A stretch of DNA of 64,000 nucleotides, from the IMG/VR virus record IMGVR_UViG_3300045988_165974, positions 64,001 to 128,000 of that record, one strand, 5' to 3'. The translations under genes were made by a program, and so were the position numbers. The notes under the pieces were generated by a model. That model saw nothing but the letters and a program-made list of their open reading frames with translations. It was not told the DNA's origin and did not search any database. The stretch is from a virus. Each line of letters opens with the position of its first letter. Positions within the stretch are counted from its first letter, which is position 1. Shown piece after piece: positions 1-64,000 of the stretch.

Positions 1-45
1 GTCCGTGTAAAAGGTGATGGCAAATTATAAAGGGGGATAAAAAAG

Positions 46-213
46 ATGAAAAAAAGAATTATAGCAATTTCAGGATTATTAGTAATAGGAATGATGGTAT
101 TTCATAAGCCATTAAGCTTAAAAGCTATGGATATAGTAGACTATTATGGAGAAAAAACTGGTAAAAATGTTGTATCCGTGATAGACTTTTTAAATGAAGT
201 TTATTATCTATAA
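46..213 (+). CDS. small protein (55 aa) with hydrophobic signal/TM-like N-terminus
   Basis: Below the ORF-track cutoff. ATG follows an AGGGGGA RBS. Starts MKKRIIAISGLLVIGMMVF. Open frame ends at TAA 211-213. Confidence 0.45.
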   Translation: MKKRIIAISGLLVIGMMVFHKPLSLKAMDIVDYYGEKTGKNVVSVIDFLNEVYYL

Positions 214-323
214 ATGATGGGACTTTCAAAGTCCCTATATGGTAGTAATTGGTTCGCCTCCACGTGGCACTACTGGAAACAAGTTTACTTGGCTAAGAAC
301 CAAAAAAAGAAGGGATAAAAAAG

Positions 324-644
324 ATGATAAAAAAGATTGAAGAAAAAATTAAAGAATTAGGCTTCGTTGTAGGTTGTTACAATGATAAAATTGATGACAT
401 TTTAACTCCAGGAGCAACACGTAAAGTTTGTGGGTTACTAGAAGAAGAATACACAGACGAATTGATGCGAATTAGAGGTAAACTATATAAAGTCTGTATA
501 GCAACTGTTGACAATGAAAAAGATATCAATATATATCATGCATTAGACTATTACAGACAATACGGAGAAGAACATCTGGATAATGACTATGAAGAAAAAA
601 TGATGACTTTAAAGGAATATAAAGCTTTAAAAATGATGGTATAA
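324..644 (+). CDS. hypothetical small early protein
   Basis: ORF track; GAAGGGA RBS upstream. Confidence 0.6.
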   Translation: MIKKIEEKIKELGFVVGCYNDKIDDILTPGATRKVCGLLEEEYTDELMRIRGKLYKVCIATVDNEKDINIYHALDYYRQYGEEHLDNDYEEKMMTLKEYKALKMMV

Positions 645-721
645 GGCAAAAAATTCGAAACCGTGGGTTTTCCACGGTCTACAAATGATAGGCTAATTGT
701 ACTGACGAGATAGCCTTTGTC
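645..721 (+). ncRNA. type II hammerhead ribozyme HH1
   Basis: Open stem II ggcaaa/tttgtc. Core C-GAAA-C. Stem III cgtggg-tttt-ccacg. GUC cleavage triplet ends at 679. Stem I tacaa/ttgta. Core CUGACGA-G. Loop I aggcta is complementary to tagcct in stem II (pseudoknot). Confidence 0.85.
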
Positions 722-754
722 TTTTGTAAAAATGATGATGAAAAGGGGATAAGA

Positions 755-1042
755 ATGATGAGAGAACATGCAATATATAAAGATTATATCAGATATATAG
801 GAGATGGATTTAATTTTTCAGAATTATATTCATATGAAGACGGTAAAGAATTACATTTCAATAAATTTATGGATTATTGGGAAGACTCTAAAACTGGTAG
901 ATTTTATCGTTGGAAAAATTCAAAAGATAATAAAATTATAAAAGAATGTCATGAAGAAACGCTTGATTATTTTGGATTTAAATCTAGTCGACTAAATGAT
1001 GATAAAGAATCTTTAGAAGATGAAGAATATCTACCATTCTAA
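755..1042 (+). CDS. hypothetical small early protein
   Basis: ORF track; GGGGA RBS; the start could also be the second ATG at 758. Confidence 0.6.
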   Translation: MMREHAIYKDYIRYIGDGFNFSELYSYEDGKELHFNKFMDYWEDSKTGRFYRWKNSKDNKIIKECHEETLDYFGFKSSRLNDDKESLEDEEYLPF

Positions 1043-1046
1043 TGAA

Positions 1047-1124
1047 GGTAATAAATTCGAAACAAGGGATTTTCCCTTGTCTGTAAATGATAGGCTCTTT
1101 ATACTGACGAGATAGCCTATTACC
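1047..1124 (+). ncRNA. type II hammerhead ribozyme HH2
   Basis: Open stem II ggtaat/attacc. C-GAAA-C. Stem III aaggga-tttt-cccttg. GUC ends at 1081. Stem I tgtaa/ttata (one G-U pair). CUGACGA-G. Pseudoknot aggct/agcct. Confidence 0.85.
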
Positions 1125-1153
1125 TTTACAATAGAAATGAAGGGGGATTAAAG

Positions 1154-1408
1154 ATGATGAAAAATTTAGAGTGTGTATATGATAGCAGAAAATCATTTTA
1201 TGGAAAGGCAAAAGTTGAAACTAATTCAAATGAAGGTATAATTACTTTATATAGCTACGGAACAAAAGTAGCTTGTATAAAAGATGGTAAACCAGAACTT
1301 TTATGGAATGGATATTCCCAAACAACTTACAGACATATAGCCGAATTCTTTAAACAAAATGGTTTTATGGAATATAGTTCAAAAGCAGTAATTCAAACTT
1401 TATTGTAA
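1154..1408 (+). CDS. hypothetical protein (84 aa)
   Basis: ORF track; GGGGGA RBS. Confidence 0.6.
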   Translation: MMKNLECVYDSRKSFYGKAKVETNSNEGIITLYSYGTKVACIKDGKPELLWNGYSQTTYRHIAEFFKQNGFMEYSSKAVIQTLL

Positions 1409-1416
1409 TTTTTTAA

Positions 1417-1445
1417 TTGACATTTTTACACAAAAATGATACTAT
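1417..1445 (+). promoter_or_regulatory. sigma-A type promoter
   Basis: TTGACA, 17-nt spacer, TACTAT. Belongs to the repeated promoter family. Confidence 0.6.
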
Positions 1446-1551
1446 TAAATCAAGAGGAGTAATCCCCTGGTTCTTAATGCAGTAGCTAATAGCTAGAGGT
1501 CGCAACTCCTCATAAAACATATGCAGAGCGAGAAAATGAAAGGGGATAAAG

Positions 1552-1998
1552 ATGATGAAAATAAAAGAATTATATGAAAACATTAGTAACTGTTTAGATT
1601 GGATTAAAATCAATAATAGTGATTTAAAAGACATATTTGAAGGTGCTAAGGCATTAAGAAGAGGAATTCAAGTCCTAGAATATGACAAAGAAATGATAGG
1701 CAAAATTGATGATAACTATTTTATTTCAAATTTTATTATGGATATTTTAGAAAAAAATCTTCCAGAGTACCAATTAAGTTTAGACATGATTGATGACATT
1801 TTAGAAGAACTAGATATAGATGATGATACTTTAGAAGAATTAGATGAAAGCGAATTTGAAAATCATGTTATAATCAAAAATACTTTCGTAGATGTAAAAG
1901 AGTCAATTTCTTTTGATGATTACTGGGATGGATTAGACTTTGATAGTCTTTTAAAAAGATTTGAGTTTGCAAAAGAGGAAATTGGTTACTTATTATAA
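1552..1998 (+). CDS. strongly acidic hypothetical protein
   Basis: ORF track; GGGGA RBS; D/E-rich throughout (runs such as LEELDIDDDTLEELDESE). Confidence 0.6.
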   Translation: MMKIKELYENISNCLDWIKINNSDLKDIFEGAKALRRGIQVLEYDKEMIGKIDDNYFISNFIMDILEKNLPEYQLSLDMIDDILEELDIDDDTLEELDESEFENHVIIKNTFVDVKESISFDDYWDGLDFDSLLKRFEFAKEEIGYLL

Positions 1999-2088
1999 GT
2001 TTAAATTCGAAACAGGGAATACAGGAAATCCTGTATTGCTTGTCTATAAGTAACAGGCTGCTTGTACTGATGATGATAGCCTAAGCTT
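1997..2088 (+). ncRNA. type II hammerhead ribozyme HH3 (variant core)
   Basis: Open stem II aagttt/aagctt. C-GAAA-C. Long stem III agggaatacagg-aaat-cctgtattgcttg. GUC ends at 2044. Stem I tataa/ttgta. The core is CUGAUGA followed by an extra U before GAUAGCC. Pseudoknot aggct/agcct. Confidence 0.7.
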
Positions 2089-2115
2089 ATAAATATAACG
2101 ATAAAAGGGGATAAA

Positions 2116-2373
2116 ATGATGAACAATTTAAAATGGCAAAAACTTATAAGTAATTTGGATACAGAAGAAGGTAGACAAGAGTTTATAAAAATTGCTTCTT
2201 CTGGAATGTATTCAGGTGAAAATATTGATGGTGAAAAAGTCATAACCATTGTTTCTCAGGGAGTGGGAATGATAGTAAAAACTAAACATCACGAAAAGCC
2301 AAACTGGTGGGAATGTGTTGATTATGACGAACTTGGCTGCATGGAGTGTGTAACATACGAAAGAGCCGAATAA
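2116..2373 (+). CDS. hypothetical protein (85 aa)
   Basis: ORF track; GGGGA RBS. Confidence 0.6.
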   Translation: MMNNLKWQKLISNLDTEEGRQEFIKIASSGMYSGENIDGEKVITIVSQGVGMIVKTKHHEKPNWWECVDYDELGCMECVTYERAE

Positions 2374-2376
2374 ATT

Positions 2377-2468
2377 GAAGGATAAATTCGAAACAAGTGA
2401 TACGGGTTTTCTGTATTACTTGTCTATAAGGTTAAGCTACTTATACTGACGAGATAGCTTAATCCTTC
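2377..2468 (+). ncRNA. type II hammerhead ribozyme HH4
   Basis: Open stem II gaaggat/atccttc. C-GAAA-C. Stem III aagtgatacgg-gttt-tctgtattacttg. GUC ends at 2424. Stem I tataa/ttata. CUGACGA-G. The pseudoknot covaries (aagcta/tagctt, versus aggcta/tagcct in HH1). Confidence 0.85.
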
Positions 2469-2491
2469 TAAAATGAAAGGGGATAAAAAAG

Positions 2492-3019
2492 ATGATGAAA
2501 AAAGAAAACATTGAAAGATTTTTAAAGTTATTAAATTCAGAAGAAATAAGCGATAAAATAAAAGATATGTATCTTGACTTACTAGAGAGTCATATAGATG
2601 ATGACCTTGGAGTCAAAATAGAAATCATATTAAGCCTAGATGGAGAAGTAGATAACAGATTTTTTACAGGTAATTCAACTAGAATGGACGTATATGAAGG
2701 CAACTCAATTGTTGTGGCAGCCATCAGACATGATGTAAATATTACTGATGAAATGATGGGAGAAATAGTCGATGTATTAAGTAATGATGTATATGAAGAA
2801 TTTGTTCAATATCTTTATGGATTAGACGATATTCCAGAAGAAGAGCAAGAAGAATATCTTGAAGAAAATCTTACTTGGGATAATTTCTATGACTTTGATT
2901 CTATAATATATGGAGAAATTCAGAGAGAAGCTTGGGAAAACAATGTTGACTACTATGGAAATGAAGAAATTGACCAAAAGCTTTATGAATGTATTCAACA
3001 ATTAGAAAATCTTTTATAG
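2492..3019 (+). CDS. strongly acidic hypothetical protein
   Basis: ORF track; GGGGA RBS; D/E-rich with no recognisable catalytic motif. Confidence 0.6.
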   Translation: MMKKENIERFLKLLNSEEISDKIKDMYLDLLESHIDDDLGVKIEIILSLDGEVDNRFFTGNSTRMDVYEGNSIVVAAIRHDVNITDEMMGEIVDVLSNDVYEEFVQYLYGLDDIPEEEQEEYLEENLTWDNFYDFDSIIYGEIQREAWENNVDYYGNEEIDQKLYECIQQLENLL

Positions 3020-3038
3020 GAGCAGCAATGCTCCACTC

Positions 3039-3098
3039 TAAACTCACTTGGCACATGTCAAAAGGTCCAAAGTCCTTGAAAAGAGTGATGGGAGTAAA
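3039..3098 (+). ncRNA. conserved three-way-junction RNA element, copy A (class unknown)
   Basis: UAA, then P1 ACUC/GAGU, P2 UUGGC-ACAU-GUCAA, and P3 AAGG/CCUU with loop UCCAAAGU. 3' tail GAUGGGAGUAAA. Same architecture as copy B, with compensatory changes in all three helices. Confidence 0.6.
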
Positions 3099-3156
3099 GG
3101 CGAAGTTACCAAAATGCTCGTCTAAATATAATGGTAACAATAAAAAGGGGGTAAAT

Positions 3157-3471
3157 ATGAAGGTATATTTAGGAAATGCATTTAGTTTGCAAATGATAAG
3201 TACAACAAAGGATACAGACATAAGAGTTTCACCAGTTGATGTTCAAACTGTAAAAGATAGTGATTTTATATCAATTGTAGGTCATCAAGATACTGCATCT
3301 GTAGTTGGAAACATCTTAGGAAAAGATGTACCTTGCAATCGAGTTTCTGTTAGTTTGAGTAAAGGAGATATTTTATATGTAGCACAAATTGTTGGTGGCA
3401 GACTTCCTGTGGGAGCTACTTGTTTACCAAACGGCTTTAAATTAACATTCTTGAAAGTAACTATCTTGTAA
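3157..3471 (+). CDS. DUF1874-like (STIV B116-like) protein
   Basis: Internal ATG with a GGGGG RBS, chosen over the track start at 2989, which would read through the RNA element. Pattern GH-x2-TA...LG...NR...GD...RLP matches my recollection of the DUF1874 family. Confidence 0.6.
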   Translation: MKVYLGNAFSLQMISTTKDTDIRVSPVDVQTVKDSDFISIVGHQDTASVVGNILGKDVPCNRVSVSLSKGDILYVAQIVGGRLPVGATCLPNGFKLTFLKVTIL

Positions 3472-3537
3472 ATAATATGAGGTTTGGGAGTCCTTTTAAA
3501 ACTCCCCCTAAATATGAAAATGAAGGGAGAAATAAAA

Positions 3538-3675
3538 ATGGAAGAAAAAAGAGAAATGACAATAGAAGAAGAATTTGAAAAACATATGAAGACTATGGAA
3601 GGACATGTATGCTACGGTTGTAGTGGTTGTAAATTTGCTTTCTATGGAGTTTGTCCATATGCTTTAGAGGGGTAA
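3538..3675 (+). CDS. small Cys-rich protein (CYGCSGC...C)
   Basis: ATG with a GAAGGGAG RBS, in frame within track ORF 3484..3675. Confidence 0.5.
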   Translation: MEEKREMTIEEEFEKHMKTMEGHVCYGCSGCKFAFYGVCPYALEG

Positions 3676-3689
3676 AACCTCTCTTGCTT

Positions 3690-3747
3690 TAAACTAGCCA
3701 CCAGAAGGTGAGAGTCCAAAGCCTCTGTGAATAGTGATGGGAGTAAA
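3690..3747 (+). ncRNA. conserved three-way-junction RNA element, copy B
   Basis: UAA, then P1 ACUA/UAGU, P2 CACC-AGAA-GGUG, and P3 AGAG/CUCU with loop UCCAAAGC. 3' tail GAUGGGAGUAAA. Junction lengths are identical to copy A. Confidence 0.6.
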
Positions 3748-3766
3748 TAAAAGGGGGTAAACGATA

Positions 3767-3967
3767 ATGATGAAGAATGAAAATAATTTTGAAAGGATAA
3801 TATGTGATAGCTTATGGGACATAAAACAGAATTATCCAAATATTGAATTGTCTAAACATCTATTCTATATAGACACCTTTGAAAGATTAGGATATGGCAA
3901 AAAAGGAATAGAAATAACTTTAAATAACAATGATAAGTATATTATTACTAAAGTTGAAAATGATTAA
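3767..3967 (+). CDS. hypothetical protein (66 aa)
   Basis: ORF track; GGGGG RBS. Confidence 0.55.
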   Translation: MMKNENNFERIICDSLWDIKQNYPNIELSKHLFYIDTFERLGYGKKGIEITLNNNDKYIITKVEND

Positions 3968-3968
3968 T

Positions 3969-4063
3969 ATAGTCTAAATTCGAAACAGAGGAAAGAATGA
4001 AGGTTCTTTTCTTTGTCTATAATAAGATAGGCTCTTTATACTGATGATGATAGCCTAGACTAT
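3969..4063 (+). ncRNA. type II hammerhead ribozyme HH5 (variant core)
   Basis: Open stem II atagtct/agactat. C-GAAA-C. Stem III agaggaaagaa-tgaagg-ttcttttctttg. GUC ends at 4017. Stem I tataa/ttata. CUGAUGA plus an extra U, as in HH3. Pseudoknot aggct/agcct. Confidence 0.7.
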
Positions 4064-4205
4064 TATAAAAGGTTAGATAAAATGCTATCAAGAACTCATG
4101 AAAGTGAGTGTTGAATATATTATCATTTTTTGGGAGAGGGTTGCCCTCTCCTATCCCCAATATAGTAGATAAATGATAGTGATATCATTAAATATATATT
4201 ATGTA

Positions 4206-4235
4206 ATCTCTCCAATTGAGAGGTTATTTTTTTTT
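4206..4235 (+). terminator. rho-independent terminator ending the ribozyme-containing operon
   Basis: Stem atctctc/gagaggt with loop caatt, followed by a T9 run. Confidence 0.7.
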
Positions 4236-4256
4236 ACTTAAATTTATAAAAAGTAC

Positions 4257-4285
4257 TTGCAAGTCTTACACAAAAATGCTACAAT
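4257..4285 (+). promoter_or_regulatory. sigma-A type promoter
   Basis: TTGCAA, 17-nt spacer, TACAAT. The spacer resembles that of the promoter at 1417. Confidence 0.55.
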
Positions 4286-4307
4286 TAAATCAAAGGTGGT
4301 GAAGAAT

Positions 4308-4631
4308 ATGAAATACAATTCAATGGAAATACATGACAGAACTTGGAACTTATTTAATCCAAATAAAAAATATAAATGGAGTGACATTTACAAAAATGAA
4401 GAAGAAATGATAGCAGATTTACATTATGTTGAATCAGATGCTTATGAAAAGGTACTTAATCCATCTGCTCCAATTTATGTTGGTTATCAATATATTCACT
4501 CTTTTGCAAAACAAGTAAAAGAAGGTAAAGAATTAAGTAAAAAACAAATAACTCAATGTAAAAGATTAGCAAAAGAAATTAAAAAGGCTAGAGTATTTGG
4601 AGAATATATAAGAGAAATAAAAGAACAATAA
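4308..4631 (+). CDS. hypothetical protein
   Basis: ATG with a GGTGGTGA RBS, in frame within track ORF 4257..4631. Confidence 0.6.
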   Translation: MKYNSMEIHDRTWNLFNPNKKYKWSDIYKNEEEMIADLHYVESDAYEKVLNPSAPIYVGYQYIHSFAKQVKEGKELSKKQITQCKRLAKEIKKARVFGEYIREIKEQ

Positions 4632-4667
4632 CAGAGCCCTCATTAGGGGGTTCTTAGGAGGTATAAT

Positions 4668-4958
4668 ATGAACAATATTTCTTTAGTGCAGCTTAGAAAA
4701 GATTATGATTATCTAAATAGCAAAATTTCTTATCATGTGTTAAATGAAGACGAATTATTAAATGAAGTTGTTCCTAAAATGTTGAGTGGGAAAATGGATT
4801 TAAAAAACTTTATTCTGTGGGCAATAAAAGATACGATAAAATATGTAGTAGAAGACAGAGAGGCAATGAACACAAAAGAAGACATTGAATTTATTGAATC
4901 AGATAAAAGATTTAAAAGGATTCTTGACAGATACGATATTGATATAGAGGAGGTTTAA
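4668..4958 (+). CDS. hypothetical protein, paralog of the next gene
   Basis: ORF track; GGAGG RBS. Shares the L-W-I-D-I...V...F...D-R-KRI pattern with 4960..5280. Confidence 0.6.
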   Translation: MNNISLVQLRKDYDYLNSKISYHVLNEDELLNEVVPKMLSGKMDLKNFILWAIKDTIKYVVEDREAMNTKEDIEFIESDKRFKRILDRYDIDIEEV

Positions 4959-4959
4959 T

Positions 4960-5280
4960 ATGAATATAGAGCAACAATTAAAAGGATTAGAAATAAAACA
5001 ATCTACAACTACTCTAAGAGCAGATTTTGAATATTTAGATGATAATATCAATTGGTATCTAATTGATGAAGCAATATTAGTAACAGAAATTGCTCCAGGA
5101 TTGCAATATGGAACATTAAATCTAAAACAATTTTTGCTTTGGAGCATCTGGGACATTATTGCTTTTGTTATTATAGAAAATCATGACGAAGATGATGTTA
5201 ATTTTGTTAAAACAGACAGTAGGGTTAAAAGAATCATAAGAAAATATGGTTTAAAAGAAAGCATAGAAGAATTAATATAG
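4960..5280 (+). CDS. hypothetical protein, paralog of the previous gene
   Basis: ORF track; GGAGG RBS; tandem paralog. Confidence 0.6.
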   Translation: MNIEQQLKGLEIKQSTTTLRADFEYLDDNINWYLIDEAILVTEIAPGLQYGTLNLKQFLLWSIWDIIAFVIIENHDEDDVNFVKTDSRVKRIIRKYGLKESIEELI

Positions 5281-5291
5281 GAGGAGTAGAT

Positions 5292-5579
5292 ATGAAATAT
5301 AGAATATGGTGGATACCGCAAGTAGGATATGAAGGTACTTTTTATGTACCTGTAAATTCTCCAGAAGAAGGATTAAAAATGATGTCAGTTTTAGGAGCAT
5401 ATGATTTATTTCAATTAAAGAATAATATTAAACCAGACTTTTCAAATACAGGTGGCTTAGAAGTCTTTGAAAACGGAGAATGGGTAGATTACTATGACGA
5501 AGACGGCAGAGATATAGATGAACATTTTGAAGAAGATGTGGATATGCAAGACTTTATAGAAAAAGTTTATAATTTTTAA
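5292..5579 (+). CDS. hypothetical protein
   Basis: ORF track; GGAGGAG RBS. Confidence 0.6.
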   Translation: MKYRIWWIPQVGYEGTFYVPVNSPEEGLKMMSVLGAYDLFQLKNNIKPDFSNTGGLEVFENGEWVDYYDEDGRDIDEHFEEDVDMQDFIEKVYNF

Positions 5580-5613
5580 AAGGAATAATTACAAAAGGGG
5601 TGGGGGTAAGACT

Positions 5614-6453
5614 ATGAAACAATTAGAGGATTTAACAGGAATGAAGTTTGGACTATTAACTGTAATAGAACTCGACCATAGAGAAAATGGTCACTCATAT
5701 TATAAATGCAAATGTGAGTGTGGCAATGAATGTATTATATATTCATATAGCCTTAAAAATGGGAATACAAGAAGTTGTGGCTGTTTAAGAAAAAAGGAAT
5801 CAGAAGATTTAACTGGTAAAAAATTTGGTATGCTTACAGCTATAGAAAAGGTTAAATCTAATGATGATAGTCATAAAAGCTATTGGAAGTGGCAATGTGA
5901 GTGTGGTAATCAAAAAATTATAAGAGCTGACTCAGTTAAAAGTGGTTACGTAAAGAGCTGTGGTTGTTTAAATAAAAAAAATCAACTTGATATTCCAGAA
6001 GGTAGTAGATACGGGAAACTTACAGTTATTAAAAAAGTAGGACAAAATAAACAAAATTATATTATGTATAAATGCAAATGTGATTGTGGTAATACAGTAA
6101 TTGTTAAAGGTTCTAGTTTATGTAGGGGAGCAACTCAATCTTGTGGATGTATAGCTACAGAACGTATTAAAAAGATGCAGCCTATTGCAAAAGACGTCGG
6201 AAGATATGCTGGAACTAAAATTGGTATTATTAGTAATAATAAACTGAATAGGAACAACACTAGCGGAACAAAAGGTGTTTACTACATTAAACAACGTGAT
6301 AAATGGAGAGCCGCTATAGGGTTTAGGGGTAAAACTATACATTTAGGAGAGTTTAAAAACAAAGAAGATGCTATTGAAGCTAGAAAAAAAGCAGAATTAA
6401 AATATTTCAAGCCAATAATAGAAGAATATAACGAGATTAAAGGAAATAATTAA
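5614..6453 (+). CDS. AP2-domain DNA-binding protein with three N-terminal Cys4 repeats
   Basis: Three repeats of LTG-KFG-LT-I...C-CECGN...SCGCL. The C-terminal SGTKGVYY..RDKWRAAIGFRGKTIHLGEF...EDAIEARKKAE is AP2-like. Confidence 0.75.
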   Translation: MKQLEDLTGMKFGLLTVIELDHRENGHSYYKCKCECGNECIIYSYSLKNGNTRSCGCLRKKESEDLTGKKFGMLTAIEKVKSNDDSHKSYWKWQCECGNQKIIRADSVKSGYVKSCGCLNKKNQLDIPEGSRYGKLTVIKKVGQNKQNYIMYKCKCDCGNTVIVKGSSLCRGATQSCGCIATERIKKMQPIAKDVGRYAGTKIGIISNNKLNRNNTSGTKGVYYIKQRDKWRAAIGFRGKTIHLGEFKNKEDAIEARKKAELKYFKPIIEEYNEIKGNN

Positions 6454-6487
6454 TATTCCAAAATAAAAAATAAAATATATAAGGGAT

Positions 6488-6520
6488 AGAGCAGCTTAAT
6501 TGCTGCTTTATTTTTTTTTA
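6488..6520 (+). terminator. rho-independent terminator
   Basis: Stem agagcagc/gctgcttt followed by a T-run. Confidence 0.7.
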
Positions 6521-6539
6521 TAAAAATTCCATATAATAG

Positions 6540-6568
6540 TTGACATACTTACATAAAAGTATTAATAT
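6540..6568 (+). promoter_or_regulatory. sigma-A type promoter
   Basis: TTGACA, 17-nt spacer, TAATAT. Confidence 0.6.
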
Positions 6569-6622
6569 ATAAATATAGTTAGTTTTACACAAAAACAAAA
6601 TTTCTAAAAGGGGGATGGAGAT

Positions 6623-7357
6623 ATGTTTACACTAGGCAACAGTAAAATTAAAACGGCACTAAGAAATATATCACAAAGGAAGTATGATTGTGATGTGTTT
6701 AAAATGGAAGTAAATAGTATATCAGAAATATGTAAAAAAGAATTTCAAGCAGAATATAGTAAGATGGAAAAATTCTCTTTCAACAAAGGATATCTTGAAT
6801 TTACATTTAAAGACCAAGCAGTAATTGGCTATTTTGAAATACAAGGATTTAATATAAGTTTAATTATTGCTCCCACAAATAATGTTTATGGCAGTAGTTT
6901 TATCTTTAATGCAAATATAAAAGATATGCAAGGAGAAGTTGGATATGTAAAGAATTCTTTATTAATATTAGTGGAAGAAGATGAATCTTTGCATAAGAAA
7001 ATTAGTGCAATTGGAAAGACATTATGCGAAGGAATCTTAGTTGCAAATTATTTAGCTCAAACAAATCCAACAATAATAAAAGACAATGAAACTAGGATTG
7101 TTAAAAAGTCAAATAAAAAGAGAAAACATAAAAATAAAACTATCAGGAAAATAAACCTTACTAATATAAGACATGTAAAAGAATACAGTAATACTAATAT
7201 AAATACAGATAAAAGAAATTACGAAAGACATACTGAATCTTGGACTGTAAGAGGGCATTACAGACATTATAAAAGTGGTAAGGTAGTTTGGATAGAACCA
7301 TCTACTAGAGGGACTGGAAAACCTCAAGGAAAAGTTTACAATATAAATGTTGAATAA
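6623..7357 (+). CDS. hypothetical protein with basic C-terminal region
   Basis: ORF track; GGGGGA RBS. Confidence 0.55.
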   Translation: MFTLGNSKIKTALRNISQRKYDCDVFKMEVNSISEICKKEFQAEYSKMEKFSFNKGYLEFTFKDQAVIGYFEIQGFNISLIIAPTNNVYGSSFIFNANIKDMQGEVGYVKNSLLILVEEDESLHKKISAIGKTLCEGILVANYLAQTNPTIIKDNETRIVKKSNKKRKHKNKTIRKINLTNIRHVKEYSNTNINTDKRNYERHTESWTVRGHYRHYKSGKVVWIEPSTRGTGKPQGKVYNINVE

Positions 7358-7370
7358 GGGGGACTAAAAC

Positions 7371-7745
7371 ATGGTAGAAGTAAATAAATTATACAGATGC
7401 AGACAAGATATAGTTTTAAATCCAAGTACAGTTGATAAAATCAATATATCATTAGACTTAGATATGGGAAATACAGTTATGGCAACTATTGATGATGTTG
7501 GGATATATAAACCTATAACAATTTCAGAATTTAATTTAGCAAAAGAAATACTTAAGAAAAAAGCAGAGCAGCTAATTATAGAGAATAAAGAAGTGGACCA
7601 TGTAATATACTCTATAGTAGAAACTGACTATGAAGGTTATTGTAATCGAATAATTATATGTCTTATTCCTCTTACTCATGAAGAATATGTTAGAAGAATG
7701 AGACTTTTAAACGACACAACAAAGTGTTTTGTATTAAATAGATAA
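7371..7745 (+). CDS. hypothetical protein
   Basis: ORF track; GGGGGA RBS. Confidence 0.55.
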   Translation: MVEVNKLYRCRQDIVLNPSTVDKINISLDLDMGNTVMATIDDVGIYKPITISEFNLAKEILKKKAEQLIIENKEVDHVIYSIVETDYEGYCNRIIICLIPLTHEEYVRRMRLLNDTTKCFVLNR

Positions 7746-7759
7746 TAGGAGGGTTTTAT

Positions 7760-8707
7760 ATGAGTAATTGTTATAAAGAGTTTTTAGGATATATGAAAGA
7801 TGTGCAAGGAGTTGATAATAAAACTCTAGTATGTTACGAAAAAAATTTAAAAGACTTTAACGAGTATATTTTTGGTGGGAAAGCAGATACTACTTTTGAA
7901 GAAATAGCAAACTTAAAAGTATCTGAAATACAAACAAAATGGCTCAATAGACTTAAAGATGAAAAAGGATATAAATCAAATACCTTAAACAACCGCATAA
8001 TTACACTTACAAGACTTTACACATATATGGTAGGAGAAAACTATACTACTGTAAATAAAGGCAAACTAATACCTCATTACAAAGGCGACAAGAAAGTTAA
8101 AAAAGAAATATCAACTGATGATTATATATCTTTATTAGAAGAACTTAGAAAAAATAGAGATAAAAACTTCACTAGTCTTAGAAATTGGTTTATGGTAGAA
8201 TTCTTTTTAGCAACTGGACTTCGTAGAGCGGAAATCATAGCATTAGACATCGAAGATGTAAATATTCTTACTGGTGAAATAAAAGTCACTAGAAAATATG
8301 ACGAAGGTGTTAAATTTGGTAAAGAAAGAATAGAGTATCTTCCAGAAATACTTTTAGATGATTTACACTATTATCTTTCACATAGATTAGACATAGAAAC
8401 AGATAGTGATGCTTTCTTTATTTCTACTCATAAAAAAAGAATGTGCGCATCTAATATCAATAAGCTGCTTAATAAGATAGCAGATAATAACGGCATGAAA
8501 ATACACCCTCATATGCTTAGAGCGGGATTTTCAAGCAATACCATTAATAGTGGTAGGGTAGAATCATATGAAGTCGCAGAAGCGATGGGACACAGTAATA
8601 AGACTACTACTTTGAACTATTATCATAAGTCTAATACAGAAGTATTAAAGAAAGTTGCCAACAGTAATATGATATTTGACAAAAGACAAGATGATAATGT
8701 AATATAA
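7760..8707 (+). CDS. tyrosine recombinase/integrase (XerC/D-like)
   Basis: ATGLRRAE (Arg box), HPHMLRAGF (HxxR) and GHSNKTTTLNYYH (Tyr box). Confidence 0.85.
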   Translation: MSNCYKEFLGYMKDVQGVDNKTLVCYEKNLKDFNEYIFGGKADTTFEEIANLKVSEIQTKWLNRLKDEKGYKSNTLNNRIITLTRLYTYMVGENYTTVNKGKLIPHYKGDKKVKKEISTDDYISLLEELRKNRDKNFTSLRNWFMVEFFLATGLRRAEIIALDIEDVNILTGEIKVTRKYDEGVKFGKERIEYLPEILLDDLHYYLSHRLDIETDSDAFFISTHKKRMCASNINKLLNKIADNNGMKIHPHMLRAGFSSNTINSGRVESYEVAEAMGHSNKTTTLNYYHKSNTEVLKKVANSNMIFDKRQDDNVI

Positions 8708-8740
8708 AAATAGTATAAATAAAATATAGAGGTGATTAAT

Positions 8741-9430
8741 ATGATGAAAAACAAAAACTCAATTGGGTTCTATATAGAAAGTTTAGGATTCGATTTAGAT
8801 AAAGTTTGGGATTTTGAAAAGAATACAAAAAATCCTGATGAAGTTACAAAAATGTCAAATGTTGAAATATGGTTAAAATGTGTTAATCATGATTATCACG
8901 GCAGCTATAAAACAACTGCTAAGGCTTACTATTATTCCTCTTCTACAGAGGGATATGGTTGCCCTTACTGTTCTAAAATAAGTCCAAATAGAAAGGTCCA
9001 TATACTTGATAGTTTTGCATATAAACATCAAGATTGGGCAAAATGGTGGGATAGTTCTAATAAGAAAACTCCTTTTGAATGCAAAGGAAATGAACAACAT
9101 GAGACATTTAAATTTACTTGTCCTGTTTGTGGCTACAGTTTTGAAAGTACATTAATGTTCCTTTCTGATTTAAAATTTAAACATGTATGTGAATCAGATA
9201 AAACAAGAGGTAAGGGGTATGATGAATATCAAGATTACAGAAAACAACAACAGTTTGAAAGAGCAGCAAAGCACATAAAGAAATCTGGTAAAGGAGAATG
9301 GGAACTTATAGAATTCAATGGAACAAACAGACCTGGTACTGTTAAGCATCATTGTGGAGCAACTAAGACAGTTACTAGAATATCTTCTTTATATAATAAA
9401 AATATAGTTTGTCCTAATTGTGATAAATAG
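8741..9430 (+). CDS. multi zinc-ribbon protein (treble-clef type)
   Basis: ATG with a GAGGTGA RBS (the track start at 8732 is GTG). GCPYCS, CPVCGY and CPNCDK motifs. Confidence 0.6.
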   Translation: MMKNKNSIGFYIESLGFDLDKVWDFEKNTKNPDEVTKMSNVEIWLKCVNHDYHGSYKTTAKAYYYSSSTEGYGCPYCSKISPNRKVHILDSFAYKHQDWAKWWDSSNKKTPFECKGNEQHETFKFTCPVCGYSFESTLMFLSDLKFKHVCESDKTRGKGYDEYQDYRKQQQFERAAKHIKKSGKGEWELIEFNGTNRPGTVKHHCGATKTVTRISSLYNKNIVCPNCDK

Positions 9431-9459
9431 TTGACATACTTATAAAAAAATAGTAAGAT
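9431..9459 (+). promoter_or_regulatory. sigma-A type promoter
   Basis: TTGACA, 17-nt spacer, TAAGAT. Confidence 0.55.
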
Positions 9460-9620
9460 AAAAAAAAGAGGTAGATGTCGAACCCATCTACCTTAAACAA
9501 TATTGATATAATCAATCTTTAGAATTGTTTTTAGAGTTAATCTTTTTAAATTGTATTTTTATAATACCATAAAAGGATTGATTATGTCAAGAAGTACTGC
9601 TATTTTTTAAGGAGAATTTT

Positions 9621-10577
9621 ATGAAAAAAAAGGAAGAGAAATTAGAACACTTAAGAGAATACGGCATAGTCAATTTAAATGACGGCAGATTAGTATTTTC
9701 GGCTTGTCATGATGTATCAAAAGAAGAAAATCTTACGATAATTAACGATTTAAACAAAGAAGACAAAGAAAAGAGAAACAAAATATTAGAATTCAAAAGA
9801 TTTAATAGAAAGTTAGGAGGATTTTATTTTATGGTTTACAGTAATAACAAAGCTTTATTTTCTGAAATTCCAGAAGTTAAAAATGAGGACTTACCTAAAT
9901 TGCTTTATTTAGCCTCATACATGGATTATGAGAATAGACATGGTAATAAGGTATGTAAGGTAATAGGAGGAAATAAAAAAGTCCCTATGCCTAAGAGAGA
10001 AGTTTTTAAGCTAATAAGATTTGCAGATTCAACAAAGGCAAAAAATTGGTTTTTAAAAATGGAGAAATTAGGACTATTATATATTTATGATGATTCAGTA
10101 GAACTAAATGAAAAATATTTTATTAAAGGCTGTACTGGAACAGAATATAAATATAGTCGAGTTTATATTAACACGATAAGGGGATTATATACTAATTGTG
10201 ATTTAAGAAAACATAGACAAATTGGCTTAATATTAAGACTATTGCCTTATATGAATATAAATTCAAATATACTTTGTAGCACTAGTGAAGATGAAATTCA
10301 CAAACTAGATAGATATGAAATTGCAGAAATACTTGATGTAAAAGACGATAAGAGAAATTTATCTAAAATGATAAGAACTCTTTTAAATCTTAAAGTTGAT
10401 TTTGAAAATTATAAATTGCAGGTATTTAAATTAGTAAAAGTATATGACACCAATTTTGTTGAAGAATATTTTGTAGTCAATCCAATTTTAGCATATAAAG
10501 GAGATGACTATTATAAGATGCAAGAAATCCTAAAAACATATTTCTTTGATGAAGATGATATTAAAGTAATAAGATAA
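9621..10577 (+). CDS. Rep-like/replisome-organiser-like protein (paralog family copy 1)
   Basis: Paralogous to 18510..19445 (LGGF...LLYLASYMDY versus LIYLATYIDY; NP-x-L/I-x-xKG-D near the C-terminus). Iterons lie immediately downstream. The function is inferred. Confidence 0.5.
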   Translation: MKKKEEKLEHLREYGIVNLNDGRLVFSACHDVSKEENLTIINDLNKEDKEKRNKILEFKRFNRKLGGFYFMVYSNNKALFSEIPEVKNEDLPKLLYLASYMDYENRHGNKVCKVIGGNKKVPMPKREVFKLIRFADSTKAKNWFLKMEKLGLLYIYDDSVELNEKYFIKGCTGTEYKYSRVYINTIRGLYTNCDLRKHRQIGLILRLLPYMNINSNILCSTSEDEIHKLDRYEIAEILDVKDDKRNLSKMIRTLLNLKVDFENYKLQVFKLVKVYDTNFVEEYFVVNPILAYKGDDYYKMQEILKTYFFDEDDIKVIR

Positions 10578-10583
10578 ATAGAT

Positions 10584-10612
10584 TCGCTCTGATTAATTTC
10601 AGGGCGATTTTT
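10584..10612 (+). terminator. rho-independent terminator
   Basis: Stem tcgctctga/tcagggcga followed by a T-rich tract. Confidence 0.6.
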
Positions 10613-10615
10613 AAT

Positions 10616-11032
10616 ATTTTTGAACATTGGTGTATTTGAGGACGATTTTAAAAAATAAAAAACCACTCAAATGCCGATAAGAGTGGTTTAAACTAAAAAA
10701 CTTTTCATCTTAAGGAACTATCACTCTACGACCAAATAGATTACAGTTCTCTTATTTTTATTATATCATGTATAGAAAAATTTTGCAAGAATTTATTTTT
10801 TAAACAACTTCATGTTTTTGAACATCGGTGTATTTGAGGCAGACTTTTTATATAAAATCCATGTTTTTAAACATTAGTGTATTTGAGGACGATTTTAGAA
10901 AAAAACACATTAAAAACATTGATATTTCAACGATTGCATAGCAATAGGATTTGATTAGGTTAAATTTAATGGTCTACTTTGAGGCAGAAAAAAACAACGA
11001 TTTTGACACTTTGAGGCAGATTTTTAAAATGG
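10616..11032. repeat. iteron cluster (candidate replication origin)
   Basis: Three 28-nt direct repeats, GAACATyGGTGTATTTGAGGmmGAyTTT, at 10622-10649, 10820-10847 and 10869-10896. Two half-sites TTTGAGGCAGA at 10978-10988 and 11010-11020. The spacers are AT-rich. Confidence 0.65.
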
Positions 11033-11310
11033 CAGAGAATGTTGATATTTCAACAATAACTCCAATTTTAGGTAGTTGCATCATTATTATTATTCTCTCT
11101 ATATAGCTAACGCCAAATTCTTTTCCGATAAACGAGAAATATTCTTTAAATTTTCCCAAGTGATTAATTAGTTTTCGTGATATAAAAACACATGGAAAAT
11201 TCTGTTCAGATTTATTTTTATCTTCCCTCACTTCATAACAAATAGATAAGATAGAAACAACTAGATGTTCAGTCCAGCTAAAAAAACATCTGAACTTTTA
11301 CAAATTATTC

Positions 11311-11339
11311 TTGACATTTTTATATTAAAATACTATAAT
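11311..11339 (+). promoter_or_regulatory. sigma-A type promoter
   Basis: TTGACA, 17-nt spacer, TATAAT. Confidence 0.65.
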
Positions 11340-11451
11340 CTACTTATAAACAGTAAAGGAGAGATTCAATCATGAAAAATAACTCTTCATTTTATAGGAA
11401 ATAAGGGTTTTATACTTGTTGTATAATTCCCAAATAAAAAGGAGAAGGAAA

Positions 11452-12369
11452 ATGAAAGAAATCAATATTTATAACGAAAAAAAAGTAGAAGAAGTTATGT
11501 CAACATGGAAACCAACTGCAAGAAATTCTGCTAAAGGTGGTTATAAAAAATTACTTTTTTACTTAAAAAGAGAAGGTTCTTTAAAAGTAAAAGGGAAAAA
11601 CTATTATACAACAAAAGACATGTTAGACAGATATTTAGAAGAGACAACAAATAAGAGTTCGTATCAGGCTATGAGTATTATTAAAACTTATATGAACAAA
11701 CTGTTTAGAGAGTTGGAAATTGATTATCAATTCGAAGCAATATCTAGTAAGCAATACATTAGAAATACAGACTTTTACAACAAAGAAGAAGTAAAACAAA
11801 TAGCTCTATTAACTAGAAATGCACAGGATAGATTTATAATCTACGGACTGTTTAGCGGTCTAAAAGGCAGCAAGTTTTGTGAGTTATTAGATTTAAAAAC
11901 GAAAGACATAGATTTTAAGCACAATCTAATTAAAATAAACAATAGAAAAATAGAAATGGATGAATTCATGACTATGATAGCTAAAGATACAGTTAATCAA
12001 GAAATTTATTATAAGAAAGGGGAGAAAGAAAACACTAGTAAGTCATCTATGTTTTATGAACTTAATATGCATAGTGAATATGTTTTAAAACCAAAGCCAT
12101 ACGCTAAAAACAATAAAGGTTTAAAGCCATTTAGTTTATGTGGATTTAAAACAAAGCTAGAAAAAATAAGTGCAGATTTAGAGGGTTCTAGTTTTTATCC
12201 AGTTTTAGCAGACAAACTGTATAAGTCAGGAATCTTATATCAAATGAAAAAAATAGAAGAAGAAACAGGTATAGTATGGAAAAATAAAAATCTTGATGAC
12301 TGGAAAAAAACAGAAGGCTTAATTTTTGGTACTTCTGAAATTCTAAATATCTATAGACAAATGAATTAA
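11452..12369 (+). CDS. hypothetical protein, possibly a degenerate integrase fold
   Basis: ATG with a GGAGAAGGA RBS, in frame within track ORF 11416..12369. RFIIYGLFSGLKGSKFCELLDLKTKDID resembles the Arg-box region of tyrosine recombinases. No HxxR or Tyr box was seen. Confidence 0.5.
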   Translation: MKEINIYNEKKVEEVMSTWKPTARNSAKGGYKKLLFYLKREGSLKVKGKNYYTTKDMLDRYLEETTNKSSYQAMSIIKTYMNKLFRELEIDYQFEAISSKQYIRNTDFYNKEEVKQIALLTRNAQDRFIIYGLFSGLKGSKFCELLDLKTKDIDFKHNLIKINNRKIEMDEFMTMIAKDTVNQEIYYKKGEKENTSKSSMFYELNMHSEYVLKPKPYAKNNKGLKPFSLCGFKTKLEKISADLEGSSFYPVLADKLYKSGILYQMKKIEEETGIVWKNKNLDDWKKTEGLIFGTSEILNIYRQMN

Positions 12370-12392
12370 CATTTCGGAAAGGGTTTTGTTGT

Positions 12393-12734
12393 ATGTTAAG
12401 AAATATTGAGGGAAATAATGTTTTAGATATGCTAAAAACATTAGAAAGAGTAGAAAAAAATAAAACAAATGAGGAATATTATATTCCTAAGTTTGAGCAA
12501 CTAAAAGGGTTTTTATACAGAAAAGAAATATTTAAAGCAATAGAAGTATTTGAAGAACTTTTTAGTGAAAAAATCAATATCTGTTTTAGAGACATACTAA
12601 CACAATATTTAAGAAACAAAACTAAGGCAGATATTGACAAAGACATTCAAAGATGGATGACAGAATACAAAAATAGAGCCGAATGGGGTTTCATAACCTG
12701 TATAGGAGCAGAAATGCATAAAAACATAGGCTAG
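12393..12734 (+). CDS. hypothetical protein
   Basis: ORF track. Confidence 0.55.
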   Translation: MLRNIEGNNVLDMLKTLERVEKNKTNEEYYIPKFEQLKGFLYRKEIFKAIEVFEELFSEKINICFRDILTQYLRNKTKADIDKDIQRWMTEYKNRAEWGFITCIGAEMHKNIG

Positions 12735-12802
12735 GGTTCTCCCTAGTCTTTAGGAGGTAATTATAAGAACTTTTAAATTTAGTAAGAAATGGAGATGATT
12801 AG

Positions 12803-13723
12803 ATGAATAATTACAGTACAGAAGTTAAGAAAAGATTTTGTAAAGACTTTGACATTCCAATTAAGATATATAGCGAGCCTTACTGGAGTTACTTGACAAA
12901 CTTATATGAAAACTATTTTGGATTGTCAGATAAGTTTATTTTACTAGATGAAGAAATCAGTAAATGCAATTCAGAGCAAGAGTTTTTAGATAAAATGTTT
13001 CATCTTAGAGACGATATTATAACAAAAACAAAAGAGACGGATGCTTATAAACATTTTTTAGAAATGGATATGAATAAATATGGGGTTAAATCAAAATTTT
13101 CAAGTAAGCACATTTATAATAATCAAAATGTTGGAAAAGTCTTTATATCAATTGACTTGATAAAAGCAAACTTTCAAGCATTAAAATATATTGATAAAGA
13201 CCTCGTATTTGGCTCTGAGACATACGGAGAGTACCTTGACGGGTTTACCGATAGTAAGTATCTAAAAGAGAGTAAAAGGCTAAGACAGGTCATTTTTGGG
13301 AATATGAATCCTAAGCGACAAGTTACAGTAGAAAAATTTCTAATGAATCAAGTCCTAGGCTTATTGGAAAGAAAATATGAATTAGGGACAATAGTTTCTT
13401 TTTCCAATGATGAAATCATATATCAAGCAGATGATTTTGTTGCAGAATATTTAACTAATTTTCTTCCTGAAAATATAAAAAACATAGTAAAGGCAAATTT
13501 AGGATTAGATGTTCGTGTTGAAATATTTAAACTTTGCAAAATAGAAAATTCAGACTTCTATGTAAAAGAGGATTTAAATACAAATGGATATAAATTGATG
13601 TGTGTTCCAGCGAATTACTTTTCTCAAGCATATAAAAAATATAACGGATTACAAATTGTTGATATGGATTTAACTTTCTGGTATGAAAATCAATTGTGTA
13701 AATTTATAAATCCATTGTTTTAG
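12803..13723 (+). CDS. hypothetical protein (weak PolA-palm-like motif pattern)
   Basis: ORF track; GGAGATGA RBS. See findings for the speculative motif resemblance. Confidence 0.6.
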   Translation: MNNYSTEVKKRFCKDFDIPIKIYSEPYWSYLTNLYENYFGLSDKFILLDEEISKCNSEQEFLDKMFHLRDDIITKTKETDAYKHFLEMDMNKYGVKSKFSSKHIYNNQNVGKVFISIDLIKANFQALKYIDKDLVFGSETYGEYLDGFTDSKYLKESKRLRQVIFGNMNPKRQVTVEKFLMNQVLGLLERKYELGTIVSFSNDEIIYQADDFVAEYLTNFLPENIKNIVKANLGLDVRVEIFKLCKIENSDFYVKEDLNTNGYKLMCVPANYFSQAYKKYNGLQIVDMDLTFWYENQLCKFINPLF

Positions 13724-13733
13724 GAGGAAGAAA

Positions 13734-14903
13734 TTGCTAAAGAGTTACAAAACGGAAATAAACCCAACACAGGAACAAATACAAAAGATAAATAAAACAA
13801 TTGGAACTTGTAGATTTATTTATAATTTTTACATCGCTCATAATAAAGAACTCTATAACAAGGGCGAAAAATTTATGACGGCAAAATCATTCAGTGTTTG
13901 GTTAAATAATGAATTTCTACCAAATAATCCGAATTATTCATGGATAAAAGAAGTAAGTTCTAAATCAGTTAAAAAATCTATGGAAAATGCTTATACTGCT
14001 TTTAATAAGTTTTTTAAGAAACAAAGTAAGTTTCCTAGATTTAAGAAAAAGAATAAATCTGATGTAAAAATGTACTTTGTAAAAAATAATCCAAAAGATT
14101 GTTTCTGTGAAAGACATAGAATTAATATTCCTACTCTTGGATGGATTAAATTAAAAGAAAAGGGATATATTCCTACTACTAAAGACGGATATGTAATTAA
14201 AAGTGGTACGGTTTCTTGCAAAGCTGGAAGATATTATGTATCAGTTTTAATTGATACTTCTGATACAGAAAAACCACAATTAAATGACTTTGGATTAGGA
14301 ATTGATTTAGGTGTTAAAGAATTTGCGGTAATTAGTAATGGAACTATAAAGAAAAATATAAATAAAACTGCTAAATTAAAAAAAATAGAAAAACAATTAA
14401 AAAGAGAACAGCGTTGCCTATCGAGAAAATACGAAGGATTAAAGAAACGCAACAATAAAATGAAAGGAGAAGCCACTAGGCAAAATATTAAAAAACAAGT
14501 CTTAAAGGTACAGAAACTTCATCAAAGAATGGATAATATTCGTACTGATTATATCAATAAATGTGTAAATGAGATAGTGAAAACCAAGCCATCTTATATT
14601 ACCATTGAAGATTTGAATGTAAAAGGAATGATGAAGAATAAACATCTCTCTAAGGCAGTTGCTTCACAGAAATTCTATGAATTTAGAACTAAACTTGAAA
14701 CAAAATGCAAAGAATTAGGAATTGAATTAAGAATTGTAAATAGGTGGTATCCATCGAGTAAATTGTGTCATGAATGTGGTTGTATCAATAAAGATTTAAA
14801 ACTTTCTGACAGAGAATATATTTGTGGATGTGGATACCATGCTGATAGAGATTATAATGCAAGTCTTAATTTGAGAGATGCAATATCCTACAAAATAGCA
14901 TAA
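13734..14903 (+). CDS. tnpB: TnpB (RuvC-like RNA-guided nuclease family)
   Basis: RuvC triad contexts GIDLGVKEF, ITIEDLNVKGM and HADRDYNASLNL. Zn finger CHECGC...CGCG. AGGAGG RBS with a TTG start. Confidence 0.85.
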   Translation: MLKSYKTEINPTQEQIQKINKTIGTCRFIYNFYIAHNKELYNKGEKFMTAKSFSVWLNNEFLPNNPNYSWIKEVSSKSVKKSMENAYTAFNKFFKKQSKFPRFKKKNKSDVKMYFVKNNPKDCFCERHRINIPTLGWIKLKEKGYIPTTKDGYVIKSGTVSCKAGRYYVSVLIDTSDTEKPQLNDFGLGIDLGVKEFAVISNGTIKKNINKTAKLKKIEKQLKREQRCLSRKYEGLKKRNNKMKGEATRQNIKKQVLKVQKLHQRMDNIRTDYINKCVNEIVKTKPSYITIEDLNVKGMMKNKHLSKAVASQKFYEFRTKLETKCKELGIELRIVNRWYPSSKLCHECGCINKDLKLSDREYICGCGYHADRDYNASLNLRDAISYKIA

Positions 14904-14904
14904 A

Positions 14905-15094
14905 CAAGCATTTGTAGGTATGTACCGATGGCTTTAGTCGGGAATTTACGACTGTGGACTGTACAAGAACTTGTGAGTAGTGTATTACTTTGTAATCACA
15001 AAAGCATACAGGATGAAACAGTAAGAAAAGTTTGTGAAAACTTTCAATATCTCGATATGGGTATATTTGTCCATATTTTGAGTGGCAGGAAGAC
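14905..15094 (+). ncRNA. putative omega-RNA (reRNA) scaffold of the solo TnpB
   Basis: Lies directly 3' of tnpB. About 100 nt (ATGTACCGATGGC...CACAAAAGCAT) are highly similar to the orphan copy at 35185. The 5' boundary probably lies inside tnpB, so both ends are approximate. Confidence 0.5.
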
Positions 15095-15349
15095 ATGCAG
15101 CTATATAGAACAAAGAGAAATGAGTTAAATGATAAGTTAAGAAATACAAAAACTATGGACCAGTTGTTATCTCTTGAAGGAGAAACTCTGTGTCATGGGT
15201 TTGGTTTCTATTCAAAACGTTGCCAAGATAGACAAATAAGTAATTTCAGAAATGGAGTTGACGGCAAAGTCCAATATCTATATGTTGATGACAAGAAGTT
15301 AGGATATTCTCAAATAAAAAATCTATATAAATATTTTGAAATCAGATAA
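15095..15349 (+). CDS. hypothetical protein
   Basis: ORF track. The AGGAAG RBS-like sequence lies at the presumed right end of the TnpB unit. Confidence 0.45.
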   Translation: MQLYRTKRNELNDKLRNTKTMDQLLSLEGETLCHGFGFYSKRCQDRQISNFRNGVDGKVQYLYVDDKKLGYSQIKNLYKYFEIR

Positions 15350-15360
15350 AGGAGGCTATT

Positions 15361-16059
15361 ATGAATTTTAAAACAGATGAAGAAAGAAATAACTTTGTAA
15401 CAGATAATATGAGCCTTGTACCATTTTTAGTAAATAGATATTTCATGAATTATGTTGGAATAGATTCCGCATGGGAATATGAGGATATTTTACAGCTTGG
15501 ATATATTTCATTAATAAAAGCTACAAATAAATTTGATGAAAATGTAAATATAAAATTTTCATATTGGCTAAGACTTTTCATGAAAAGAGAATTTCAAAAC
15601 ACTTTTAGAGAAGTCAGATGTGGAATTAGATATAAGAGAGACATACCTAAGAAAAGAGATATGGTAATTAAATTAGCAAATAATGGTTTTACAGATAAAG
15701 AAATATCTAAAAAGACAGGAATGTCTTTAAAAGATATAGATAGCATGAAACAAATCTCATATAATGGCATTAGTTTAGATGCATTAGACGATGACGGAGA
15801 AGAAACAGATTTTACATCTATTGATAGACTTATGTACAAATCTAAGAATTATTCTACTTTGGATATAGAAGAGGATATTTTAGAAGGCTTTTCAGAAAGA
15901 GATAAAGACATTTTTAAATTAGCTAAAATAGGTGGGTTTACACATAAAGAAATTGCTAAAAAATATAATATGTCTGCCAAGAATGTTGGAAGAATAATAT
16001 GTGATATAAAAAAAGGAATGAAAGAAAAGGCAAATCCAGATATGAAAAAAGTTAGCTAA
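15361..16059 (+). CDS. sigma-70 family sigma factor
   Basis: Region 2-like LGYISLIKATNKFDENVNIKFSYWLRLFMKREF. Region 4 HTH GGFTHKEIAKKYNMSAKNVGRII. Confidence 0.8.
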   Translation: MNFKTDEERNNFVTDNMSLVPFLVNRYFMNYVGIDSAWEYEDILQLGYISLIKATNKFDENVNIKFSYWLRLFMKREFQNTFREVRCGIRYKRDIPKKRDMVIKLANNGFTDKEISKKTGMSLKDIDSMKQISYNGISLDALDDDGEETDFTSIDRLMYKSKNYSTLDIEEDILEGFSERDKDIFKLAKIGGFTHKEIAKKYNMSAKNVGRIICDIKKGMKEKANPDMKKVS

Positions 16060-16074
16060 ATTTAAAAAATAATG

Positions 16075-16103
16075 TTGACAAACTAGTATAAAAAACATAT
16101 AAT
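16075..16103 (+). promoter_or_regulatory. sigma-A type promoter
   Basis: TTGACA, 17-nt spacer, TATAAT. Confidence 0.65.
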
Positions 16104-16170
16104 ATAATTAAGTTAAATACTTAATAGAATTTAACAAATAACAAATTTCCTCATATATCTTATCTATCTC

Positions 16171-16205
16171 GGCTCAAGATTATCCCCCTTGAGCCTATTT
16201 TTTTT
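16171..16205 (+). terminator. leader terminator/attenuator upstream of the BRO gene
   Basis: Stem ggctcaag/cttgagcc with a C-rich loop, then a T8 run. Lies about 70 nt after the promoter and before the RBS. Homologous to 18464..18495. Confidence 0.65.
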
Positions 16206-16244
16206 AAGTATTTGACTAAACTATAAAGATTGGAGAAGACAAAA

Positions 16245-17078
16245 ATGAATGAATTAATAAAAGTATTTAATTTTGAAGGAAAAGAATTAGAAGTATTAAT
16301 GTATAACAATGAAGCTCTATTTAATCCAAGAGATGTTGGAAGATGCTTAGAAATCTCTGATGTAACAGTTAGAAGACATATGCAAAATATGAATCAAAAA
16401 CAATTTATTAAGCTTACAAATTCAGATGTTCAAGATATGAACTTCCGAAAATTAAATAATGCAGGAGAAAACTTCTTAACAGAATCTGGTGTTTATAAGC
16501 TTATTTTTAAGTCCCATAAAGAATCCGCAGAGAAATTTCAAGACTGGATAACAGATGAAGTTCTTCCAAGTATAAGAAAACATGGAACATATATGACGGA
16601 TAATGTATTAGAACAAGCAATATCAAACCCAGATTTTTTAATAGGATTACTACAAAATTTAAAGGAAGAACAACAACAAAGAAAAATAGCAGAAGAAAAA
16701 GCTAAAGTATTAGAAATTGAAGTAGACCATAAAGAGGATGTTATTGTTGGTCTTTGTCAAGATATATCTTTAGCAGAAAAAAGACAAAGAATAAAACAAA
16801 TTATAAATCATAATTCAAACGGTAGATATTCAGACAGATATAATCTTTTATATAAAGAATTCCAAGACAAATACCACATAGATTTAAAAAGACGTATGAA
16901 TAATCTTGAAGTCAAATCAATTAATGAAAATAGACATCATGAATATATTAAAATTACATCAAAAATTAAAACTAATAAAATGGAATATATAGATAAAATA
17001 TTATGCATGATTCCTGAACTGTACGAAATCAGCTGCAAGATATTTGAAAACGATGTCGCAGAACTAATGAAAGAATAG
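16245..17078 (+). CDS. BRO-N domain antirepressor-like protein
   Basis: FNFEGKELEV...NNAGENFLTESGVYKLIFKSHKESAEKFQDWITDEVLPSIRKHG is typical of the BRO-N domain. ATG with a GGAGAAG RBS. Confidence 0.8.
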   Translation: MNELIKVFNFEGKELEVLMYNNEALFNPRDVGRCLEISDVTVRRHMQNMNQKQFIKLTNSDVQDMNFRKLNNAGENFLTESGVYKLIFKSHKESAEKFQDWITDEVLPSIRKHGTYMTDNVLEQAISNPDFLIGLLQNLKEEQQQRKIAEEKAKVLEIEVDHKEDVIVGLCQDISLAEKRQRIKQIINHNSNGRYSDRYNLLYKEFQDKYHIDLKRRMNNLEVKSINENRHHEYIKITSKIKTNKMEYIDKILCMIPELYEISCKIFENDVAELMKE

Positions 17079-17109
17079 GAAACAACAATAATATAAATTG
17101 GAGGACAAA

Positions 17110-17436
17110 ATGAGAAAAGAAATAACTAAAGAAGAATGGTTTCAATATGAATTAAAGGTACATTTTTCGGATGGAGCATACAGAAAAAGAACCTTAGAAA
17201 GATACAGCCCGTTAGACGAAGAGAATTTTTTATATTACCAAATGAAATTACCAATTTGGAAAATGGACACAGGAGAATATTACAATACGAATTTTATTAC
17301 ATCTATAGAAATTGGAATTAAAGATATTCAAAATGTAATTGGAGATTCAGAATTGGGCCTTGGATTATATGCAACGTTAGAAGGAATAGAGAAATATAAC
17401 GAGGAGGTTTTGAAAAAGAAAAAATGGCAATTTTAA
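17110..17436 (+). CDS. hypothetical protein
   Basis: ATG with a GGAGGA RBS, within track ORF 17098..17436. Confidence 0.55.
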   Translation: MRKEITKEEWFQYELKVHFSDGAYRKRTLERYSPLDEENFLYYQMKLPIWKMDTGEYYNTNFITSIEIGIKDIQNVIGDSELGLGLYATLEGIEKYNEEVLKKKKWQF

Positions 17437-18362
17437 CGATAACTCAAAAAGATTACGATTTAATTAAGATTAAAAAGGGGAAAAGAGGTTATACAACACT
17501 TGAAGATTTTTTAGATTATGGAAAAGAAAAATTTAATTTAGAAGAAGAAAGAATTAAAGGAATATTTTTTGAAAACATTCAAGCAAAAATTTCAGATTTA
17601 ATTTATTTAGATAATGAGAATAAATCAATTTGTGAAATTCATATAACTCATTGTGAAATAGAGAATATAAAATTAGAAGGAATCAAACATTTAAGAATAA
17701 AAAAATCTAAAATAGGAACAGTTTGTGCAGAAGAAATAAAAACAATAGGTCTTCTTAATTCAACAATTTTCTTTTTACAATTGTCTGAAAGTATTGTGAA
17801 CATAACTCTTTCAGATACTACAAATATAGGAACATTACATTTATTTTGTTGTATTTATAAAATTTTTACTGATTCTCCCTTCTGTACGCTAGAAAAGATT
17901 CATGTAGAAAATAGTTATGTTACAAATATATGTAGGAACACTTCTTTATTAATGAAGGAAAGTAAGAAAATAACTAATTGTGGAAACAATCTATATCCTA
18001 TAGTTCCAGAAACGGGTTCTTTTATTGGATACAAAAAAGCACTTAGTTGTATTACTCCAGGAAGACATTTTCCTGTAATTATAAAGCTGGAAATACAAGA
18101 AGATAGTTTAAGAAATTCTGCTTGTGGTAGAAAATGCAGAGCAAGTAAGGTAAAGGTTTTAGATATTTATAGTATTAAAGATAAAAATATAAAATACGAA
18201 ATTGCTTATAGTAAATTTGGTTTATGTTCCGAAAATTCATTAAAATATGAAATTGGGAAAATAGTTGAGCCAAATTCTTTTGAAGAAGACAGATGGATTG
18301 AGTGTGCTCCAGGTATTCATTTCTTTATAACAGAAGAAGAAGCAATAAATTATGATTTTTAG
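17424..18362 (+). CDS. repeat protein with a conserved C-terminal GIHFF-type domain (pentapeptide/DUF5758-like)
   Basis: C-terminal YEIGKIVEP...ECAPGIHFFITEEEAINY resembles the C-terminal domain found on phage and giant-virus pentapeptide-repeat proteins. Called from memory. Confidence 0.5.
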   Translation: MAILTITQKDYDLIKIKKGKRGYTTLEDFLDYGKEKFNLEEERIKGIFFENIQAKISDLIYLDNENKSICEIHITHCEIENIKLEGIKHLRIKKSKIGTVCAEEIKTIGLLNSTIFFLQLSESIVNITLSDTTNIGTLHLFCCIYKIFTDSPFCTLEKIHVENSYVTNICRNTSLLMKESKKITNCGNNLYPIVPETGSFIGYKKALSCITPGRHFPVIIKLEIQEDSLRNSACGRKCRASKVKVLDIYSIKDKNIKYEIAYSKFGLCSENSLKYEIGKIVEPNSFEEDRWIECAPGIHFFITEEEAINYDF

Positions 18363-18391
18363 TTGACAAACTTAAATAAAAAATATATAAT
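18363..18391 (+). promoter_or_regulatory. sigma-A type promoter
   Basis: TTGACA, 17-nt spacer, TATAAT. Confidence 0.65.
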
Positions 18392-18463
18392 GTATATATA
18401 TTCAATTAAATACTCTCCCCAGTATTTAGTTATCAATAATATATATCATTAATATATTCCTCA

Positions 18464-18495
18464 GACCCAAGAATTCCCCTTGGGTCCATTTTTTT
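18464..18495 (+). terminator. leader terminator/attenuator upstream of Rep-like copy 2
   Basis: Stem gacccaag/cttgggtc with loop aattccc, then a T7 run that abuts the AAGGAG RBS. Confidence 0.65.
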
Positions 18496-18509
18496 AAGGA
18501 GATGAACAG

Positions 18510-19445
18510 ATGCCAAACTACAAAAGAATTTACAAAGAAAATGAAACAGGAGGGCAAGATGTTATTGGTTATATAAAACCCAATGAAACAGTAAGAGTTG
18601 TAAAGAATCTAACTCCTCAACAAATAGCTATTATAAATCAAAAAGACGAACTTAAAGAGCATTGTAGAGAATTAGGTGGATTTATTCATGTTTGTTATGT
18701 AAAAAATGAATTGCTATTTAATAATTTAAATTTAACAAGACCCACAATCACGAGACTAATTTACTTAGCTACATATATTGATTATAATAACAGGGATTCA
18801 AATTTATTAGTAAAATACGGAAAGAATCACAAATTAGAACCATTGAAGAAAAAAGATATAGAAAATCTAATGAGACTTTCAAACCCATCTTTTCTTAAAT
18901 TTTTTAATGAAATAAAAGAAAAGGGAATATTATTTGAAGACAATAAGAAATATTATTTATCAAATAAATATTTTTCTAAAGGGCAAAGTATTTATAAAAA
19001 GAAAGAATATACTAGAATTTTTATTGACTCTACCAGATTTTTCTATCAAAATTCAACTAGTAGGCAACACACACAATTGTCATATGTTTTTCAATTAATT
19101 CCATTTTTGCATTACGAAACAAATATTTTATGTAGAAATCCAGATGAACTAGATATAGATAATTTAGATATATTATCTTTGAGGGATATATGTGAATTAC
19201 TTAAAATTAAAACAAGCTACGAACAAATGAGTAGAGTTGAAAATTCTTTATTAAAATTCAAGTTAATATTTAACGATAAAAAATACCATTTATTTAAAAG
19301 AATAATAGTCAAAGGAGAAGATGAAAAAGTAGATTATTTTATAACTAATCCGCTATTGATTTGGAAAGGAAGTGATGTGGATAAAAACAAAGAAACTATT
19401 GAAAAATTGTATTTTTCTAACAAAAAGAACAAGGTTTCACACTAA
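18510..19445 (+). CDS. Rep-like/replisome-organiser-like protein (paralog family copy 2)
   Basis: Paralog of 9621..10577. Confidence 0.5.
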   Translation: MPNYKRIYKENETGGQDVIGYIKPNETVRVVKNLTPQQIAIINQKDELKEHCRELGGFIHVCYVKNELLFNNLNLTRPTITRLIYLATYIDYNNRDSNLLVKYGKNHKLEPLKKKDIENLMRLSNPSFLKFFNEIKEKGILFEDNKKYYLSNKYFSKGQSIYKKKEYTRIFIDSTRFFYQNSTSRQHTQLSYVFQLIPFLHYETNILCRNPDELDIDNLDILSLRDICELLKIKTSYEQMSRVENSLLKFKLIFNDKKYHLFKRIIVKGEDEKVDYFITNPLLIWKGSDVDKNKETIEKLYFSNKKNKVSH

Positions 19446-19482
19446 GTTTTGAAAAATAGCCTAAAACCTCACACTAAATTTT
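19437..19482. repeat. two direct repeats TCACACTAAnTTTT
   Basis: Copies at 19437-19450 and 19469-19482, at and just after the 3' end of Rep-like copy 2. Confidence 0.5.
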
Positions 19483-19542
19483 ATGTTAAAAACAGTTAAT
19501 TAGATAGAAAAATATAACCAGATAGTATATTTTTTATTGCTC

Positions 19543-19572
19543 GACTGTTATTATTATTAGACTACATACTAC
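19543..19572. repeat. conserved block GACTGTTATTATTA(TTA)GAC(T)ACAnACTAC, copy 1
   Basis: Matches 54727..54750, which lies downstream of the Rep-like remnant. Confidence 0.55.
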
Positions 19573-19613
19573 TAAACCATTCATACAGTATAATATTTTT
19601 AAGGAGGAAAATT

Positions 19614-20579
19614 ATGAATAAATTTTTAAAAGAAATTGAGAAAACAAATAAAATAGCCTTATTAACTTACGGAGGTAGCTATGCATATGGAACAAATGTA
19701 GAGGGCTCTGACATTGATTTAAGGGGCATATTTTTACCATCTAAATTAGAAATACTATCTATGACTTGCTGCGACAAGGCTCTTACGGATAATGAAACAG
19801 ATACTGTTATGTATCCCTTAAAACAAATGATTCAATTATTATGTAATGCAAATCCTAATACAATTGAAATATTAGGGACTAGAGAACAGGATATATTTAA
19901 GATATCTAAAGAGGGACAAATGCTTAAAGATAATGTAGATTTATTTTTAACAAAAGGAAAAGTTCATTCTGCACTCTTAGGATATGCTCAAAATCAATTG
20001 AGAAGATTAAAAAATGCAATAGCTCGAGATGATTTAGAACAGACAGAAAAAGAGAAACATATTTTACAGTCTGTTGAAAAGAGAATGTCTACTTTCGAGC
20101 AATCATATGCTCCAATAACAAACGGAGAATTAAAGCTGCACATAGAAAAATCAAATAAAGAAGATTTAGAAGAGGAAATTATGATAGACATGTGCTTAAA
20201 AAATTATCCATTACGAGACTGTAAAAAAATGTTAGATGAAATGGCAATAACCTTAAAACAATATGGAAAATTAAATCACAGAAATAAAAAGAAAGACGAA
20301 CAACATCTTCTGAAACATTCTATGCACCTTGTGAGACTTTATTTAATGGGAATTGATATATTACAAGGAAATGGAATTAAAACTTACAGAGAGGACGACA
20401 GGGAGTTATTATTAGATATTAGAAATGGCAAATATTCTTATGAACAAATTTATAATATGGCAGAAAAATTAGAAGAAGAATTTAAAGATGCATTACAGAC
20501 AAGCAGCTTACCTGAGAAATTAGATTATGATAAAATAAATAATTTAGTTGCAGAAATAAACAAACAAATATTGAAATAA
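19614..20579 (+). CDS. Pol-beta superfamily nucleotidyltransferase
   Basis: N-terminal GGSYAYGTNVEGSDIDLRGIF (G-S...D-x-D NTase motif). Confidence 0.7.
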   Translation: MNKFLKEIEKTNKIALLTYGGSYAYGTNVEGSDIDLRGIFLPSKLEILSMTCCDKALTDNETDTVMYPLKQMIQLLCNANPNTIEILGTREQDIFKISKEGQMLKDNVDLFLTKGKVHSALLGYAQNQLRRLKNAIARDDLEQTEKEKHILQSVEKRMSTFEQSYAPITNGELKLHIEKSNKEDLEEEIMIDMCLKNYPLRDCKKMLDEMAITLKQYGKLNHRNKKKDEQHLLKHSMHLVRLYLMGIDILQGNGIKTYREDDRELLLDIRNGKYSYEQIYNMAEKLEEEFKDALQTSSLPEKLDYDKINNLVAEINKQILK

Positions 20580-20604
20580 AAATATTATTTTTTTAGAAAT
20601 CCAC

Positions 20605-20633
20605 TTGATAGTTTAATATAAAAATGCTATTAT
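20605..20633 (+). promoter_or_regulatory. sigma-A type promoter
   Basis: TTGATA, 17-nt spacer, TATTAT. Confidence 0.5.
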
Positions 20634-20658
20634 TTATGTATGTAGAGGGGGTTATAAA

Positions 20659-20916
20659 ATGAGAATGACAAGTAGAAGATTCAATAATATGGTTAAGAAA
20701 GTCATCGAAAGAAAAAAAGATAAATTAAAGGACTACAGAGTTGACGATGTTGCTTTTTATAATGTAAACATCAGAAAACAATATAAAAAAGACGAATATG
20801 AAATTATCGTATCTGTTGATGAAATAGAAGTACCAAATATACTTATTCGTGATATCGTAGAAGAAACAGCAGAAATATTAGGGATTAAGGTATATCGAAT
20901 ATTAGTAGAATTATAA
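20659..20916 (+). CDS. hypothetical protein
   Basis: ORF track; GAGGGGG RBS. Confidence 0.55.
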   Translation: MRMTSRRFNNMVKKVIERKKDKLKDYRVDDVAFYNVNIRKQYKKDEYEIIVSVDEIEVPNILIRDIVEETAEILGIKVYRILVEL

Positions 20917-20923
20917 AAGTAAG

Positions 20924-20946
20924 GAGGAGATTTTCTCCTCTTTATT
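20924..20946 (+). terminator. terminator-like hairpin
   Basis: Stem gaggag/ctcctc followed by a short T tract. Confidence 0.45.
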
Positions 20947-20957
20947 AAAAAAAGAAG

Positions 20958-20986
20958 TTGACATATTATTATAAAAATGCTAATAT
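20958..20986 (+). promoter_or_regulatory. sigma-A type promoter
   Basis: TTGACA, 17-nt spacer, TAATAT. Confidence 0.6.
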
Positions 20987-21010
20987 ATAAATATACAAGG
21001 GAGGTTGAAA

Positions 21011-21961
21011 ATGCTAAAACTTATAACTCATAATGATTTAGATGGAGTTGGGTGTGGGATTATTGCAAGCTACATACTAGGGAATGGAATAGACATAAGT
21101 TATTGCAGTAATCATCAGGTCGATAAAGTTTTTTCAGATACATTATCTAGTGGAGAATATGAAATGATAATTTTAACAGATGTAAGTATCAATAAAGAAA
21201 ATGCAGAAAAAGTTAAAGAATCAGATATGAATGTTCTTTTATTAGACCATCATCCAACTGCACTTTGGTTAAATGAATATCCGTTTGCTAAAGTTCTTAT
21301 AGGAGATACAGATGGAACAAAGACTTGTGGAACTCAATTATTTGCAAGTTTCCTTTATCAATCAATGGAGGAAGATAAAGATTTCCACAAAGGTAGAAAA
21401 ATGTTTGAAATGGTTACAAATAAAGTTCTTTGGAAATTTGTAAAACTAGTAACCTATTGGGACACATGGCAATGGAAAGAAGAAAATATATTAGAAGCAA
21501 AAGAGCTTAATATGTTATTTGACATTTATGGACTTGAAGAATTTTCAAAGTTAATTAAAAAGAAATTTGAAAACTATGAACTATATGGAGACGATTCTAG
21601 TTTCTTTGGAATGGCAGAAAGGCATGTATTAAAATTAAGACAAAGAGAAATAGATGATTTGTTCAAAAAGAAAAACAAATCACTAAAGAAAACTAAATTC
21701 GAAGGTTATAATGTTGGAGTTATATTCTGTGATAGATTTTATTCAGAAATAGGAAATAGAATTTGTGAAGAGAATTCTGACATAGATTTTGTAGTTATGT
21801 TACAAGACCATACTACAAGCCTTAGAGGTATAGATAAAGTTAATTTAGGAGATATCGCCAAAAAATATGGTGGTGGAGGACATAATAATGCCGCAGGATT
21901 CCCAATTGGTGCGGTAAATTTTATAGATGAAATATTGGGTGATATGAATGATTTCTTATAA
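21011..21961 (+). CDS. DHH/DHHA1 phosphoesterase (NrnA-like)
   Basis: HNDLDGVGCG, LLLDHHP and GGGHNNAAGF motifs. ATG with a GGGAGG RBS. Confidence 0.8.
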   Translation: MLKLITHNDLDGVGCGIIASYILGNGIDISYCSNHQVDKVFSDTLSSGEYEMIILTDVSINKENAEKVKESDMNVLLLDHHPTALWLNEYPFAKVLIGDTDGTKTCGTQLFASFLYQSMEEDKDFHKGRKMFEMVTNKVLWKFVKLVTYWDTWQWKEENILEAKELNMLFDIYGLEEFSKLIKKKFENYELYGDDSSFFGMAERHVLKLRQREIDDLFKKKNKSLKKTKFEGYNVGVIFCDRFYSEIGNRICEENSDIDFVVMLQDHTTSLRGIDKVNLGDIAKKYGGGGHNNAAGFPIGAVNFIDEILGDMNDFL

Positions 21962-22514
21962 GGTTGCATTTACTGGACATAGACCAAATGGTTTATATGG
22001 GTATGATATGAATGCCTATAAATATATTGAATTAGAACTTAAAATTGAGCAAATTATCAGATGGTTAATTCAAAAGTATGGTTCTAATGATTTTTATACA
22101 GGTGGAGCTTTAGGATTTGATACACTTGTAGCAAAAATCTTAATAAACTTTAGAAAAAATGAATATCCAAATATTCAAGATTATGTATGTGTTCCTTTTA
22201 AAGAGCAATATAAGGCTTGGAGTAAAGAACAAATAAAAGAATGGTTATATATTGTAAATAATTGTTATAAATCATTTGCAATTGATACAATAGAAGGTTA
22301 TACTTGTAATAAGGCAGAAATTGGAAAATATCATCCATATAAAATGGAATTAAGAAACCAATATATGGTAGATAATTGCGATATTCTTATTGCTTGTTGG
22401 AATGAGGAGAAACATGGAGGAACTTACAACTGTGTTAGATATGCTTTAGAGAATAATAAAAAAGTTTTAGTCATAAACCCTCAAACCTTAAAAACAAATA
22501 AAATTAACTTTTAG
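21948..22514 (+). CDS. SLOG/DUF1273-like protein
   Basis: AFTGHRPNGLYGYD...YTGGALGFDTL resembles the YoqJ/DUF1273 SLOG family. Called from memory. Confidence 0.55.
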   Translation: MISYKVAFTGHRPNGLYGYDMNAYKYIELELKIEQIIRWLIQKYGSNDFYTGGALGFDTLVAKILINFRKNEYPNIQDYVCVPFKEQYKAWSKEQIKEWLYIVNNCYKSFAIDTIEGYTCNKAEIGKYHPYKMELRNQYMVDNCDILIACWNEEKHGGTYNCVRYALENNKKVLVINPQTLKTNKINF

Positions 22515-22528
22515 GAGGAGACAAAGAA

Positions 22529-23035
22529 ATGGAAGTTTACAAATTATTAGAAAAAGGAATTGGAAGTTTCCCAGGAGATAATGGGACAGAATGGATGAAT
22601 AAAGAATTCGCCCTTATACACAAAGGAGCTATAGCTACTACATTATTTGGGCCACTAGAGTCATCTGATGCAGAATTATTTGGAATTTCAGAACTTACAT
22701 TCAAAAATCACTTTGTAAGAACTGGAGAAACAAATAATCCAATAGTAGAAAAAATAGCAACAATGTATAAAGAAATTTCAACAGATATAGAAAAAGATAT
22801 ATTGTCTGATATGTTAAAAACAAAATTAGAAATATCTGATAAAGAAGAAAAGAAAAAGGAAACAGTAAATAAGAGTTTAGATTTCTTAGACTTTTTAAAT
22901 AAAATATTTGATGTAGATACTGATTCAGATGAAGAATGTGATGTAGATATAGAAGAAAGATTAGACAGAATGGAGCAAAAATTAGATAGAATAGAATCTG
23001 TAATAGATAGAATTGCAGCTTTCTGTAAGCTATAA
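22529..23035 (+). CDS. hypothetical protein with acidic C-terminal half
   Basis: ORF track; GGAGGAG RBS. Confidence 0.55.
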   Translation: MEVYKLLEKGIGSFPGDNGTEWMNKEFALIHKGAIATTLFGPLESSDAELFGISELTFKNHFVRTGETNNPIVEKIATMYKEISTDIEKDILSDMLKTKLEISDKEEKKKETVNKSLDFLDFLNKIFDVDTDSDEECDVDIEERLDRMEQKLDRIESVIDRIAAFCKL

Positions 23036-23046
23036 GATGTTTTCTA

Positions 23047-23076
23047 GGTAACTAAAATTTTAGTTACCATTTTTTT
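23047..23076 (+). terminator. rho-independent terminator
   Basis: Stem ggtaacta/tagttacc followed by a T7 run. Confidence 0.7.
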
Positions 23077-23086
23077 ATAAATTAAG

Positions 23087-23115
23087 TTGACATACTGATA
23101 TAAAAAATATATAAT
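23087..23115 (+). promoter_or_regulatory. sigma-A type promoter
   Basis: TTGACA, 17-nt spacer, TATAAT. Confidence 0.65.
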
Positions 23116-23145
23116 TAATATATAAAGATTGGAAGGAGGGCAAAA

Positions 23146-23943
23146 ATGTTAAAAGTTTTATATTGTAATGAAAACTTAATAATAGATTCTTTAGCAGAAA
23201 GCTTAGTCATAGGGGGATTGCCTATGTATGATAAAGTTCCTACTAAAGAAGGACTAGAAGATGAAATACAATCTTTAAAATGGAAATTAAAAGTTATATG
23301 GAAAAATAAAGTATATTTTACTTTCAATAAGGAAGTAAAACAAATAAGACTTAATAAATCTATTTTAGATATGGATTTAAATTATTTATCTAATGAATTT
23401 GGGATTGTAGGAATAAATTTAGAACAAAAAATGGACAAAATAAATTCAATATGTGAATCCTTAGATGTATATTGTAAAAGAGGTAGAACATTAGGTAATG
23501 TTTCAGTAGGAAGTGGGCATAATTCTTTATTTAAAGGGGTTCAATTTAACATGATTATTAACTTCCCATTATATTGGCTAAAGGAACTACAGAGGTATCA
23601 TTTTACAGATATAATATCAAGCCAATCTACTATGCATAAAGTTTTAAAATTTAATTTAAACGATATGTTTAGTGATGAAGTTGACCCAAGATGTATTGCA
23701 GTTATTGAAGATTTAAAAGAAAAATATAATATGGAATCAGATAAAGATAAGAAAAAACAAATATGGAGAAGAATTATTAACAGTTTGCCAGATGGGTTTA
23801 GTATGGCAATGGGCATCACAATGAATTATTTACAATTAACAACTATGATTCCCCAAAGAGAAAAACATAAGCTAAGTGAATGGTCCGAAGATTTAATTCC
23901 TTTCTTTAAATCTTTACCATATTATGATTTCTTTATACAATAA
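23146..23943 (+). CDS. ThyX-like protein with a divergent active-site motif
   Basis: LQRYHFTDIISSQSTMH aligns to the ThyX RHRxxSxxxQSxR signature but reads RYH. The C-terminal N-YLQL...PQREKHKLSEWSE resembles the ThyX helix N-R...LR...AQWEIR. Confidence 0.5.
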   Translation: MLKVLYCNENLIIDSLAESLVIGGLPMYDKVPTKEGLEDEIQSLKWKLKVIWKNKVYFTFNKEVKQIRLNKSILDMDLNYLSNEFGIVGINLEQKMDKINSICESLDVYCKRGRTLGNVSVGSGHNSLFKGVQFNMIINFPLYWLKELQRYHFTDIISSQSTMHKVLKFNLNDMFSDEVDPRCIAVIEDLKEKYNMESDKDKKKQIWRRIINSLPDGFSMAMGITMNYLQLTTMIPQREKHKLSEWSEDLIPFFKSLPYYDFFIQ

Positions 23944-23980
23944 ATAAAAAATATTTAGAAAGAAATTAGGAGGTAAAAAA

Positions 23981-24844
23981 ATGGCAAAAGTAAACATGAA
24001 GTCAACAAAAGCAGAAATATTTGAAAAATTACAAGAAGTTGAAAAGCAACTTGAAGTAGAAAGAAACTCTAAGAAAACAGCAGTAGATGTAGCTCAAGAA
24101 AAAGTTGCTACAGAAAGAAAAGTAAAAGCGAATAACCTAGTAGGGAAAGAAATTCTTTCACAAGAAATAATAGACGGATATAATGCTTTAAAAGAAGAAG
24201 AAGTGTCTATAAAGAAAAGAATAAAAGATTTATATGACATAGAAGTTAATTTAAATACTTTAGATGCTTTAAAAATAGTACATAAAGAAGAACTAGAAAA
24301 ACATAAAGCAGAATTAGAATCTATTAACGAAGAAATAAAAACTTCAAAACTTGAAACTCAAAGAGAAAGAGAAGAGGAAGAAAAAGAATATATATTCCAA
24401 AGAGATAAAAAGAGAAAAGCAGAACAAAGAGAATATGAAACTCAAAAGACAGAAAGAGAAATTGCTATCAGAGAAAAAGAAAGAGCAGTTGAAGTTAGGG
24501 AAAATGACATAGCAAATAAAGAAGAAGAAATTTCTAATTTATATAAAGAAATAACAGAGTTAAAACTTCTTGCAGAAGAAAAATACAAAGAAGGTTTAGA
24601 AAAAGGTAAGAAAGACGAATCTAAATCAAATGTGTTTGAAAAGAGAACTTTAGAAAATAAACATAGTGCTGAAATAGAAAAAATGCAAAATAAAATAGAA
24701 ATCTTAGAAGATAGCTTATCAACTGAAAAACAAAGAAATGTAGATTTATCTTCTAAGTTAGATAAAGCTTATGAAAAAATAAATAATACTGCTTTAGAAG
24801 TCGCTAAAAACTCAGGGACTAAAATCTTAAATGACAATAAATAA
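23981..24844 (+). CDS. coiled-coil K/E-rich protein
   Basis: ORF track; GGAGG RBS. Confidence 0.55.
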   Translation: MAKVNMKSTKAEIFEKLQEVEKQLEVERNSKKTAVDVAQEKVATERKVKANNLVGKEILSQEIIDGYNALKEEEVSIKKRIKDLYDIEVNLNTLDALKIVHKEELEKHKAELESINEEIKTSKLETQREREEEEKEYIFQRDKKRKAEQREYETQKTEREIAIREKERAVEVRENDIANKEEEISNLYKEITELKLLAEEKYKEGLEKGKKDESKSNVFEKRTLENKHSAEIEKMQNKIEILEDSLSTEKQRNVDLSSKLDKAYEKINNTALEVAKNSGTKILNDNK

Positions 24845-24867
24845 TATTTAGATGGGAGCTGATATAT

Positions 24868-25815
24868 TTGGCTAAAATAAAATTTAATGAAGTAGTTATA
24901 TCTGGGGAAGTTCTTGATTTATTTAATCCAAGAATAACTCCAATTAAATCTAAAGATGCAGATGGAGTTGAATTTGACAATGAAATGTTATCATATCAAA
25001 TTCAAGTAGAAACAGGAAAAGACGAAAGTAAAGTTGTTGATATTAATTCAAGAAAATTTAACTTTGACGGAACACCTTCTCAAGATTATATGAGAAAGAA
25101 AACTTTAGGGAATGACCTAGAAACTAGAGCAGAAAATGAAGAAGGTGGAGAATTAGTTAGATGTACAGGTTCTTTAATAGGAAATGTTTACTACAATAAA
25201 GAGGGCGAATTAGTGCAAGGATATAGAATAGACTGCCAATTCTGTAATAGAAAATCAGACAGTAAATTCAATATCTATAAAACTCAAAACTGGAAAGCAT
25301 ATGCTCTTATAAAAGAAATTGTAGAAATGGAAGATTCTCTAAACGGACAACCTTATTTATTAGTTACTTTAGCTATAAACAAATGGGTTAAAAAAGACAG
25401 AACAAATGCTGCTTGGAGTATAGTTAAAGCTAGAACTTATGACAATATAGAAGTATTCAAAAAAATGTATAAAGTTGGAGATGTAGCTTTCTTTAAAGGA
25501 AAATTTAGTTCTCATATGGTAGAAGAAACAGGTGCATTTGGTGAATGTAACACTAGGAAAACAGAATCCTTTTTAGAAATAAAAGGAGGGAAACCACCTG
25601 TACAAGAAACTCTTGAAAATGGAGAATTTTCTATATTAGATAAAGAAATATGTTCAGATGAAAAATATCCTTTTACAAAAGAACTTGTTGAAATACAAGA
25701 AAAAGCCTATGAAGAAGAATTAGCTAGAGCTAAAGAGAAATGGGTTAAGAAGAAACAAGAAGAAGTAGACACATCATCACAAATGGAAATAACTGACGAT
25801 GACATACCATTCTAG
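24868..25815 (+). CDS. ssb: SSB-like protein (long form) with canonical acidic tip
   Basis: The C-terminus ends ...EITDDDIPF, the DDDIPF interaction tip of bacterial SSB. TTG start after GGGAG. Confidence 0.55.
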   Translation: MAKIKFNEVVISGEVLDLFNPRITPIKSKDADGVEFDNEMLSYQIQVETGKDESKVVDINSRKFNFDGTPSQDYMRKKTLGNDLETRAENEEGGELVRCTGSLIGNVYYNKEGELVQGYRIDCQFCNRKSDSKFNIYKTQNWKAYALIKEIVEMEDSLNGQPYLLVTLAINKWVKKDRTNAAWSIVKARTYDNIEVFKKMYKVGDVAFFKGKFSSHMVEETGAFGECNTRKTESFLEIKGGKPPVQETLENGEFSILDKEICSDEKYPFTKELVEIQEKAYEEELARAKEKWVKKKQEEVDTSSQMEITDDDIPF

Positions 25816-25862
25816 GAAGGGTTTTAACAGTTAAATAAAATATATAAATATCTATAAATATA

Positions 25863-25891
25863 TTGTAAAATTTTATAGATTTCGATATAAT
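25863..25891 (+). promoter_or_regulatory. promoter inside the IS607 left end
   Basis: TTGTAA, 17-nt spacer, TATAAT. Confidence 0.5.
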
Positions 25892-25911
25892 ACTATTGAG
25901 GTGATAAATAA

Positions 25912-26538
25912 ATGAAATATTACTCAATAGGAGAATTTGCGAACCAAATAGGCAAGACGGTTCAAACACTTAGAAATTGGGATAATAAAGGAACTTTAAA
26001 ACCGCATCATGTAACAGTAGGCGGAACAAGGTATTATTCTCAAGAACAACTTAATCATTTCTTAGGACTTAAAAATATGGAATCTAAAAATAAAAAAATT
26101 ATTGGTTATTGCAGAGTTAGTTCTTATAAACAAAAAGACGACCTTGAAAGGCAAATTGAAAATGTAAAAACATATATGTATGCAAAAGGTTATCAATTCG
26201 AGATTATTTCTGATATTGGAAGTGGAATAAACTATAATAAAAAAGGATTAAATCAATTAATAGATATGATTACTAATTCAGAAATAGATAAGATAGTAGT
26301 CCTTCATAAAGATAGATTAATTAGATTTGGATATGAATTAATAAAAAATCTTTGTGATAAGTATGGGACTACTATTGAAATTATAGATAATACCGAGAGG
26401 ACAGAAGAACAAGAATTAGTTGAAGATTTAATTCAGATAATCACTGTATTTAGCTGTAGACTTCAAGGTAAAAGAGCTAATAAAGCTAAGAAAATGATTA
26501 AGGAGTTGATAGAAGATGATACTTGCAAAGAAAGTTAG
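25912..26538 (+). CDS. tnpA: IS607-type TnpA (MerR-like HTH plus serine recombinase)
   Basis: HTH YSIGEFANQIGKTVQTLRNWDNKG. Catalytic region IIGYCRVSSYKQKDDLERQ. Confidence 0.85.
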   Translation: MKYYSIGEFANQIGKTVQTLRNWDNKGTLKPHHVTVGGTRYYSQEQLNHFLGLKNMESKNKKIIGYCRVSSYKQKDDLERQIENVKTYMYAKGYQFEIISDIGSGINYNKKGLNQLIDMITNSEIDKIVVLHKDRLIRFGYELIKNLCDKYGTTIEIIDNTERTEEQELVEDLIQIITVFSCRLQGKRANKAKKMIKELIEDDTCKES

Positions 26539-27631
26539 ATTGTGCCCAAGTGAACTACAAGAAGAAAAAATATGGCAATCAGTAGGGACTGCAAGATTTA
26601 TTTATAATTGGACTTTAAATAGGCAAGATGAAAATTATAAAGGTGGTGGTAAATTCATACCTGATAGTGTTCTTAGAAAAGAAATAACTCAATTAAAGAA
26701 AACTGACTTAAGTTGGTTAAATGAAGTATCTAATAATGTTGCAAAACAAGCTGTAAAAGATGCCTGTGATTCATATAAAAGATTCTTTAAAGGATTGTCA
26801 GGTAAACCTAGATTTAAAAGTAGAAAAAGAAGTAAGAAGTCTTTTTATCATGACAATGTTAAACTTAAAGTCAAGGATAATAAATTAGTTAAGATTGAAA
26901 AGATAGGTTGGATTAAAACTAATGAGCAACTATCTATTGGAGCTAAATATAGCAATCCAAGAATAAGTTATGATAACAAATATTGGTATTTATCAGTAGG
27001 TATAGAACAGGAAGAAATCCAAGAAGAATTAACAGATGCATCATTAGGAATAGATTTAGGATTGAAAAACTTAGCAATCTGTTCTGATGGCACAGTATAT
27101 AAAAATATAAATAAAACTTGTACAGTCAAAAAAATCGAAAAGAAACTAAAAAGATTACAAAGACAAATAAGTAGAAAGTATGAAAAAAATAAAAAAGGAA
27201 AGGAGTATGTCAAAACTAAAAATATTATAAAACTTGAAAAGCAGATACAACAGACACATAGAAGATTAGCTAATATTAGAAATAACTATCTTCATCAAAC
27301 TACTACAAGTATAGTGAAAACCAAACCATACAGAGTTGTAATAGAAGATTTAGCAGTTTCTGATATGATGAAAAATAAACATTTATCTGATGCTATAAGA
27401 AAACAAGGATTCTATGAATTTAGAAGACAACTTGAATACAAGTGCAATTTTAGAGGAATTAAGTTAGTCGTAGCAGATAGATTTTATCCATCGTCAAAAA
27501 TTTGTAGCCAATGTGGAGAGATTAAGAAGGATTTAAAGATATCCGATAGAGTATACAAGTGTAATTGTGGGCTTGTGATTGATAGAGATTTAAATGCAAG
27601 TATTAATCTTTCTAAATATAAATTAGCATAA
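26516..27631 (+). CDS. tnpB: TnpB (IS607-associated)
   Basis: RuvC triad contexts GIDLGLKNL, VVIEDLAVSDM and VIDRDLNASINL. Zn finger CSQCG...CNCG. Confidence 0.85.
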   Translation: MILAKKVRLCPSELQEEKIWQSVGTARFIYNWTLNRQDENYKGGGKFIPDSVLRKEITQLKKTDLSWLNEVSNNVAKQAVKDACDSYKRFFKGLSGKPRFKSRKRSKKSFYHDNVKLKVKDNKLVKIEKIGWIKTNEQLSIGAKYSNPRISYDNKYWYLSVGIEQEEIQEELTDASLGIDLGLKNLAICSDGTVYKNINKTCTVKKIEKKLKRLQRQISRKYEKNKKGKEYVKTKNIIKLEKQIQQTHRRLANIRNNYLHQTTTSIVKTKPYRVVIEDLAVSDMMKNKHLSDAIRKQGFYEFRRQLEYKCNFRGIKLVVADRFYPSSKICSQCGEIKKDLKISDRVYKCNCGLVIDRDLNASINLSKYKLA

Positions 27632-27792
27632 TATCATTAATAAGATAATGCTAATATGTAGGATGCGTTGTATCCAAATTTACGCCCTTGGAGAGTTATA
27701 TCAAACGAAAGTAGGTTGTTATTTATAATTTCCAAAATCGAATTCGTAGAACAGGGAATTAAACAAGATTTATAGATATTTATAGATTTTTG
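27632..27792 (+). ncRNA. putative omega-RNA region of the IS607 TnpB
   Basis: Non-coding tail 3' of tnpB. It begins with TGTAGGATGCG...AAATTTACGCCCTTGGAGA, which parallels GTAGGTATGTACC...GAATTTACGACTGTGGA of the other TnpB. Confidence 0.4.
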
Positions 27793-27806
27793 GCAACGGA
27801 GTAAAT

Positions 27807-28424
27807 ATGGAAGAAATAAAAGAAACACAAGTTGTTAATGAAGAATTAGAAAGCCTAAAAAAAGAAAAAGAAGCAACACTTAAAAGATTGACTGTTTTAT
27901 CACAAGAAAATGAAATGTTGAGTTCTATAATAGAAGATTATCAAAAAGAATCGGGAGTTAAATTCAATCTTAACAAAGGAAAATTACTTCCTGCTTTGGT
28001 AGCTACACAAATGGAATTAAAAGAGGTTGAAAAAAGTAGTGAAAACCCTTTCTTCAATTCTAGTTATGCAGATTTATCTACGATAATAAAAGAGACAAGA
28101 CCAATCCTAGCAAAACATGGCTTAGTAGTCGTACAAGCTCCGATTAATGGTAAAATGGGATTAGATAAGAAACCAACACTTACAGTAAAAACAATTCTTT
28201 TCCATGAGGATGGAGAATTTATAGAATATGATTCAACTACCTTTGCTCCAAAAAACCCAGCAGATATACAGGCTTGGGGTTCTGCTATGACTTATTTAAA
28301 ACGTTATACTTTGCAATCATTATTATGCATTTCTTTCAAAGTAGAGGACGATGACGGAAATTCAAATAGTGGAAAATCACCAGTTAAAGCTACTCCAACA
28401 AAGACAAAAGGTAATAGACTATAG
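27807..28424 (+). CDS. ERF-family single-strand annealing protein
   Basis: NPFFNSSYADLSTIIKETRPILAKHGLVVVQ matches the ERF core. Confidence 0.7.
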   Translation: MEEIKETQVVNEELESLKKEKEATLKRLTVLSQENEMLSSIIEDYQKESGVKFNLNKGKLLPALVATQMELKEVEKSSENPFFNSSYADLSTIIKETRPILAKHGLVVVQAPINGKMGLDKKPTLTVKTILFHEDGEFIEYDSTTFAPKNPADIQAWGSAMTYLKRYTLQSLLCISFKVEDDDGNSNSGKSPVKATPTKTKGNRL

Positions 28425-28435
28425 AAAAGGAATAG

Positions 28436-28999
28436 GTGAGCTTTCGGGTTCGCCTATTTTTTATGGCTAGAACTGTTAAATGTAAATATTGTAATAAAAA
28501 AATTTTAAATACAGAGGCTTTTAAGCAAGAAGTTTCTGTAGGGAGTAAAACTCAAAACTGGTATTTTTGCAATAAAGAAGAGGCAAGACAGTATAGAATA
28601 GATTTAGACACATGGAAAACTATCATGTTTGCACTTGATGTCTTAGCAAAAGACAAAATAGCACATAGCAGTAAAGCAAAGAAAATGAATGATATTTTGA
28701 ATCAAGGTTACACAAAAACAGATATATATTGTTGTTTAGTTGAAATGGTTAATGATATTTATCTTGAAAGTAAAATGAAGTATGACATAGAGACACCTTA
28801 TCAAAAATTGTGTTATCTTAGTGCAGTAATAGAAAACAACATAGCTAGGATTCACAAAGATAATACTAGAGCAGATATGGAGCAGCAATATACTCCAACT
28901 GTAGAAGTTTTTAAAGAGCAAACAAAGGTAAAAAATAATAGAAGAAAAACATTGAGGGATAAAATAAATGAAAAACTTCAAGATAATAACAAAGAATAG
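28436..28999 (+). CDS. hypothetical Zn-finger protein (possible helicase loader/organiser)
   Basis: ORF track (GTG start). An alternative ATG at 28466 gives MARTVKCKYCNKK. Positioned just upstream of the helicase. Confidence 0.5.
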   Translation: MSFRVRLFFMARTVKCKYCNKKILNTEAFKQEVSVGSKTQNWYFCNKEEARQYRIDLDTWKTIMFALDVLAKDKIAHSSKAKKMNDILNQGYTKTDIYCCLVEMVNDIYLESKMKYDIETPYQKLCYLSAVIENNIARIHKDNTRADMEQQYTPTVEVFKEQTKVKNNRRKTLRDKINEKLQDNNKE

Positions 29000-30548
29000 A
29001 AAACAAATAGAATCTCTTGTCTTAGGAGGTTTCTTAAGCAACTTAGATTTTTATGGAACTTACAATAAAATAAGTGACAAAGATTTTAGAATTGAAGAAA
29101 TTAAATTCTTTTTTAACATAGCAAAAACTATCAGTAAAAAATATAAAGAATTAGATGAATTTAGCATCATGGAATTAATTTCAGGGAACAAAGAATCTAA
29201 GATTAAATATGAAAAATATGGTGGTTGGGATGCAATAGAAGAATATATAGATAACTCAAATCCAAACAATATAGATGCATATATAGATAATTTAGCAAAA
29301 AATAATTATTTATTATATTTAGATGAAAAAGGCATTGATTTAGTTGAAGAAATTGAAATAGAGGGAACTATGATTTCTCCTTTAGATTTATTTTCTACAT
29401 GGACTTGTGCAGAAGTTGGAGCTTTTTACGAAGGAATAGTTGCAAAAGGAGAAGTTCAATCTATTAATAAAAAATACAAAAGAGAAAGTCTTCTGTTTAG
29501 TGATGAAGAAATAATAAACTTGCAAGATAAAGTCGAAGCAGGAACTCCATACAATGTCATATTTGAATATACAGACAAAGAAATCGGGATGGGAGATTCA
29601 GAAGAGCCAAGATATATTTATGGACTTCCTCTTACTTCTAATAAAACATCAGGAATGGGCAAAGGTGGAGGAGTTTCTTTTATAGCTGGTTATTCAGGTA
29701 TAGGGAAATCAACTTTAACTTTCATTGATATTATTCTACCGCTTATCTATCAAGGAGAGAAAATAGTTATGTTCTCCAATGAACAAGGCTCTTTATATTT
29801 TAAGACTATCTTATATTCATTTGTAGCTTATAATGTATTTGGATATAAAAACCTAAGAAGAAGTGACATTGTTAATGGAGAATTTGATGCCGAAAGTCTT
29901 GAAATTATGAAAAAAGTTAAAAAATTCCTTCAAGATAGAGAATATGACGAACTATTGACTTTTTATGAGTTAGAAGACTTTGACATTAGTGAAATTCTAA
30001 AAGTAGCAACAAGTTTAGTAACTCATGAAGGATATACTGGAATACTGGTAGATACTTTCAAAAGTGAAGATATGGCAGATGCACAATATGTTGGAAAAAT
30101 ATTAGAAAATGCGAAACAAATAGATAAATTTGGAAATAAATATAAAATATTAACTTTTTTAACTATGCAATTAACTCCCGCTACTACTGATAAAAACGCT
30201 TATTTGACCGTAGGAGAGCTTTCTGAATGTAAGGCAATAGTTACTGTGGCAGATTTATTATTTCTCGTTAGAAGGGTAATAAACGACTTAGAACTAGATG
30301 AAAAAAATAAAAAATATTATTTAAATCCATATAGGCTTAAATACAACGAAGCAACAGAAGAATATGAAAGAGAATATATACAATTTGATGAAGAAGATTT
30401 AAAGAAAGACTATAGACTTGTATTTCTTACAAAATCACGAAGAGGGGGAGATGGAATGATTATTTTATTAAGATTCAATGGGACAACAGGCTGGTTTAAA
30501 GAAATTGGCTATGTTAGTCATGTATATAGAGGGCCACTTAGTTATTGA
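28968..30548 (+). CDS. dnaB: DnaB-like replicative helicase
   Basis: Walker A GYSGIGKSTL in the C-terminal RecA-like domain; long N-terminal domain. Confidence 0.75.
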   Translation: MKNFKIITKNRKQIESLVLGGFLSNLDFYGTYNKISDKDFRIEEIKFFFNIAKTISKKYKELDEFSIMELISGNKESKIKYEKYGGWDAIEEYIDNSNPNNIDAYIDNLAKNNYLLYLDEKGIDLVEEIEIEGTMISPLDLFSTWTCAEVGAFYEGIVAKGEVQSINKKYKRESLLFSDEEIINLQDKVEAGTPYNVIFEYTDKEIGMGDSEEPRYIYGLPLTSNKTSGMGKGGGVSFIAGYSGIGKSTLTFIDIILPLIYQGEKIVMFSNEQGSLYFKTILYSFVAYNVFGYKNLRRSDIVNGEFDAESLEIMKKVKKFLQDREYDELLTFYELEDFDISEILKVATSLVTHEGYTGILVDTFKSEDMADAQYVGKILENAKQIDKFGNKYKILTFLTMQLTPATTDKNAYLTVGELSECKAIVTVADLLFLVRRVINDLELDEKNKKYYLNPYRLKYNEATEEYEREYIQFDEEDLKKDYRLVFLTKSRRGGDGMIILLRFNGTTGWFKEIGYVSHVYRGPLSY

Positions 30549-31621
30549 TTGAACAAATAATAAATTCCTTCTCAAGTAACGATATCGTTAACTTCATGAA
30601 AATAGTCTTTGATGCCGACATTTTATTTGAAAATAACGAGAGATTAGTCTTTTCTACAGAAGTTTGTCATGGTGGAGATAGCCATAACTTAGTTTATTTT
30701 AAAAGTAATCATCTTTTCTTTTGTAGGACTCATTGTAATAATATCGGGTCACTTCTTGATTTAGTTATGAAAAATAAAAACTGTAATGAATCTGCTGCTA
30801 CTGATATTATATTAGAATTTGTAAATCTTAGAAGAGAAGGTTATGAGTTTGATTTTGATTCAAGTATAGAGAATGTTGAAAAACAAACTGTAGACGACAT
30901 TGAGATAGAATTTTTACCTACAATAGATAAACCATTCCTTCATAGAATATTTAGTAACAGAACTATTAAGTGTTGGGAATCTGAATTCATTACAAAAGAA
31001 ACTATGCAAAAATATGAAATAAGATATGACATAGAACGTAATCAAATTATAATTCCACACTTTTGTTGGAACTCTCGACATAGAGTGGTAGGGATTAGAG
31101 TTCGAAATTTAGATTCTAAGGTATCTGAAAAATATGGAAAGTATATTCCTTTGACTTATCATGGAGTATCTTATAATCATGCATTATCAAAGAATTTATA
31201 TGGATTTAATTTTAATAAAAAGTTCATTAAAAAAAAGAAAAAGGTAATTATTTTTGAAGGTGAGAAATCTGTTTTACAGATGGATTCATTTTATAGAGAT
31301 AAAAATTTAGCAGTAGCAGTTTGTGGAAGTGCTTTAAATATTTTTCAAAAGAAAATTCTTATAGACAATGGAGTTAAAGATATTACAATAGCTTTTGATA
31401 AGCAATTTCAAAAAACGGGGGACGAAGAATATTATATTTGGAAAGAAAAAATAAAGAAAATTACAATGGACTTAAGAGGGATTGTTGATGTTTATGTTAT
31501 TTGGGATACCAATAATATCCTCGATTATAAGGATAGTCCATCAGATAAAGGTAAGAAAATATTTGAACAATTGTACAAAGAAAGAATCAGATTGGAGGAT
31601 TTTTATGAGCAAGAGCTTTAA
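30545..31621 (+). CDS. dnaG: DnaG-like primase (Zn finger plus TOPRIM)
   Basis: CHGGDSHNLVYF...FFCRTHC Zn-binding motif. IIFEGEKSVLQ (TOPRIM Glu). ITIAFDKQ (DxD-like). Confidence 0.7.
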   Translation: MIEQIINSFSSNDIVNFMKIVFDADILFENNERLVFSTEVCHGGDSHNLVYFKSNHLFFCRTHCNNIGSLLDLVMKNKNCNESAATDIILEFVNLRREGYEFDFDSSIENVEKQTVDDIEIEFLPTIDKPFLHRIFSNRTIKCWESEFITKETMQKYEIRYDIERNQIIIPHFCWNSRHRVVGIRVRNLDSKVSEKYGKYIPLTYHGVSYNHALSKNLYGFNFNKKFIKKKKKVIIFEGEKSVLQMDSFYRDKNLAVAVCGSALNIFQKKILIDNGVKDITIAFDKQFQKTGDEEYYIWKEKIKKITMDLRGIVDVYVIWDTNNILDYKDSPSDKGKKIFEQLYKERIRLEDFYEQEL

Positions 31622-31925
31622 GAAAATACCAATTTGTCTTGATAAAACAGGAAAGAAATATAAAAAATTAAGTAATAAAATCATTAGACGATATAATAGA
31701 GAGCTTGTACAAAATCTCCACTTAAACAACTATGATACAGATGATTATATTGGATTTTATGTAAAGGAAATTCCAAACGGAAATACATATAAACATGTGT
31801 TTCAAAGTTGGGATATTTGTGATTGGAAGATTGAAATATCTTTTGAGGAATATCTTGATTTTTGGAATATAGAATCCAATAAAGAGTCTTATAGGGATTG
31901 GTATACGAGATATATCATGAAATAG
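31605..31925 (+). CDS. hypothetical basic protein
   Basis: ATG with a GGAGGA RBS, within track ORF 31482..31925. Confidence 0.5.
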   Translation: MSKSFKKIPICLDKTGKKYKKLSNKIIRRYNRELVQNLHLNNYDTDDYIGFYVKEIPNGNTYKHVFQSWDICDWKIEISFEEYLDFWNIESNKESYRDWYTRYIMK

Positions 31926-31956
31926 TTGACAAACTTAAACGGAAAGGAAATAAAAA

Positions 31957-32616
31957 ATGTATAATTATAAGTATGCTAGAATTATAGATTCTCTATGTAC
32001 AAGACCAACATATACTGAATTTATTAGTAAATATTTTAAAGAATGGCTTCCTTCATTCTCTTATGATAAATTACCTGAAAACGGAGAAAAAGTTGTTGTC
32101 TTAGGGAGTCAAGTAGAGGAAAATACAGAAGAATTGATTTATTTAGTTAGAAGTATTTTTACAGGGAATGTTTATCTAATAGACGATGAAGGAATTGACT
32201 TTACAAATATAAAAGATTTCTTATGTCCAGGAATGAATATACAGTTAAAAAATGGAATTTGGTATTTCATTTCGCACAATAAAGAATCTCTTATAAAAGA
32301 GAAAAATTATAGAATCCCATTAAAGTCATATGATTCAAATTTAAGCCATATAGAAGGAATGGAACAATGGGATATATCATCTGTAGTTATTAATTTAAAT
32401 GGCACTACATGGCGAATATGGGAACGAAAAAAGGTAGATTGGAGTAAAGTTCCAAAAGACACAAGAGTATTTGTAAGAGATTCTACAGATAAAGAATGGA
32501 AGAAAGCTCATTTTGCTCTTTATGATAAAGGAACTTTTTATGTTTATCAAGAAGGAATGTCTTCTTGGACGACAGAGAAAATTCATCCATACAGATATTG
32601 CGAGTTAGCAAAATAA
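31957..32616 (+). CDS. hypothetical protein; C-terminal domain shared with 38456..38800
   Basis: VDWSKVPKDTRVFVRD...YQEGMSSWTT compared with IDWTKVPVDAKILVRE...FQLGMDSWTT. Confidence 0.55.
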   Translation: MYNYKYARIIDSLCTRPTYTEFISKYFKEWLPSFSYDKLPENGEKVVVLGSQVEENTEELIYLVRSIFTGNVYLIDDEGIDFTNIKDFLCPGMNIQLKNGIWYFISHNKESLIKEKNYRIPLKSYDSNLSHIEGMEQWDISSVVINLNGTTWRIWERKKVDWSKVPKDTRVFVRDSTDKEWKKAHFALYDKGTFYVYQEGMSSWTTEKIHPYRYCELAK

Positions 32617-32623
32617 TGCAATC

Positions 32624-32660
32624 AAGACTATTGGATTATTTCTAATAGTCTTATTTTATT
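32624..32660 (+). terminator. rho-independent terminator
   Basis: Stem agactatt/aatagtct followed by a T-rich tract. Confidence 0.6.
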
Positions 32661-32672
32661 TCCAAAAATTAG

Positions 32673-32701
32673 TTGACATACTAATATAAAAAATATATAA
32701 T
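32673..32701 (+). promoter_or_regulatory. sigma-A type promoter directly abutting a start codon
   Basis: TTGACA, 17-nt spacer, TATAAT. Only 6 nt separate the -10 from ATG 32708, and there is no RBS. Confidence 0.65.
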
Positions 32702-32707
32702 TAAGAT

Positions 32708-34390
32708 ATGAAGATAAAGTTAAATAAAACAACAGAGGACATTAAAACAAACATGTTGACTAATCGAGGATTGACTGTAGAAGAAGTAAATAATCTTTTA
32801 AATCCAACTAAAAAAATGGTAGAAAGTATTTCTCATTATAATGTTGAAAAAGGGATTGATATGTATTTAAATTCAATAAAAAATAATGAATTAATTGCCA
32901 CTTTAGTAGATGTAGATGCAGATGGTTATTGTTCTTCTTCTATAGTATATCAAGTTACAACAGACGAATTTGGATATGAAAATATTGTTTATATACTTCA
33001 AGACGGCAAAACTCATGGACTTACAAGAAAGGTTGTAGATAAACTTCTAAATTCAGATGTAAAATTACTGATAATTCCAGATGCGGGTTCAGATAATATT
33101 AAATTATTAAAAGAAATTTCAACGCATGGTATTAGTGTACTGATACTGGACCATCATATAATTGAATTGCCAATGGATGAATTAAATAGTTTACATAATA
33201 TTGTTCTAGTAAACTGTCAGAATGGAATTGTAGAAAATAAATATCTATCAGGAACTGGAGTCACATATAAATTTTTTAGTGAAGTGGCTAAAAAACAAGG
33301 AATAAAGCTAAGAAGTAAATATTTAGACTTAGTTGCTCTTAGTCTTATTACAGATGTGTGTGATATGAAATTTAGTTTTGAAAATAGATATTATCTTTCT
33401 CAAGGTTCAAAAATAAGCAAAATAACTAATCCATTAATTGAACTTTTCAAAGAAAAACTTAAAAAGAAAAGCAAAGATAAGTTTTCTATTACAGAGTTTG
33501 GATTTGAAATAGGCCCAAAGATAAATGCAATTATACGATATGGGACATTAGAAGAAAAAGAAATTCTTTTTAATGCAATGATTGGAGTTGAAGAATTACT
33601 ACCAAATAAAAAGACATATCAACAAGAAACTTACACTATTGGTAGTAGATACCAAAGAATTCAAAGAGAATCCAGTAAAGAAATTATTCCATTACTCAAT
33701 GACATTGTAGAAGAGACAAAAGCAAATGAGAAACCTGTAATTTTTATAGATGGGACAGACATTGTTCCAAAGGAAATAAAAGGATTATTATGTAATAAAA
33801 TGCTTGATATATATAAAAAGCCAATTATGATTTCCACTTTAGATAATGGAATTTATAGTGGTAGCAGCAGAAGTATAAAAACAGAACAATTATCTGATTT
33901 TAAATCTTTTTGTGAAAAAAGTCAATTGTTTGAATGGGTTCGTGGACATAATAATGCACATGGACATAAGATTAAAAAAGAAAACATACCTAAATTTTTA
34001 GAATACTGTGACAATAATTTAGATATGCAAGAGTATCAAGAGGAAGTAGAAAATATTTATGTAAATGAAATACCTCTTGAAGATGTAGTAGAAATAGCTA
34101 ATTATGAAGAATTATGGTGCAATCAAATAGAACCACCAAAATACCTTCTTAAAGGAGTTTGTTTAACTCCTGAAAGCATAGTTAGAGCAGGAAGTTCAAC
34201 TTATAACATAATAATAGGAGATGTTAAATTTACTAAAGAATTTGGTTCTTTAGCTTGGTATAATGAAGTTTTAGATGAAATTTCAAAAACAGGATTATTA
34301 AATGTTGAACTTATTGTTGAATTTAGACAACAAAAGAATAAACAACCTTATGCAAAAATTATTGAATTGAGGTGGGAACATGAAAGTTAG
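32708..34390 (+). CDS. RecJ-like DHH-family exonuclease
   Basis: VDVDADGYCSS, IIPDAGS and LILDHH motifs. Confidence 0.7.
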   Translation: MKIKLNKTTEDIKTNMLTNRGLTVEEVNNLLNPTKKMVESISHYNVEKGIDMYLNSIKNNELIATLVDVDADGYCSSSIVYQVTTDEFGYENIVYILQDGKTHGLTRKVVDKLLNSDVKLLIIPDAGSDNIKLLKEISTHGISVLILDHHIIELPMDELNSLHNIVLVNCQNGIVENKYLSGTGVTYKFFSEVAKKQGIKLRSKYLDLVALSLITDVCDMKFSFENRYYLSQGSKISKITNPLIELFKEKLKKKSKDKFSITEFGFEIGPKINAIIRYGTLEEKEILFNAMIGVEELLPNKKTYQQETYTIGSRYQRIQRESSKEIIPLLNDIVEETKANEKPVIFIDGTDIVPKEIKGLLCNKMLDIYKKPIMISTLDNGIYSGSSRSIKTEQLSDFKSFCEKSQLFEWVRGHNNAHGHKIKKENIPKFLEYCDNNLDMQEYQEEVENIYVNEIPLEDVVEIANYEELWCNQIEPPKYLLKGVCLTPESIVRAGSSTYNIIIGDVKFTKEFGSLAWYNEVLDEISKTGLLNVELIVEFRQQKNKQPYAKIIELRWEHES

Positions 34391-34802
34391 AGCAATACAA
34401 AATGTTGCTTTTATCAAAAAAGGCGAAATATACGATGCAACAGTCAATCATTGGGGAAATTATAGTATTTCTATAGATGGAGTGAGTCGTAGTTTCTCTC
34501 CTAAGTGGTTTGAGAAAATAACAAGAAAGGAACAAAAGCAAATGAAAAATAATAACACTATTTATGAAATGCCGTCATATGTAACACTTCTTAGTGAAGG
34601 AGATGTAACTAAAGTTATATTTAACGAAGAAAAAGGAGTTACAGTTGTAAAACTTAATGATGGAACAAAAGCAACTGCAAGATGTAGTGAACATGATATA
34701 TTTTGTAGAGAAACAGGTTTTAGAGTTGCTTATGCAAAGGCAGAAATAAAACAACTTAAAAAAATGATAAAAGACAGAGAAGAATTTATAGCAAGAGTTT
34801 AA
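34380..34802 (+). CDS. hypothetical protein
   Basis: ORF track; overlaps the upstream stop codon. Confidence 0.55.
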   Translation: MKVRAIQNVAFIKKGEIYDATVNHWGNYSISIDGVSRSFSPKWFEKITRKEQKQMKNNNTIYEMPSYVTLLSEGDVTKVIFNEEKGVTVVKLNDGTKATARCSEHDIFCRETGFRVAYAKAEIKQLKKMIKDREEFIARV

Positions 34803-34896
34803 AACTCAATAGAAAAATAAAAGTTGCCAACTGTCTATTGAGTTAATATAAAAAAGGTATGTGGATGTTTTAAATAGCTACATACCTTTAATCGTA

Positions 34897-35356
34897 AAAG
34901 GAGGAATGTTAAGTAACTAAAAACATAATCAAATGTGAGTCAATGTACTCAAAGATACTCAAAATCCAGAGTATTAGCTGGTGACTTAAAACCGCTGAAA
35001 TCTTAGGAAAGATAAGCCAGTACAAGTTGAAACAGTCTTGTTAACTATGGGGCAGAACCCTGATGGTAAAGATTGAGCAATGGTAGAAGTCTACGAAAAC
35101 CAAGTAGCAGAACATAAAATATTAGGAAAGGAAAAGCTATTTAGATGAAACCTGTATCTAATCAATAGAAAGGAATTTACAGGCATGTACCGATGGCTTA
35201 GTCGGGAATTTACGACTGTGGAGTGTACACGAACCTGCGAGTAGCGTATTACTTTGTAATCACAAAAGCATGCACATTGAAGCAGTAACTGCAAGTCGTG
35301 AGACTGCAGCGAATCATCTAGCATATACACATTTGTATATGTTCTTAGTAGCAGAT
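34897..35356 (+). mobile_element. decayed TnpB element retaining its omega-RNA end
   Basis: AGGAGGAATGTTAAGTAAC parallels the RBS and start of tnpB at 13722 (AGGAGGAAGAAATTGCTAAAGAGTTAC) but hits a stop after 4 codons. The 3' part is homologous to 14910-15090. Confidence 0.55.
35175..35356 (+). ncRNA. orphan omega-RNA-like scaffold (no adjacent tnpB)
   Basis: ATGTACCGATGGC-TTAGTCGGGAATTTACGACTGTGGA.TGTACA.GAAC.TG.GAGTAG.GTATTACTTTGTAATCACAAAAGCAT is shared with 14920-15008. The remainder is more diverged but alignable. Confidence 0.6.
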
Positions 35357-35368
35357 GAATTATGAATT

Positions 35369-35581
35369 ATGAAATGTTTTAGAGGAATAAGTGGTTGTGT
35401 GGGATATTCAAATGGAGAATGTCATAGTATAGAGAATTGTAAGTATCAAGATTATTTTTATAATAGCACAACAAATGACAACAGTTCAAAATCTACTAAC
35501 GAATGCAGTAAGAAAGGATTTTGCCCATATAAATCAGGTGATTGGTGTACAGTGGTAAAAAATTGTGCTTATAAAGGTTGA
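35369..35581 (+). CDS. small Cys-rich protein
   Basis: ORF track; 8 Cys; no obvious RBS. Confidence 0.4.
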   Translation: MKCFRGISGCVGYSNGECHSIENCKYQDYFYNSTTNDNSSKSTNECSKKGFCPYKSGDWCTVVKNCAYKG

Positions 35582-35602
35582 GAATAATTGTGAGGGTAGA
35601 CT

Positions 35603-36271
35603 ATGAAAATAGGAATAACTGGAGATGTTCATGGAGATAGGGATTTTAGACAAATATATAATGCCAAAAAGCTTGGAATTACCCATTTAATTATATGTGG
35701 AGATTTTGGACATATTTGGGATGGCTCATATAAAGAGCAAAAAAGACTTAATTACATGAACAAAATAGGAATAAAGATATTATTTGTCGATGGAAACCAT
35801 GAAAATTTTGATTTGTTATATAAATATCCTGTATCAGAAATGTATAGTGGGAAAGTTCAAGTCATAAGAGAAAATATTATACATCTTATGAGAGGAGAAA
35901 TTTATACAATTAACAACAAGAAGTTCTTTGCTTTTGGTGGAGCAGCATCAACTGACAAAGAGTTTCGTACAGAAGGAAAAAGTTGGTGGAAACAAGAACT
36001 TCCTAGCATCGAAGAATATCAAAATGCAATACTTAATTTACAAAAACATAATTTTAATGTTGATTATATAGTAACACATACAAGCTTTCCAAAAGCTTTG
36101 ATTGAATTAGGTGGAGATTATAGAGTTGACGATATGTCTAATTTTTTGAATTACGTGAAAACACAAACAAATTATAAATATTGGTTCTTTGGACATATGC
36201 ATACAAATACAGATATAAAAGACTTAAATGCTATGTGTTTATATAAAAATATATATGTATTGGAGGAATAA
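35603..36271 (+). CDS. calcineurin-like metallophosphoesterase
   Basis: GDVHGD, CGDFGH, GNHEN and GHMH motifs. Confidence 0.8.
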   Translation: MKIGITGDVHGDRDFRQIYNAKKLGITHLIICGDFGHIWDGSYKEQKRLNYMNKIGIKILFVDGNHENFDLLYKYPVSEMYSGKVQVIRENIIHLMRGEIYTINNKKFFAFGGAASTDKEFRTEGKSWWKQELPSIEEYQNAILNLQKHNFNVDYIVTHTSFPKALIELGGDYRVDDMSNFLNYVKTQTNYKYWFFGHMHTNTDIKDLNAMCLYKNIYVLEE

Positions 36272-36679
36272 ATGGGCAGAAAATATCTTAAAGAAATAGG
36301 TATAGAATTAAAGGACACTCCTTGGGGCTGGAACGGAAACGACAAGAGAAAAGAAAAATGGAGAAAAGAAAGAAAAGAAATAGGTTTTGATGAAAGAGAA
36401 ACATGGTCTTTAGACCGTACTATGGAACTATTGTTATATGAAAGATTGTGCAGATACAAAGAAATAGCAGAAAAAGTAATTGATTTAGACTTTCATGTAT
36501 TTGAATATAATAATGAAGAATTAACACAAAGACAATGTATAGACAGAATGATTGAAGGTTTGAAATTAGAATTAACATTAGACCTATTTGACGAAAAAAG
36601 AGAAGACGAATACGTTAAAGAAAAAATAGAAAATATATGGAAAATATATGATTTATGTAAAAATACATTATGGTGGTAA
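36272..36679 (+). CDS. hypothetical protein
   Basis: ORF track; start abuts the upstream stop codon. Confidence 0.55.
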   Translation: MGRKYLKEIGIELKDTPWGWNGNDKRKEKWRKERKEIGFDERETWSLDRTMELLLYERLCRYKEIAEKVIDLDFHVFEYNNEELTQRQCIDRMIEGLKLELTLDLFDEKREDEYVKEKIENIWKIYDLCKNTLWW

Positions 36680-36690
36680 GAGGGATTCAT

Positions 36691-37002
36691 ATGAATAGTA
36701 TATTAGATTTAGGTTCAGTTTATGAAATAAGAAATATAAATTATGTAATAATAGAAGTTTATAAATTAGAGGACCATGATTGTGGTGGATGGGGTAATGG
36801 AGGCTGGATAACGTATTATTATAAAGCGATTCCATTAAGTATTATTAAAGCAGATACATATAATCTATTAGATTTAGATAATAGGATTATCGAATTTAAT
36901 TCTGATGATAAAGAAATAATGGAAAGTATTAAAAAAGTAAGTGGTATTAATTATGATGTTAAAAGTTGGACTATAAGTGGTTTTATTTTAAATAAAAAAT
37001 AA
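36691..37002 (+). CDS. hypothetical protein
   Basis: ATG with an AGAGGGA RBS, within track ORF 36670..37002. Confidence 0.5.
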   Translation: MNSILDLGSVYEIRNINYVIIEVYKLEDHDCGGWGNGGWITYYYKAIPLSIIKADTYNLLDLDNRIIEFNSDDKEIMESIKKVSGINYDVKSWTISGFILNKK

Positions 37003-37031
37003 TTGACAATAATTATCAGTAAGACGACCTC

Positions 37032-37050
37032 GTGAGAGCCTGTGAGAGCC
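37032..37050. repeat. tandem direct repeat GTGAGAGCC x2
   Basis: Copies at 37032-37040 and 37042-37050, in the 254-nt non-coding region upstream of the small recombinase. Confidence 0.5.
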
Positions 37051-37256
37051 ATTTTAAAAATATGGTCGAGTGTTTATACCTTGAGATTCTTAGAATTGAA
37101 ATTAGAAAAAATCAAAACTTCAAACTTTCCGTTTACAATAAAAAATGTGTGAATAACACCATATTTTATATATTTAATTAAAAACATAATAAAATCCTTG
37201 CTAATAACCCCGTAATCTCTATATAATATGGGTAATAGGGTAAAAGGAGATTTATT

Positions 37257-37847
37257 ATGGAAAGAAAAATTAAATCAAGAAAGATACCAGAGGTTCTTAC
37301 TGATTATGAACAAAGACAATTAATTAATGTTTTTAATACAAGATATTTTTATCCGTACAGAAATCAAACTATGATTGAATTATTTTTATGTACTGGATTA
37401 AGACTTTCAGAAATGACACATTTAAAATGGAAAGATATAAATTTAATGACTGGGCAGCTTAAAGTTGTTCAAGGTAAGAATTCAAAAGATAGAATATTGT
37501 GGATTAGTGAAAATATGTTAAACAAACTTCAAATTTGGAAATCAAAAGAATTCGAAAGATTTGGAAAGTGTGAATTGGTTTTCTGTACTAGTAATCATAA
37601 TCCAATAGATAGCAAGACTATGGATACTATGATAAAAACTTATTCAAAAAAAGCAGGAATAACTAAACATATTTCATGTCACACACTTAGACATACTTTT
37701 GCTACAGACTTACTTAAAGCGACTAAAAATATACGATTAGTTCAAAAAGCATTGGGGCATTCAGATATATCAATTACTATGATTTATACTCATATTGTAG
37801 ATGACGAATTGGAAGATGCTTTAAAAAACTTTAGAAGGGAGTTATAA
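37257..37847 (+). CDS. small tyrosine recombinase (catalytic domain only, 196 aa)
   Basis: CTGLRLSEM (Arg box), HTLRHTFATDLL (HxxR) and LGHSDISITMIYTH (Tyr box). Confidence 0.8.
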   Translation: MERKIKSRKIPEVLTDYEQRQLINVFNTRYFYPYRNQTMIELFLCTGLRLSEMTHLKWKDINLMTGQLKVVQGKNSKDRILWISENMLNKLQIWKSKEFERFGKCELVFCTSNHNPIDSKTMDTMIKTYSKKAGITKHISCHTLRHTFATDLLKATKNIRLVQKALGHSDISITMIYTHIVDDELEDALKNFRREL

Positions 37848-37948
37848 ATTGTGATTGCAAAAGGTGATTTGAGAATAGAAAATCCTAAAGTATCAAGTAG
37901 ATGTGGATTTATTGAGTTGCCAATAAGAGTAATTAAGGAGGAATAAAT

Positions 37949-38356
37949 ATGGCAGAAGTAGATTATAAATTTCAACGTTGTGATAGAGATGAAAATGGCA
38001 ATTTTAAATTAACAACTATTAAACCATTAGAAGATATCTTTAAAGATTTAGAAAATTACAATAAATATTTGGAAGATGTAATTGTTGATTTACGAAAAGA
38101 AGTAAAAAAATTAAAAAACTTTAATAAAGACGAAGAAATTGAAAAGCTTAAAAAAGAAATAGAAAATTTGGAAGAACAATCAGTTTATGTCTTAACTAAA
38201 TCTCAAAAAGAAAAAATGGAAAAATTCAGACACGAACACTATAAAATGACAGGTCATAGTTATTATCAAATTGTATTAAGCCCCAACGAGATATTTACAA
38301 AGGTTGTAATACAATGTGATAAATGTGATGAAGAATTAGATTTGACTATATATTAA
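37949..38356 (+). CDS. coiled-coil hypothetical protein
   Basis: ORF track; GGAGGA RBS. Confidence 0.55.
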   Translation: MAEVDYKFQRCDRDENGNFKLTTIKPLEDIFKDLENYNKYLEDVIVDLRKEVKKLKNFNKDEEIEKLKKEIENLEEQSVYVLTKSQKEKMEKFRHEHYKMTGHSYYQIVLSPNEIFTKVVIQCDKCDEELDLTIY

Positions 38357-38370
38357 GTGGAGAAAATATA

Positions 38371-38439
38371 ATGTATTTATTGTGTTTTTTGTTTGGAATA
38401 GTAATTGGAATGGCTATTTTAAGTATTTTAGAAAAATAG
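38371..38439 (+). CDS. possible 22-aa hydrophobic peptide
   Basis: MYLLCFLFGIVIGMAILSILEK after a GGAGA RBS. Below the track cutoff. Confidence 0.3.
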   Translation: MYLLCFLFGIVIGMAILSILEK

Positions 38440-38455
38440 AAATTGAGGTGAGAAT

Positions 38456-38800
38456 ATGAATAGAACACAATTAAATGACAGATTTGATAAATATTGTGAA
38501 CAAAAAGATTGTGAGAGAATCTGTACATTAGAAAACTATAGAGATTGTTTTATTGGTTATTTATTAGATAATTATGATTTAAAATTAAAAGAAGAACCAA
38601 AAATTGACTGGACAAAAGTTCCAGTCGATGCTAAAATATTGGTAAGAGAATTTCATAATGATAGATGGCTTAAAAGACGATTTGCAAAATTCGAAAATGG
38701 AAAAGTATATGCTTTTCAACTTGGAATGGATTCTTGGACAACAGGAATTAAATCTCCGATAAGTTGGAATTTTGCAAAATTAGTTGACGAACCTAAATAA
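38456..38800 (+). CDS. hypothetical protein; shares a C-terminal domain with 31957..32616
   Basis: ORF track; GAGGTGAG RBS. Confidence 0.55.
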   Translation: MNRTQLNDRFDKYCEQKDCERICTLENYRDCFIGYLLDNYDLKLKEEPKIDWTKVPVDAKILVREFHNDRWLKRRFAKFENGKVYAFQLGMDSWTTGIKSPISWNFAKLVDEPK

Positions 38801-38837
38801 AAACATTATTAATAAAACATGAAGTGGAGTTGATAGA

Positions 38838-39632
38838 ATGGGATTATTTAACAAATTATTTGGGAAACAAGAAAACAAAGAAGAAACTTTGAAAGTGGGA
38901 ACACAAAATATAATGCCACAAGGTATTACAGATGTTGAATTCAAAATGCCAACTACTAGTGAGCAAATGAGAAAAATTAATCTTAGAAAAGAAACATTAA
39001 ATAAAGTATGTTTAACTAAAACACCTTTAAATAATTTAACTGCTAGAGTTGTTGTAGCACTTGATTATTCTGGGTCAATGAGAAGTTTATATAGAAATGG
39101 GTCTGTTCAAGAAGTTCTTAATAGATTATTACCTTTAGGTTTAAAATTTGATGATAATGGAGAAGTTGAATTACATTTATTTTCAAATGATTCTTGGCAA
39201 ATTCCTTCATTAAATATAAATAATTTTCATGATTATGTAAGAAGTAGTAAGATATTAAGAAAATATGAAATGGGAGGAACTAATTATGCTCCTGTCATGG
39301 AATCAATAATTAAAGAACATTCGTCACATAAAGACAAAGTACCAACTTTTGTTATTTTTATTACAGATGGAGATGCATGGGATAAATCTAAATCAGAAAA
39401 AGTTATTAAAGATGCATCAAAATTAGGAATCTTTTGGCAATTTGTTGGAATTGGATATGAAGATTTTGATTTCTTAGAAAAACTAGATGACATGACTGGA
39501 AGAGTTGTTGATAATGCAGATTTTTTAAATGTAAATAAAATAGCAAACCTATCTGATGAAGAACTATATGCTAAATTATTAGGAGAATTTCCAAACTGGA
39601 TTCAAGCTGCTAAAAATAAAAACATAATTTAA
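38838..39632 (+). CDS. vWA-domain protein (TerF C-terminal type)
   Basis: MIDAS-like ALDYSGSM...GGTNY...FITDGD. Confidence 0.7.
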   Translation: MGLFNKLFGKQENKEETLKVGTQNIMPQGITDVEFKMPTTSEQMRKINLRKETLNKVCLTKTPLNNLTARVVVALDYSGSMRSLYRNGSVQEVLNRLLPLGLKFDDNGEVELHLFSNDSWQIPSLNINNFHDYVRSSKILRKYEMGGTNYAPVMESIIKEHSSHKDKVPTFVIFITDGDAWDKSKSEKVIKDASKLGIFWQFVGIGYEDFDFLEKLDDMTGRVVDNADFLNVNKIANLSDEELYAKLLGEFPNWIQAAKNKNII

Positions 39633-39639
39633 CAGACGG

Positions 39640-39666
39640 TGAGAGAGTAATTTACTCTCTCATTTT
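39640..39666 (+). terminator. rho-independent terminator
   Basis: Stem tgagagagta/tactctctca followed by TTTT. Confidence 0.65.
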
Positions 39667-39685
39667 ACTAGAAAGGAATAATTTC

Positions 39686-40915
39686 ATGAAAACATATGTT
39701 AATTATCATAAACACACATTTTATAGCAATATTATGACTCCTGATTGTACTGTTTCTGTTGAACAATATTTAAATAGAATACAAGAACTTGGATATGGAG
39801 TTTATAGTACTGTAGAACATGGATATGGAGGAGAAAATTTCGAAACTTATCTTAAAGTAGAAAAGTTCAATAAAAAAAGAGAAAAAAAGGGACTTTCTCC
39901 AATAAAAATAATTTTTGGAATGGAATTATATTGGGTTCAGGATAGACATAAAAAGGATAAATCAAACTGTCATATAGTTGTACTTGCAAGAAATAATAAT
40001 GGAAGAAAAGCTCTAAATAAGATTATGAGCAGAGGAAATATAGATGGGTACTACTATAAGCCTAGAGTGGATTTAGAACTCCTTATGAGCCTTCCTCCAG
40101 ACGATATAATGATAACTACTGCCTGCATAGCTTTTAATAGATATGAGGATATAGACGATATAATACTTATGCTAAATGATAGATTTCCACATTTTTATTT
40201 AGAAGTTCAAGCACATAATGTAGAAATTCAGAAAAAATGGAATCAACATCTTTTAGATTTAAGCTATGAACATGACTTAAAAATAATTGCAGGAGTAGAT
40301 AGTCATATGATATATGAATCTCAAGAAATAGAAAGAGATGAATATTTAAAAAGCAAAAATATGATATATGAAGAAGAAGACGGGTTTTACTTAGATTATC
40401 CAGATTATGAGACATTATATGATAGATTTAAGACCCAAGGAATATTATCTGATGAAGAAATAACTTTAGCTTTAGAAAATACAAATAAAATATTAGAATT
40501 TGAAGATATAAAATTAGATAAATCCATGAAATTACCTAATATATATAAAACTTTAACTCAAGAAGAGAGAAATCAAAAACTTCACGATATTGTATTTGAA
40601 AACTGGAGAAAAGAAAAAAATAATGTTCCAAAAGATAAATGGTCTTATTATGAAAAACAAATTAATTATGAACTTTCTGAAATATTTGGATGCGGAATGG
40701 CAGATTATTTCTTGTTTAATGAAAAAACAATAGATTTAGGAATAAACAAATATGGAGGAGTTTTAACACATAGCGGAAGGGGAAGTGCAGTTAGTTTTTA
40801 TACAAATAAATTACTTGGATTTACAAATGTAGATAGAATCGCTTCAAAAATAACTATGTACCCTGAACGTTTTATGACTAAAGACAGAATACTAAAATCT
40901 CATACCCCACCTGAT
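39686..40915 (+). CDS. dnaE: DNA polymerase III alpha subunit, exon 1 (PHP domain to catalytic PD)
   Basis: PHP motif HKHTFYS and GRGSAVSFYTNKLLGFTNVD...PERFMT...PPD. The track ORF tail WKIFIKYAY* is intron read-through. Confidence 0.8.
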
Positions 40916-42171
40916 TGGAAAATATTTATAAAATATGCTTATTAAAAAATATGAAAACTGATTATTATGTTTACGAATGGTACAATATTGAAACCAAAGA
41001 AGTTTTTTATGTTGGAAAAGGGAGAAAACATCGTTTTAAATGTGTTAGTGCTAAAAAAAAGAAGTAAAGAATTTATCAGTTATTATAATTCTCATAAATG
41101 TGACGTTAGAAAAATTAAAACAAATTTAACAGAAAAAGAAACTTATGAATTAGAAATTAAAATTATACAATATTATTTAGAAAATACTTCATATCCTCTT
41201 ACAAATAAAACTAAAGGAGGAGATGGAGGCAGAGGAGAATTAATAACAAATGAATTTAGGACTAAAATGAGCAAAATTGTAAGAGGAGAAAATAATCCAA
41301 ATTACGGTCACTATTGGACAGAAGAACAAAGAGAAAAGTTAAGAGAAAAAATGATTGATAGATACAATGGAGAAAATAACCCTAATTACGGAAACCGTTG
41401 GAATAACCAACAAAGGGAAAGAATGAGTATTCAAAGAAAAAATAATCCAAAATATTCAAATGGAAATCACGGAAGAGCTAAAAGGGTTATCGTGTTAGAA
41501 ACTGGCGAAAAATTTGATTGTGTGAAATTAGCAAAAGCAAAAAGAGATGAATTAAATAAATCTTCTTTAGAATATAATATTGTAGAATTAACAGAAGAAA
41601 ATGAAAAATATTTAGACGATGAAATAAATAGAATCAAAGAGATAAAGAAAATTTTAAAATTAAAAACAAAGCTGTTTTTCTTTATAAGAGATGATAATAA
41701 AATAATATATTCACTCAAATCTCTAATGGAAGAAACAGGATTTGGAAAGAAAAAAATAAAATCCATGATAGAAAAAGAAGGAAGTGTAAAAACAAATAAG
41801 CATATTTATTATAAAATATAACAGTCGTCTTATAAGGAAACTTATAGGATTACCATATCGCAAATTGTCTGGAACAAAGACTCTATATTTAACCTTTATA
41901 GAGTCACCCTAAAGCCTCATTTACTACAACATAAGAATGAAATAAATCTAAGTGTGAATGTTGCGAAAGCAGAAAAAAATAATGAGGATGCCATAAGCTG
42001 AGATAAAAGCATACATAGGGTTATTGTATGTGCTAAGTGGTGTAAGAATGGGAAATCAGCAGCCGTGCCTCGAATAGAGGAGGGTTCAACGACTAAGCTC
42101 GATACACCTGTAAAATGGTGAAGATATAGTCTACTCCCCTAAGAAATATCGGGAAACCGAGGGTATTAAGG
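40916..42171 (+). mobile_element. group I intron (IA2-like core) carrying a GIY-YIG homing endonuclease ORF
   Basis: The 5' exon ends in U and the intron ends in G. The core contains AATCAGCAG, GGTTCAACGACT and AGATATAGTC, as in T4-type introns. Splicing restores ...PPD|IDFNVSDRE..., the PolIIIalpha PD-x-D-F catalytic motif. Confidence 0.75.
40951..41821 (+). pseudogene. GIY-YIG homing endonuclease interrupted by a frameshift in an A8 run
   Basis: Frame 1 reads MKTDYYVYEWYN..EVFYVGKGRKHRF..AKKKK* (stop at 41065-41067). Frame 2 continues ..KKRSKEFISYYN... with NUMOD3-like GENNPNYG x2. The frames join if one A of 41053-41060 is removed. Confidence 0.75.
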
Positions 42172-44214
42172 ATAGATTTTAATGTAAGTGACAGAGAGCC
42201 ATTCCTAAAGGCTCAAAAGGAATTATTAGGAGAAACTTGTTGTTATGATTTATTAGCTTTTGGTACATTAAAACTTAAAGCTGCTTGGAAAATGTATGCT
42301 AGAGCTTGTGACATAAATCCAACTAAAGCTAATGAAATATCTCAACAAATAACTGCATATGAAACTAGATTAAAATATGCAAAAAGAGATGAAAATGGAG
42401 AACTTTTAGACGAAATAAATGTAGAAGATTTCGTAGAATCTAAATATCTTCCATTAATTGACGAATGCAAAAAATATTTAGGAATAATAGATAATGGGAA
42501 AGCACATCCGTGTGGCTGTCTAGTCGGCTCATTTGATATAGAAGAAGAAGTTGGAGTTATCTTATGTAAATCAGAAACCACAAAAAAACAAGTTTTGACT
42601 GCTTGTATTCAAAGTGGAGTAATAGATTACTTTTCCTTCTTAAAAAATGATTTCCTAATCGTTTCGGTAGTAAAAACAACAAATGAAATTTACAATCGTT
42701 TAGGAATAAAACAATACTCCGAAAAAGAATTACTTGAATTAGTTGAAAATAATCAAAAGGTTTGGGATATATATAAGAATGGACTAACATTATGTATTAA
42801 TCAAATAGAAAAACCAGGAACTCGTAAAAAAGTTATGAAGTATAAGCCTAAAAATATAGTTGAACTAACTGCTTTTATTGCTGCAATAAGACCTTCATTT
42901 AAATCTTTAGTAAAACAATTTTTATCTAGGGAAGATTTTCATTATGATGTAAAAGAATTTGATGAATTATTGCAAACAGAAGAAATGCCATATTCTTATA
43001 TATTTTATCAAGAACAACTAATGAAAATATTAGGATTTGCTAACTTTGACATAAAAGAAACATATGACATAGTAAAATCAATTTCTAAGAAAAAAACATA
43101 TTGTAAAGAATGTGGAAATACGGGAAATGACGGAATGAAAACCTGTCCCGTATGTGGAAGTACAAAAATTGCTGCATTGGTTGATAAATTTGAAGAACAA
43201 TTCTTAGATGGATTTACTAATAAGATAAGTACTCATGATGTAGAAATAACAAAAAAAATTTGGAGGGTCTTATTAGATTTTGCTAAATATGGATTCAATG
43301 CCTCTCATGCTTATTGTATGGCTTTAGATAGTGTCGAACAGGCATATCTTAAAGCTTATCATACGGGAGTATTCTATGAGGTCATGTTAAGCATCTATAC
43401 AAAAAAAGGAGAAAAAGATAAAGTATCAGAACTAAAACAAGAAATGAAAAACTTTGGCATCAAATTAGGTAAAATAGCTTTTGGAGAAAATAATTATGAG
43501 TTTAAATACATTCCTGAAAAGAATGAAATAACTCAAAATATAACTTCTTTTAAAAATATAAATCAACAATGTGCGATAGAGTTATATAAACTTTCTCAAG
43601 CTAAACGCTATAATAATTTTTTAGAACTATTAAAAGATATAAAAGAAAAAACTTCAATCTCAAAAAGACAATTAGACCCACTTATAGATATGGGGTATTT
43701 TGCAGAATTTGGAAACACACAATATATTAGAAAATGTTATGAAGTATTTGAAATGTTTTATAAAAAAGTACAATTTAGTAATGCAAATCCATATTCTTAT
43801 ATTATTGAAAAATACGCTAATAAAAAAACTCCTAAGCAATACAGAGAAGTAGATACAGATAAAGTAATGTTAGATATCATGAGTAATTATGATAAAGCTG
43901 TGAGCGACATTGAAAAGGTTATATACGATTTTAAAAAATACAATGAAACAAGTCACATAACAGAAAATAAATATTATGTCGTTATGGATTTAGATACAAA
44001 ATATTCTCCAAAACTTACTTTGTATAATACTAAAAATAAAAACAAACAGGTAGTAAAAATAAGTAAATCTTTGTTTAATAAAATACCATTATCAGAGTAC
44101 GATGCAATTAAAATAAAAAAAGTAGTTCCAAAACCTAGAAAGAAAAAAATTGACGGAGAATGGACTAATTTATCTGTAACAGATTATTGGATAATAGACT
44201 ATGAAAAAGTATAG
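42172..44214 (+). CDS. dnaE: DNA polymerase III alpha subunit, exon 2
   Basis: In-frame continuation IDFNVSDREPFLKAQKELLGE...LLAFGTLKLK upstream of the track ORF start at 42292. Carries a CxxC...CxxC insertion. Confidence 0.8.
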   Translation: MDFNVSDREPFLKAQKELLGETCCYDLLAFGTLKLKAAWKMYARACDINPTKANEISQQITAYETRLKYAKRDENGELLDEINVEDFVESKYLPLIDECKKYLGIIDNGKAHPCGCLVGSFDIEEEVGVILCKSETTKKQVLTACIQSGVIDYFSFLKNDFLIVSVVKTTNEIYNRLGIKQYSEKELLELVENNQKVWDIYKNGLTLCINQIEKPGTRKKVMKYKPKNIVELTAFIAAIRPSFKSLVKQFLSREDFHYDVKEFDELLQTEEMPYSYIFYQEQLMKILGFANFDIKETYDIVKSISKKKTYCKECGNTGNDGMKTCPVCGSTKIAALVDKFEEQFLDGFTNKISTHDVEITKKIWRVLLDFAKYGFNASHAYCMALDSVEQAYLKAYHTGVFYEVMLSIYTKKGEKDKVSELKQEMKNFGIKLGKIAFGENNYEFKYIPEKNEITQNITSFKNINQQCAIELYKLSQAKRYNNFLELLKDIKEKTSISKRQLDPLIDMGYFAEFGNTQYIRKCYEVFEMFYKKVQFSNANPYSYIIEKYANKKTPKQYREVDTDKVMLDIMSNYDKAVSDIEKVIYDFKKYNETSHITENKYYVVMDLDTKYSPKLTLYNTKNKNKQVVKISKSLFNKIPLSEYDAIKIKKVVPKPRKKKIDGEWTNLSVTDYWIIDYEKV

Positions 44215-44223
44215 TTTTCTTAG

Positions 44224-44252
44224 TTGACATACCGAAATAAAAATACTATAAT
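44224..44252 (+). promoter_or_regulatory. sigma-A type promoter
   Basis: TTGACA, 17-nt spacer, TATAAT. Confidence 0.65.
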
Positions 44253-44286
44253 TAACTTATAAAATACATAAGCAAATAAATAATTA

Positions 44287-44362
44287 ATATGCCACCTATT
44301 AATGCAGAATGTGTTTTAATTAGGGTAATATGTTTTATTTTTCTTGTGATTAGGTGGCATAT
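44287..44362 (+). promoter_or_regulatory. long-range 5'-leader hairpin
   Basis: The 12-bp stem ATATGCCACCTA/TAGGTGGCATAT encloses about 52 nt and ends 2 nt before the GGAAAGGA RBS of 44376. Confidence 0.5.
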
Positions 44363-44375
44363 GGAAAGGATGTAA

Positions 44376-44630
44376 ATGACAAAAGAAAAACCTATAAGAG
44401 TTCTTTTTGGAAATGAAAGTGGTAGAATCCTCGTAGATAAAGACTACTTAGAAATTGAAAATGGATTATATAAAGTTTCTTCAAATGCAGAAGATGTAAC
44501 AGGTGATGCAATATTTGCAGTCGCCAAATTCTTAGAACAAGGAAAATGGAAATTTGAATTTGAAGAAGACGGGAAAATCTATCAGTTGAAATTAAAGACA
44601 AAGAAAAAAATCAGAAAGAGAAATGATTAG
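44376..44630 (+). CDS. hypothetical protein
   Basis: ORF track. Confidence 0.55.
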   Translation: MTKEKPIRVLFGNESGRILVDKDYLEIENGLYKVSSNAEDVTGDAIFAVAKFLEQGKWKFEFEEDGKIYQLKLKTKKKIRKRND

Positions 44631-44632
44631 AC

Positions 44633-46090
44633 ATGAAAAAGAAAAACAATGATGTTATCATTGAGTTTTTAGGGACTAGTAGAGACGAAGTTACTGGCTC
44701 ATGTGTGCTAGTTTCATATGTAAATTCAGATGACGAAAGGGAAAATATCCTAATCGAATGTGGAATGAATCAAGGGGGTCCTACTATATTATCTGACTAT
44801 AATACAAATAAAAGAATGGTTGAGAAAGTTCCGTTTTCAAACATTAAATATATATTTGTTAATCATGTCCATGTAGACCATATAGGAAACCTTCCTACTG
44901 CCTTCAACAGAGGATTTACAGGAGAGGTAATAACAACAGAAGACAATAGAGAATTAATGATTCCCTTACTTAATGACACATATACAATACATTTAAAAAA
45001 TGTAAAAAAAATAAATGAAAAAGGAAAGAATTTAGATTTACTCTTTAATAAAATAGATGTACATACTACTATTCATAAAACTAGAATCTTTGAAAAAAAT
45101 ATTATTCATAAATTAAACGAAACTCTTTCTTTTAGATTCTTGCCAAATAATCATTGCGTAGGAGCTTGTCAATTAGAATTGTTTATTAAGAAACCAAGTG
45201 GGAAAATTGCTAAAATATTTTATTCATCAGATTTAGGCTCTAATTACAATTCTAAGCACTCTCCTTTCTTGGATGATATAGTATATTCAACTACTTCTGA
45301 CATAGCTATATTCGAAGCGACATATGGCAATAAAGACAGAAATTTTGCTAAGAAAAACGTAATCAACGAAAGAAAAGATTTAATTACACAAATAAAAAAA
45401 TATACTAGTATGAATCATCGAGTTTTAATACCTTCTTTTTCATTTAGTAGAAGTCAAATGCTTATGTCATTTTTATATGATAATTTAAAAGACGATAAAG
45501 ATTTTGACAACATTTCAGTTATAGTCGATTCTAAACTATTAAATGACATTAATGGAGTTTATAGCAAAATACTTAAAGGAGAAAATAAAGAATATTGGGA
45601 ACAGGTTTTAAGTTGGAGCAATTTTCATTTTGTTAAGGAATTTAAAGATACCGAAACCATTATTAAGAAGAAAGATATCCCAATGGTGATAATTTCAAGC
45701 GCTGGAATGTGTAATGCAGGTCATGTAGTAAGTTATGCTAAATCTATATTGCTAAATCCTAATGACTGCATGATATTTGTTGGTTATTGTGGCTTAAACA
45801 CTTTAGGAAGTATGATTCAGAATAATAGACTAAATAGCGTTACAATAAACAGAGAAATATACGAAAAAAAATGCGATATCATTTCTTACAAAACTTTTTC
45901 TTCTCATATACAACAAGCAGAACTTATTGATTATATGAAAAAAATCAATACAGGAAAAATTTTATTACATCATGGTAGTACTAGTAGTAAAGAGGAACTT
46001 AAATTAGCAGCTAAAGAAGAATTGTTCAAGGCAAATAAAACAACTCCTATTGAAATAGTAACAAATAAGAACAAGGAGTTTAGAGTTTAA
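44633..46090 (+). CDS. metallo-beta-lactamase fold nuclease (beta-CASP, RNase J/CPSF-like)
   Basis: VNHVHVDHIGNLP (HxHxDH); the size and layout fit the beta-CASP family. Confidence 0.7.
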   Translation: MKKKNNDVIIEFLGTSRDEVTGSCVLVSYVNSDDERENILIECGMNQGGPTILSDYNTNKRMVEKVPFSNIKYIFVNHVHVDHIGNLPTAFNRGFTGEVITTEDNRELMIPLLNDTYTIHLKNVKKINEKGKNLDLLFNKIDVHTTIHKTRIFEKNIIHKLNETLSFRFLPNNHCVGACQLELFIKKPSGKIAKIFYSSDLGSNYNSKHSPFLDDIVYSTTSDIAIFEATYGNKDRNFAKKNVINERKDLITQIKKYTSMNHRVLIPSFSFSRSQMLMSFLYDNLKDDKDFDNISVIVDSKLLNDINGVYSKILKGENKEYWEQVLSWSNFHFVKEFKDTETIIKKKDIPMVIISSAGMCNAGHVVSYAKSILLNPNDCMIFVGYCGLNTLGSMIQNNRLNSVTINREIYEKKCDIISYKTFSSHIQQAELIDYMKKINTGKILLHHGSTSSKEELKLAAKEELFKANKTTPIEIVTNKNKEFRV

Positions 46091-46293
46091 TGTATGACTT
46101 AGAATTTTATGACATTTTAGAACAAAGAAACGACTTATTACGAGAAGTCGAAGAACTTAAAGATGAAATTCGTTTTCTTACAGAAGAAATAGAAGATTAT
46201 CAGGAAGCTCTTGAACAACGGAATAACTTTAGAGACGAAATACAAAAAGAAAAAAAGTTTAAATCTCTTTACGAAAAAATAAAAGATTTCTAA
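46090..46293 (+). CDS. hypothetical acidic coiled-coil protein
   Basis: ORF track; ATG overlaps the upstream stop codon. Confidence 0.5.
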   Translation: MYDLEFYDILEQRNDLLREVEELKDEIRFLTEEIEDYQEALEQRNNFRDEIQKEKKFKSLYEKIKDF

Positions 46294-46302
46294 GGAGAAA
46301 CT

Positions 46303-46461
46303 ATGGAAAGCAAAATAAAGACTTATATTGGAGAAGATATAAGATTTAAAAATAAAAAAGTAACAATAAAATCAACTAGAGGAAATAAAAAATGTATATT
46401 TATTAATGATGAAATATATGGGAAAATTTATGCAACAGTTGATAAAAAATATTTGAAATAG
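46303..46461 (+). CDS. possible 52-aa basic protein
   Basis: Below the track cutoff. AAGGAG RBS; fills the gap between flanking genes. Confidence 0.4.
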   Translation: MESKIKTYIGEDIRFKNKKVTIKSTRGNKKCIFINDEIYGKIYATVDKKYLK

Positions 46462-46469
46462 GAGAAGTT

Positions 46470-46952
46470 ATGAGCTTTGACAAAGACATTATACTCGGAA
46501 ACGTTGGAGAAGAATTAACTTTAAAATTACTTAAACAGGATAAAACTATAACAAAAATTAAAGATGTTAGAACAGAGAGAAAATTTCAAAAATGGGATAT
46601 TGATTTTATCATATATAAAGGAGATAAAAAAATAAAACTAGAAGTCAAAACAGACAGATTGGCTTTTGAAACAGGAAATATTATATATGAAAAATATAGT
46701 AATATAAAATACAATTCAATCGGTTGTTTTGAGAAGACTAGAGCAAATTATATTCTTTATTATATTTTATATACAAATGTTTTGTATATCATTAATGTAT
46801 TAGAATTTAATTTTTGGGTTAATAGTCATAAACCTAATGAGTTAGAAGTTATTAGAATGGGCGATAATGCAATAGGCTATTTATTTTCATTAGAAGAATT
46901 AGAAGAACATTCTTTTATTGAGAAAGTATATTTAAGGGAGCGATTGATATGA
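46470..46952 (+). CDS. PD-(D/E)xK nuclease-fold protein
   Basis: WDIDFIIYKGDKKIKLEVKTD fits the D...(D/E)xK motif. Confidence 0.5.
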   Translation: MSFDKDIILGNVGEELTLKLLKQDKTITKIKDVRTERKFQKWDIDFIIYKGDKKIKLEVKTDRLAFETGNIIYEKYSNIKYNSIGCFEKTRANYILYYILYTNVLYIINVLEFNFWVNSHKPNELEVIRMGDNAIGYLFSLEELEEHSFIEKVYLRERLI

Positions 46953-47269
46953 ATAATTGTGCAACATGTTCAATGAGAGCAAAGCCTTATATTTCAAAAG
47001 AAATTGACTCACAATTAATGGATAAAGGCTTTAAATTTGACGATGGAGCTATCTATTATGATGATTCCGAAAACAATATTCATTTTACTATTTCAGTCTT
47101 TAGAAAAGATATAATAATAGGAAATGATTTAGACGATGGATATTCTGTACAATGTATAGTAGAAAAAGAAAAAATTACAAGTATTGATAAAATATTTGAA
47201 ATATTTGAAACAATTAAAAAAAGCAAATTTAAATTAAAAGATGATTTTAATGACGAAATTTTTAAATAG
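46949..47269 (+). CDS. hypothetical protein
   Basis: ORF track. Confidence 0.5.
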   Translation: MNNCATCSMRAKPYISKEIDSQLMDKGFKFDDGAIYYDDSENNIHFTISVFRKDIIIGNDLDDGYSVQCIVEKEKITSIDKIFEIFETIKKSKFKLKDDFNDEIFK

Positions 47270-47283
47270 AAAGAAGGAGTTAA

Positions 47284-49539
47284 ATGGAAAATTGGAATTT
47301 AACAGAATTACAACAAGACATTTGGAAACAAAAATATCAATATAAAGAAGAGTCTTTTGAAGAATGGTTAGATAGAGTGTCTAATAAAAATGAAAGATTA
47401 AAAAAATTAATTCGTGATAAAAAATTCATTTTTGGAGGAAGAATTTTAGCTAATCGTGGACTTCATAAAAAAGGAAAAAAAATTACTTATAGTAATTGTT
47501 ACGTTGTTCCAGCTCCAGAAGATTCTATAGAAGGAATTTTTGATTGTGCGAAACAATTAGCTAGAACTTTTTCATATGGTGGAGGGGTCGGAATTGATAT
47601 ATCAAAGCTAAGACCAAATGGAGCTATAGTAAATAATGCCGCTAAAACAACGACTGGTTCAGTTTCTTTTATGGAACTATATTCTATGGTTACAGACCTT
47701 ATAGGGCAAAGTGGAAGGCGCGGAGCATTGATGATTTCATTAAATGTCAATCATCCTGATATTGAAGATTTTATAAATATAAAAACCGATTTAACAAAAG
47801 TAACAAAAGCAAATATATCTGTAATGATTACAGATGATTTTATGAAGTCAGTTAAAAATAATGAGATGTACGATTGTAAGTTTTTTGTTAAAGATAATTC
47901 TCAACAAATTATTAAAAAGATAAATGCAAGAGAATTGTTTTTAAAACTTTGTTATAACAATTGGAATTTTGCAGAACCAGGTATTTTATATAAAGACAGA
48001 ATAGATAATTATAATTTATTACAATATGATGAAGATTTTGAATATGCAGGAGTAAATCCTTGTGCGGAAGAACCACTACCCGCAGGAGGTAGTTGTTTAT
48101 TAGGCTCTTTTAATTTAGCTGCTTATGTAAACTCTGGAATATTTAAAATTGATGAATTTAAAAAAGATATTTTTGTTGTAGTAGAAGCTATGAATGAAGT
48201 TTTAGATGAAGGACTTCCGTTACACCCTCTTAAAATACAAAGAGAGACAGTTAAAAATTATAGACAAATTGGAATTGGAGTTATGGGAATAGCGGATATG
48301 CTTATTAATATGGGAATTAAATATGGGTCAAAAGAATCTCTTGATATATGTGATAAAATAGGAGAAACTTTAGCGAACAATGCTTTAAGATGTTCTGCAT
48401 TATTAGCAAGAGATTACGGACCTTATCCAAAATATAAAGATTGTATACTAAAAAGTGATTTTCTAAAAGAAAATGCAGACAAAAAAACTATTAATTTAAT
48501 TAAAAAATATGGATTAAGAAATAGTCAAATACTTACAATCGCACCGACAGGGAGTATATCTACGATGTTAGGAATAAGTGGAGGAATAGAACCAATTTTT
48601 GCTTTTTCATATACTAGAAAAACAGAATCTTTATACGATAAAGATAAATATTACAAAGTTTACACTCCTATTGTTCAAAAGTTTTTAGATGAAAATAATG
48701 TAAAAGAAGAAGAACTTCCTGACTACTTCATATCTTCTGCGGAAATCAATCCAATAGACAGAGTTAAAATGCAAGGAGTTTGGCAAAAACATATAGATGC
48801 AAGTATATCGTCTACTGTTAATCTTCCTAATTCTGCAACTATAGATGATGTATACAATATTTATACTCAAGCTTGGGAACAAGGCTTAAAAGGTATTACG
48901 ATTTATCGCTCTGGATGTGCTAGAGAAGGAATTTTGACAACAAATGATAAAAATAAAGAAAATGAATTAGTCAGAGGAGAATGGTCCCCTATTCCTCAAG
49001 ATACTATATATGTAAAACGTAAAATATATACTGGCTGTGGAAAACTAGTTTTATTTGTTGGATATAGCAAATCAGAAAATAAAATAACGGATTTTTACAT
49101 TAAGAGAAGTGCATCTGGAGGTTGTGTTCATAATATAGATGCAGTAGTGATAAGTATGAGTGGAATGTTAAGACTAGGTGGTAATTTAAATAATATCGAA
49201 AAAGCATACAGAGGTTGTGGAACATGTTCTTCTTTTACTTCTGCTAGAGCTAAAGGAGAAAAATTATCAAAAGGGAAATCTTGTCCAACTGCTATTTTAA
49301 ATGCAATTAAAGAAGTTGAAAAGGAATTAATTGAAATAGAAAATGTAAGTGAAAATATTAAAGTTTCATTACAAAATTCAAAACAACTATTTTCAGACAA
49401 TGAAAAAACATTTATAGAAAAAAATGGAGACAGAGCTTATGCTCAAGTAACAAATAAATGTCCTATTTGTAATAATGAATTAGAAAATAGTGGAGGTTGT
49501 CAAGTTTGTCCAAGTTGTGGTTGGAGTAAATGCATGTAA
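47284..49539 (+). CDS. nrdJ: class II (adenosylcobalamin-dependent) ribonucleotide reductase
   Basis: GGGVGIDISKLRPNG, NPCAEEPL and TIAPTGSIS motifs. No ATP cone. Cys-rich C-terminal Zn ribbon. Confidence 0.8.
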   Translation: MENWNLTELQQDIWKQKYQYKEESFEEWLDRVSNKNERLKKLIRDKKFIFGGRILANRGLHKKGKKITYSNCYVVPAPEDSIEGIFDCAKQLARTFSYGGGVGIDISKLRPNGAIVNNAAKTTTGSVSFMELYSMVTDLIGQSGRRGALMISLNVNHPDIEDFINIKTDLTKVTKANISVMITDDFMKSVKNNEMYDCKFFVKDNSQQIIKKINARELFLKLCYNNWNFAEPGILYKDRIDNYNLLQYDEDFEYAGVNPCAEEPLPAGGSCLLGSFNLAAYVNSGIFKIDEFKKDIFVVVEAMNEVLDEGLPLHPLKIQRETVKNYRQIGIGVMGIADMLINMGIKYGSKESLDICDKIGETLANNALRCSALLARDYGPYPKYKDCILKSDFLKENADKKTINLIKKYGLRNSQILTIAPTGSISTMLGISGGIEPIFAFSYTRKTESLYDKDKYYKVYTPIVQKFLDENNVKEEELPDYFISSAEINPIDRVKMQGVWQKHIDASISSTVNLPNSATIDDVYNIYTQAWEQGLKGITIYRSGCAREGILTTNDKNKENELVRGEWSPIPQDTIYVKRKIYTGCGKLVLFVGYSKSENKITDFYIKRSASGGCVHNIDAVVISMSGMLRLGGNLNNIEKAYRGCGTCSSFTSARAKGEKLSKGKSCPTAILNAIKEVEKELIEIENVSENIKVSLQNSKQLFSDNEKTFIEKNGDRAYAQVTNKCPICNNELENSGGCQVCPSCGWSKCM

Positions 49540-49567
49540 TATAAATTTATTCAAAAGGAGTAACAAT

Positions 49568-49717
49568 ATGCAAAATAAAGAACTTATTAAATATTTATTA
49601 AAGAATTTTGAAGAACAAATTAAAATATGTAATTTTACAGATTCAGAAGGCCATCCATTAGAATTAAATATTCCTTTTTTGCAATTAATAAAAGAATTAC
49701 ACAAGGAAGTAGATTAA
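49568..49717 (+). CDS. hypothetical small protein
   Basis: ATG with an AAAGGAG RBS, within track ORF 49490..49717. Confidence 0.45.
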   Translation: MQNKELIKYLLKNFEEQIKICNFTDSEGHPLELNIPFLQLIKELHKEVD

Positions 49718-50205
49718 TGGATAAAATTAATTTTATGAATAGAAAATTATATATTGAAGATTTAATAATATATGCTCTAAGAGGAATTGATTATATAGAA
49801 ACCAAGAAAGGAGGCGAATTAATGCGAAAATTAGATACAATACAAACTAAAGAAAACTTAAACGACATCTATGCAATAGATAATATTGGGCCAGGTGGAG
49901 CAAATCATCAATATATGATTGTTCCAAATGGAACTCAAGTAACAGAAGAAACACTCAACTATGGATATTTAAATAAAATCCAAATGCAATGCGGCCCAAG
50001 AAATGAGACAAATCTAGAAAATGGATTACTCCCTAATGATTTATTAGAGATAGCTAGAGATATACTAAAAGGTTTTCAATCAGGTGACTTTGCAAATATA
50101 TATAATGAAAAAGCATTAGGACACATTGAAATAGCTTTACTATATCTTAATAAAAGAGTAGAAGACAGAATAAAAAGACAGGTGTTAGGCAAATATGAAA
50201 AATAA
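49717..50205 (+). CDS. hypothetical conserved phage protein
   Basis: ORF track. An alternative start at 49822 has a strong AAAGGAGG RBS. Confidence 0.55.
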   Translation: MDKINFMNRKLYIEDLIIYALRGIDYIETKKGGELMRKLDTIQTKENLNDIYAIDNIGPGGANHQYMIVPNGTQVTEETLNYGYLNKIQMQCGPRNETNLENGLLPNDLLEIARDILKGFQSGDFANIYNEKALGHIEIALLYLNKRVEDRIKRQVLGKYEK

Positions 50206-50407
50206 TCATGAAACATCTAAATATATAATATCAATTCTTGCAGTAGTTGGAATTATGTCTATTACTGTAGTAACAATTGCATATATATGTGTAATATTTA
50301 ATCTTGACGTAAACAACTATGAATCATTTGTTAAAGTATTACTTATAACAATTTTAATAGGCGGAACTTTATTTATAGTCAATGAAATAGACAAAATATC
50401 AAAATAG
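50195..50407 (+). CDS. small membrane protein (2 TM)
   Basis: ORF track; two hydrophobic segments. Confidence 0.5.
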   Translation: MKNNHETSKYIISILAVVGIMSITVVTIAYICVIFNLDVNNYESFVKVLLITILIGGTLFIVNEIDKISK

Positions 50408-50448
50408 AAAAGTGGGAACAAAGAAAAATAATAATTAGGAGTGATAAT

Positions 50449-50685
50449 ATGAAAATATATCCAAAAACTTTTAAGGTACTTGATGTAGTTAAAGGTAAAT
50501 ATAATCATATCACTGCATTAAAAGGAGCTACATTACAAATAGTTTCTTTTGGAAAACTAAGTTATCTATTATTTGATAATAAAATATGGATAAAAGAATT
50601 TAACAAACAAATAACTTATTTAGAATCTAAAAACGTATATCACCTAGAGTCTAAAGTAGGATTATTTGTATTAGCAGAAGTTTAG
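50449..50685 (+). CDS. hypothetical protein
   Basis: ORF track; AGGAG RBS. Confidence 0.5.
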   Translation: MKIYPKTFKVLDVVKGKYNHITALKGATLQIVSFGKLSYLLFDNKIWIKEFNKQITYLESKNVYHLESKVGLFVLAEV

Positions 50686-50693
50686 GAGGTAGT

Positions 50694-51257
50694 ATGAATC
50701 TATTTTTAATATGCGGAAAATCAAATAGCGGTAAAGATAGTTTAGTAAATGCTTTAATACAAAATCCTTTTTGTCATGTAGAAAAAGCAATAAACTTTAC
50801 CACTAGACCAAAAAGAGAAGGAGAAGTTGACGGACTTACATATAATTTCATTACAGAACAAGATTTTGAAGAAAAACTTAGAAATGGAGAAATATTAGAA
50901 TATGAGTCATATCAAATAGATTCTGAAAATACAAACTGGTTATATGGCTCTACAAGGAGTGAGTTGACTAAATCAGATAATGTAGTAGCAATAGTAAATC
51001 CAAAAGGCTTAAAATCCATTCTAGCAACTAATTTAGTCCCTTATATAACCACAATACTAATAGAATGTGATGACAGGATTCGCCTACAAAGAGCTTTAAT
51101 CAGAGATTCTAATGTTAAAGAAATTATTGATAGATATTTGCGTGATGAAAAAGACTTTGAACATACAGATTTATATGACTATAAAATAAATAATAAAGAC
51201 TTTTGTAAAGCTTATAATGAGCTTTTAGCAATAATAAAATCTAAACAAGGAGAATAA
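50694..51257 (+). CDS. gmk: guanylate kinase-like nucleotide kinase
   Basis: P-loop GKSNSGKDS plus TTRPKREGEVDGLTYNFITEQDF. Confidence 0.7.
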   Translation: MNLFLICGKSNSGKDSLVNALIQNPFCHVEKAINFTTRPKREGEVDGLTYNFITEQDFEEKLRNGEILEYESYQIDSENTNWLYGSTRSELTKSDNVVAIVNPKGLKSILATNLVPYITTILIECDDRIRLQRALIRDSNVKEIIDRYLRDEKDFEHTDLYDYKINNKDFCKAYNELLAIIKSKQGE

Positions 51258-51258
51258 T

Positions 51259-51501
51259 ATGGATATTAAAGATTTAGAAAAAAGAATAAGTACTGAAATA
51301 GAATATATTAAATCGCTCCTTAATGAAAGACTTGATGAAGTGAATGTTTTAATAAAAAAAGAATCAAATTATTTACAACCTAAAACAATAGAACAACTAA
51401 ATTTAGAAAAGAAAATAGTAAGTAAAGAATTAATTGTATTACAAGAGTTAGAACGTAGAGTTATGGGAAGTTTTAAAGAGTTTAAAAAAGGTAGAGTATA
51501 G
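51259..51501 (+). CDS. hypothetical protein
   Basis: ORF track. Confidence 0.5.
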   Translation: MDIKDLEKRISTEIEYIKSLLNERLDEVNVLIKKESNYLQPKTIEQLNLEKKIVSKELIVLQELERRVMGSFKEFKKGRV

Positions 51502-51503
51502 GA

Positions 51504-52004
51504 GTGATTGACATAAAAATATTAGGACTAGATGCATCTCTATCTTGTACAGGGCGGTGTATATTAGAAAACAATAAAGTAATTTCATATGGTAAAATTC
51601 AAACAAAGAAATCAGACTTTGATAATGACTTACAGAGATTAAAACATATTACAGATGAAATTGAAAAAATAGCTATACAAAATAAAATTAAAATAGTAGC
51701 TCTTGAAGACAGTATCCCAGTTAAAAGTAGTAGAAGTGTTATGCAGCTTAATATATTAAAAGGAGAGCTTATAAGAGCCTTACAGATGAATCAGATTGAC
51801 ATCGACCTAATATTCCCTTCTTCTGTTAAAAAGCTTGTAACAGGCAATGGGAGAGCCACAAAGGAAATTGTAGCTAAATACATTCAAGAAAACTACATTG
51901 ACATAGGTGAATATAGCGATAAGCAAGGAAAGAATAAAACATCTGATATATACGATGCAATAAGTATAGCAATAGCACATAATAATAAAATGTTAAAAGA
52001 GTAG
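51504..52004 (+). CDS. RuvC-like Holliday junction resolvase
   Basis: ILGLDASLSCTG, VALEDS and DIYDAISIAIAH acidic motifs. GTG start. Confidence 0.6.
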   Translation: MIDIKILGLDASLSCTGRCILENNKVISYGKIQTKKSDFDNDLQRLKHITDEIEKIAIQNKIKIVALEDSIPVKSSRSVMQLNILKGELIRALQMNQIDIDLIFPSSVKKLVTGNGRATKEIVAKYIQENYIDIGEYSDKQGKNKTSDIYDAISIAIAHNNKMLKE

Positions 52005-52023
52005 GATTTTTCCTACTTTTTTG
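52001..52023 (+). terminator. rho-independent terminator
   Basis: Stem gtagga/tcctac followed by a T6 run. Confidence 0.65.
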
Positions 52024-52052
52024 TTGACATACTGTTACAAAAATATTATAAT
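52024..52052 (+). promoter_or_regulatory. sigma-A type promoter
   Basis: TTGACA, 17-nt spacer, TATAAT. Confidence 0.65.
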
Positions 52053-52084
52053 AAAATCATAGAAATAAAAAAGGAGGAATCGAA

Positions 52085-52654
52085 ATGAGCGAATTTCAAG
52101 ATTTAGTAAAAGGTCAAAAAGTTGACTTAACAAAAGGAAATCCAGGATTAACTAAAATTCAAGTTGGACTTGGTTGGGATGTAAAAGCAGGAAATGGAGC
52201 AGACTTTGATTTAGATGCAGTTGCTTTATGTTTAACAAATGATAAACTAGTAGATAAATCAGATATGGTGTTTTATGGAAATCTTACACACAACAGCGGA
52301 GCAATAAAACATAGTGGAGATAACCTTACAGGAGCAGGAGAAGGTGTTGACGAGGCTATAAATATAGATTTATCTAAAGTCCCTGATGCAATAGACAAAA
52401 TAATATTTGCCGTATGTATTTATCAAGCCAACTCAAGAAGACAAAATTTTGGACAAGTTAATAATGCTTTTATTCAATTAATTAATTCTGAATCTAATGA
52501 AAAATTAGTTAAATTTGATTTATCAGAAGATTATTCAGTTGAGACTTCTATGATGTTAGGTGAAATATACAGACATAATGGTGAATGGAAATTTAGTGCT
52601 AAAGGAGAAGGAATAGAAGGAGAGCTTGGAGATGTTAGAGCTAGATATTTATAA
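52085..52654 (+). CDS. terD: TerD-family stress protein
   Basis: GLGWD...DFDLDA...FYGN...SGDNLTG.GEG.DE.I is typical of TerD. Confidence 0.85.
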   Translation: MSEFQDLVKGQKVDLTKGNPGLTKIQVGLGWDVKAGNGADFDLDAVALCLTNDKLVDKSDMVFYGNLTHNSGAIKHSGDNLTGAGEGVDEAINIDLSKVPDAIDKIIFAVCIYQANSRRQNFGQVNNAFIQLINSESNEKLVKFDLSEDYSVETSMMLGEIYRHNGEWKFSAKGEGIEGELGDVRARYL

Positions 52655-53006
52655 CAAAAACTTTATGAGAAATTCTGAAAAAAGACGAGTATATGTTTCT
52701 GGTAAATATGGTGGGAAACAAGAAAATAAAGATATTATAGAACAAAAAATTAAGGAATTAATTGCATATGATAAAAGAATGGGAATAGAAAATGTGGTAT
52801 ATATATCTCCTGTTCATTGTTTTGGATTTTTATATGATGAAGTTTCATATGAAAAAGGCATTGAGATGTGCTTAGAACTATTAAAGACATGCGATGAAAT
52901 AATATTTTTAGATTCTTGGCAAGATAGCCGTGGAGCTAATATAGAATATGGATTTGCAGAAGCCATGAAAATACCAATGTATTATGCAAAACGAGACAAT
53001 AAATAA
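52626..53006 (+). CDS. nucleoside 2-deoxyribosyltransferase-like (DUF4406-like) protein
   Basis: VYVSGKY...SPVH...CDEIIFLDSWQDSRGANIEYGFA pattern, called from memory. The start could be ATG 52632. Confidence 0.45.
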   Translation: MEMLELDIYNKNFMRNSEKRRVYVSGKYGGKQENKDIIEQKIKELIAYDKRMGIENVVYISPVHCFGFLYDEVSYEKGIEMCLELLKTCDEIIFLDSWQDSRGANIEYGFAEAMKIPMYYAKRDNK

Positions 53007-53066
53007 GACAATTGGGACAATATAGGGACTGGAGATTTTCTAGTCCCTATGTAATAGGAGGAGTTT

Positions 53067-53567
53067 ATGAAAGTTAAAATTAAAAAAACACACAAAGATA
53101 GTAAAATACCAGAATATAAAAATGGAAATTGGATGGATGCTTATGTTGCAGATGTAGCAATTGTATCTAATAATCAAGATTTCAAAATGAGTAATTTAGA
53201 ATGGACAAGTGAAATATGTGAAGATGCAAAAACAATATATATTCCTAGTGATTCAATAGTTATTATAAATCTTGGATTTGCAATACAATTACCAGAAGGT
53301 AGAGAAATGCATTTACTTCCTAGGAGTGGGACATTTCGTAAATATGGATTATTGTTAACAAATAGTCAAGGGATAATAGATACAAATTACTGTGGAGATA
53401 CAGACGTTGTAATGGCTATGTTTTATTCAACTAGACCAACAAGAATATCAATTGGAGAAAGACTTGTACAACTTAAGATAGAAAAAGTAATGGAGCAATA
53501 CGAGTTTGAAGTAGTGGATACACTTGGTAGTGAGGCTCGTGGTGGCTTTGGGAGTAGTGGACGATGA
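53067..53567 (+). CDS. dut: dUTPase
   Basis: PRSG...GIIDTNYCGD...RGGFGSSG motifs. Confidence 0.85.
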   Translation: MKVKIKKTHKDSKIPEYKNGNWMDAYVADVAIVSNNQDFKMSNLEWTSEICEDAKTIYIPSDSIVIINLGFAIQLPEGREMHLLPRSGTFRKYGLLLTNSQGIIDTNYCGDTDVVMAMFYSTRPTRISIGERLVQLKIEKVMEQYEFEVVDTLGSEARGGFGSSGR

Positions 53568-53600
53568 AAAGCTCAATAAAAAAATACAGAACTGCTTAGA

Positions 53601-53927
53601 ATGGTAAATACAAGACTCTCTCAAATAACTAAATTCTTTTCTGACTTTAATGTTGATTACATTGAATGTGATGAAAAAGTTTTAGAATCTAATTGTGACT
53701 ATTGTTATCAGCTAATAAGCCGTTGGGACACTTCTACAATAGAATTACAAGATGCTCTATTAGGTATTTATTTAAAATTAATTACAAAAGAAGTAATTCC
53801 TAAATATGGGAATAAAGACTTTGGAAATCGAGATTTTAAATATTTAATTGGAAATGTGCAGCTTGATTTAGATTTTGAGAGCAGATTTATGACAATTAAG
53901 TTACCAATAAAATTTGAGGAGGTGTAA
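53601..53927 (+). CDS. hypothetical protein
   Basis: ORF track. Confidence 0.5.
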   Translation: MVNTRLSQITKFFSDFNVDYIECDEKVLESNCDYCYQLISRWDTSTIELQDALLGIYLKLITKEVIPKYGNKDFGNRDFKYLIGNVQLDLDFESRFMTIKLPIKFEEV

Positions 53928-53929
53928 TT

Positions 53930-54580
53930 ATGCCAACATTAGGAATTGGGTATCAAAACAAATGGACTTCTATATGTGTAACTTACAATGGCAAGGTAGT
54001 GGAATTAACTAGTTTTTACGACAAAGATTTTAGTGATATTGCTTATCGCATAAATCAATATACTGAATTATATGATGTAAATTATATACTTTTAGATGAA
54101 AAAGAAAAAACTTTATATGAAGAATTATGTAAAGAGATTAATATCTCGAAAATATATCAATATAATAAAGATAAACAAATGGGATATGAGTTATTGGATA
54201 TACTCAATAACAGTTCTTTTGTTGAAGAATTAGGATATAAGATTTACAGAAAACAACCAGATTTTTTAGGGGACAAACAACTAGATAAAAGTAAATATAC
54301 TGATTCAGAAATAGCCATTTTAGATGCTATAGGTTGGGCATTTTATCAAAAAGAAGAAACACATAAAGCTCCTAAGCCATATAATTATAGCTATTTTGTT
54401 TCTTATCATTATAAAGTAGATGAAGGATTTGCAATTGGAAATACTATTATAGGGAGAAAAACAGAAATAAAAACAGTAGCAGACTTTAGAGATGTAGAAA
54501 AAGAAATTCTTGATTATGTGATAGGAGAGGATTGTGAAGTAGATAAAATAATTATCTTAAATTTCCAAAGAATGGAGTAA
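53930..54580 (+). CDS. hypothetical protein
   Basis: ORF track; GAGGAGG RBS. Confidence 0.5.
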   Translation: MPTLGIGYQNKWTSICVTYNGKVVELTSFYDKDFSDIAYRINQYTELYDVNYILLDEKEKTLYEELCKEINISKIYQYNKDKQMGYELLDILNNSSFVEELGYKIYRKQPDFLGDKQLDKSKYTDSEIAILDAIGWAFYQKEETHKAPKPYNYSYFVSYHYKVDEGFAIGNTIIGRKTEIKTVADFRDVEKEILDYVIGEDCEVDKIIILNFQRME

Positions 54581-54584
54581 TTAA

Positions 54585-54728
54585 GTGACAAAATACAAAA
54601 GAATTATTGAAGAAGGTGTAATTGGTAGAAATGATTTCTTTGCAATCAATCCTTGTGTAATTTGGAAAGGTTCTGATTTAAATACTAGTGATTTTTATTT
54701 ACTTAATACTCTAATAACCCTTTGTTGA
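54585..54728 (+). pseudogene. C-terminal remnant of a third Rep-like paralog
   Basis: The 47-codon frame ..KRIIEEGVIGRNDFFAINPCVIWKGSDL.. matches KRIIVKGEDEKVDYFITNPLLIWKGSDV at the C-terminus of 18510..19445. The same downstream DNA block follows. Confidence 0.55.
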
Positions 54729-54750
54729 CTGTTATTATTAGACACACTAC
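54727..54750. repeat. conserved block GACTGTTATTATTAGACACACTAC, copy 2
   Basis: Matches 19543..19572. Confidence 0.55.
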
Positions 54751-54817
54751 AGGTTAAGTCATTTAAAAATAGATTAGGTTGCTCTAATTATAGGGCGACC
54801 TATAGAAAGGAGAAAAT

Positions 54818-55180
54818 ATGGCGAACGAAATAATAAAAGTTTTAGATAATCTTGGTGAGAAATTTGGTATAGCTATAGACTGGTCGTCTGCAAATGTTGT
54901 ACCATATCTTCAAGATTTGATGACAAGAATTGTAAAATATGAAACATACACTAGCATAGCTTGGATTATATTATTTATCTTAGGAATATTAATATTATTT
55001 GCTATAAAAAAACTTATAAAAGATGAAGAAATTAAAGAATATATAAGCATGGGGTTAGTGATATGGATAGTATTGTCGGCTTTAGTATTTTCAAAACAAG
55101 TGCTTGATATTATAGAAGTAAATACAATTCCTGAAAAATATGTTATTCATATGATAAATAATGAATTAGATAATGAATAA
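54818..55180 (+). CDS. membrane protein (2 TM)
   Basis: ORF track; AGGAGA RBS. Confidence 0.55.
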   Translation: MANEIIKVLDNLGEKFGIAIDWSSANVVPYLQDLMTRIVKYETYTSIAWIILFILGILILFAIKKLIKDEEIKEYISMGLVIWIVLSALVFSKQVLDIIEVNTIPEKYVIHMINNELDNE

Positions 55181-55227
55181 CCAGACAAAGAAAGAAACAG
55201 GTTGATTTTACATAAGGAGGGTATAGC

Positions 55228-55575
55228 ATGAAATTAATGAGTTGTTTTGATAATTTTCAAGCAGATAGAACTTGTGAATTATGTAAGATTGCAAATCATA
55301 TGCAATATAGATATTGTAAACAATTAATGCAACTAAAGAAAGAAATTGAAAAATGTTGTCGTATTTCAGAATGTGAATATGCAAAAGAAAGATATGAAGA
55401 ATGGCAACCTTATACCGAATGTGTATATTTTAAATGTGATTGTAAACCTAGAGAACTTTGTATGAAATCAGAATACGATAAAGCCGTTAGTGAATATAAT
55501 ACACTTAAAGAAGGGGCTCTAAAATCAATTAGAAATCAAATAGGAACATATGTTCTTAATGACGAAGGGAAATAA
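55228..55575 (+). CDS. Cys-rich hypothetical protein
   Basis: ORF track; GGAGGG RBS. Confidence 0.5.
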   Translation: MKLMSCFDNFQADRTCELCKIANHMQYRYCKQLMQLKKEIEKCCRISECEYAKERYEEWQPYTECVYFKCDCKPRELCMKSEYDKAVSEYNTLKEGALKSIRNQIGTYVLNDEGK

Positions 55576-55578
55576 CTT

Positions 55579-55995
55579 ATGAAGTTACCAAAGTTTAGAG
55601 CATGGGATAAAAATACAAATACAATATATGAAAATATAAGTATATTGCCAAGTATGGAGTGTATAGCTATAAATGTGGATTATGACCATGATTTTCAAGA
55701 GTACTGTATAGATGAAAGTTATGTAGTAGAACTTAAAGATGTTGAATTGTTAGAATACACAGGGATAAAGGACTATGAAGGTAAAGAAATATATGAAGGA
55801 GATATAGTCAAAAAAGAATTTATGGAGCAATGGTTAGAAGATACAAAGTTTATAGGCATTGTAAAAATGATAGAAGGTAGTTGGTGTGTAGTAAATGAGA
55901 AGAAGAAAAAATGTAAATACCTATGGAGTGAAACCGATGTTAACCATGTAATAGGTAATATATATGAGAATAAAAACTTATTGGAGGAAAAATAA
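55579..55995 (+). CDS. YopX-family protein
   Basis: KFRAWDK...YEGKEIYEGDIV...VIGNIYEN. Confidence 0.75.
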   Translation: MKLPKFRAWDKNTNTIYENISILPSMECIAINVDYDHDFQEYCIDESYVVELKDVELLEYTGIKDYEGKEIYEGDIVKKEFMEQWLEDTKFIGIVKMIEGSWCVVNEKKKKCKYLWSETDVNHVIGNIYENKNLLEEK

Positions 55996-56396
55996 TGGAA
56001 GAAGTAAAAATCAGAGTATGGGACAAAGAAGAAAATAAAATGATAAGTGGTGATAATTTTGCTTTTGAAGAATATGCACCTTTAAATGATTTATTTCATA
56101 ACAATTCTAAAAGATTTGACTTTATGTTATACATAGGTTGTAAAGATATAAATGCTAAAGAAATATATGAAGGAGATATAGTTGAAATAGTTGGAAATCC
56201 AAGCATGCATCCGAACCTTTGTTACATAGGAACTAAATTTAAAGTCTTCTACAATAAAAAAAGTTGCAGCTTTATGATGCAAGATATCTCTAATAAAAAT
56301 AATGTACAATACTTCGATTTAGATTTAGGAGGGATATCTTCAAAAGATTTACTTGTTATTGGAAATATTTATAAAGATAAAAGGGATTGGAGGTGA
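55995..56396 (+). CDS. YopX-family protein (tandem paralog)
   Basis: IRVWDK...AKEIYEGDIVEI...VIGNIYKD. Confidence 0.75.
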   Translation: MEEVKIRVWDKEENKMISGDNFAFEEYAPLNDLFHNNSKRFDFMLYIGCKDINAKEIYEGDIVEIVGNPSMHPNLCYIGTKFKVFYNKKSCSFMMQDISNKNNVQYFDLDLGGISSKDLLVIGNIYKDKRDWR

Positions 56397-56400
56397 ATTT

Positions 56401-56553
56401 ATGACTTTATCAGGAGTTATTACAGTAGTGTTACTTGTATTAAAAGTGTTAAACATAATTAATATTTCATGGTGGATTGTGTTTGCTCCAGTTATAATAG
56501 TGATGTTAATAAAGATATTATTCTTTGTAACTATACATATATTCTTAAAATAA
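56401..56553 (+). CDS. small membrane protein (50 aa)
   Basis: ATG with a GGAGGTGA RBS, within track ORF 56353..56553. Confidence 0.45.
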   Translation: MTLSGVITVVLLVLKVLNIINISWWIVFAPVIIVMLIKILFFVTIHIFLK

Positions 56554-56567
56554 AAAGGAGAGTAAAT

Positions 56568-56744
56568 ATGAATTTGTATGAAATAGAATGGAAATATAAA
56601 AAACATAATGTTATTAACACATGTTTAATAGATGGGAAGAATGAGAAAAAGGCAGTCAATAACTTCTTGTCTTCTGCTAAATTCGAACTTCCAATAGTAA
56701 TTATTAACATTAAGAAAGTAAATCTAAATAAAATATATGGATAG
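56568..56744 (+). CDS. hypothetical small protein
   Basis: ATG with an AAGGAGAG RBS, within track ORF 56469..56744. Confidence 0.45.
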   Translation: MNLYEIEWKYKKHNVINTCLIDGKNEKKAVNNFLSSAKFELPIVIINIKKVNLNKIYG

Positions 56745-56952
56745 AGAAAACATGAATAATATATTAAAAGAAATATTAGATATTTTTAAAACAATGATAT
56801 TAGGAGCTATTGTTTTAAGTTTAAGTATATTTTTATTGATAATACTTATTATAAATTGGAAAGTATATTTAGTAACTATATTAATAGGATTAGTGTGTTA
56901 TCCAATAGGATATTTTACTAAGAAATTAATTAAAAAGGAGGGGAATAAATGA
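56737..56952 (+). CDS. small membrane protein
   Basis: ORF track; two hydrophobic segments. Confidence 0.45.
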   Translation: MDRENMNNILKEILDIFKTMILGAIVLSLSIFLLIILIINWKVYLVTILIGLVCYPIGYFTKKLIKKEGNK

Positions 56953-57386
56953 ATCTAACAATAAAACAAATGGACCTGTTTAAATCTAAAAGAAAAGTAT
57001 TAGTTCATTGTATTTCACAAGATTGTGCTATGGGTGCAGGAATTGCTAAAACATTTGATAGAAAGTTTCCAAACATGAGAAATGCCCTTTTATATGAGTT
57101 ATCTGAAAACAAAATTAAATATCCAGTTTCCATTCCATATTGTGAAAAGGATATGGTTATTATAAACATGATAACTAAGCCAAGATACTTTAATAAACCT
57201 ACATATTCAGAGTTTAGAAAGGCTCTAATAGAGGTTAAATATATTTGTCTTATGAATGGTTATAAAGAAATTGGAATGCCTAAGATTGGATGTGGGTTAG
57301 ATAAACTGTCATGGAAGAAAGTTGAAAAAATGATAAGAGAGATATTTGACGATACAGATATTGATATATTGGTATGTTGGAAGTAG
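56949..57386 (+). CDS. macro domain protein (ADP-ribose binding/hydrolase fold)
   Basis: VLVHCISQDCAMGAGIAKTF...GMPKIGCGLDKLSW. Confidence 0.7.
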   Translation: MNLTIKQMDLFKSKRKVLVHCISQDCAMGAGIAKTFDRKFPNMRNALLYELSENKIKYPVSIPYCEKDMVIINMITKPRYFNKPTYSEFRKALIEVKYICLMNGYKEIGMPKIGCGLDKLSWKKVEKMIREIFDDTDIDILVCWK

Positions 57387-57394
57387 GTGAAATT

Positions 57395-57553
57395 ATGCCA
57401 ACAATAATAATTGAAGTTGTAACAATAAAAAATACTTTAGAACAACACATTTTTATAAACGAAAGTGAAAAGTGTAAAGAATTTATAAAGAACAAAAGTA
57501 TTGAAGAATATATTTATTCTATAGTAGAAGTCCCTGGTGAAATTTATAATTAA
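57395..57553 (+). CDS. possible 52-aa protein
   Basis: Below the track cutoff; AGGTGA RBS. Confidence 0.35.
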   Translation: MPTIIIEVVTIKNTLEQHIFINESEKCKEFIKNKSIEEYIYSIVEVPGEIYN

Positions 57554-57557
57554 AGTA

Positions 57558-57586
57558 TTGACATATTTTTATAATTATGATATTCT
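57558..57586 (+). promoter_or_regulatory. sigma-A type promoter with no downstream plus-strand gene
   Basis: TTGACA, 17-nt spacer, TATTCT. Confidence 0.45.
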
Positions 57587-57592
57587 ATATGC

Positions 57593-57726
57593 ATAGAAAT
57601 ATTTTTGCTTTGAGTGAATGTTCTCAAAAATATTACTTATTATAGAACACTCTTACTGGCATTTGAGTGTTCCTTTCGCAATAAGAAAAAAATTAGGGAC
57701 GGGAGTTACCCCGTCCCTTTTGCTTT
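57593..57726 (+). ncRNA. candidate small RNA (promoter to terminator, about 130 nt)
   Basis: Contains hairpin TTGAG/CTCAA (57610-57627). GAACACTC (57645-57652) can pair with GAGTGTTC (57665-57672) or with GAGTGaaTGTTC upstream. Ends at the terminator. Confidence 0.35.
57695..57726. terminator. bidirectional terminator between convergent units
   Basis: Stem agggacggg/cccgtccct, flanked by an A-run on the left and a T-rich tract on the right. Confidence 0.7.
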
Positions 57727-57748
57727 AGTTTTTTATAATATAAAACAA

Positions 57749-58564
57749 TTATCTTTCAAATACTTCTATATATTTACTTGATGCAGTTACATAAATTCCT
57801 GATTTAGTAAGATACATATCAGTTCCAGTTCTTTCTATTTTCTTTACTATAGTTAATACTGTTCCAACTTCAAGTTTTCCACATACAGAATCTTCATTGA
57901 AGTTCGGAGCATTATGCATATTTATTTCCTTAATTACTCTTAAGTATTTAGTTTTAGTAGTTGTAGTATTTGGAACTTGAGTTACTTTACCTTTCCCATT
58001 TGTACAATTTACTATATCGTTGACTTTTATTTTTCCTTTTGTTAAATTATAACAGTCTAATTTAAACTGTTCGTATTTTTTAGGATTTAAAACCATATAT
58101 ATTGGACATAACTTATAAGCTCTACCAACAACATCTGTATGTCTTATTATATCCTTTTTACAATTTAGTCCTTTTCTATCACATAGCCATGCACATAATT
58201 GAACCATACTTCTATAAGTTGCATCTGTATAATGATTATCTTTACCTGTTGTCGCAACTTCAATTCCAACCGCATATGAATTAGCACTATTTGTAGCATA
58301 ACACATTTCATTAATTGGTATTAGTTGATATATTGCCCCATCAAGGTCTATTACATAATGAGCAGATGCATAAATATATTTACCATTTACTTTAGTTCCA
58401 TTTGCAACGACATTGTTAAAGTAAGATACTGTTGCACTTCCTTTTACATCTGCTTGACCTGTGTAATGAATGGCAACCTTTGTATAATTTAATGATGTTC
58501 CAGGTCTGCCATATTTATTTTTCTTTTGCCATTTTTCAATAACTTTTGGTTTTTTAACTGACAT
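57749..58564 (-). CDS. endolysin: N-acetylmuramoyl-L-alanine amidase (amidase_2/PGRP) plus SH3-like C-terminus
   Basis: AIHYTGQ...SAHYVIDLDGAIYQLIP...AVGIEV...HTD motifs. Confidence 0.8.
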   Translation of the reverse strand: MSVKKPKVIEKWQKKNKYGRPGTSLNYTKVAIHYTGQADVKGSATVSYFNNVVANGTKVNGKYIYASAHYVIDLDGAIYQLIPINEMCYATNSANSYAVGIEVATTGKDNHYTDATYRSMVQLCAWLCDRKGLNCKKDIIRHTDVVGRAYKLCPIYMVLNPKKYEQFKLDCYNLTKGKIKVNDIVNCTNGKGKVTQVPNTTTTKTKYLRVIKEINMHNAPNFNEDSVCGKLEVGTVLTIVKKIERTGTDMYLTKSGIYVTASSKYIEVFER

Positions 58565-58624
58565 TTAACATCACCTTTCTTTAATTATTTTTATGTAAAT
58601 TTGTCAACTTATTTTGTTTGATTG

Positions 58625-59032
58625 TTATTTATCTTTATTTTCAGTTGAATCTCTTAGTTGTTCTAAAACATCTTTTAATGTATCAGGAATAGGAATGAAT
58701 TCGCTTGCATTCTCTAATAAGCTTATAGATTCATTTGCAATAAAAAACATTATAACCATTTCTCTTATAGCAATATTACTTGCAGTTACTTTTTGTATTT
58801 CGTATGCAACAGCTATCACTATAAATATGAATACTTTTCTAATTATTCCCTTATATCCAATTTTGCTAGATAATTTTTTATTATATATAGCTTTTAAAAC
58901 ACCTGCTATATAGTCTAAGACAACTAGAGTTAGCATTGTGCTTAATAACATATCCCAACCTCCTAAGTGCTGTCCTATGAATCCACCTAATATGGCTGCA
59001 AAAATACTTATAGTATTAAAATATTTTTCCAT
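58625..59032 (-). CDS. holin (TcdE/phage_holin_4_1-like)
   Basis: Three TM segments. LVVLDYIAGVLKAIYNKKLSSKIGYKGIIRKV is typical of the family. Lies directly upstream of the endolysin. Confidence 0.8.
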   Translation of the reverse strand: MEKYFNTISIFAAILGGFIGQHLGGWDMLLSTMLTLVVLDYIAGVLKAIYNKKLSSKIGYKGIIRKVFIFIVIAVAYEIQKVTASNIAIREMVIMFFIANESISLLENASEFIPIPDTLKDVLEQLRDSTENKDK

Positions 59033-59098
59033 AAAAATCTTCCTTTCTAATTTTATTACAATAAATTACTGTTTCTTTTTCAAATATCCACCTCCTGT

Positions 59099-59127
59099 AT
59101 TATAAAATATCTATATTAAAATCCTAA
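59099..59127 (-). promoter_or_regulatory. candidate promoter for the lysis cassette
   Basis: Minus strand reads TTAGGA, 17-nt spacer, TATAAT. Confidence 0.45.
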
Positions 59128-59132
59128 AATAG

Positions 59133-59161
59133 GCAATAAAAAAGCCACCATAAAAGGTGGC
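59133..59161 (-). terminator. rho-independent terminator (minus strand)
   Basis: Stem gccacc/ggtggc followed by a T-run on the minus strand. Confidence 0.6.
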
Positions 59162-59208
59162 AAGCTCCATAAGTATATCTTTCTTTTTTTTGGCAAGTAG
59201 GAGCAATA
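59135..59208 (-). ncRNA. candidate ~70-nt small RNA
   Basis: Lies between the minus-strand promoter at 59215-59243 and the terminator at 59144-59161. Confidence 0.3.
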
Positions 59209-59214
59209 TATGTA

Positions 59215-59243
59215 ATAATACCATAATTACCCATGTATTTCAA
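59215..59243 (-). promoter_or_regulatory. candidate minus-strand promoter
   Basis: Minus strand reads TTGAAA, 17-nt spacer, TATTAT. Confidence 0.4.
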
Positions 59244-59571
59244 TAAAAAAATGCATAAAGCAATTTAGCATTTGGAATTATTTACATATATAAACAAACC
59301 CAGATTAATTTCTAGGCTCATTTCTGTATCCTGTATGGTAAAAGTGTATATTCATATTATATTTGCCTAGATAGATTTTATACTTTAAATCATATGTTAA
59401 AATTTTGTAAAATTGGAATATTTTCAAAGACAAAAATCATATGCTATGATATGTGTAACGATTATATAGGGAGCGATAGCGACCGAGAGTAATCGTGAAA
59501 CGGTCATATCAAGTTTATAGCAATTTAGGATATCTATGTCTTTTAAAATCTTTACATAAAATTATATATTT

Positions 59572-59600
59572 TTCCAGAAAAATAAGGAGGTTTCCCTCCT
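59572..59600 (-). terminator. terminator after the ATPase gene
   Basis: Stem aggagg/cctcct immediately after the stop codon. T-rich on both sides. Confidence 0.6.
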
Positions 59601-59603
59601 TTT

Positions 59604-61859
59604 TTATTTTGGCAATTTAATTACAAATGCAGAATAAACACTTTCTTCACTCCTAATTAAACAGAGTGCATGAAATCTTTTCAAATTGACAAAGTCAGAT
59701 TCTGTATAGCCTTCCTTAATAAATAAGTCCTTGAGTTCATAAAAATTCCTTATATCGCCTCCTGCAAGGAGAAAGAAATTCAATCCACTGCTTAATATCG
59801 CTTCTTTACATTTTTTATTACATTGATTAAGAAAGTGTAGACTTATAGTAGGAATAAAAGAATATTTTCTACATTCTGTTAAAATATCTTGAAATATAAG
59901 TTGAGCAGTTGGAAATAGATTTATTTCATCAATAAATATTTGAGTTCTAGTCTTTGCATTGAGTTGTTTAGCTAACCACACCTTACTAAGATAAAATGTA
60001 GCAATTAAATCTCTTATATTTCTATTAGTGAAATCCTCTTCTCTGGCTTTTATTAATATAACTTTATTTTCATTAAGAGCTTTAACAAAATTAATATTAT
60101 CAACTCCTGATTTATTATAAGCAAGTTTTGTATATAAATTAGTTTTTAATATGCTAATTCTGTCTATAATTCCATCAATTTTTGTGTCATAATTTTCTAT
60201 ATCCCCATTTTTATTTTCTTTATCTAATTCCTTTAAGTCATTTATTTCATCATCTAACAAGACCTTCTCATTGCCACTTAGAAGCTCTATTAAATCTCTT
60301 CTAGTCTTAGGATTCGTTAAAATTTTTATAACCTCTTTAAAACTTGAATTTGAGTTCTTGTAAAAAGAAATTGTACAAGCAGCATTAAAATATCTTAACA
60401 TTCTTGGAGTTAATTTTGTTTCTGCATTTATCGTATTTAGGAGCATATAAAGTTGTGATGATTTTTCCATACATTTCGCTAATTTTCTGTATTTATCTGG
60501 ACTACTACAGATAAGTTCATTAAAACAGAATCCCTGTAATTGATTTACATTACTACAATCTATCTCAATGAGCTTATCTTTAGGTGTTATTTTTTTAATA
60601 CTTTCTGCTAATTCACAACTTTTTATTATATCTAATACTACTAATCCGTCTCCTTTTTTAATAATTGATTCGGCTAGTTTAGTCATAAAATGAGTTTTCC
60701 CTGAACCCATTCCTCCTATTAAAGCCTTTCCAAGTCTACTAAAATTTTTATCAGTAGAATCATAAACAGATTCATTCTTTAAAGAAGTTCCTAAAAATAT
60801 GTCTCCCTTTTTTAAAGAGTTTGGAATGGATTTATCATATATATTATTATGTTCAATGCTTTTATATTGTTTGATAATAGAATCGCCAGGTAGAGCTACA
60901 AAATTAGCATCTTCATATATAGAAGTATTAAGAACTTTTACATATGGTAATACTGGTTTAGTGATGTCTATTTCTTTTTTTAATTTTTTATATATAAACT
61001 CATTGTCATCAATTATTTCTCCATATGTCCCTACTAGACTCTCTGTAATCGTTTTAGAACGACTTTGAGAACCTCCCTTTGTAGTTATTAGTATTTGGGT
61101 TTTACAAATGTCTGAGGTACTTTTTTTAATGGTGTTATTACTTAATTTATCAAAGACAACTTTTCTTTCAGTTTGTTTTATATCAAATATAAAATCTAAT
61201 GTAGAGTTTATAAAATCAATACTATAATCTAATATTTTTATTACTATATTAAGGAGTTTATTAGATGTATATTTTACAGAACTTTCTTTATATTCTTTTA
61301 TGAATTTTTGACAAGAAGCTTTAAAATAGTTTAGCTGCTTTTCAGAGGTAGGAATAAAATTATATAGAAGGCTAACTTCTTCATCATTTTGTAAAAGTTC
61401 TATAATTGTCATATTTGCATTAAGAAGCTCATTGTTTCTCATATCTGCATTAGTAGAGAAAAAATCTTTTTTCTTGTACATAAGTTGATATTGAATTCCA
61501 TTTTCTATTAGTGGAATATTATCAAGTTCTTCTATTTCTACCGACTTCCAAACCTCTTTGAATTTAACTTTAAATTTAGAATAAAAGATTTTTGGAACAA
61601 TGAAATAAAAATTAATTTTTTCTTTAGTAATATAGACATAATAAGATGCTTTTAATTGAGTTCCTATTACTAATTTCCTATCTTCTATGTGGATTAATTT
61701 ATTAAGATTTATAAACATTTTATTGACTAATCTTAAAATTTCATGAGTTTTATTGTTTTTTATGGATTTTGTAGGAATGAGCTTAAGATAAATATATTCT
61801 TGATTTTTAATTTCTATATACTTTGAAATTGGAATACTATGCATTTGTAATAACTCCAA
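59604..61859 (-). CDS. large P-loop ATPase (VirB4/TrbE- or HerA/FtsK-like)
   Basis: Mid-protein Walker A GGMGSGKTH and Walker B IFIDEINLF. 751 aa. Start overlaps the preceding small 2-TM gene. Confidence 0.55.
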   Translation of the reverse strand: MELLQMHSIPISKYIEIKNQEYIYLKLIPTKSIKNNKTHEILRLVNKMFINLNKLIHIEDRKLVIGTQLKASYYVYITKEKINFYFIVPKIFYSKFKVKFKEVWKSVEIEELDNIPLIENGIQYQLMYKKKDFFSTNADMRNNELLNANMTIIELLQNDEEVSLLYNFIPTSEKQLNYFKASCQKFIKEYKESSVKYTSNKLLNIVIKILDYSIDFINSTLDFIFDIKQTERKVVFDKLSNNTIKKSTSDICKTQILITTKGGSQSRSKTITESLVGTYGEIIDDNEFIYKKLKKEIDITKPVLPYVKVLNTSIYEDANFVALPGDSIIKQYKSIEHNNIYDKSIPNSLKKGDIFLGTSLKNESVYDSTDKNFSRLGKALIGGMGSGKTHFMTKLAESIIKKGDGLVVLDIIKSCELAESIKKITPKDKLIEIDCSNVNQLQGFCFNELICSSPDKYRKLAKCMEKSSQLYMLLNTINAETKLTPRMLRYFNAACTISFYKNSNSSFKEVIKILTNPKTRRDLIELLSGNEKVLLDDEINDLKELDKENKNGDIENYDTKIDGIIDRISILKTNLYTKLAYNKSGVDNINFVKALNENKVILIKAREEDFTNRNIRDLIATFYLSKVWLAKQLNAKTRTQIFIDEINLFPTAQLIFQDILTECRKYSFIPTISLHFLNQCNKKCKEAILSSGLNFFLLAGGDIRNFYELKDLFIKEGYTESDFVNLKRFHALCLIRSEESVYSAFVIKLPK

Positions 61860-62088
61860 TTATTATATTGAGAATTAGGTATATACAAGGTATCATAAAT
61901 GCCCATCTTTTACCTTTTTCATGTCCAAATACATACATCAATAGGGCAATGAATCCTGCGACAAGACAAACATTAAAAGAAAATTTTTCAATAGTAACTA
62001 AAAGCTCATATCCAGTTTCTCTTAAAGATTCTATCGGATGTAAAATAATATCTAATTTATCCATTAATTGTATAAATTTTTCTTCCAT
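61837..62088 (-). CDS. small 2-TM membrane protein (VirB3-like position)
   Basis: ORF track; overlaps the ATPase start by 23 nt. Confidence 0.5.
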   Translation of the reverse strand: MEEKFIQLMDKLDIILHPIESLRETGYELLVTIEKFSFNVCLVAGFIALLMYVFGHEKGKRWAFMIPCIYLILNIIIGVITNA

Positions 62089-62100
62089 AATTTTACCCTC

Positions 62101-62475
62101 CTATAATTTAATCATTGAAAATAATTTTGGATAAAATGTTAAAAGTATATATATTAAAAAATATTGGATTCCAGAAGTTGTGGCTTGACGGAAATCTGCT
62201 CCTTGTAGTGCATTTTCTATTATGCTTTTTATTCCCATACACATACATCCGTATTGAGCAAATATCATTAATAAATCTAATATTTGATTTGCTACATTTG
62301 ATATTTCTACTTCTGTAGTTGCTCCATATGAGATTAAGCCTTTGTGCATAAATATAGCTATTAATATAATAAGTCTTTTGTATTCTACTTTACTTAGGCT
62401 ATTAAGAAACTTTTCAACAATAGTATGTTCACTTTCCATCATTTGTTTATATTCTGAAAAAGTATAAGATTTCAT
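62101..62475 (-). CDS. membrane protein (multi-TM)
   Basis: ORF track; GGGGGAA RBS on the minus strand. Confidence 0.5.
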   Translation of the reverse strand: MKSYTFSEYKQMMESEHTIVEKFLNSLSKVEYKRLIILIAIFMHKGLISYGATTEVEISNVANQILDLLMIFAQYGCMCMGIKSIIENALQGADFRQATTSGIQYFLIYILLTFYPKLFSMIKL

Positions 62476-62556
62476 GAATAATATTCCCCCTTTATGGTTA
62501 TTTTAAAAATAAAACGAGGTGATAAAACAATGGGTGAAGCTTTATTTTGGTTTGGA

Positions 62557-62745
62557 CTATCTTTTGCTTTCAACTGCTTGCGTAGTTTGATTTAGCTCTG
62601 AATACATTTTCTCTCTTAAAACATATTTGATATAGGCACTCTTATTCCCGTATGCAGAAAATTTTTCTTCTAACCAGGAATATAAAAGAGTGTCTTCCAT
62701 ATTGTTCTTGAAACTTACTTCAAGTGATTTCTTATTTTTTCTCAT
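62557..62745 (-). CDS. small DNA-binding-like protein (possible ribbon-helix-helix)
   Basis: ORF track; GGGAGGAAA RBS. The fold is guessed from the size and the N-terminal beta-strand-like KKSLEVSF. Confidence 0.45.
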   Translation of the reverse strand: MRKNKKSLEVSFKNNMEDTLLYSWLEEKFSAYGNKSAYIKYVLREKMYSELNQTTQAVESKR

Positions 62746-62900
62746 GAATTTTCCTCCCTTTTACTGTCTTTTAATAGATTATATGTAAAAGTACTGAAAA
62801 TATTCCAAAAAAAATTCCCCTAAATTTTCTAGGGGAAAAGTCTAAAAAGACTAACATACAAATAGAACAACTACTAATATATTCCCCAATTTTATTATGA

Positions 62901-63884
62901 TTATACAATTGAACATTTTCCATATTGATAATTTACTTTATCCATAGACGTTTTAGCATATATTTGAGTTGTAGTAATATTCTCATGACCTAAAAGAAAT
63001 TGCACAGTTTCAATATCTGCTCCTGCATTAAATAAAGAAGTTGCAAAAGTATGTCTTAACTTATGAGGAAATATAATTGGAAGAGTATTTTTTCTTTTAG
63101 ATATATTTGCTAATATCTTTTGAATTGCTCTTACTCTAAGTCTTTTATAAGGTTTTCTTTCAGATGTAAATAGAGCTTCATTTTTGCCTTTTCTATTATC
63201 TAAATATTGTTTTAAGTATAGTTTACATTTATCATTGAATAATATCATTCTTTCTTTATTTCCTTTACCAATAGTTTTTAATCTGTTTAAAGAAAAGTCT
63301 AATTCAAAGATATTTGTTTTTTGAATTTCAGAAACTCTCATTCCTGTTGCTAACATAAATTCAACTAAAGCTCTTTCTCTATCTGTTTTGCAGCACATTC
63401 TTAGATTTTCCATTTCTTCTACAGATAAAGGTTCTCTAATTCTTTGAGGTTCTTTAAGTTTTCTTAATTTCTTTGTTGGGTTTTTCTCTATGTATTCTTC
63501 CTCAACTAACCAACTAAAGAAGGATTTAATAACTGAAATTAATCCATTTACAGTTGATATTTTTACAGATTTCTTTTTAAAGTTTAAATAAGCTTTTAAA
63601 TCAACTATTGTAATTTGAGGAATCTCTTTGTTTACATAATCTAAGAAATATTTTAAAGTATATATTCTGTTTTTAATAGTTCCACTTGCATAGTCTAAAG
63701 TTTCCATGTCTTGTTTATATTCCTCTAAAATTTCTTCTGTATTGTTTTCTTTTTTGTTTATTAACTCAACATCATAGTTTCTTACTACATCATATAATAT
63801 TTTTTCTAAATCATTTTTTTCTATACTATTATCAACAATTTTATTCATTATTTGTTTTATTATTTTTTCATTATCTTTATTCAT
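62901..63884 (-). CDS. tyrosine integrase/recombinase
   Basis: ATGMRVSEI (Arg box), [11 protein letters not shown] (HxxR) and [14 protein letters not shown] (Tyr box). Confidence 0.9.
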
Positions 63885-64000
63885 TTTTTATTCCTCCTTT
63901 ATTTAAATTATATTTACATAATATAACATTTTAGTTATATTTTCAACAAAAAAAATATATTTTTAATTAAATATTTATATTTTTATTATTTTGATGTATA

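Follow-up and report, generated by a model that had tools for sequence, protein, structure and literature searches.

Probable self-cleavage of a phage small-gene transcript by five pseudoknot-stabilised type II hammerhead ribozymes

Introduction

What occupies the gaps between the genes in a run of small genes of a gut phage, and what becomes of their common transcript? The window analysed here is a stretch of 64,000 nucleotides (positions 64,001 to 128,000 of IMG/VR record IMGVR_UViG_3300045988_165974) from a phage of ~140 kb that is distantly related to phiCD211. A sequence-only reading of the window proposed that five of the intergenic regions are type II hammerhead ribozymes. Type II hammerheads have a short stem II, often of 2 bp, and a loop I that pairs with the nucleotides immediately 3' of stem II, forming a pseudoknot that is required for fast cleavage (PMC3088659). 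Clusters of pseudoknotted type II hammerheads that lie between prophage genes and cleave in vitro were described by Perreault et al. in 2011 (PMC3088659), and type II hammerheads of D. vulgaris cleave in vivo (PMC8782182). The role of bacterial and phage hammerheads in biology is still unproven (PMC6765202). We conclude, with a probability of about 0.85, that the five elements, HH1-HH5, are genuine pseudoknot-stabilised type II hammerheads encoded on the plus strand, within the mRNA of the small-gene run.

Results and discussion

Five intact type II hammerhead cores

The motif AAATTCGAAAC is present in exactly five copies, at 651, 1053, 2003, 2384 and 3976, all on the plus strand. The structural descriptor used for the search required, in order, C11.1-GAAA, a hairpin for stem III with A15.1-U16.1 as its closing pair, any residue but G at position 17, a hairpin for stem I, and CUGANGA(N?)G. 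The five loci are its sole matches on both strands of the 64 kb, together with one nested alternative parse of HH4, and 200 first-order Markov randomisations yielded none. All five contain C3-U4-G5-A6-N7-G8-A9, G12-A13-A14, A15.1-U16.1, the non-G residue at 17, and G10.1-C11.1, and the core columns do not vary in 30 sequences from the clade. The parse and the R1 (see below) and Rfam alignments give the type II topology, in which loops cap stems I and III and both ends of the RNA run through stem II. The shared architecture and intact core attributed to the five loci were thereby recovered by both descriptor and parse, and the cleavage positions proposed earlier coincide with C17 of the parse (Table 1). 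Position 17 is C in 120 of 120 distinct type II hammerheads. In its core, topology, covariation and pseudoknot, the array fits the type II hammerheads of PMC3088659.

Table 1. Positions of the hammerhead ribozymes and of associated elements in the window.
Feature	Positions	Strand	Parts or context	Basis
HDV-like candidate (F. prausnitzii type)	242..305	+	between ORF 46-213 and ORF 324-644
HH1 type II hammerhead	643..723	+	clamp 643-650/716-723; linker and stem II 5' strand 651-656; GAA 657-659; stem III hairpin 660-678; predicted cleavage after C679; stem I hairpin 680-701; CUGACGA 702-708; stem II 3' strand 709-710; pseudoknot strand 711-716	descriptor, parse, R1 37.3 bits, RF02276 33.9 bits alone
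HH2	1043..1128	+	clamp 1043-1053/1118-1128; stem III 1062-1080; predicted cleavage after C1081; stem I 1082-1103; CUGACGA 1104-1110; pseudoknot strand 1113-1118	descriptor, parse, clamp, R1 37.2 bits
Promoter-like site	1417..1445	+	TTGACA, 17 nt, TG-TACTAT	consensus match only
Twister-P1-like element 1	1471..1534	+	just downstream of promoter-like site	helix covariation
HH3	1993..2092	+	clamp 1993-2003/2082-2092, with TAA stop 1996-1998 inside its 5' strand; stem III 2012-2043, 14 positions with one G-G mismatch; predicted cleavage after C2044; stem I 2045-2066; CUGAUGA 2067-2073; inserted U 2074; pseudoknot strand 2077-2082	descriptor, parse, clamp, R1 24.7 bits
HH4	2377..2468	+	clamp 2377-2383/2462-2468; stem III 2393-2423; predicted cleavage after C2424; stem I 2425-2445; CUGACGA 2446-2452; pseudoknot strand 2455-2460 (UAGCUU), pairs with loop I AAGCUA	descriptor, parse, clamp, R1 35.5 bits
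Twister-P1-like element 2	3035..3095	+	after ORF 2492-3019	helix covariation
Twister-P1-like element 3	3686..3744	+	after ORF 3538-3675	helix covariation
HH5	3969..4063	+	clamp 3969-3976/4056-4063; stem III 3985-4016; predicted cleavage after C4017; stem I 4018-4040; CUGAUGA 4041-4047; inserted U 4048; pseudoknot strand 4051-4056	descriptor, parse, clamp, R1 15.4 bits
Intrinsic-terminator-like hairpin and U-run	4203..4236	+	sole such plus-strand site downstream of the array

The additional U that had been reported downstream of CUGAUGA in HH3 and HH5 was confirmed; it is positioned between A9 and G10.1. The insertion is frequent across the family, being found in 9 of 28 elements from the clade and 16 of 92 from outside it, and matches with the insertion in contig L034 exceed the Rfam threshold. 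The inserted U adjoins A9 in both elements, and stem III of HH3 contains a G-G mismatch; both features are a counterpoint to the hammerhead reading.

The covariance-model check suggested by the sequence-only reading succeeded in part. Model R1, which drew on ten viral sequences of type II hammerheads, none of them from this phage clade, placed the five elements as its top five matches (Table 1), with E-values as low as 1.5e-7 and the next match at 10.3 bits. By contrast, Rfam scans of the window, of positions 1-5000 and of positions 635-1135 returned no hammerhead. Searched alone, HH1 matched RF02276 with 33.9 bits (E 5e-6), and its absence from the three wider Rfam scans is therefore attributable to losses at the speed filters. 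HH5 searched alone had no match in Rfam, and none of the five elements reached the gathering score of 37 bits, either in the window-scale scans or, for HH1 and HH5, in searches of the single elements. The gathering threshold is a curation cut-off and not a biological criterion. GC-rich relatives pass the same Rfam model. HH5 is backed by three orthologues (L132b, L141a and L147b) that have an identical clamp and loop I, and unrelated stem III sequences.

Covarying helices, clamp and pseudoknot

Covariation was evaluated in an alignment of 30 distinct clade members, with slid alignments and 500 shuffles as controls. The share of paired cells is 92.9%, as against 34-46% in the slid controls, and none of the 500 shuffles matched the observed values. 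Changes on both sides of a helix were found in 17 pairs; they affect five of the seven counted pairs of stem III and three of the five of stem I. It had been claimed that every helix covaries, which is correct for stems I and III and for the clamp. However, the canonical stem II comprises only U-A and C-G, two base pairs that never vary and are therefore uninformative on covariation either way. The pairs ggcaaa/tttgtc, ggtaat/attacc, aagttt/aagctt, gaaggat/atccttc and atagtct/agactat, previously taken for a covarying stem II, were confirmed and extend to 7-11 bp, but they constitute a clamp distal to the pseudoknot strand. The clamp is rich in G-U pairs, which pair solely in plus-strand RNA, and it is confined to this phage clade: of the 90-odd further type II hammerheads collected, almost none has it. 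Stem I of HH2 also differs from its earlier listing, since it reads UGUAA/UUAUA and includes a G-U pair.

The proposed pseudoknot between loop I (AGGCUA) and UAGCCU, with a linked change in HH4, is borne out by the parse and by the 30 clade sequences. Complements of 5-6 bp are present in all five elements; in HH4, loop I reads TATAAGGTTAAGCTACTTATA and the tail at 2455-2460 reads TAGCTT, in agreement with the form TAGC[CT]T. Within the clade, 24 sequences have G-C at the pseudoknot pair 77-102 and six have A-U, a compensatory change. Complementarity of at least 5 bp was found in 77.5% of 120 distinct type II hammerheads, compared with 39.7% for mismatched partners, and the paired sequences are highly diverse across the 120. 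In minimum-free-energy folds the pseudoknot helix displaces the weak, AU-rich stem I, and the stability of stem I is therefore marginal.

Gene context and other ribozyme-like elements

All five hammerheads are on the coding strand, just 3' of a stop codon: the stop codon before HH1 is that of ORF 324-644, and HH2 is flanked by ORF 755-1042 and ORF 1154-1408. HH1-HH4 are positioned 23-33 nt upstream of the next start codon, and the view that each ribozyme separates a stop codon from the next ribosome-binding site holds for these four. It does not hold for HH5, which has no convincing downstream gene: the sole ATG behind a weak AAAAGG match opens a frame of 10 codons, and what lies downstream of HH5 is a conserved non-coding tail and the terminator-like hairpin. 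The overlap of HH3 with a stop codon was confirmed, the TAA being located inside the 5' strand of the clamp.

The designation of the array as one operon is qualified by a promoter-like site inside it, the spacer of which, TTACACAAAAATG, recurs exactly at 4266-4278. Transcription of the array as a single RNA is assumed here, and the internal promoter-like site counts against it. Five hammerheads in 3.4 kb had been regarded as dense; however, this is not unusual among viral contigs, which contain five in ~2 kb (L009), six in ~3.5 kb (L034) and five in ~2.6 kb (L091).

The second RNA class mentioned in the sequence-only reading corresponds to three twister-P1-like elements and one HDV-like element, which together with the five hammerheads gives nine ribozyme-like elements in 4.1 kb. 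Twister-P1-like elements 1, 2 and 3 match RF03160 with 36.4 bits (E 2.3e-5), 45.4 bits (E 6e-8) and 44.8 bits (E 9e-8), respectively, all below the gathering score of 67.2. Compensatory changes occur in 6 of 13 predicted pairs of the twister-P1-like helices across 12 clade sequences. Element 1 has orthologues in L125 and L140, and element 2 is 91% identical to its relatives, with flanks at 77%. The HDV-like candidate scores 37.7 bits against RF02682 (E 1.7e-4), below the gathering score of 44, and is kept in relatives L126 and L162 (38.6 bits).

Proposed processing and alternative explanations

Self-cutting of HH1-HH5 would probably generate single-gene messages from the array transcript. Each element is predicted to form a three-way junction, with a stem III hairpin of 7-14 bp, an AU-rich stem I hairpin of 5 bp, an invariant stem II of 2 bp, and loop I paired to the UAGCCU directly 3' of stem II; the clade-specific clamp helix of 7-11 bp would shut the whole domain. 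By analogy with the family, the 2'-OH of C17 would attack its own phosphate, so that the upstream RNA would end in a 2',3'-cyclic phosphate and the downstream RNA would start with a 5'-OH. A long transcript would thus be cut into gene-length mRNAs, and adjoining cassette genes would therefore be uncoupled in stability and translation. The upstream piece would end in the stem III hairpin, and the downstream piece would carry the stem I hairpin and a standard leader at its 5' end, ahead of the ribosome-binding site. We infer this ribozyme-mediated processing of a polycistronic RNA in the same way as the literature does. The most likely function of the clamp is to aid correct folding of the AU-rich ribozyme within a long mRNA, and the clamp probably does not hold the cleavage products together, the net binding between the two products being predicted at only -3 to -5.4 kcal/mol.

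The possibility that HH1-HH5 match the motif by chance, or are simple intergenic hairpins or terminators, is effectively refuted by the empty shuffles, the R1 E-values and the extensive covariation. On the minus strand, stem III of HH1 and of HH2 fits a terminator-like pattern; however, the matches are on the coding strand, and conserved core nucleotides lie outside the hairpins. It is unlikely that the ribozymes are conditional, with a terminating ribosome melting the clamp and coupling the efficiency of cleavage to translation of the upstream gene. The geometry is suggestive, because the stop codon overlaps the 5' strand of the clamp in HH1 (642-644 versus 643-650) and HH3 (1996-1998 versus 1993-2003), the clamp begins 1-4 nt past the stop codon in HH2, HH4 and HH5, and the clamp is exclusive to this clade. 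However, a ribozyme behind the polymerase can fold and cut ahead of the ribosome, and most type II hammerheads work without a clamp. Cleavage might alternatively be the first step of RNA rejoining, in which the ribozyme or an RtcB-type ligase circularises or splices the gene-length RNAs. This is highly improbable, although the 5'-OH and 2',3'-cyclic-phosphate ends are RtcB substrates, the clamp draws together both product ends of one ribozyme, and the annotation of the related phage phiCD211 includes a "tRNA splicing ligase" as well as an RNA 2'-phosphotransferase. Homologues of RtcB and KptA were not found in the window, phiCD211 has no type II hammerhead according to model R1, spliced or circular products were sought and not found by Perreault et al. 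(PMC3088659), and the predicted binding of the products is weak.

Related gut-phage contigs contain the same array with permuted genes, and homology breaks at or inside the ribozymes. The elements could act chiefly at the DNA level, as conserved linkers of ~80 nt that provide homology for the shuffling of cassettes in a hyperplastic early region, their ribozyme activity being secondary or lost. The order is o2-HH1-o3-HH2-o4 in the window, o2-HH-o4-HH-o3-HH in L126 and L162, o4-HH-o3-HH in L125 (o2 undetected) and o4-o3-HH in L140; o10 is replaced in the relatives, and the GAAGGCAA-type hammerhead is first here and last in the relatives. The ends of BLAST blocks fall at or within ribozymes (644/648, 1041-1077, 2101-2132, 3766-3783, 3959-3970 and 4027), and the flanking region 4663-6500 is 97-99% identical. 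However, since nearly every intergenic region holds a ribozyme, breaks at ribozymes are not separable from breaks between genes, and only the few that fall inside elements distinguish the two. None of the catalytic nucleotides varies among 30 distinct copies, and the substitutions in the helices are compensatory or of G-U type, which demonstrates selection at the RNA level; moreover, a DNA linker has no need for unrelated stem III sequences that still pair. A role mainly as DNA linkers is therefore very unlikely.

Comparison with known systems

Bacterial mixed ribozyme neighbourhoods, on which the RAGATH searches are founded, resemble the array in that hammerhead, twister-like and HDV-like elements adjoin each other and phage genes (PMC6765202, PMC10085705). 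In the array, by contrast, the three classes alternate at nearly every junction of a single 4.1-kb segment, and the twister-like and HDV-like elements score below the Rfam thresholds. In RiboJ-type insulators, a self-cleaving ribozyme before the ribosome-binding site produces an identical 5' leader whatever lies upstream; these insulators are synthetic and combine a satellite-RNA hammerhead with an added hairpin, whereas the elements described here are natural and their insulating role is putative. The promoter-stem-loop cassettes (PeSL) of T4-type phages mediate modular gene shuffling. They share with the array short conserved non-coding repeats that lie on either side of small early genes in a hyperplastic region and fall at the junctions of rearrangements; however, the repeats of the array are ribozymes and not promoters with stem-loops, and their role in recombination is hypothetical.

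The closest counterparts are the hammerheads of RF02276 and PMC3088659, which have the same core and order of GAAA, stem III, UH, stem I and CUGANGA, a 2-bp stem II, a loop I that pairs with the nucleotides just past stem II, and clusters that flank single genes in phage or prophage DNA. Unlike RF02276, the elements described here have an AU-rich stem I of only 5 bp with a loop of 10-13 nt, and a covarying clamp of 7-11 bp outside the pseudoknot strand, which the Rfam model lacks; HH1 and HH5 searched alone stay under its gathering threshold. HH1-HH5 are a clean new example of the arrangement first described in 2011, not a new kind.

Five type II hammerhead ribozymes between small genes

The window opens with 4.2 kb that contain approximately ten small + strand open reading frames (ORFs), each with a strong ribosome-binding site (RBS) of the AGGGGG type. 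The sequence AAATTCGAAAC occurs in five exact copies, and from the start of each copy the parts of a hammerhead follow in the same order: C11.1-G12-A13-A14, a hairpin closed by A15.1-U16.1, the predicted cleavage nucleotide C17, a second hairpin, CUGAYGA, GA, and UAGCCU. The positions of C17 in the elements, named HH1 to HH5, are identical to the cleavage sites predicted by the sequence-only reading of this DNA. A generic descriptor of type II hammerheads matched only these five loci on both strands of the 64 kb, and had no match in 200 Markov randomisations. The five elements noticed earlier are thus real and not a product of chance. Judged by their sequences, HH1–HH5 are further members of the already known type II kind, and the hammerhead reading is supported; their cleavage activity and function are predicted.

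The inserted U after CUGAUGA reported for HH3 and HH5 is present in both, and its distribution marks it as a common variant of the family. It occurs in 9 of 28 distinct elements of the phage clade described below, always with U at position 7, in 16 of 92 other elements, and in hammerheads of the viral contig L034 that score above the Rfam threshold. A viroid hammerhead tolerates an extra nucleotide at this position.

Table. Features of the ribozyme array and of the rest of the window
Feature	Positions	Strand	Details
HH1	651	+	start of AAATTCGAAAC; C17 at 679
HH2	1053	+	start of AAATTCGAAAC; C17 at 1081
HH3	2003	+	start of AAATTCGAAAC; C17 at 2044
HH4	2384	+	start of AAATTCGAAAC; C17 at 2424
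HH5	3976	+	start of AAATTCGAAAC; C17 at 4017
Twister-P1-like elements	1471-1534, 3035-3095, 3686-3744		RF03160, 36-45 bits, E down to 6e-8 (gathering score 67.2)
HDV-like candidate, F. prausnitzii type	242-305		between the first two ORFs; RF02682, 37.7 bits (gathering score 44)
Short GC-rich hairpins	219-235, 1455-1468, 3019-3034, 3666-3682		directly 5' of each HDV-like or twister-like element
Junction hairpin	3486-3506		5' strand GGGAGU
Promoter-like sites, extended -10	1417-1445, 4257-4285		exact common 13-nt spacer TTACACAAAAATG, similar flanks
Conserved non-coding tail	4075-4168		about 90 nt, two hairpins
Terminator	4203-4236	+	sole + strand terminator
Small ORF	1154-1408	+	phrog_4264
Small ORF	3157-3471	+	STIV_B116-like domain
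RAGATH-18 RNAs	14951-15024, 27685-27758, 35215-35288		above Rfam gathering score
TnpB-like ORFs	13734-14903, 26516-27631		OrfB_IS605 and Cas12f1-like TNB domains
DNA polymerase III alpha ORF	39686-40945		PHP and start of NTPase domain
284-aa ORF	40967-41821
DNA polymerase III alpha ORF	42292-44214		finger, HHH
Beta-CASP nuclease ORF	44633-46090		Lactamase_B, Beta-Casp and RMMBL domains

Detection by covariance models

The sequence-only reading had listed a lack of significant covariance-model hits as a ground for refutation. Rfam scans of the window at the gathering level and at E ≤ 0.1, and of positions 1–5000 and 635–1135 at E ≤ 10, gave no hammerhead match, which agreed with that ground. 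This silence is countered by two other searches. The covariance model R1 was built from ten viral type II hammerheads, none of them from relatives of the window phage. With filters off, it ranked HH1–HH5 as the top five matches in the window, with scores of 37.3, 37.2, 35.5, 24.7, and 15.4 bits, and noise began at 10.3 bits. When the 75 nt of HH1 were searched alone, the Rfam type II model RF02276 aligned to them end to end and scored 33.9 bits (E = 5e-6), which is below its gathering score of 37. Therefore, the earlier Rfam misses of HH1 were filter losses. The possibility that RF02276 was missing from the search library is ruled out, because it matched other viral loci as well as HH1 alone; in the viral contigs L034, L009, L091, and L097, which had been fetched by pattern, GC-rich type II hammerheads reach its threshold. 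In HH5, the stem III hairpin is 32 nt long, loop I is 13 nt long, and the extra U is present; this element had no Rfam match when searched alone. At this locus, standard Rfam scans are thus silent on textbook hammerheads, which makes it probable that ribozymes are undercounted in phage genomes rich in AT.

Covariation and the clamp helix

Scanning viral, genome, and metagenome contigs for the pattern identified a clade of phage relatives with three to six such hammerheads per contig (IMG/VR 3300008482_000010 and the fetched loci L099, L125, L126, L132-134, L140-142, L147, L150, and L160-162). Megablast of window positions 1–12000 against a phage collection gave no match, and an identical copy of positions 1–6500 was absent among the fetched viral, genome, and metagenome contigs. 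In an alignment of 30 distinct clade elements, 92.9% of the cells of the hammerhead structure are paired, in comparison with 34–46% when the partners are slid by one to three columns. Seventeen of the 28 pairs are changed on both sides, and none of 500 shuffles reached the observed pairing values. The pairing of stem III is kept although the sequences of paralogues are unrelated. In the pseudoknot between loop I and the tail just 3' of stem II, 24 sequences have G-C at pair 77-102 and six have A-U. All fetched loci together gave 120 distinct type II hammerheads, of which 77.5% have a loop I/tail complement of at least 5 bp, against 39.7% in a control with mismatched partners, and the paired sequences are numerous and differ from each other.

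The covarying helix that the sequence-only reading had called stem II is real; however, it is a separate clamp of 7–11 bp, which closes the whole hammerhead domain, whereas canonical stem II comprises only invariant U-A and C-G pairs. The clamp is positioned outside the pseudoknot strand, is joined to stem II by an invariant AAAU linker, and its 5' strand overlaps or adjoins the upstream stop codon. Covariation is seen in eight of the nine pairs counted in it, and its numerous G-U pairs identify it as a + strand RNA helix. The figure of 83% clamp pairing in the alignment A3 is an underestimate, because the clamps of the HH4 and L133 groups are one column out of register there. The clamp is essentially limited to the phage clade of the window; elsewhere in type II hammerheads, the pairing of the flanks does not exceed that of mismatched controls. 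Minimum-free-energy folding with a nested model (z-scores of -3.1 to -5.8) yields the clamp, stem III, and the pseudoknot helix. The weak stem I is absent from these folds, and the nested model cannot combine it with the pseudoknot.

Terminal inverted repeats of a mobile element are rejected as the nature of the clamp, given a sequence that differs in every copy and the use of G-U pairs. Alternatively, the clamp could retain the two cleavage products; however, their predicted net binding of only -3 to -5.4 kcal/mol speaks against this role. We therefore read the clamp as a probable folding aid acting in cis rather than a device for holding products.

Three classes of ribozyme-like elements in one array

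The second RNA class reported to alternate with the hammerheads consists of three twister-P1-like elements and one HDV-like element, all with Rfam matches below the gathering scores. Together with HH1–HH5, they bring the array to nine ribozyme-like elements, which belong to three classes and lie within 4.1 kb. Relatives carry the same twister-like and HDV-like elements, the latter in L126 and L162. The twister-like set has compensatory changes in three helices, and its second element is 91% identical to those of relatives, in comparison with 77% for the flanks. If these elements are cleaved near their 5' ends, the upstream mRNA would end 3' in the preceding GC-rich hairpin, possibly as a protective cap. 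A recognised ribozyme is missing from one array junction only (3472–3537). The 5' strand of the hairpin in this junction resembles the downstream RBS GGGAGA, so its 3' strand could alternatively mask the RBS.

The run of + strand small genes described earlier is present; however, it is not demonstrably a single operon. The first promoter-like site is located within the array and shortly precedes twister-like element 1. The placement of ribozymes between a stop codon and the next RBS does not extend to HH5, which has no convincing gene downstream: the only ATG (4081) starts a 10-codon frame after a weak AAAAGG match. HH5 is instead followed by the conserved non-coding tail, which runs to the terminator. 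In relatives, the two-hairpin tail follows the last hammerhead, whichever its type. The tail had no Rfam match in filtered window-scale scans, which missed HH1 too; it could be a small RNA freed by HH5 cleavage. Pfam and PHROGs searches assigned the STIV_B116-like domain and phrog_4264 to two small ORFs, and no function to the others of the array.

Phage background

Genes elsewhere in the window code for a DnaB-like helicase, DNA polymerase III alpha, ribonucleotide reductase, integrases, TnpB, and a beta-CASP nuclease. The helicase shares 52% identity with the one encoded by phiCD211, a C. difficile phage of approximately 131 kb. An identical 279-residue-long protein is encoded on ENA assembly contigs of 137–141 kb and on one of 66 kb; related loci, including L149, suggest that these assemblies are human gut metagenomes. 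No type II hammerhead was found with R1 in phiCD211 (L170-L172, NC_029048.2). The annotation of phiCD211 includes an RtcB-like tRNA splicing ligase and an RNA 2'-phosphotransferase; a search of the window for RtcB or KptA homologues that would back an RNA-rejoining model found none. The domains of the beta-CASP protein indicate a phage-encoded RNA nuclease similar to RNase J/CPSF, which could act on ribozyme-generated ends. DNA polymerase III alpha is apparently split, and the 284-aa ORF between its two parts hints at the insertion of a mobile element or of an intron. Two of the three RAGATH-18 RNAs are located just downstream of TnpB-like ORFs, in agreement with published guide RNAs of IS607 TnpB (PMC11061315).

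Ribozymes as possible cassette boundaries

Window positions 1–4200 were compared with L125, L126, L140, L162, L141, and L147. The ribozyme-punctuated region is 77–92% identical to the relatives and rearranged, whereas positions 4663–6500 are 97–99% identical. The small ORFs o3 and o4 are permuted: the order is o2-HH1-o3-HH2-o4 in the window and o2-HH-o4-HH-o3-HH in relatives, in which the ORF o10 is replaced. The hammerhead of the GAAGGCAA type is the first in the window and the last in relatives. The blocks of homology stop at or inside ribozymes, which fits a role of ribozymes as conserved cassette boundaries. With a ribozyme in every spacer, however, the breaks might simply fall between genes.

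The self-cleaving ribozymes of the three classes may serve in the phiCD211-like gut-phage clade as a standard "socket" for each small early gene, with one job in RNA and another in DNA. This reading is tentative, and we give it a probability of about 0.3. At the RNA level, each gene would be cut out with fixed, hairpin-capped ends, and the clade-specific clamp would ensure correct folding of an AU-rich hammerhead whatever its surroundings. At the DNA level, the conserved ribozyme cores would provide homology for cassette swapping and reordering between phages. If the reading is true, AT-rich phage hammerheads are widely under-annotated, because they are missed by Rfam filters and threshold. 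The locus offers a small natural system for testing, with ribozyme-like elements at almost every junction of a 4-kb array and many related metagenomic contigs in which the same ribozymes accompany permuted or replaced genes. Therefore, the possible roles of expression insulator and cassette boundary are directly testable.

Comparison with known ribozyme arrays

The density of the array, which the sequence-only reading had emphasized, does not set it apart, since other viral contigs are equally dense or denser. Three modest novelties are an AT-rich sub-family that has a covarying clamp helix and is missed by the Rfam scan, an array with elements of three classes distributed over nearly all of its junctions, and evidence of shuffling of genes between ribozymes. 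Type II hammerheads with a loop I/tail pseudoknot have been published; the architecture is that of Perreault et al. 2011, and the pseudoknot is required for fast cleavage (PMC3088659). Clusters flanking single prophage genes have also been described, polycistronic fragments of approximately 2 kb were cleaved in vitro, and processing was suggested to turn phage transcripts into mRNAs the length of a gene (PMC3088659). Bacterial and phage hammerheads do not yet have a proven biological role in the literature (PMC6765202), whereas it is already established that they occur together with twister and other classes (PMC6765202, PMC10085705).

Follow-up and report, generated by a model that had tools for sequence, protein, structure and literature searches.

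Twister ribozymes of type P1 were reportedly introduced by Roth et al. in 2014, and structures are said to exist for the O. sativa and env22 twisters. In the corresponding Rfam family, twister-P1 (RF03160), the parts follow one another in the order P1, UAA, P2, L2, P3, P4/L4, P2', L1 and P1', with cleavage between a U and an A that is followed by a second A, a G that opens the 3' strand of L1, and an L4 loop that contributes a closing G-C pair, a U...A pair and an A.A partner. Two pseudoknots, T1 with three Watson-Crick pairs and T2 with two, complete the fold, and the P0 and P3 stems are optional. T1 connects L4 to the 3' strand of L1 and is accompanied by an A.A pair (PMC5408937), and the conserved L1 guanine acts as the general base (PMC11662667). 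In an assay of more than 2,600 natural twisters, 94% were active, and P1 was reported to be dispensable (PMC11662667). Bacterial twisters are found near other ribozymes and phage genes, and their biological role, like that of phage twisters, is described as not yet proven (PMC6765202).

Two other described RNAs invite comparison. Twister-sister (RF02681) vaguely resembles the elements studied here in its stem and internal-loop layout, the A conserved on the 3' side of its cleavage site and its genomic neighborhood, but it is without pseudoknots and is cleaved on the opposite strand (PMC5408937). The DUF1874 RNA motif (Weinberg et al. 2017) is a multistem candidate with a highly conserved internal loop that occurs upstream of DUF1874 genes and also in consecutive intergenic regions, and it is suspected to be an attC-like recombination site (PMC5737381).

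Here, we analyzed a window of 64 kb of viral DNA (the whole stretch, 64,000 nucleotides), carrying two structured elements, A and B, each placed between small genes in the early operon of a phage. The initial annotation had described them as three-way-junction RNAs of a second, unassigned class that it had matched to no consensus. Our analysis shows instead that they belong to an already known RNA class. Judging from their sequence and structure, the complementarity of their pseudoknots and the covariation seen in relatives, A and B are very probably type P1 twister self-cleaving ribozymes bearing the optional P0 and P3 stems. They share with RF03160 the order of parts, the cleavage site, the L1 and L4 features, both pseudoknots, the optional stems and the location beside other ribozymes and phage genes.

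Results

Assignment to the twister-P1 family

In a 2-kb scan, element A (3035-3095) and element B (3686-3744) gave full-length matches to RF03160 of 45.4 bits (E=2.4e-8) and 44.8 bits (E=3.7e-8), respectively, with both alignments spanning the whole model (1-68 of 68). Over the entire window the E-values were 7.8e-7 (A) and 1.2e-6 (B). Twister-P1 was the sole Rfam family matching A or B at E<=10, and the hammerhead, pistol, hatchet, twister-sister and HDV-like models gave no match at 3019-3098 or 3666-3747 at that level. In another viral locus, two twister-sister copies lie beside a twister.

Rfam at its gathering threshold reported nothing at A or B (only three RAGATH-18 hits), and this silence, with the three-way-junction layout and the invariant loop and tail, could point to a new, undescribed ribozyme or structured RNA class. 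However, below the threshold twister-P1 aligns over the full length of each copy at E about 1e-8, and each conserved position has a named counterpart in the twister, down to the two pseudoknots and the catalytic A and G, with none left over. A new class is thus highly improbable. The curated RF03160 gathering cut-off is 67.2 bits; A and B fall below it and are assigned here from the sub-threshold scan. This cut-off is an annotation threshold and no structural feature. Given that every phage twister tested scored below it (17 twister-P1 hits in 18 viral loci, 35.9-57.6 bits, 17/17 under 67.2), it appears to exclude the whole phage group rather than to flag A and B as false. Our own model, R1, scored A at 66.8 bits and B at 67.6 bits.

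Relative to the twister-P1 consensus, both copies have CCA:UGG in place of CCC:GGG in T1, an A/U-rich P2 and a short P3, and copy A has AC:GU in place of GC:GC in T2. Together these differences place A and B 22 bits under the cut-off. They are ordinary covariations, as 11 T1 versions occur in relatives. What marks the two elements is their combined layout and not short strings, since GTCCAAAG and GATGGGAGTAAA by themselves showed no enrichment within the window.

Architecture of the two predicted ribozymes

The coordinates of both ribozymes and of the surrounding operon are collected in Table 1. The helices, loops and tail listed in the initial annotation are all present where it had placed them, but the twister fold gives them other names: its P1 is twister P2, its tetraloop hairpin is the optional P3, and its P3 with the 8-nt loop is P4/L4. 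Its invariant tail is really the L1 3' strand (GAUGG) followed by the 3' strand of P1 (GAGU). The true P1, in which the four bases 5' of UAA (ACUC 3035-3038 in A, GCUU 3686-3689 in B) pair with this GAGU, was missed because its 3' strand had been taken for tail. The conserved loop and the "tail" together make up the pseudoknots T1 and T2 as well as the active site. The elements themselves stand, with slightly different limits, the functional units being 3019-3095 and 3666-3744. The small hairpin overlapping the upstream stop codon before each copy, with a GCAA tetraloop at 3019-3034, had also been seen, and corresponds to the optional P0 stem (PMC5408937, PMC11662667). In A, P0 starts on the G that ends the TAG stop codon (3017-3019).

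Table 1. Positions of the predicted twister ribozymes, their parts and the flanking operon features in the window
Feature	Position	Strand	Remarks
Probable 3' part of a fourth twister at the window edge, GUCCGUGUAAAAGGUGAUGGCAAA	1..24	+	R1 positions 38-61, 15.2 bits, E=0.11; weak alone
Promoter-like site (TTGACA, 17 nt, TACTAT, with TG)	1417..1445	+	consensus scan only
Predicted third twister, same transcription unit, 5' leader after promoter-like site	1471..1534	+	RF03160 36.4 bits, E=1.1e-5; R1 41.6 bits
Gene upstream of ribozyme A, 175 aa	2492..3019	+	no Pfam match; stop codon touches P0
Predicted twister ribozyme A, type P1, with optional P0	3019..3095	+	RF03160, R1, MFE fold
A, P0 hairpin GGAGCA-GCAA-UGCUCC	3019-3034	+	no linker to P1
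A, P1 ACUC/GAGU	3035-3038 with 3092-3095	+	4 bp
A, UAAACU	starts at U3039	+	read from sequence
A, predicted cleavage site U3039 / A3040	3039..3040	+	aligned to UAA of twister-P1 consensus
A, P2 ACUC/GAGU	3042-3045 with 3083-3086	+	
A, T2 pseudoknot AC (L2)/GU	3046-3047 with 3072-3073	+	A3046-U3073, C3047-G3072
A, P3 hairpin UUGGC-ACAU-GUCAA	3048-3061	+	one G.U pair
A, P4 AAGG/CCUU	3062-3065 with 3074-3077	+	
A, L4 loop UCCAAAGU	3066-3073	+	
A, T1 pseudoknot CCA/UGG	3067-3069 with 3089-3091	+	C3067-G3091, C3068-G3090, A3069-U3089
A, junction GAAAA	3078-3082	+	
A, 12-nt stretch GAUGGGAGUAAA	3087-3098	+	
A, L1 3' strand GAUGG	3087-3091	+	
Gene downstream of ribozyme A, DUF1874 / STIV B116-like	3157..3471	+	PF08960 E=5.7e-10
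Gene upstream of ribozyme B, 45 aa, Cys-rich	3538..3675	+	stop codon within P0 loop
Predicted twister ribozyme B, type P1, with optional P0	3666..3744	+	RF03160, R1
B, P0 hairpin	3666-3682	+	TAA stop codon 3673-3675 in loop; 3-nt linker to P1
B, P1 GCUU/GAGU	3686-3689 with 3741-3744	+	4 bp including two G.U pairs
B, UAAACU	starts at U3690	+	read from sequence
B, predicted cleavage site U3690 / A3691	3690..3691	+	aligned to twister-P1 consensus
B, P2 ACUA/UAGU	3693-3696 with 3732-3735	+	
B, T2 pseudoknot GC/GC	3697-3698 with 3721-3722	+	G3697-C3722, C3698-G3721
B, P3 hairpin CACC-AGAA-GGUG	3699-3710	+	
B, P4 AGAG/CUCU	3711-3714 with 3723-3726	+	
B, L4 loop UCCAAAGC	3715-3722	+	
B, T1 pseudoknot CCA/UGG	3716-3718 with 3738-3740	+	
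B, junction GUGAA	3727-3731	+	
B, 12-nt stretch GAUGGGAGUAAA, as in A	3736-3747	+	
B, L1 3' strand	3736-3740	+	
Gene downstream of ribozyme B, 66 aa	3767..3967	+	cassette missing from closest relatives
Terminator-like hairpin and T run	4203..4237	+	consensus scan only

The nucleotides named as essential in the literature are all present in both copies: the U|A-A at the cleavage site, the L1 G, the A.A partner, the U...A pair and the L4-closing G-C (PMC5408937, PMC11662667). By analogy with the roles given in those studies, A3040 would be the general acid and G3087 the general base in A, where further core contacts are A3070.A3088, U3066.A3071 and G3065-C3074. In B, A3692 follows A3691, the predicted general base is G3736, and the L4 core contains G3714-C3723 and U3715/A3720. 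T1 and T2 are absent from both the Rfam model and R1, yet they are fully complementary in A and B; T1 is the same in the two copies, and T2 has undergone a compensatory change (AC:GU in A, GC:GC in B). The minimum free energy fold of 3019-3098 contains P0 and all nested helices (P1, P2, P3, P4; z = -2.96), and that of 3664-3747 yields P0, P1 and P2 (z = -2.08).

The two copies have in common the identical 12-nt stretch and the identical UAAACU, which would be expected if one leader had recently been duplicated locally, leaving a structure without selection. Against this, P2, P3, P4 and T2 differ between them by paired changes, as the initial annotation had recognized when it regarded the helices as covarying and the elements as functional structured RNAs. 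In addition, the corresponding positions of the syntenic locus L001 hold other combinations (A without P3, and B resembling copy A of the window), and the same positions are invariant in about 100 distinct sequences of unrelated viral contigs. A recent duplication is therefore extremely improbable.

Covariation among viral relatives

Further covarying homologues exist, with R1 giving 166 hits in viral loci. As a specificity control, R1 was run over 821 kb of mostly chance-matched viral contigs and found only 4 sites, all already known to be genuine; these contigs were the loci of a first loose DNA pattern (120 viral loci, nearly all chance, of which 3 passed the pairing filter). Approximately 100 distinct twisters in viral contigs share the CCA:UGG T1. 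In the 26 twisters outside the DNA search pattern, T1 is fully Watson-Crick in 25, with 11 different triplets, and the lone exception is an alignment shift. We dropped the idea that CCA:UGG is a special T1 variant, given the 11 versions among these unselected relatives.

In alignment A2 (99 distinct sequences), 97.9% of cells pair, compared with 65% after shuffling and 32-43% with slid partners, and alignment A3 gives 98.1%; these figures are biased towards the structure, because many sequences had been filtered on P2, P4 and T2 and the alignments had been fitted to the model. Changes on both sides occur in 19 of the 21 pairs of A2. P1, which lay outside the search pattern and the filter, pairs at 4/4 positions in most of 98 unique sequences. 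Over the 99 relatives, P1, P2 and P4 are paired in 94-100% of cells and T2 in 99.5%; 76 distinct sequences have G-C as the first T2 pair (columns 12-62) and 22 have A-U. The L4-closing G-C pair is kept in 99/99 sequences and the UAA in all relatives, and a P0-like hairpin occurs in 91 of 144 unique viral contexts.

It is also conceivable that A and B are twister-derived folds that do not cleave, but serve as structured leaders, as stabilizers of 3' or 5' ends or as translation regulators for the flanking genes. Their scores under the Rfam cut-off, the lowering of the cleaved fraction by P0 in vitro (PMC11662667) and the placement of B, whose fold stops 6 nt 5' of the Shine-Dalgarno site of the 66-aa gene, would fit such a reading. 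However, a non-catalytic RNA would put no constraint on the general-acid A, the second A, the general base (G) or the partners in the A.A and U.A pairs, yet all of these are intact in both copies and invariant in 26/26 unselected relatives while the helices vary. We consider loss of cleavage very unlikely.

Operon context and syntenic relatives

Besides three complete predicted twisters and a probable truncated one, the operon contains five hammerhead-like elements and an HDV-like hit, all within 4.2 kb. Nearly all of the small early genes are flanked by such a ribozyme element, including a putative anti-CRISPR ring nuclease gene, and this context fits that reported for bacterial twisters. The product of the latter gene (3157..3471) matches PDB entries 2x4i, 2j6b, 6scf and 2j85 (E 2e-9 to 2e-5); DUF1874 is described as AcrIII-1, a viral ring nuclease family (bioRxiv 10.1101/778746, 10.1101/2023.01.10.523387). 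The third twister pairs CGC 1501-1503 with GCG 1528-1530 in T1, and its syntenic copy in L001 (324-387) has changed P1 from UUCU/AGAA to UUCC/GGAA.

Three syntenic loci (L001, L025 and L135) have twisters at the same two intergenic positions as A and B, with compensatory changes in P2 (ACUC/GAGU to ACCU/AGGU), P4 (AAG/CUU to AUG/CAU) and T2 (GC:GC to AC:GU). The 45-aa Cys-rich gene is conserved in L001 at 3381-3518. A megablast search of window positions 1-9000 against GenBank phages gave no match, and in tblastn the relatives of a PHP-domain pol III alpha fragment (Geobacillus virus E3, Bacillus phage pW2, Clostridium phage c-st) all stayed below 46% identity. When genome contigs were scanned with DUF1874 proteins, the best match, in Saccharibacteria MAGs, was 59% identical, and no close relative emerged.

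Given that copy A lies upstream of the DUF1874 gene, the initial annotation had raised the possibility that it belongs to the DUF1874 RNA motif. The published occurrence of that motif in consecutive intergenic regions (PMC5737381) resembles the arrangement seen here, and the cassette-swap breakpoints between relatives fall in ribozyme-bearing spacers. Nevertheless, only twister-P1 matches the copies in Rfam at E<=10 (the motif itself was compared by description), no such family was matched in 20 other viral DUF1874 loci, and every conserved position is already accounted for by the twister fold. We therefore give this membership very little credence.

Between ribozyme A and the DUF1874 gene lies a further 43-nt element (3097-3139) made up of AAGGCGAAG, a 6-bp stem and a loop with invariant CUCGUCUA. 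Compensatory changes affect 4 of its 6 stem pairs, as seen in six sequences only, and it matches no Rfam family. The minimum free energy fold of the 3096-3160 leader has z about 0, and the support comes from covariation alone. Tentatively, the element could represent a cis-regulatory RNA of a kind not described before and confined to phage DUF1874 genes, perhaps folded as an H-type pseudoknot, although we regard this as doubtful. A looser idea of the same doubtful standing is that the ribozyme spacers double as cassette-swap junctions, given that homology to L025 and L135 ends at 3766 and restarts at 4027.

Discussion

From the perspective of phage gene expression, A and B would likely act by self-cleavage within the polycistronic early phage mRNA that contains them. 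In this scenario, both elements would be transcribed within one such mRNA, probably from the promoter-like site to the terminator-like hairpin (Table 1). Each twister RNA would fold with its P1, P2 and P4 helices stacked, and T1 and T2 would pull L4 onto the internal loop L1. The 2'-OH of U3039 (U3690 in B) could then attack the next phosphate, with the roles of general base and general acid falling to G3087 (G3736) and A3040 (A3691), respectively. The upstream product would carry a 2',3'-cyclic phosphate end directly 3' of the P0 hairpin. The downstream product would begin with a 5'-OH and retain nearly the entire compact ribozyme as a 5' leader before the Shine-Dalgarno site. Neighboring cistrons would thereby be uncoupled, and a structured end on each mRNA piece may set its own stability and translation. 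We infer both the transcript limits and this physiological role.

Self-cleavage of A and B is predicted from their class and intact catalytic positions and from the 94% activity among natural candidates (PMC11662667); neither copy has the changes that lowered cleavage in that assay. A ribozyme was the right kind of object to suspect, and twister was among the candidates initially listed. Cleavage could be partial, because twisters that bear P0 cleave less completely in vitro: the mean cleaved fraction was 0.40 with P0, 0.67 with P0 and P3, and 0.85 without auxiliary stems (PMC11662667).

The "second RNA class" of this operon is the twister, a class one would expect to meet next to hammerhead-like elements in phage DNA. 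Given that the 67.2-bit cut-off missed 17/17 phage hits and the three complete copies in this window, default annotation may record too few phage twisters, so that those missed resemble structured RNAs of no known class. We suggest that this operon is a compact natural test bed for what self-cleaving ribozymes do in phage mRNAs.

Two predicted twister ribozymes

The initial annotation described two look-alike RNA elements within 3019-3766, and its layout was borne out exactly when both copies were read from the sequence. Each runs, 5' to 3', through UAAACU, a 4-bp helix, a 2-nt junction (AC or GC), a tetraloop hairpin, a 4-bp helix closing UCCAAAG(U/C), the 5-nt junction GNNAA and then GAUGGGAGUAAA. 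The small hairpin said to precede each copy is also present. At 3019-3034 it is GGAGCA-GCAA-UGCUCC, whose first base is the last base of a TAG stop codon, and at 3666-3682 a TAA stop codon lies inside the loop. When 3019-3098 is folded by MFE, the hairpin appears together with every nested helix (z = -2.96). Short strings of the layout on their own are not enriched within the window, and thus the signal is the combined layout.

An Rfam scan of the window at gathering thresholds returned three RAGATH-18 elements elsewhere and nothing else. In a sub-threshold scan of 2300-4300, RF03160 (type-P1 twister) aligned full-length to both elements, for which the initial annotation had named no matching consensus, and no further family came close to twister-P1 at either copy. 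Scanned over the whole window, the two elements have E=7.8e-7 and 1.2e-6. The helix initially called P1 corresponds to twister P2, the tetraloop hairpin to the optional P3, the former P3 with its 8-nt loop to P4 and L4, GNNAA to the 3' strand of L2, and UAA to the predicted cleavage site. The conserved tail becomes GAUGG, the 3' strand of L1, and GAGU, the 3' strand of P1, which pairs with ACUC 3035-3038 in copy A and with GCUU 3686-3689 in copy B. The upstream hairpin corresponds to the optional P0 stem, which lies directly 5' of the twister's 5' end, with an optional linker, in ~10% of twisters (PMC11662667; PMC5408937). The suggestion of a ribozyme therefore stands, given the twister match, while that of a separate RNA class does not, as all parts map onto the twister fold. 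By sequence and structure, A and B are a pair of ordinary predicted twister ribozymes of a known class.

Covariance models are blind to pseudoknots, so T1 and T2 serve as independent tests, and both copies pass them. In twisters, T1 joins L4 to L1 by three Watson-Crick pairs and an A.A pair, T2 joins L2 to two bulged bases of L4 by two pairs, and P4 is lengthened by an invariant G-C together with a U.A pair (PMC5408937). T1 of A is formed by C3067-G3091, C3068-G3090 and A3069-U3089, with A3070 facing A3088; in B, 3716-3718 pair with 3738-3740. T2 (A3046-U3073 and C3047-G3072 in A, G3697-C3722 and C3698-G3721 in B) shows a compensatory difference between the copies. The predicted general-acid A (A3040, A3691), the A that follows it and the predicted general-base G (G3087, G3736) are all present, these being the roles of A and G in twister catalysis (PMC11662667). 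T1 is CCA:UGG in both copies, whereas the Rfam twister-P1 consensus is CCC:GGG; the double change keeps the pairing, and the Rfam model counts the penalty twice.

Twister-P1 matches in 18 viral loci (L148, L158, L152, L170, L186 and others) fall under the 67.2-bit gathering cut-off in 17/17 cases, at 35.9-57.6 bits. A score below the cut-off is thus typical of this phage twister group and no evidence against A or B, and default Rfam annotation would overlook the whole group.

The DUF1874 RNA motif is a multistem RNA with a conserved internal loop that occurs in consecutive intergenic regions and is suspected to be attC-like (PMC5737381). Twister-P1 is the sole Rfam family matched by A and B at E<=10, which were compared with the DUF1874 motif by its published description only, and an Rfam scan matched nothing resembling it beside 20 other viral DUF1874 genes. 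The predicted twister fold accounts for A and B entirely, with nothing left unexplained.

Features in the window (own model, covariance model built in this study)
Feature	Position	Strand	Match or remark
Twister A	3035-3095; 3019-3095 with P0		RF03160, 45.4 bits, E=2.4e-8 (2300-4300); own model 66.8 bits
Twister B	3686-3744; 3666-3744 with P0		RF03160, 44.8 bits, E=3.7e-8 (2300-4300); own model 67.6 bits
Third complete twister	1471-1534	+	RF03160, 36.4 bits; own model 41.6 bits
Probable twister 3' third	1-24	+	GUCCGUGUAAAAGGUGAUGGCAAA, cut by window edge; own model 15.2 bits, E=0.11
HDV-like match	242-305	+	RF02682 full-length, 37.7 bits vs cut-off 44; E=8.5e-5 (2.5-kb scan)
Hammerhead-like, 5' of unit	~645-721, 1047-1124	+	intergenic; core strings
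Hammerhead-like, inside unit	~1996-2089, 2377-2468, 3969-4063	+	intergenic; core strings
Conserved leader element	3097-3139	+	between twister A and DUF1874 start; covariation
DUF1874 / STIV B116-like gene	3157-3471	+	GH motif VGHQDT
RAGATH-18 RNAs	14951-15024, 27685-27758, 35215-35288	+	over Rfam cut-off
Promoter-like site	1417-1445
Terminator-like site	4203-4237

Relatives and covariation

Relatives were sought in viral contigs with DNA patterns modelled on L4 and L1 as they read in the window, followed by a pairing filter, which recovered 98 distinct sequences. P1, which lies outside both pattern and filter, pairs 4/4 in most of them. A covariance model built from 22 of the 98 gave 124 and 42 matches in the pattern-fetched loci. 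Run on 821 kb of control contigs, mostly matched by chance, the same model found the four genuine sites and nothing more.

Among 99 distinct sequences, 97.9% of cells pair, both pseudoknots included (65% in shuffles, 32-43% with slid partners; 98.1% in a second alignment), and changes on both sides occur in 19/21 pairs. These counts are biased towards structure: the filter had selected for P2, P4 and T2, the search pattern fixed T1 and T2 in most rows, and the sequences were aligned by fitting them to the model. A clean test of T1 comes from 26 by-catch twisters without that pattern. T1 is fully Watson-Crick in 25/26, with 11 different triplets (including CAC:GUG, CUC:GAG, CUA:UAG, CCG:CGG, UCA:UGA, CCU:AGG, UCC:GGA, CGC:GCG, CCC:GGG and CUG:CAG), and UAA, the A.A partners and G are unchanged across all 26. 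This diversity rules out CCA:UGG as a special variant and makes it one ordinary version of T1. Up to seven twisters, each with a different T1 triplet, occur in 6 kb of a single viral contig; arrays lie at L209 4584-10552, L132 3909-6307, L129 1-1401 and L155 6912-9902.

Two viral contigs (L001/L025 and L002/L135), whose DUF1874 protein is 77% identical to that of the window, are syntenic with it and carry twisters in the same two spacers. At position A, P3 is missing, ACUC/GAGU of P2 is replaced by ACCU/AGGU, and AAG/CUU of P4 by AUG/CAU; at position B there are paired substitutions in P2, P4 and T2, and P3 is swapped for another. Such paired changes indicate selection on the fold. They contradict recent duplication of one leader, in agreement with the earlier view that the helices covary and that this is no mere duplicated leader.

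L025 and L135 are the closest relatives (~77% identity over 2113-3766). Homology ends at 3766, exactly ahead of the ATG of the 66-aa gene, and restarts at 4027, within the next hammerhead-like element; in the relatives, two different small genes take the place of the 3766-4027 cassette. Near 2100, the relatives also have additional cassettes 3' of the hammerhead-like element. Identity rises to 97-99% from 4663 onward. The breakpoints fall in ribozyme-bearing spacers, which points to exchange of gene cassettes there.

Other structured elements

The third twister lies in a 5' leader, after the promoter-like site and before gene 1552-1998, and has a syntenic copy at L001 324-387. Its T1 is CGC:GCG, and its T2 (AG 1481-1482 / CU 1506-1507) forms only with L2 one base earlier, P2 then having 3 bp. 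The probable twister fragment at the window edge is followed by a Shine-Dalgarno site and gene 46-213, and a hairpin (219-235) right behind the stop codon of that gene precedes the HDV-like match. An element resembling the latter by eye lies at ~L001 1470-1530.

The five hammerhead-like elements have type-II order: closing stem, AAAUUC-GAA-AC, hairpin, GUC, hairpin, CUGAYGA, (G)AUAGCYU, closing stem. Covariation is seen in these closing stems, and the loop of stem I seems to pair with AUAGCC. The elements went unmatched by the Rfam hammerhead models and by every other family at E<=5 to 10. Between the last of them and the terminator-like site, non-coding sequence at ~4070-4200 (+) is conserved to 83% in both L025 and L135, with a GAGAGGGUUGCCCUCUC hairpin and then C-rich UAUCCCC; Rfam gave only weak, chance-level matches here (RsaE and SAM-II, 17 bits each).

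The leader element upstream of the DUF1874 gene is built of AAGGCGAAG, a stem of 6 bp (GUUACC/GGUAAC) and a loop carrying invariant CUCGUCUA. The same type precedes DUF1874 genes in viral contigs L269, L271, L272, L274 and L276. Across six sequences, 100% of stem cells pair and 4/6 pairs are changed on both sides, in four versions (the others being GCUACU/AGUAGC, GUUGAC/GUCAAC and GCUGUC/GGCAGC). AGGCGA/UCGUCU of the invariant flanks could pair to form a pseudoknot. The element matched no Rfam family, and its MFE folding is unremarkable. A second, different element, AAGGC-CA-AUGGCGCG-A-GCCUU-ACCAAAUC-CGCGCCAU, lies ~50-100 nt 5' of the DUF1874 start in L281, L285, L286, L289, L290, L291 and L293. 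Its crossed-stem layout is akin to that of the leader element, and its two crossed stems would give an H-type pseudoknot; it varies little, with wobble changes only.

RAGATH-18 RNAs at 14951-15024 and 27685-27758 lie right after TnpB-type genes (13734-14903 and 26516-27631) with OrfB_IS605 and Cas12f1-like TNB domains. This agrees with the guide role for IS607 TnpB nucleases reported for RAGATH-18-derived RNAs (PMC11061315).

Genomic context and possible role

The window belongs to a large phage-like genome with pol III alpha pieces, a DnaB-like helicase, ribonucleotide reductase, integrase and TnpB genes, and has no close relative among the GenBank phages and reference genomes searched. The promoter-like and terminator-like sites bracket a unit of six small genes with the third twister, three hammerhead-like elements and twisters A and B; 5' of it lie the HDV-like match, two hammerhead-like elements and the probable truncated twister. 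The DUF1874 gene follows twister A, and its protein is related to PDB 6scf and 2x4i. AcrIII-1, a ring-nuclease anti-CRISPR, belongs to the DUF1874 family (bioRxiv 10.1101/778746 and 10.1101/2023.01.10.523387), and the gene suggests that this ribozyme-rich operon carries anti-defence genes.

In viral loci, twisters are mostly co-oriented with flanking ORFs (ORF cover 61% on the same strand vs 30% on the opposite), and a P0-like hairpin precedes 91/144 unique twister sites. We suspect, as the best-supported mechanism, that a polycistronic early mRNA would cleave itself at the twisters, a role that has been proposed in the literature and is still unproven (PMC6765202). The upstream piece would end 3' in P0 and a cyclic phosphate, and the downstream piece would carry, just 5' of the Shine-Dalgarno site, a ribozyme fold in which its 5'-OH is buried. 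Given that mean in vitro cleavage of twisters with P0 and P3 is 0.67 (PMC11662667), cleavage of A and B may be partial or timed.

What the first reader, a model, noticed from the sequence alone, without database searches (positions are those of the whole stretch)
34897..35356. Orphan omega-RNA-like scaffold with no adjacent tnpB, homologous to the solo TnpB's guide-RNA region 20 kb away
The 570-nt gene-free gap between 34802 and 35369 contains a segment (about 35185-35272) that is nearly identical to the non-coding tail just 3' of tnpB (about 14920-15008): ATGTACCGATGGC(T)TTAGTCGGGAATTTACGACTGTGGA...GTATTACTTTGTAATCACAAAAGCAT. The next ~90 nt are more diverged but alignable.

Upstream, AGGAGGAATGTTAAGTAAC mirrors the RBS and first codons of tnpB but stops after 4 codons. 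The stretch just before the scaffold resembles the last codons of tnpB. The locus therefore looks like a tnpB element whose nuclease gene was deleted while the RNA scaffold stayed well conserved.

The intact TnpB at 13734..14903 keeps its RuvC D/E/D contexts and could load this second scaffold in trans. The 3'-adjacent sequence, running into the start of the Cys-rich ORF at 35369, would then act as a second guide. One nuclease with a split-off extra guide RNA would be a CRISPR-like intermediate state. A non-autonomous PATE/MITE-like derivative is the alternative.
Basis: partly seen in the sequence, partly recalled or inferred. Interest (0 to 1): 0.75.

Follow-up and report, generated by a model that had tools for sequence, protein, structure and literature searches.

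The report
Gene-less jumping element carrying guide RNA
The "orphan" guide-RNA scaffold is real, but it is one copy of a 451-base, gene-less mobile element that carries a complete guide RNA for a TnpB nuclease encoded elsewhere, plus a conserved folded RNA of unknown function, and this family has not been described in the literature I could search.

Summary
Window 35184-35354 is a complete IS607-type TnpB guide scaffold (reRNA; Rfam RAGATH-18 at 35215-35288). It closely resembles the scaffold 3' of the solo tnpB.

It is not a local deletion scar. Positions 34904-35354 are one copy of a discrete 435-459-bp element with no ORF. I found about 50 copies at 31 distinct sites in rumen and gut phages, prophages and metagenomes. 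Every complete copy has the same compact layout.

Sibling phage contigs keep both empty sites, with no target duplication. The AGGAG at the left edge is the known TnpB target-adjacent motif (TAM) and also the host gene's Shine-Dalgarno (SD) sequence. Nearly all copies sit exactly between an SD and a start codon.

The solo TnpB is about 79% identical to the tested nuclease ISFba1 (PDB 8IAZ). The 20 bases after the element match the empty site in sibling phages.

The most likely mechanism is trans-acting TnpB homing and retention of a non-autonomous element. That step is inferred, not shown.

The 215-nt core (34936-35150) is a strongly covarying structured RNA. It has no Rfam match and no detectable relation to tnpB or to IStron group I introns. 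Its function is unexplained.

The "CRISPR-like intermediate" reading is not supported.

The parts
34899..34903 (+). AGGAG: the target-adjacent motif (TAM) abutting the left end, and at the same time the Shine-Dalgarno sequence of the interrupted host gene
   Evidence: AGGAG or a close variant precedes nearly every copy. 5'-AGGAG is the experimentally determined TAM of ISFba1-type IS607 TnpBs (PMC11061315). Empty sites read AGGAG|target.
34904..35354 (+). The whole non-autonomous IS607-family element: 451 bp, no ORF, no target-site duplication
   Evidence: 79% identical over its full length to Butyrivibrio virus Ceridwen 16800-17253. 53 covariance-model hits in fetched loci. Sharp 3' boundary after GCAG. 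Empty sites in L061, L003, L051, L062 and L063.
34904..34937 (+). Left end: 6-8 poorly conserved bases, a vestige of a tnpB start (TTG/ATG-CTA/TTA-AGT-AAC-TAA), and the left arm of the terminal inverted repeat (34916-34937)
   Evidence: Inverted repeat 34916-34937 / 35328-35349, 22 nt, 86% complementary. Equivalent subterminal repeats occur in the solo tnpB element, the IS607 copy and c-st ISCbt4-a. The repeat shows no RNA-level covariation, so it is probably a DNA feature, possibly a transposase binding site.
34936..35150 (+). Family-specific structured RNA core of unknown function. It holds hairpins 34936-40/34947-51, 34954-60/34969-75, 34979-82/34991-94, 35022-26/35037-41, 35044-47/35064-67 with 35049-51/35058-60, and 35091-94/35104-07. 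It also holds the long-range helix 34995-35004/35069-35077 and an A-rich linker 35109-35150.
   Evidence: 59 proposed pairs are 97% canonical across 35 copies. 22 pairs change on both sides. 0 of 500 shuffles reach the observed values, and slid controls give 31-40% paired. The long-range helix is 99.6% paired, with 5 of its 8 pairs compensatory. No Rfam match at E<=10. No similarity to TnpB or TnpA.
35151..35183 (+). Pre-scaffold hairpin, positioned like the hairpin that spans the tnpB stop codon in tnpB-linked elements
   Evidence: 6 pairs, 100% paired, 3 compensatory. Hairpins occupy the same position just 5' of AUGUACC in the solo element, the IS607 copy and c-st ISCbt4-a.
35184..35214 (+). 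reRNA 5' flanking motif (stem-loop CCGAU/GUCGG)
   Evidence: 30 of 32 identical to the solo TnpB's copy. 94.7% mean identity in the family. Corresponds to the 37-nt 5' flank of ISFba1 reRNA.
35215..35288 (+). RAGATH-18 motif, the core of the TnpB guide scaffold
   Evidence: Rfam RF03064, 64.2 bits against a gathering score of 44.9. The apical stem 35248-51/35257-60 shows 4 compensatory pairs within the family.
35289..35354 (+). reRNA 3' flanking motif: SL2 35289-93/35305-09, SL3 35321-29/35334-42 (which contains the right inverted-repeat arm), and the terminal UAGUAGCAG
   Evidence: SL2 has 3 compensatory pairs and SL3 is 99.7% paired. Experimentally used scaffolds end in ...AGTGGCAG or ...AGTAGCAG immediately before the guide (Table S2 and primers of PMC11061315).
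35355..35374 (+). Predicted 20-nt guide, ATGAATTATGAATTATGAAA, which is the host flank and runs into the start of the Cys-rich ORF
   Evidence: Unique in the window. AGGAG plus the first 15 nt of this guide occurs as an uninterrupted empty site in four sibling viral stretches (L003, L061, L062, L063) and in metagenome locus L051. From 35355 the window aligns at 97.5% to L003 and L061.
35369..35581 (+). Host gene downstream (70 aa, Cys-rich), separated from its former SD-like AGGAG by the element
   Evidence: ORF list. Same gene in L003 at 11275-11487, preceded by AGGAG 10 nt upstream of its ATG. No Pfam family.
13722..15088 (+). Candidate trans-acting partner: the solo tnpB element. TAM/SD AGGAG 13722-13726, tnpB 13734-14903, reRNA about 14919-15088, RAGATH-18 14951-15024.
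   Evidence: E 1e-189 and about 79% identity to ISFba1 TnpB, PDB 8IAZ. The IDLG, IEDL and DRD motifs are kept. All three Pfam TnpB domains are present.
25820..27801 (+). Complete IS607-type element (provisional ends): TnpA serine recombinase 25912-26538, TnpB 26516-27631, RAGATH-18 27685-27758. Probably not cognate to the orphan.
   Evidence: Pfam MerR + Resolvase, and the TnpB domains. Its TnpB is 42% identical to the solo TnpB. Its RAGATH-18 matches the orphan's at only 37 of 74 positions. Its terminal inverted repeat, 25837-68/27759-90, has a different sequence from the orphan's.

Best explanation
Window 34904-35354 is a non-autonomous (gene-less) derivative of an IS607-family transposon.

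What it keeps:
- the DNA ends: a TAM-adjacent left end, 22-nt subterminal inverted repeats, and a terminal AG that matches the last two bases of the TAM;
- a complete, selectively maintained TnpB guide RNA (reRNA/omegaRNA): pre-scaffold hairpin, 5' flank, RAGATH-18, and a 3' flank ending in GCAG.

Where tnpB would lie it carries a 215-nt conserved structured RNA of unknown role.

Shown: it is mobile DNA, it inserts next to AGGAG with no duplication, and it almost always lands between a gene's Shine-Dalgarno sequence and its start codon.

Inferred:
- The element is transcribed by read-through with the host operon.
- A TnpB made elsewhere binds the scaffold. In this window the best candidate is the ISFba1-like solo TnpB at 13734-14903.
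- The 20 nt after the element act as the guide.
- The complex cuts AGGAG-flanked empty copies of the same site, either in a co-infecting sibling phage or after excision. Recombinational repair from the occupied copy then re-installs the element (homing and retention).
- Moving to new AGGAG sites needs a cognate serine recombinase. The window probably does not encode one, because the IS607 copy has different terminal repeats.

In this phage the element also marks an exact 2,646-bp deletion that removed a cytosine methylase gene and three small ORFs. The deletion runs from the element's right end to the next AGGAG site.
For: Guide scaffold: RAGATH-18 hit above the gathering score. Flanks and terminal GCAG match the architecture of validated reRNAs.

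Selection on the scaffold: reRNA parts are 82-95% identical across 35 copies while flanks are 33-47% identical. Stems carry compensatory changes.

Family: the same compact layout is seen in Ceridwen, IMG/VR contigs, GTDB genomes and metagenomes. There are 53 covariance-model hits and no copy has a tnpB inside.

Empty sites:
- L061 has both sites empty.
- L003, L051 and L007+L063 have site 1 occupied and site 2 empty.
- The window joins site-1 upstream DNA (99.2% identical) to site-2 downstream DNA (97.5% identical) across the element.

The TAM is AGGAG as published. 27 of 31 distinct sites have a start codon 4-14 nt after the right end. Only 35 of 122 AGGAG sites on the window's + strand are SD-like.

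Partner nuclease: the solo TnpB is about 79% identical to ISFba1 with its catalytic motifs intact. The orphan scaffold is much closer to the solo's than to the IS607 copy's.

The guide target exists in nature: AGGAG plus the first 15 nt of the guide occurs in four sibling viral stretches and one metagenome locus.

Precedent: PATEs encoding omegaRNAs that TnpB acts on in trans (10.1101/2023.03.14.532601). 36% of RAGATH-18 RNAs are not next to a TnpB (PMC11061315).
Against: No expression, binding or cleavage data exist.

The orphan's 3' flank is only 48% identical to the solo TnpB's own, although its architecture is conserved. Cross-recognition is therefore unproven.

Ceridwen, a complete cultured phage genome, carries the element but encodes no TnpB or TnpA. 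Most fetched loci show no tnpB nearby. The partner must often be host-encoded, or absent.

No sigma-70-like promoter lies inside the element, and a hairpin resembling a weak terminator lies just upstream.

The model does not explain why a 215-nt structured RNA is conserved. It also does not explain how genes cut off from their SD are still expressed.
Confidence: 0.7

Rival explanations
1. Mini-IStron. The 5' module would be a self-splicing (group I-like or new) ribozyme that removes the whole element from the mRNA. Splicing would rejoin AGGAG to the start codon so that the host gene is still translated. The guide RNA at the 3' end would compete with splicing, as in IS607-type IStrons.
For: - The element separates the SD from the start codon at about 27 of 31 sites, yet downstream ORFs stay intact. 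One is a 690-aa collagen-repeat, tail-fibre-like gene in the cultured phage Ceridwen. Another is a 669-aa methylase in L003, L051 and L007.
- The solo TnpB's relatives include c-st and D-1873 elements at 64% identity. IS607-type IStrons such as CbISt3 carry RAGATH-18 in their right end.
- ORF-less IStron variants of 482 nt are known (PMC4227781).
- The element ends in G.
- The core is a multi-helix RNA with invariant single-stranded motifs.
- The invariant AUCAUCU in the reRNA 3' flank can pair with three different GAUG motifs. This hints at alternative folds.
Against: - A covariance model of the core finds nothing in the bona fide CbISt3 intron.
- The canonical group I motifs seen in CbISt3 (CAACGACUAU and GAUAUAGUCU) are absent.
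- No conserved sequence complementary to AGGAG exists to act as an internal guide for the 5' splice site (alignment).
- Rfam's group I model does not hit. This is weak evidence, because the same model also misses CbISt3.
- Insertions inside ORFs are essentially absent, although 54% of AGGAG sites in the window are intragenic. Published IStrons do interrupt genes.
Confidence: 0.15
2. The structured core is independent cargo, such as a regulatory, protective or protein-binding RNA that benefits the phage or the element. On this view the reRNA and the ends are only the vehicle. The core's function would have nothing to do with TnpB.
For: The core is as conserved as the scaffold (84.7%) and has strong covariation. 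It has no counterpart in tnpB-linked elements. The element persists in a phage without TnpB or TnpA.
Against: The core was never found without the reRNA in three collections. A possible helix links the core's linker (35141-48) to the reRNA 3' flank (35314-21). It has one covarying pair in 8 sequences. Both observations suggest functional coupling.
Confidence: 0.2
3. CRISPR-like intermediate: one nuclease with a split-off, re-purposed second guide directed at foreign DNA.
For: The scaffold and the nuclease gene are physically separate. The scaffold is intact.
Against: The guide is the element's own flank and matches the element's own empty site. There is no repeat-spacer array. The guide differs at every insertion site in step with the flank. 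This is the ordinary transposon-homing arrangement.
Confidence: 0.03
4. Inert relic: a dead fragment that persists by chance.
For: No protein gene, no internal promoter.
Against: About 50 copies at 31 sites have sharp ends. 22 or more base pairs show compensatory change. Identity falls to flank level immediately outside the ends.
Confidence: 0.03

Closest known systems
ISFba1-type IS607 TnpB with RAGATH-18-derived guide RNA (reRNA) (Ren et al. 2024, PMC11061315; PDB 8IAZ)
   Same: - The same scaffold modules: 5' flank, RAGATH-18, a 3' flank with two stem-loops, and a terminal AGT(A/G)GCAG followed by the guide.
- The same TAM, AGGAG.
- The window's solo TnpB is about 79% identical to ISFba1.
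   Different: In the published systems the reRNA starts 13 nt after its own tnpB. Here no tnpB or tnpA is in the element, and a 215-nt structured RNA takes their place.
PATE-like non-autonomous IS200/IS605 elements encoding omegaRNAs acted on in trans (Meers et al. 2023 preprint, 10.1101/2023.03.14.532601)
   Same: Gene-less transposon derivatives that keep their ends and a guide RNA. They depend on TnpA and TnpB supplied by other copies.
   Different: PATEs belong to the tyrosine-transposase, single-strand 'peel and paste' family, with palindromic end hairpins and TTGAT-type motifs. This element has IS607-type features: an AGGAG TAM, an AG core at both junctions, subterminal inverted repeats and a RAGATH-18 scaffold. 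It also has a large extra structured RNA.
IS607-type IStrons and their ORF-less variants (Tourasse et al. 2014, PMC4227781; Zedaveinyte et al. 2023, 10.1101/2023.11.20.567912)
   Same: A structured RNA at the 5' end and a RAGATH-18 guide scaffold at the 3' end. Element DNA boundaries coincide with potential RNA-processing boundaries. ORF-less versions of about 480 nt exist.
   Different: The 5' RNA here shows no detectable group I features and does not match the CbISt3 intron. The TAM is AGGAG rather than TGGG. Insertions lie at SD-start junctions rather than inside genes.

Membership tests
IS607 TnpB reRNA (RAGATH-18-derived guide RNA) | RAGATH-18 motif recognised by the Rfam covariance model | tested here: met
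   64.2 bits against a gathering score of 44.9, full-length match at 35215-35288.
IS607 TnpB reRNA (RAGATH-18-derived guide RNA) | Conserved 5' flank (~37 nt stem-loop) and 3' flank (~64 nt, two stem-loops) ending in AGT(A/G)GCAG directly before the guide | tested here: met
   5' flank 30 of 32 identical to the solo TnpB's copy. SL2 and SL3 are supported by covariation. The end, TAGTAGCAG, matches the ends of validated scaffolds.
IS607 TnpB reRNA (RAGATH-18-derived guide RNA) | Encoded immediately 3' of an IS607-type tnpB | tested here: not met
   No tnpB lies within the element or next to it. Ren et al. report that 36% of RAGATH-18 RNAs are likewise not next to a TnpB.
IS607 TnpB reRNA (RAGATH-18-derived guide RNA) | Binds TnpB and directs TAM-dependent DNA cleavage | not testable with these tools
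   Needs RIP-seq and cleavage assays.
IS607-family transposon (non-autonomous derivative) | Precise insertion without target-site duplication, shown by empty sites | tested here: met
   Site 1 empty in L061: AAAAGGAG|TGGTATTTTAGTG. Site 2 empty in L003, L051 and L061-L063: AGGAG|ATGAATTATGAATTA.
IS607-family transposon (non-autonomous derivative) | TAM abutting the left end, with the same dinucleotide ending the TAM and the right end (recombinase crossover core) | tested here: met
   AGGAG|left end ... GCAG|flank, with AG at both junctions, in nearly all copies. The crossover role of the AG is inferred by analogy with the GG core of CboIStron.
IS607-family transposon (non-autonomous derivative) | Subterminal imperfect inverted repeats | tested here: met
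   22 nt, 86% complementary, 34916-37/35328-49. Repeats occupy the same positions in three tnpB-linked relatives.
IS607-family transposon (non-autonomous derivative) | Encodes, or is mobilised by, a serine-recombinase TnpA | not testable with these tools
   None is encoded in the element. The window's TnpA belongs to an element with different terminal repeats. Mobilisation needs an excision assay.
IStron (group I intron fused to an IS) | Group I catalytic core in the 5' region | tested here: not met
   Covariance model R1 of the core finds no match in the CbISt3 intron. The R and S consensus motifs present in CbISt3 are absent. Rfam gives no hit, but it also misses CbISt3, so that test alone is uninformative.
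IStron (group I intron fused to an IS) | Internal guide sequence pairing with the TAM / 5' exon | tested here: not met
   No conserved complement of AGGAG is present in the 35-copy alignment.
IStron (group I intron fused to an IS) | Splicing that rejoins the flanks at the DNA boundaries | not testable with these tools
   Needs RT-PCR or RNA-seq.
PATE (IS200/IS605 non-autonomous element) | Subterminal palindromic hairpins and TTGAT-like motifs used by a Y1 TnpA | tested here: not met
   The TAM is AGGAG and the ends are inverted repeats of IS607 type. It works like a PATE but is not a member.
CRISPR-like array | Repeated scaffold or repeat units separated by spacers that match foreign DNA | tested here: not met
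   There is a single scaffold. The guide equals the flank and matches the element's own empty site.

The most novel reading that the evidence does not exclude
The 215-nt core (34936-35150) may be a new class of functional RNA that has become obligately coupled to a TnpB guide RNA in gene-less IS607 derivatives. One possibility is a ribozyme or RNA device that excises or processes the element RNA. Another is a device that restores translation of the gene whose Shine-Dalgarno sequence the element has split from its start codon. Such a function would let a guide-RNA-only parasite sit harmlessly at ribosome-binding sites of phage genes.
Probability: 0.25. Interest if true: 0.85.

Novelty: new variant of a known kind. 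Interest (0 to 1): 0.6.

Why it matters
It gives a natural, well-bounded example of a TnpB guide RNA living apart from any nuclease gene in the IS607/RAGATH-18 lineage. A ready-made comparative series comes with it: both sites empty, one site occupied, and occupied with an adjacent deletion.

The predicted target is present in sibling phages. Trans-acting RNA-guided homing between co-infecting phages therefore becomes directly testable.

It may account for part of the published 36% of RAGATH-18 RNAs that lack a neighbouring TnpB.

Because the TAM is the Shine-Dalgarno sequence, this transposon clade systematically lands at SD-start junctions. All three elements in the window, and the c-st ISCbt4-a element, sit there.

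The unexplained conserved RNA core, and the apparent tolerance of splitting an SD from its start codon, are the parts that could lead to something new.

Tried and rejected
1. Decayed tnpB in the 5' module. tblastn with both TnpBs and TnpA gave only noise, and blastn against the window found only the module itself. Rejected.

2. Group I intron by Rfam. No hit at E<=10 in the window copy or in six further copies. The control failed too: Rfam also misses the published CbISt3 intron. The test is uninformative on its own.

3. My own covariance model of the core, run against CbISt3, c-st DNA and the whole window. It matched only the window's own copy.

4. First attempt to fetch a c-st IStron. The region around CST045 turned out to be an IS200/IS605-type tnpB with no intron. 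Dead end.

5. Internal promoter. None found on the + strand.

6. RNA pairing of the terminal inverted repeats, as a stem that might bring the SD close to the ATG. They are 79.6% paired with no covariation beyond shuffles (135 of 500). Rejected as an RNA helix and kept as a DNA feature.

7. A mini-ORF from the invariant ATG 16 nt before the right end, coupling translation into the host gene. It is in frame with the host start in only about a third of sites, as chance predicts, and has no SD (reasoned). Not supported.

8. Hammerhead-like reading of the invariant CUGAUGG. The motif lies mostly inside a helix and has G where the hammerhead core needs A. Rejected by inspection.

9. Empty and occupied sites for the solo tnpB element in IMG/VR. 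No exact match.

10. The test for ORFs spanning the joined flanks was too crude to identify intragenic insertions.
Full report
**Observation**

The gap between the ORFs ending at 34802 and starting at 35369 holds no conserved ORF.

Window 35184-35288 aligns to 14919-15024, just 3' of the tnpB at 13734-14903. The 5' flank matches at 30 of 32 bases and the next segment at 64 of 74. The following ~66 nt match at only 32 of 67 positions, but both copies end in AGT(A/G)GCAG.

Rfam's RAGATH-18 model (RF03064) scores above its gathering threshold at three places, all on the + strand: 14951-15024, 27685-27758 and 35215-35288.

It is preceded by an IS607-type serine recombinase with MerR and Resolvase domains at 25912-26538.

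**What RAGATH-18 is**

Ren et al. 2024 (PMC11061315) showed that RAGATH-18 is the core of the guide RNA (reRNA) of IS607-family TnpB nucleases. The RNA bound to ISFba1 TnpB consists of:
- a 37-nt 5' flank that starts 13 nt after the tnpB stop codon;
- the 73-nt RAGATH-18 motif;
- a 64-nt 3' flank with two stem-loops;
- the guide.

The TAM is 5'-AGGAG and the optimal guide length is 20 nt.

Their Table S2 and primers show scaffolds ending ...TTTTGAGTGGCAG or ...TTTTTAGTAGCAG directly before the guide. The orphan ends ...CTTAGTAGCAG at 35354. Its scaffold is therefore complete, and the predicted guide is 35355-35374.

The solo TnpB hits PDB 8IAZ, the ISFba1 TnpB structure, with E 1e-189. It is about 79% identical and keeps the IDLG, IEDL and DRD catalytic motifs.

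**It is a discrete mobile element, not a local deletion scar**

A megablast of the region against phage genomes matched window 34895-35358 at 79% identity to Butyrivibrio virus Ceridwen. The flanks there are unrelated.

Pattern scans of IMG/VR, GTDB genomes and metagenomes recovered many more copies. A covariance model of the core finds 53 matches in the fetched loci.

Every complete copy has the same compact layout. The RAGATH-18 motif lies about 150 nt after the invariant CCTGATGGT, and no tnpB lies in between.

Named hosts are rumen and gut Firmicutes: Butyrivibrio, Eubacterium ruminantium, Lachnospiraceae and Catenibacterium.

Identity drops sharply outside the ends:

| Region | Mean pairwise identity, 35 copies |
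|---|---|
| 5 nt just upstream of the AGGAG motif | 47% |
| Core 34976-35112 | 85% |
| reRNA 5' flank | 95% |
| RAGATH-18 | 82% |
| reRNA 3' flank | 87% |
| 3' flank (first 10 nt after the end) | 33% |

**Empty sites**

The predicted empty site, AGGAG followed by the first 15 nt of the guide, occurs uninterrupted in four sibling viral stretches (L003, L061, L062, L063) and in metagenome locus L051. The loci fall into a series:

| Locus | Site 1 (AAAAGGAG\|TGGTATTTTAGTG) | Site 2 (AGGAG\|ATGAATTATGAATTA) |
|---|---|---|
| L061 | empty | empty, 2,646 bp downstream of site 1 |
| L003, L051, L007+L063 | occupied by the element | empty |
| Window | upstream flank of site 1 (99.2% identical) | downstream flank of site 2 (97.5% identical) |

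In the window the element (99.1% identical to L003's copy) joins these two flanks directly.

Insertion is therefore precise and makes no target duplication, as expected for IS607.

The window also carries an exact deletion that runs from the element's right end to the next AGGAG. In the siblings the lost DNA encodes a 669-aa C5 cytosine methylase and three small ORFs. Two routes fit: recombination between two element copies, or a recombinase-mediated adjacent deletion. I cannot tell them apart.

**Target choice**

The flanking AGGAG is both the published TAM and a Shine-Dalgarno sequence.

In 27 of 31 distinct sites, the start codon of an ORF of at least 40 aa lies 4-14 nt after the right end. 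Two more sites have a start at +1. On the window's + strand, only 35 of 122 AGGAG sites are SD-like and 66 are intragenic.

Two explanations are possible. Target recognition may extend beyond AGGAG, or intragenic insertions may be purged by selection.

The two tnpB-bearing elements in the window sit at the same kind of junction, and so does c-st ISCbt4-a:
- The solo tnpB uses the captured SD for its own TTG start.
- The right end of the IS607 copy ends in ACGGAG, 5 nt before the next gene's ATG.

**Anatomy**

- **Left end (34904-34937).** It begins with 6-8 weakly conserved bases. A vestige of a tnpB start follows: relatives read TTG CTA AGT AAC TAA, while tnpB reads TTG CTA AAG AGT TAC. It also holds the left arm of a 22-nt inverted repeat, whose partner lies at 35328-35349.
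- **Inverted repeats in relatives.** Repeats occupy equivalent positions in the solo element, the IS607 copy and ISCbt4-a, each with its own sequence. The repeat shows no RNA-level covariation. I read it as a DNA site for a cognate serine recombinase. This suggests the window's TnpA is not the orphan's mobiliser (inference).
- **Pre-scaffold hairpin (35151-35183).** It has 3 compensatory pairs. It occupies the position where tnpB-linked elements have a hairpin spanning the tnpB stop codon.
- **Origin.** The element descends from a solo-tnpB-like ancestor.

**The unexplained core (34936-35150)**

A structure of 59 pairs is 97% canonical across 35 copies, and 22 of the pairs change on both sides. 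None of 500 shuffles reaches the observed values, and slid controls give 31-40% paired.

The best-supported feature is a long-range helix, 34995-35004 with 35069-35077. It is 99.6% paired, and 5 of its 8 pairs are compensatory.

G-U pairs are tolerated while A-C pairs are rare, so the + strand is the structured one.

Negative results for the core:
- no Rfam match in seven copies;
- not degenerate tnpB or tnpA;
- no sigma-70-like promoter.

**The IStron idea**

I tested whether the core could be a group I intron, as in IStrons. The published IS607-type IStron CbISt3 of phage c-st has RAGATH-18 in its right end and canonical group I R and S motifs in its left end.

Three results argue against the idea:
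- The core model finds nothing in CbISt3.
- The R and S motifs are absent from the orphan.
- No conserved complement of AGGAG exists that could define a 5' splice site.

Rfam's group I model also fails on CbISt3, so its silence on the orphan means little. Splicing is therefore unsupported but not excluded.

It remains attractive because downstream genes stay intact. Examples are Ceridwen's 690-aa collagen-repeat, tail-fibre-like gene and the siblings' methylase.

A possible 8-bp helix between the linker (35141-48) and the reRNA 3' flank (35314-21) has one covarying pair in 8 sequences. The invariant AUCAUCU can also pair with two other GAUG motifs. These may be alternative folds, but that is speculation.

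**Mechanism**

Shown:
- The element is mobile and has no ORF.
- It carries an intact guide scaffold under selection.
- It inserts next to AGGAG.
- Its guide matches empty sites that exist in sibling phages.

Inferred:
- Read-through transcription produces the RNA.
- A TnpB loads the scaffold in trans. The solo ISFba1-like TnpB is the best candidate, because the orphan scaffold is far closer to its scaffold than to the IS607 copy's (64 of 74 against 37 of 74 in RAGATH-18).
- The complex cuts empty sites, and recombinational repair copies the element back in.
- This is the homing and retention model established for IS605 and IS607 TnpB.

Caveats:
- Ceridwen encodes neither TnpB nor TnpA, so partners must often come from the host.
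- Compatibility of the diverged 3' flank is untested.

**Comparison and novelty**

Gene-less transposon derivatives with guide RNAs are known as PATEs in IS200/IS605. ORF-less IStron variants are also known. Ren et al. noted that 36% of RAGATH-18 RNAs lack a neighbouring TnpB, without characterising them.

Searches of the held literature, including a 2026 review of these systems, turned up no description of a non-autonomous IS607 element with a reRNA, or of this core RNA.

I rate it a new variant of a known kind. The CRISPR-like reading is not supported, because the guide is simply the flank.

Noticed in passing
window 242-305, 1471-1534, 3035-3095, 3686-3744 (+): Sub-threshold Rfam hits to an HDV-like ribozyme (37.7 bits) and three type-P1 twister ribozymes (36-45 bits, E 1e-6 to 3e-4). 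They cluster at the left end of the window, all on the gene strand. This may be a group of self-cleaving ribozymes in the same phage that carries three RAGATH-18 RNAs.
   Followed up: no
Its right end finishes in ACGGAG, 5 nt before the ATG at 27807, so the element supplies a replacement Shine-Dalgarno sequence to the downstream gene.
   Followed up: partly
window 13722-13736 and 15080-15097: The solo tnpB uses the captured host SD/TAM (AGGAG, then 7 nt, then TTG) as its own ribosome-binding site. Its left inverted-repeat arm lies inside tnpB codons (13762-13781). The 7-mer AGGAAGA occurs at both junctions, so the exact crossover point is ambiguous. No empty or occupied copy of this site was found in IMG/VR.
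   Followed up: partly
window 35354/35355 junction; L003 8616-11260; L061 (reverse strand) 6373-9018: Relative to sibling phages, the window lacks exactly 2,646 bp. The missing DNA encodes a 669-aa C5 cytosine DNA methylase and three small ORFs. The deletion runs from the element's right end to the next AGGAG site, so it is an element-associated deletion of a probable anti-restriction gene.
   Followed up: yes
L001 3010-3451 (Butyrivibrio virus Ceridwen 16809-17250): In this cultured phage the element sits between the SD and the ATG of a 690-aa collagen-repeat, tail-fibre-like gene. The GenBank CDS start (17202) lies inside the element, in frame. The complete genome encodes no TnpB or TnpA. 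How the gene is translated is unexplained.
   Followed up: partly
L059 4775-4992 (Clostridium phage c-st, AP008983 about 135037-135254, reverse strand): A strong HEARO RNA hit (140 bits), which is the IscB/IsrB guide RNA family. It lies about 1 kb downstream of the ISCbt4-a element, just upstream of CDS CST143.
   Followed up: no
L064 (c-st CbISt3, AP008983 126094-128652): Rfam's group I intron model gives no hit at E<=1 on this published IS607-type IStron, although the canonical R and S motifs are visible by eye. This is a caution for anyone using Rfam to exclude group I introns.
   Followed up: yes
window 35313-35319 with 35062-35067, 35143-35148 and 35192-35196: The invariant AUCAUCU, between the two stem-loops of the reRNA 3' flank, is complementary to three separate GAUG-containing motifs: one in the core, one in the linker and one in the reRNA 5' flank. 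These may be mutually exclusive folds.
   Followed up: partly
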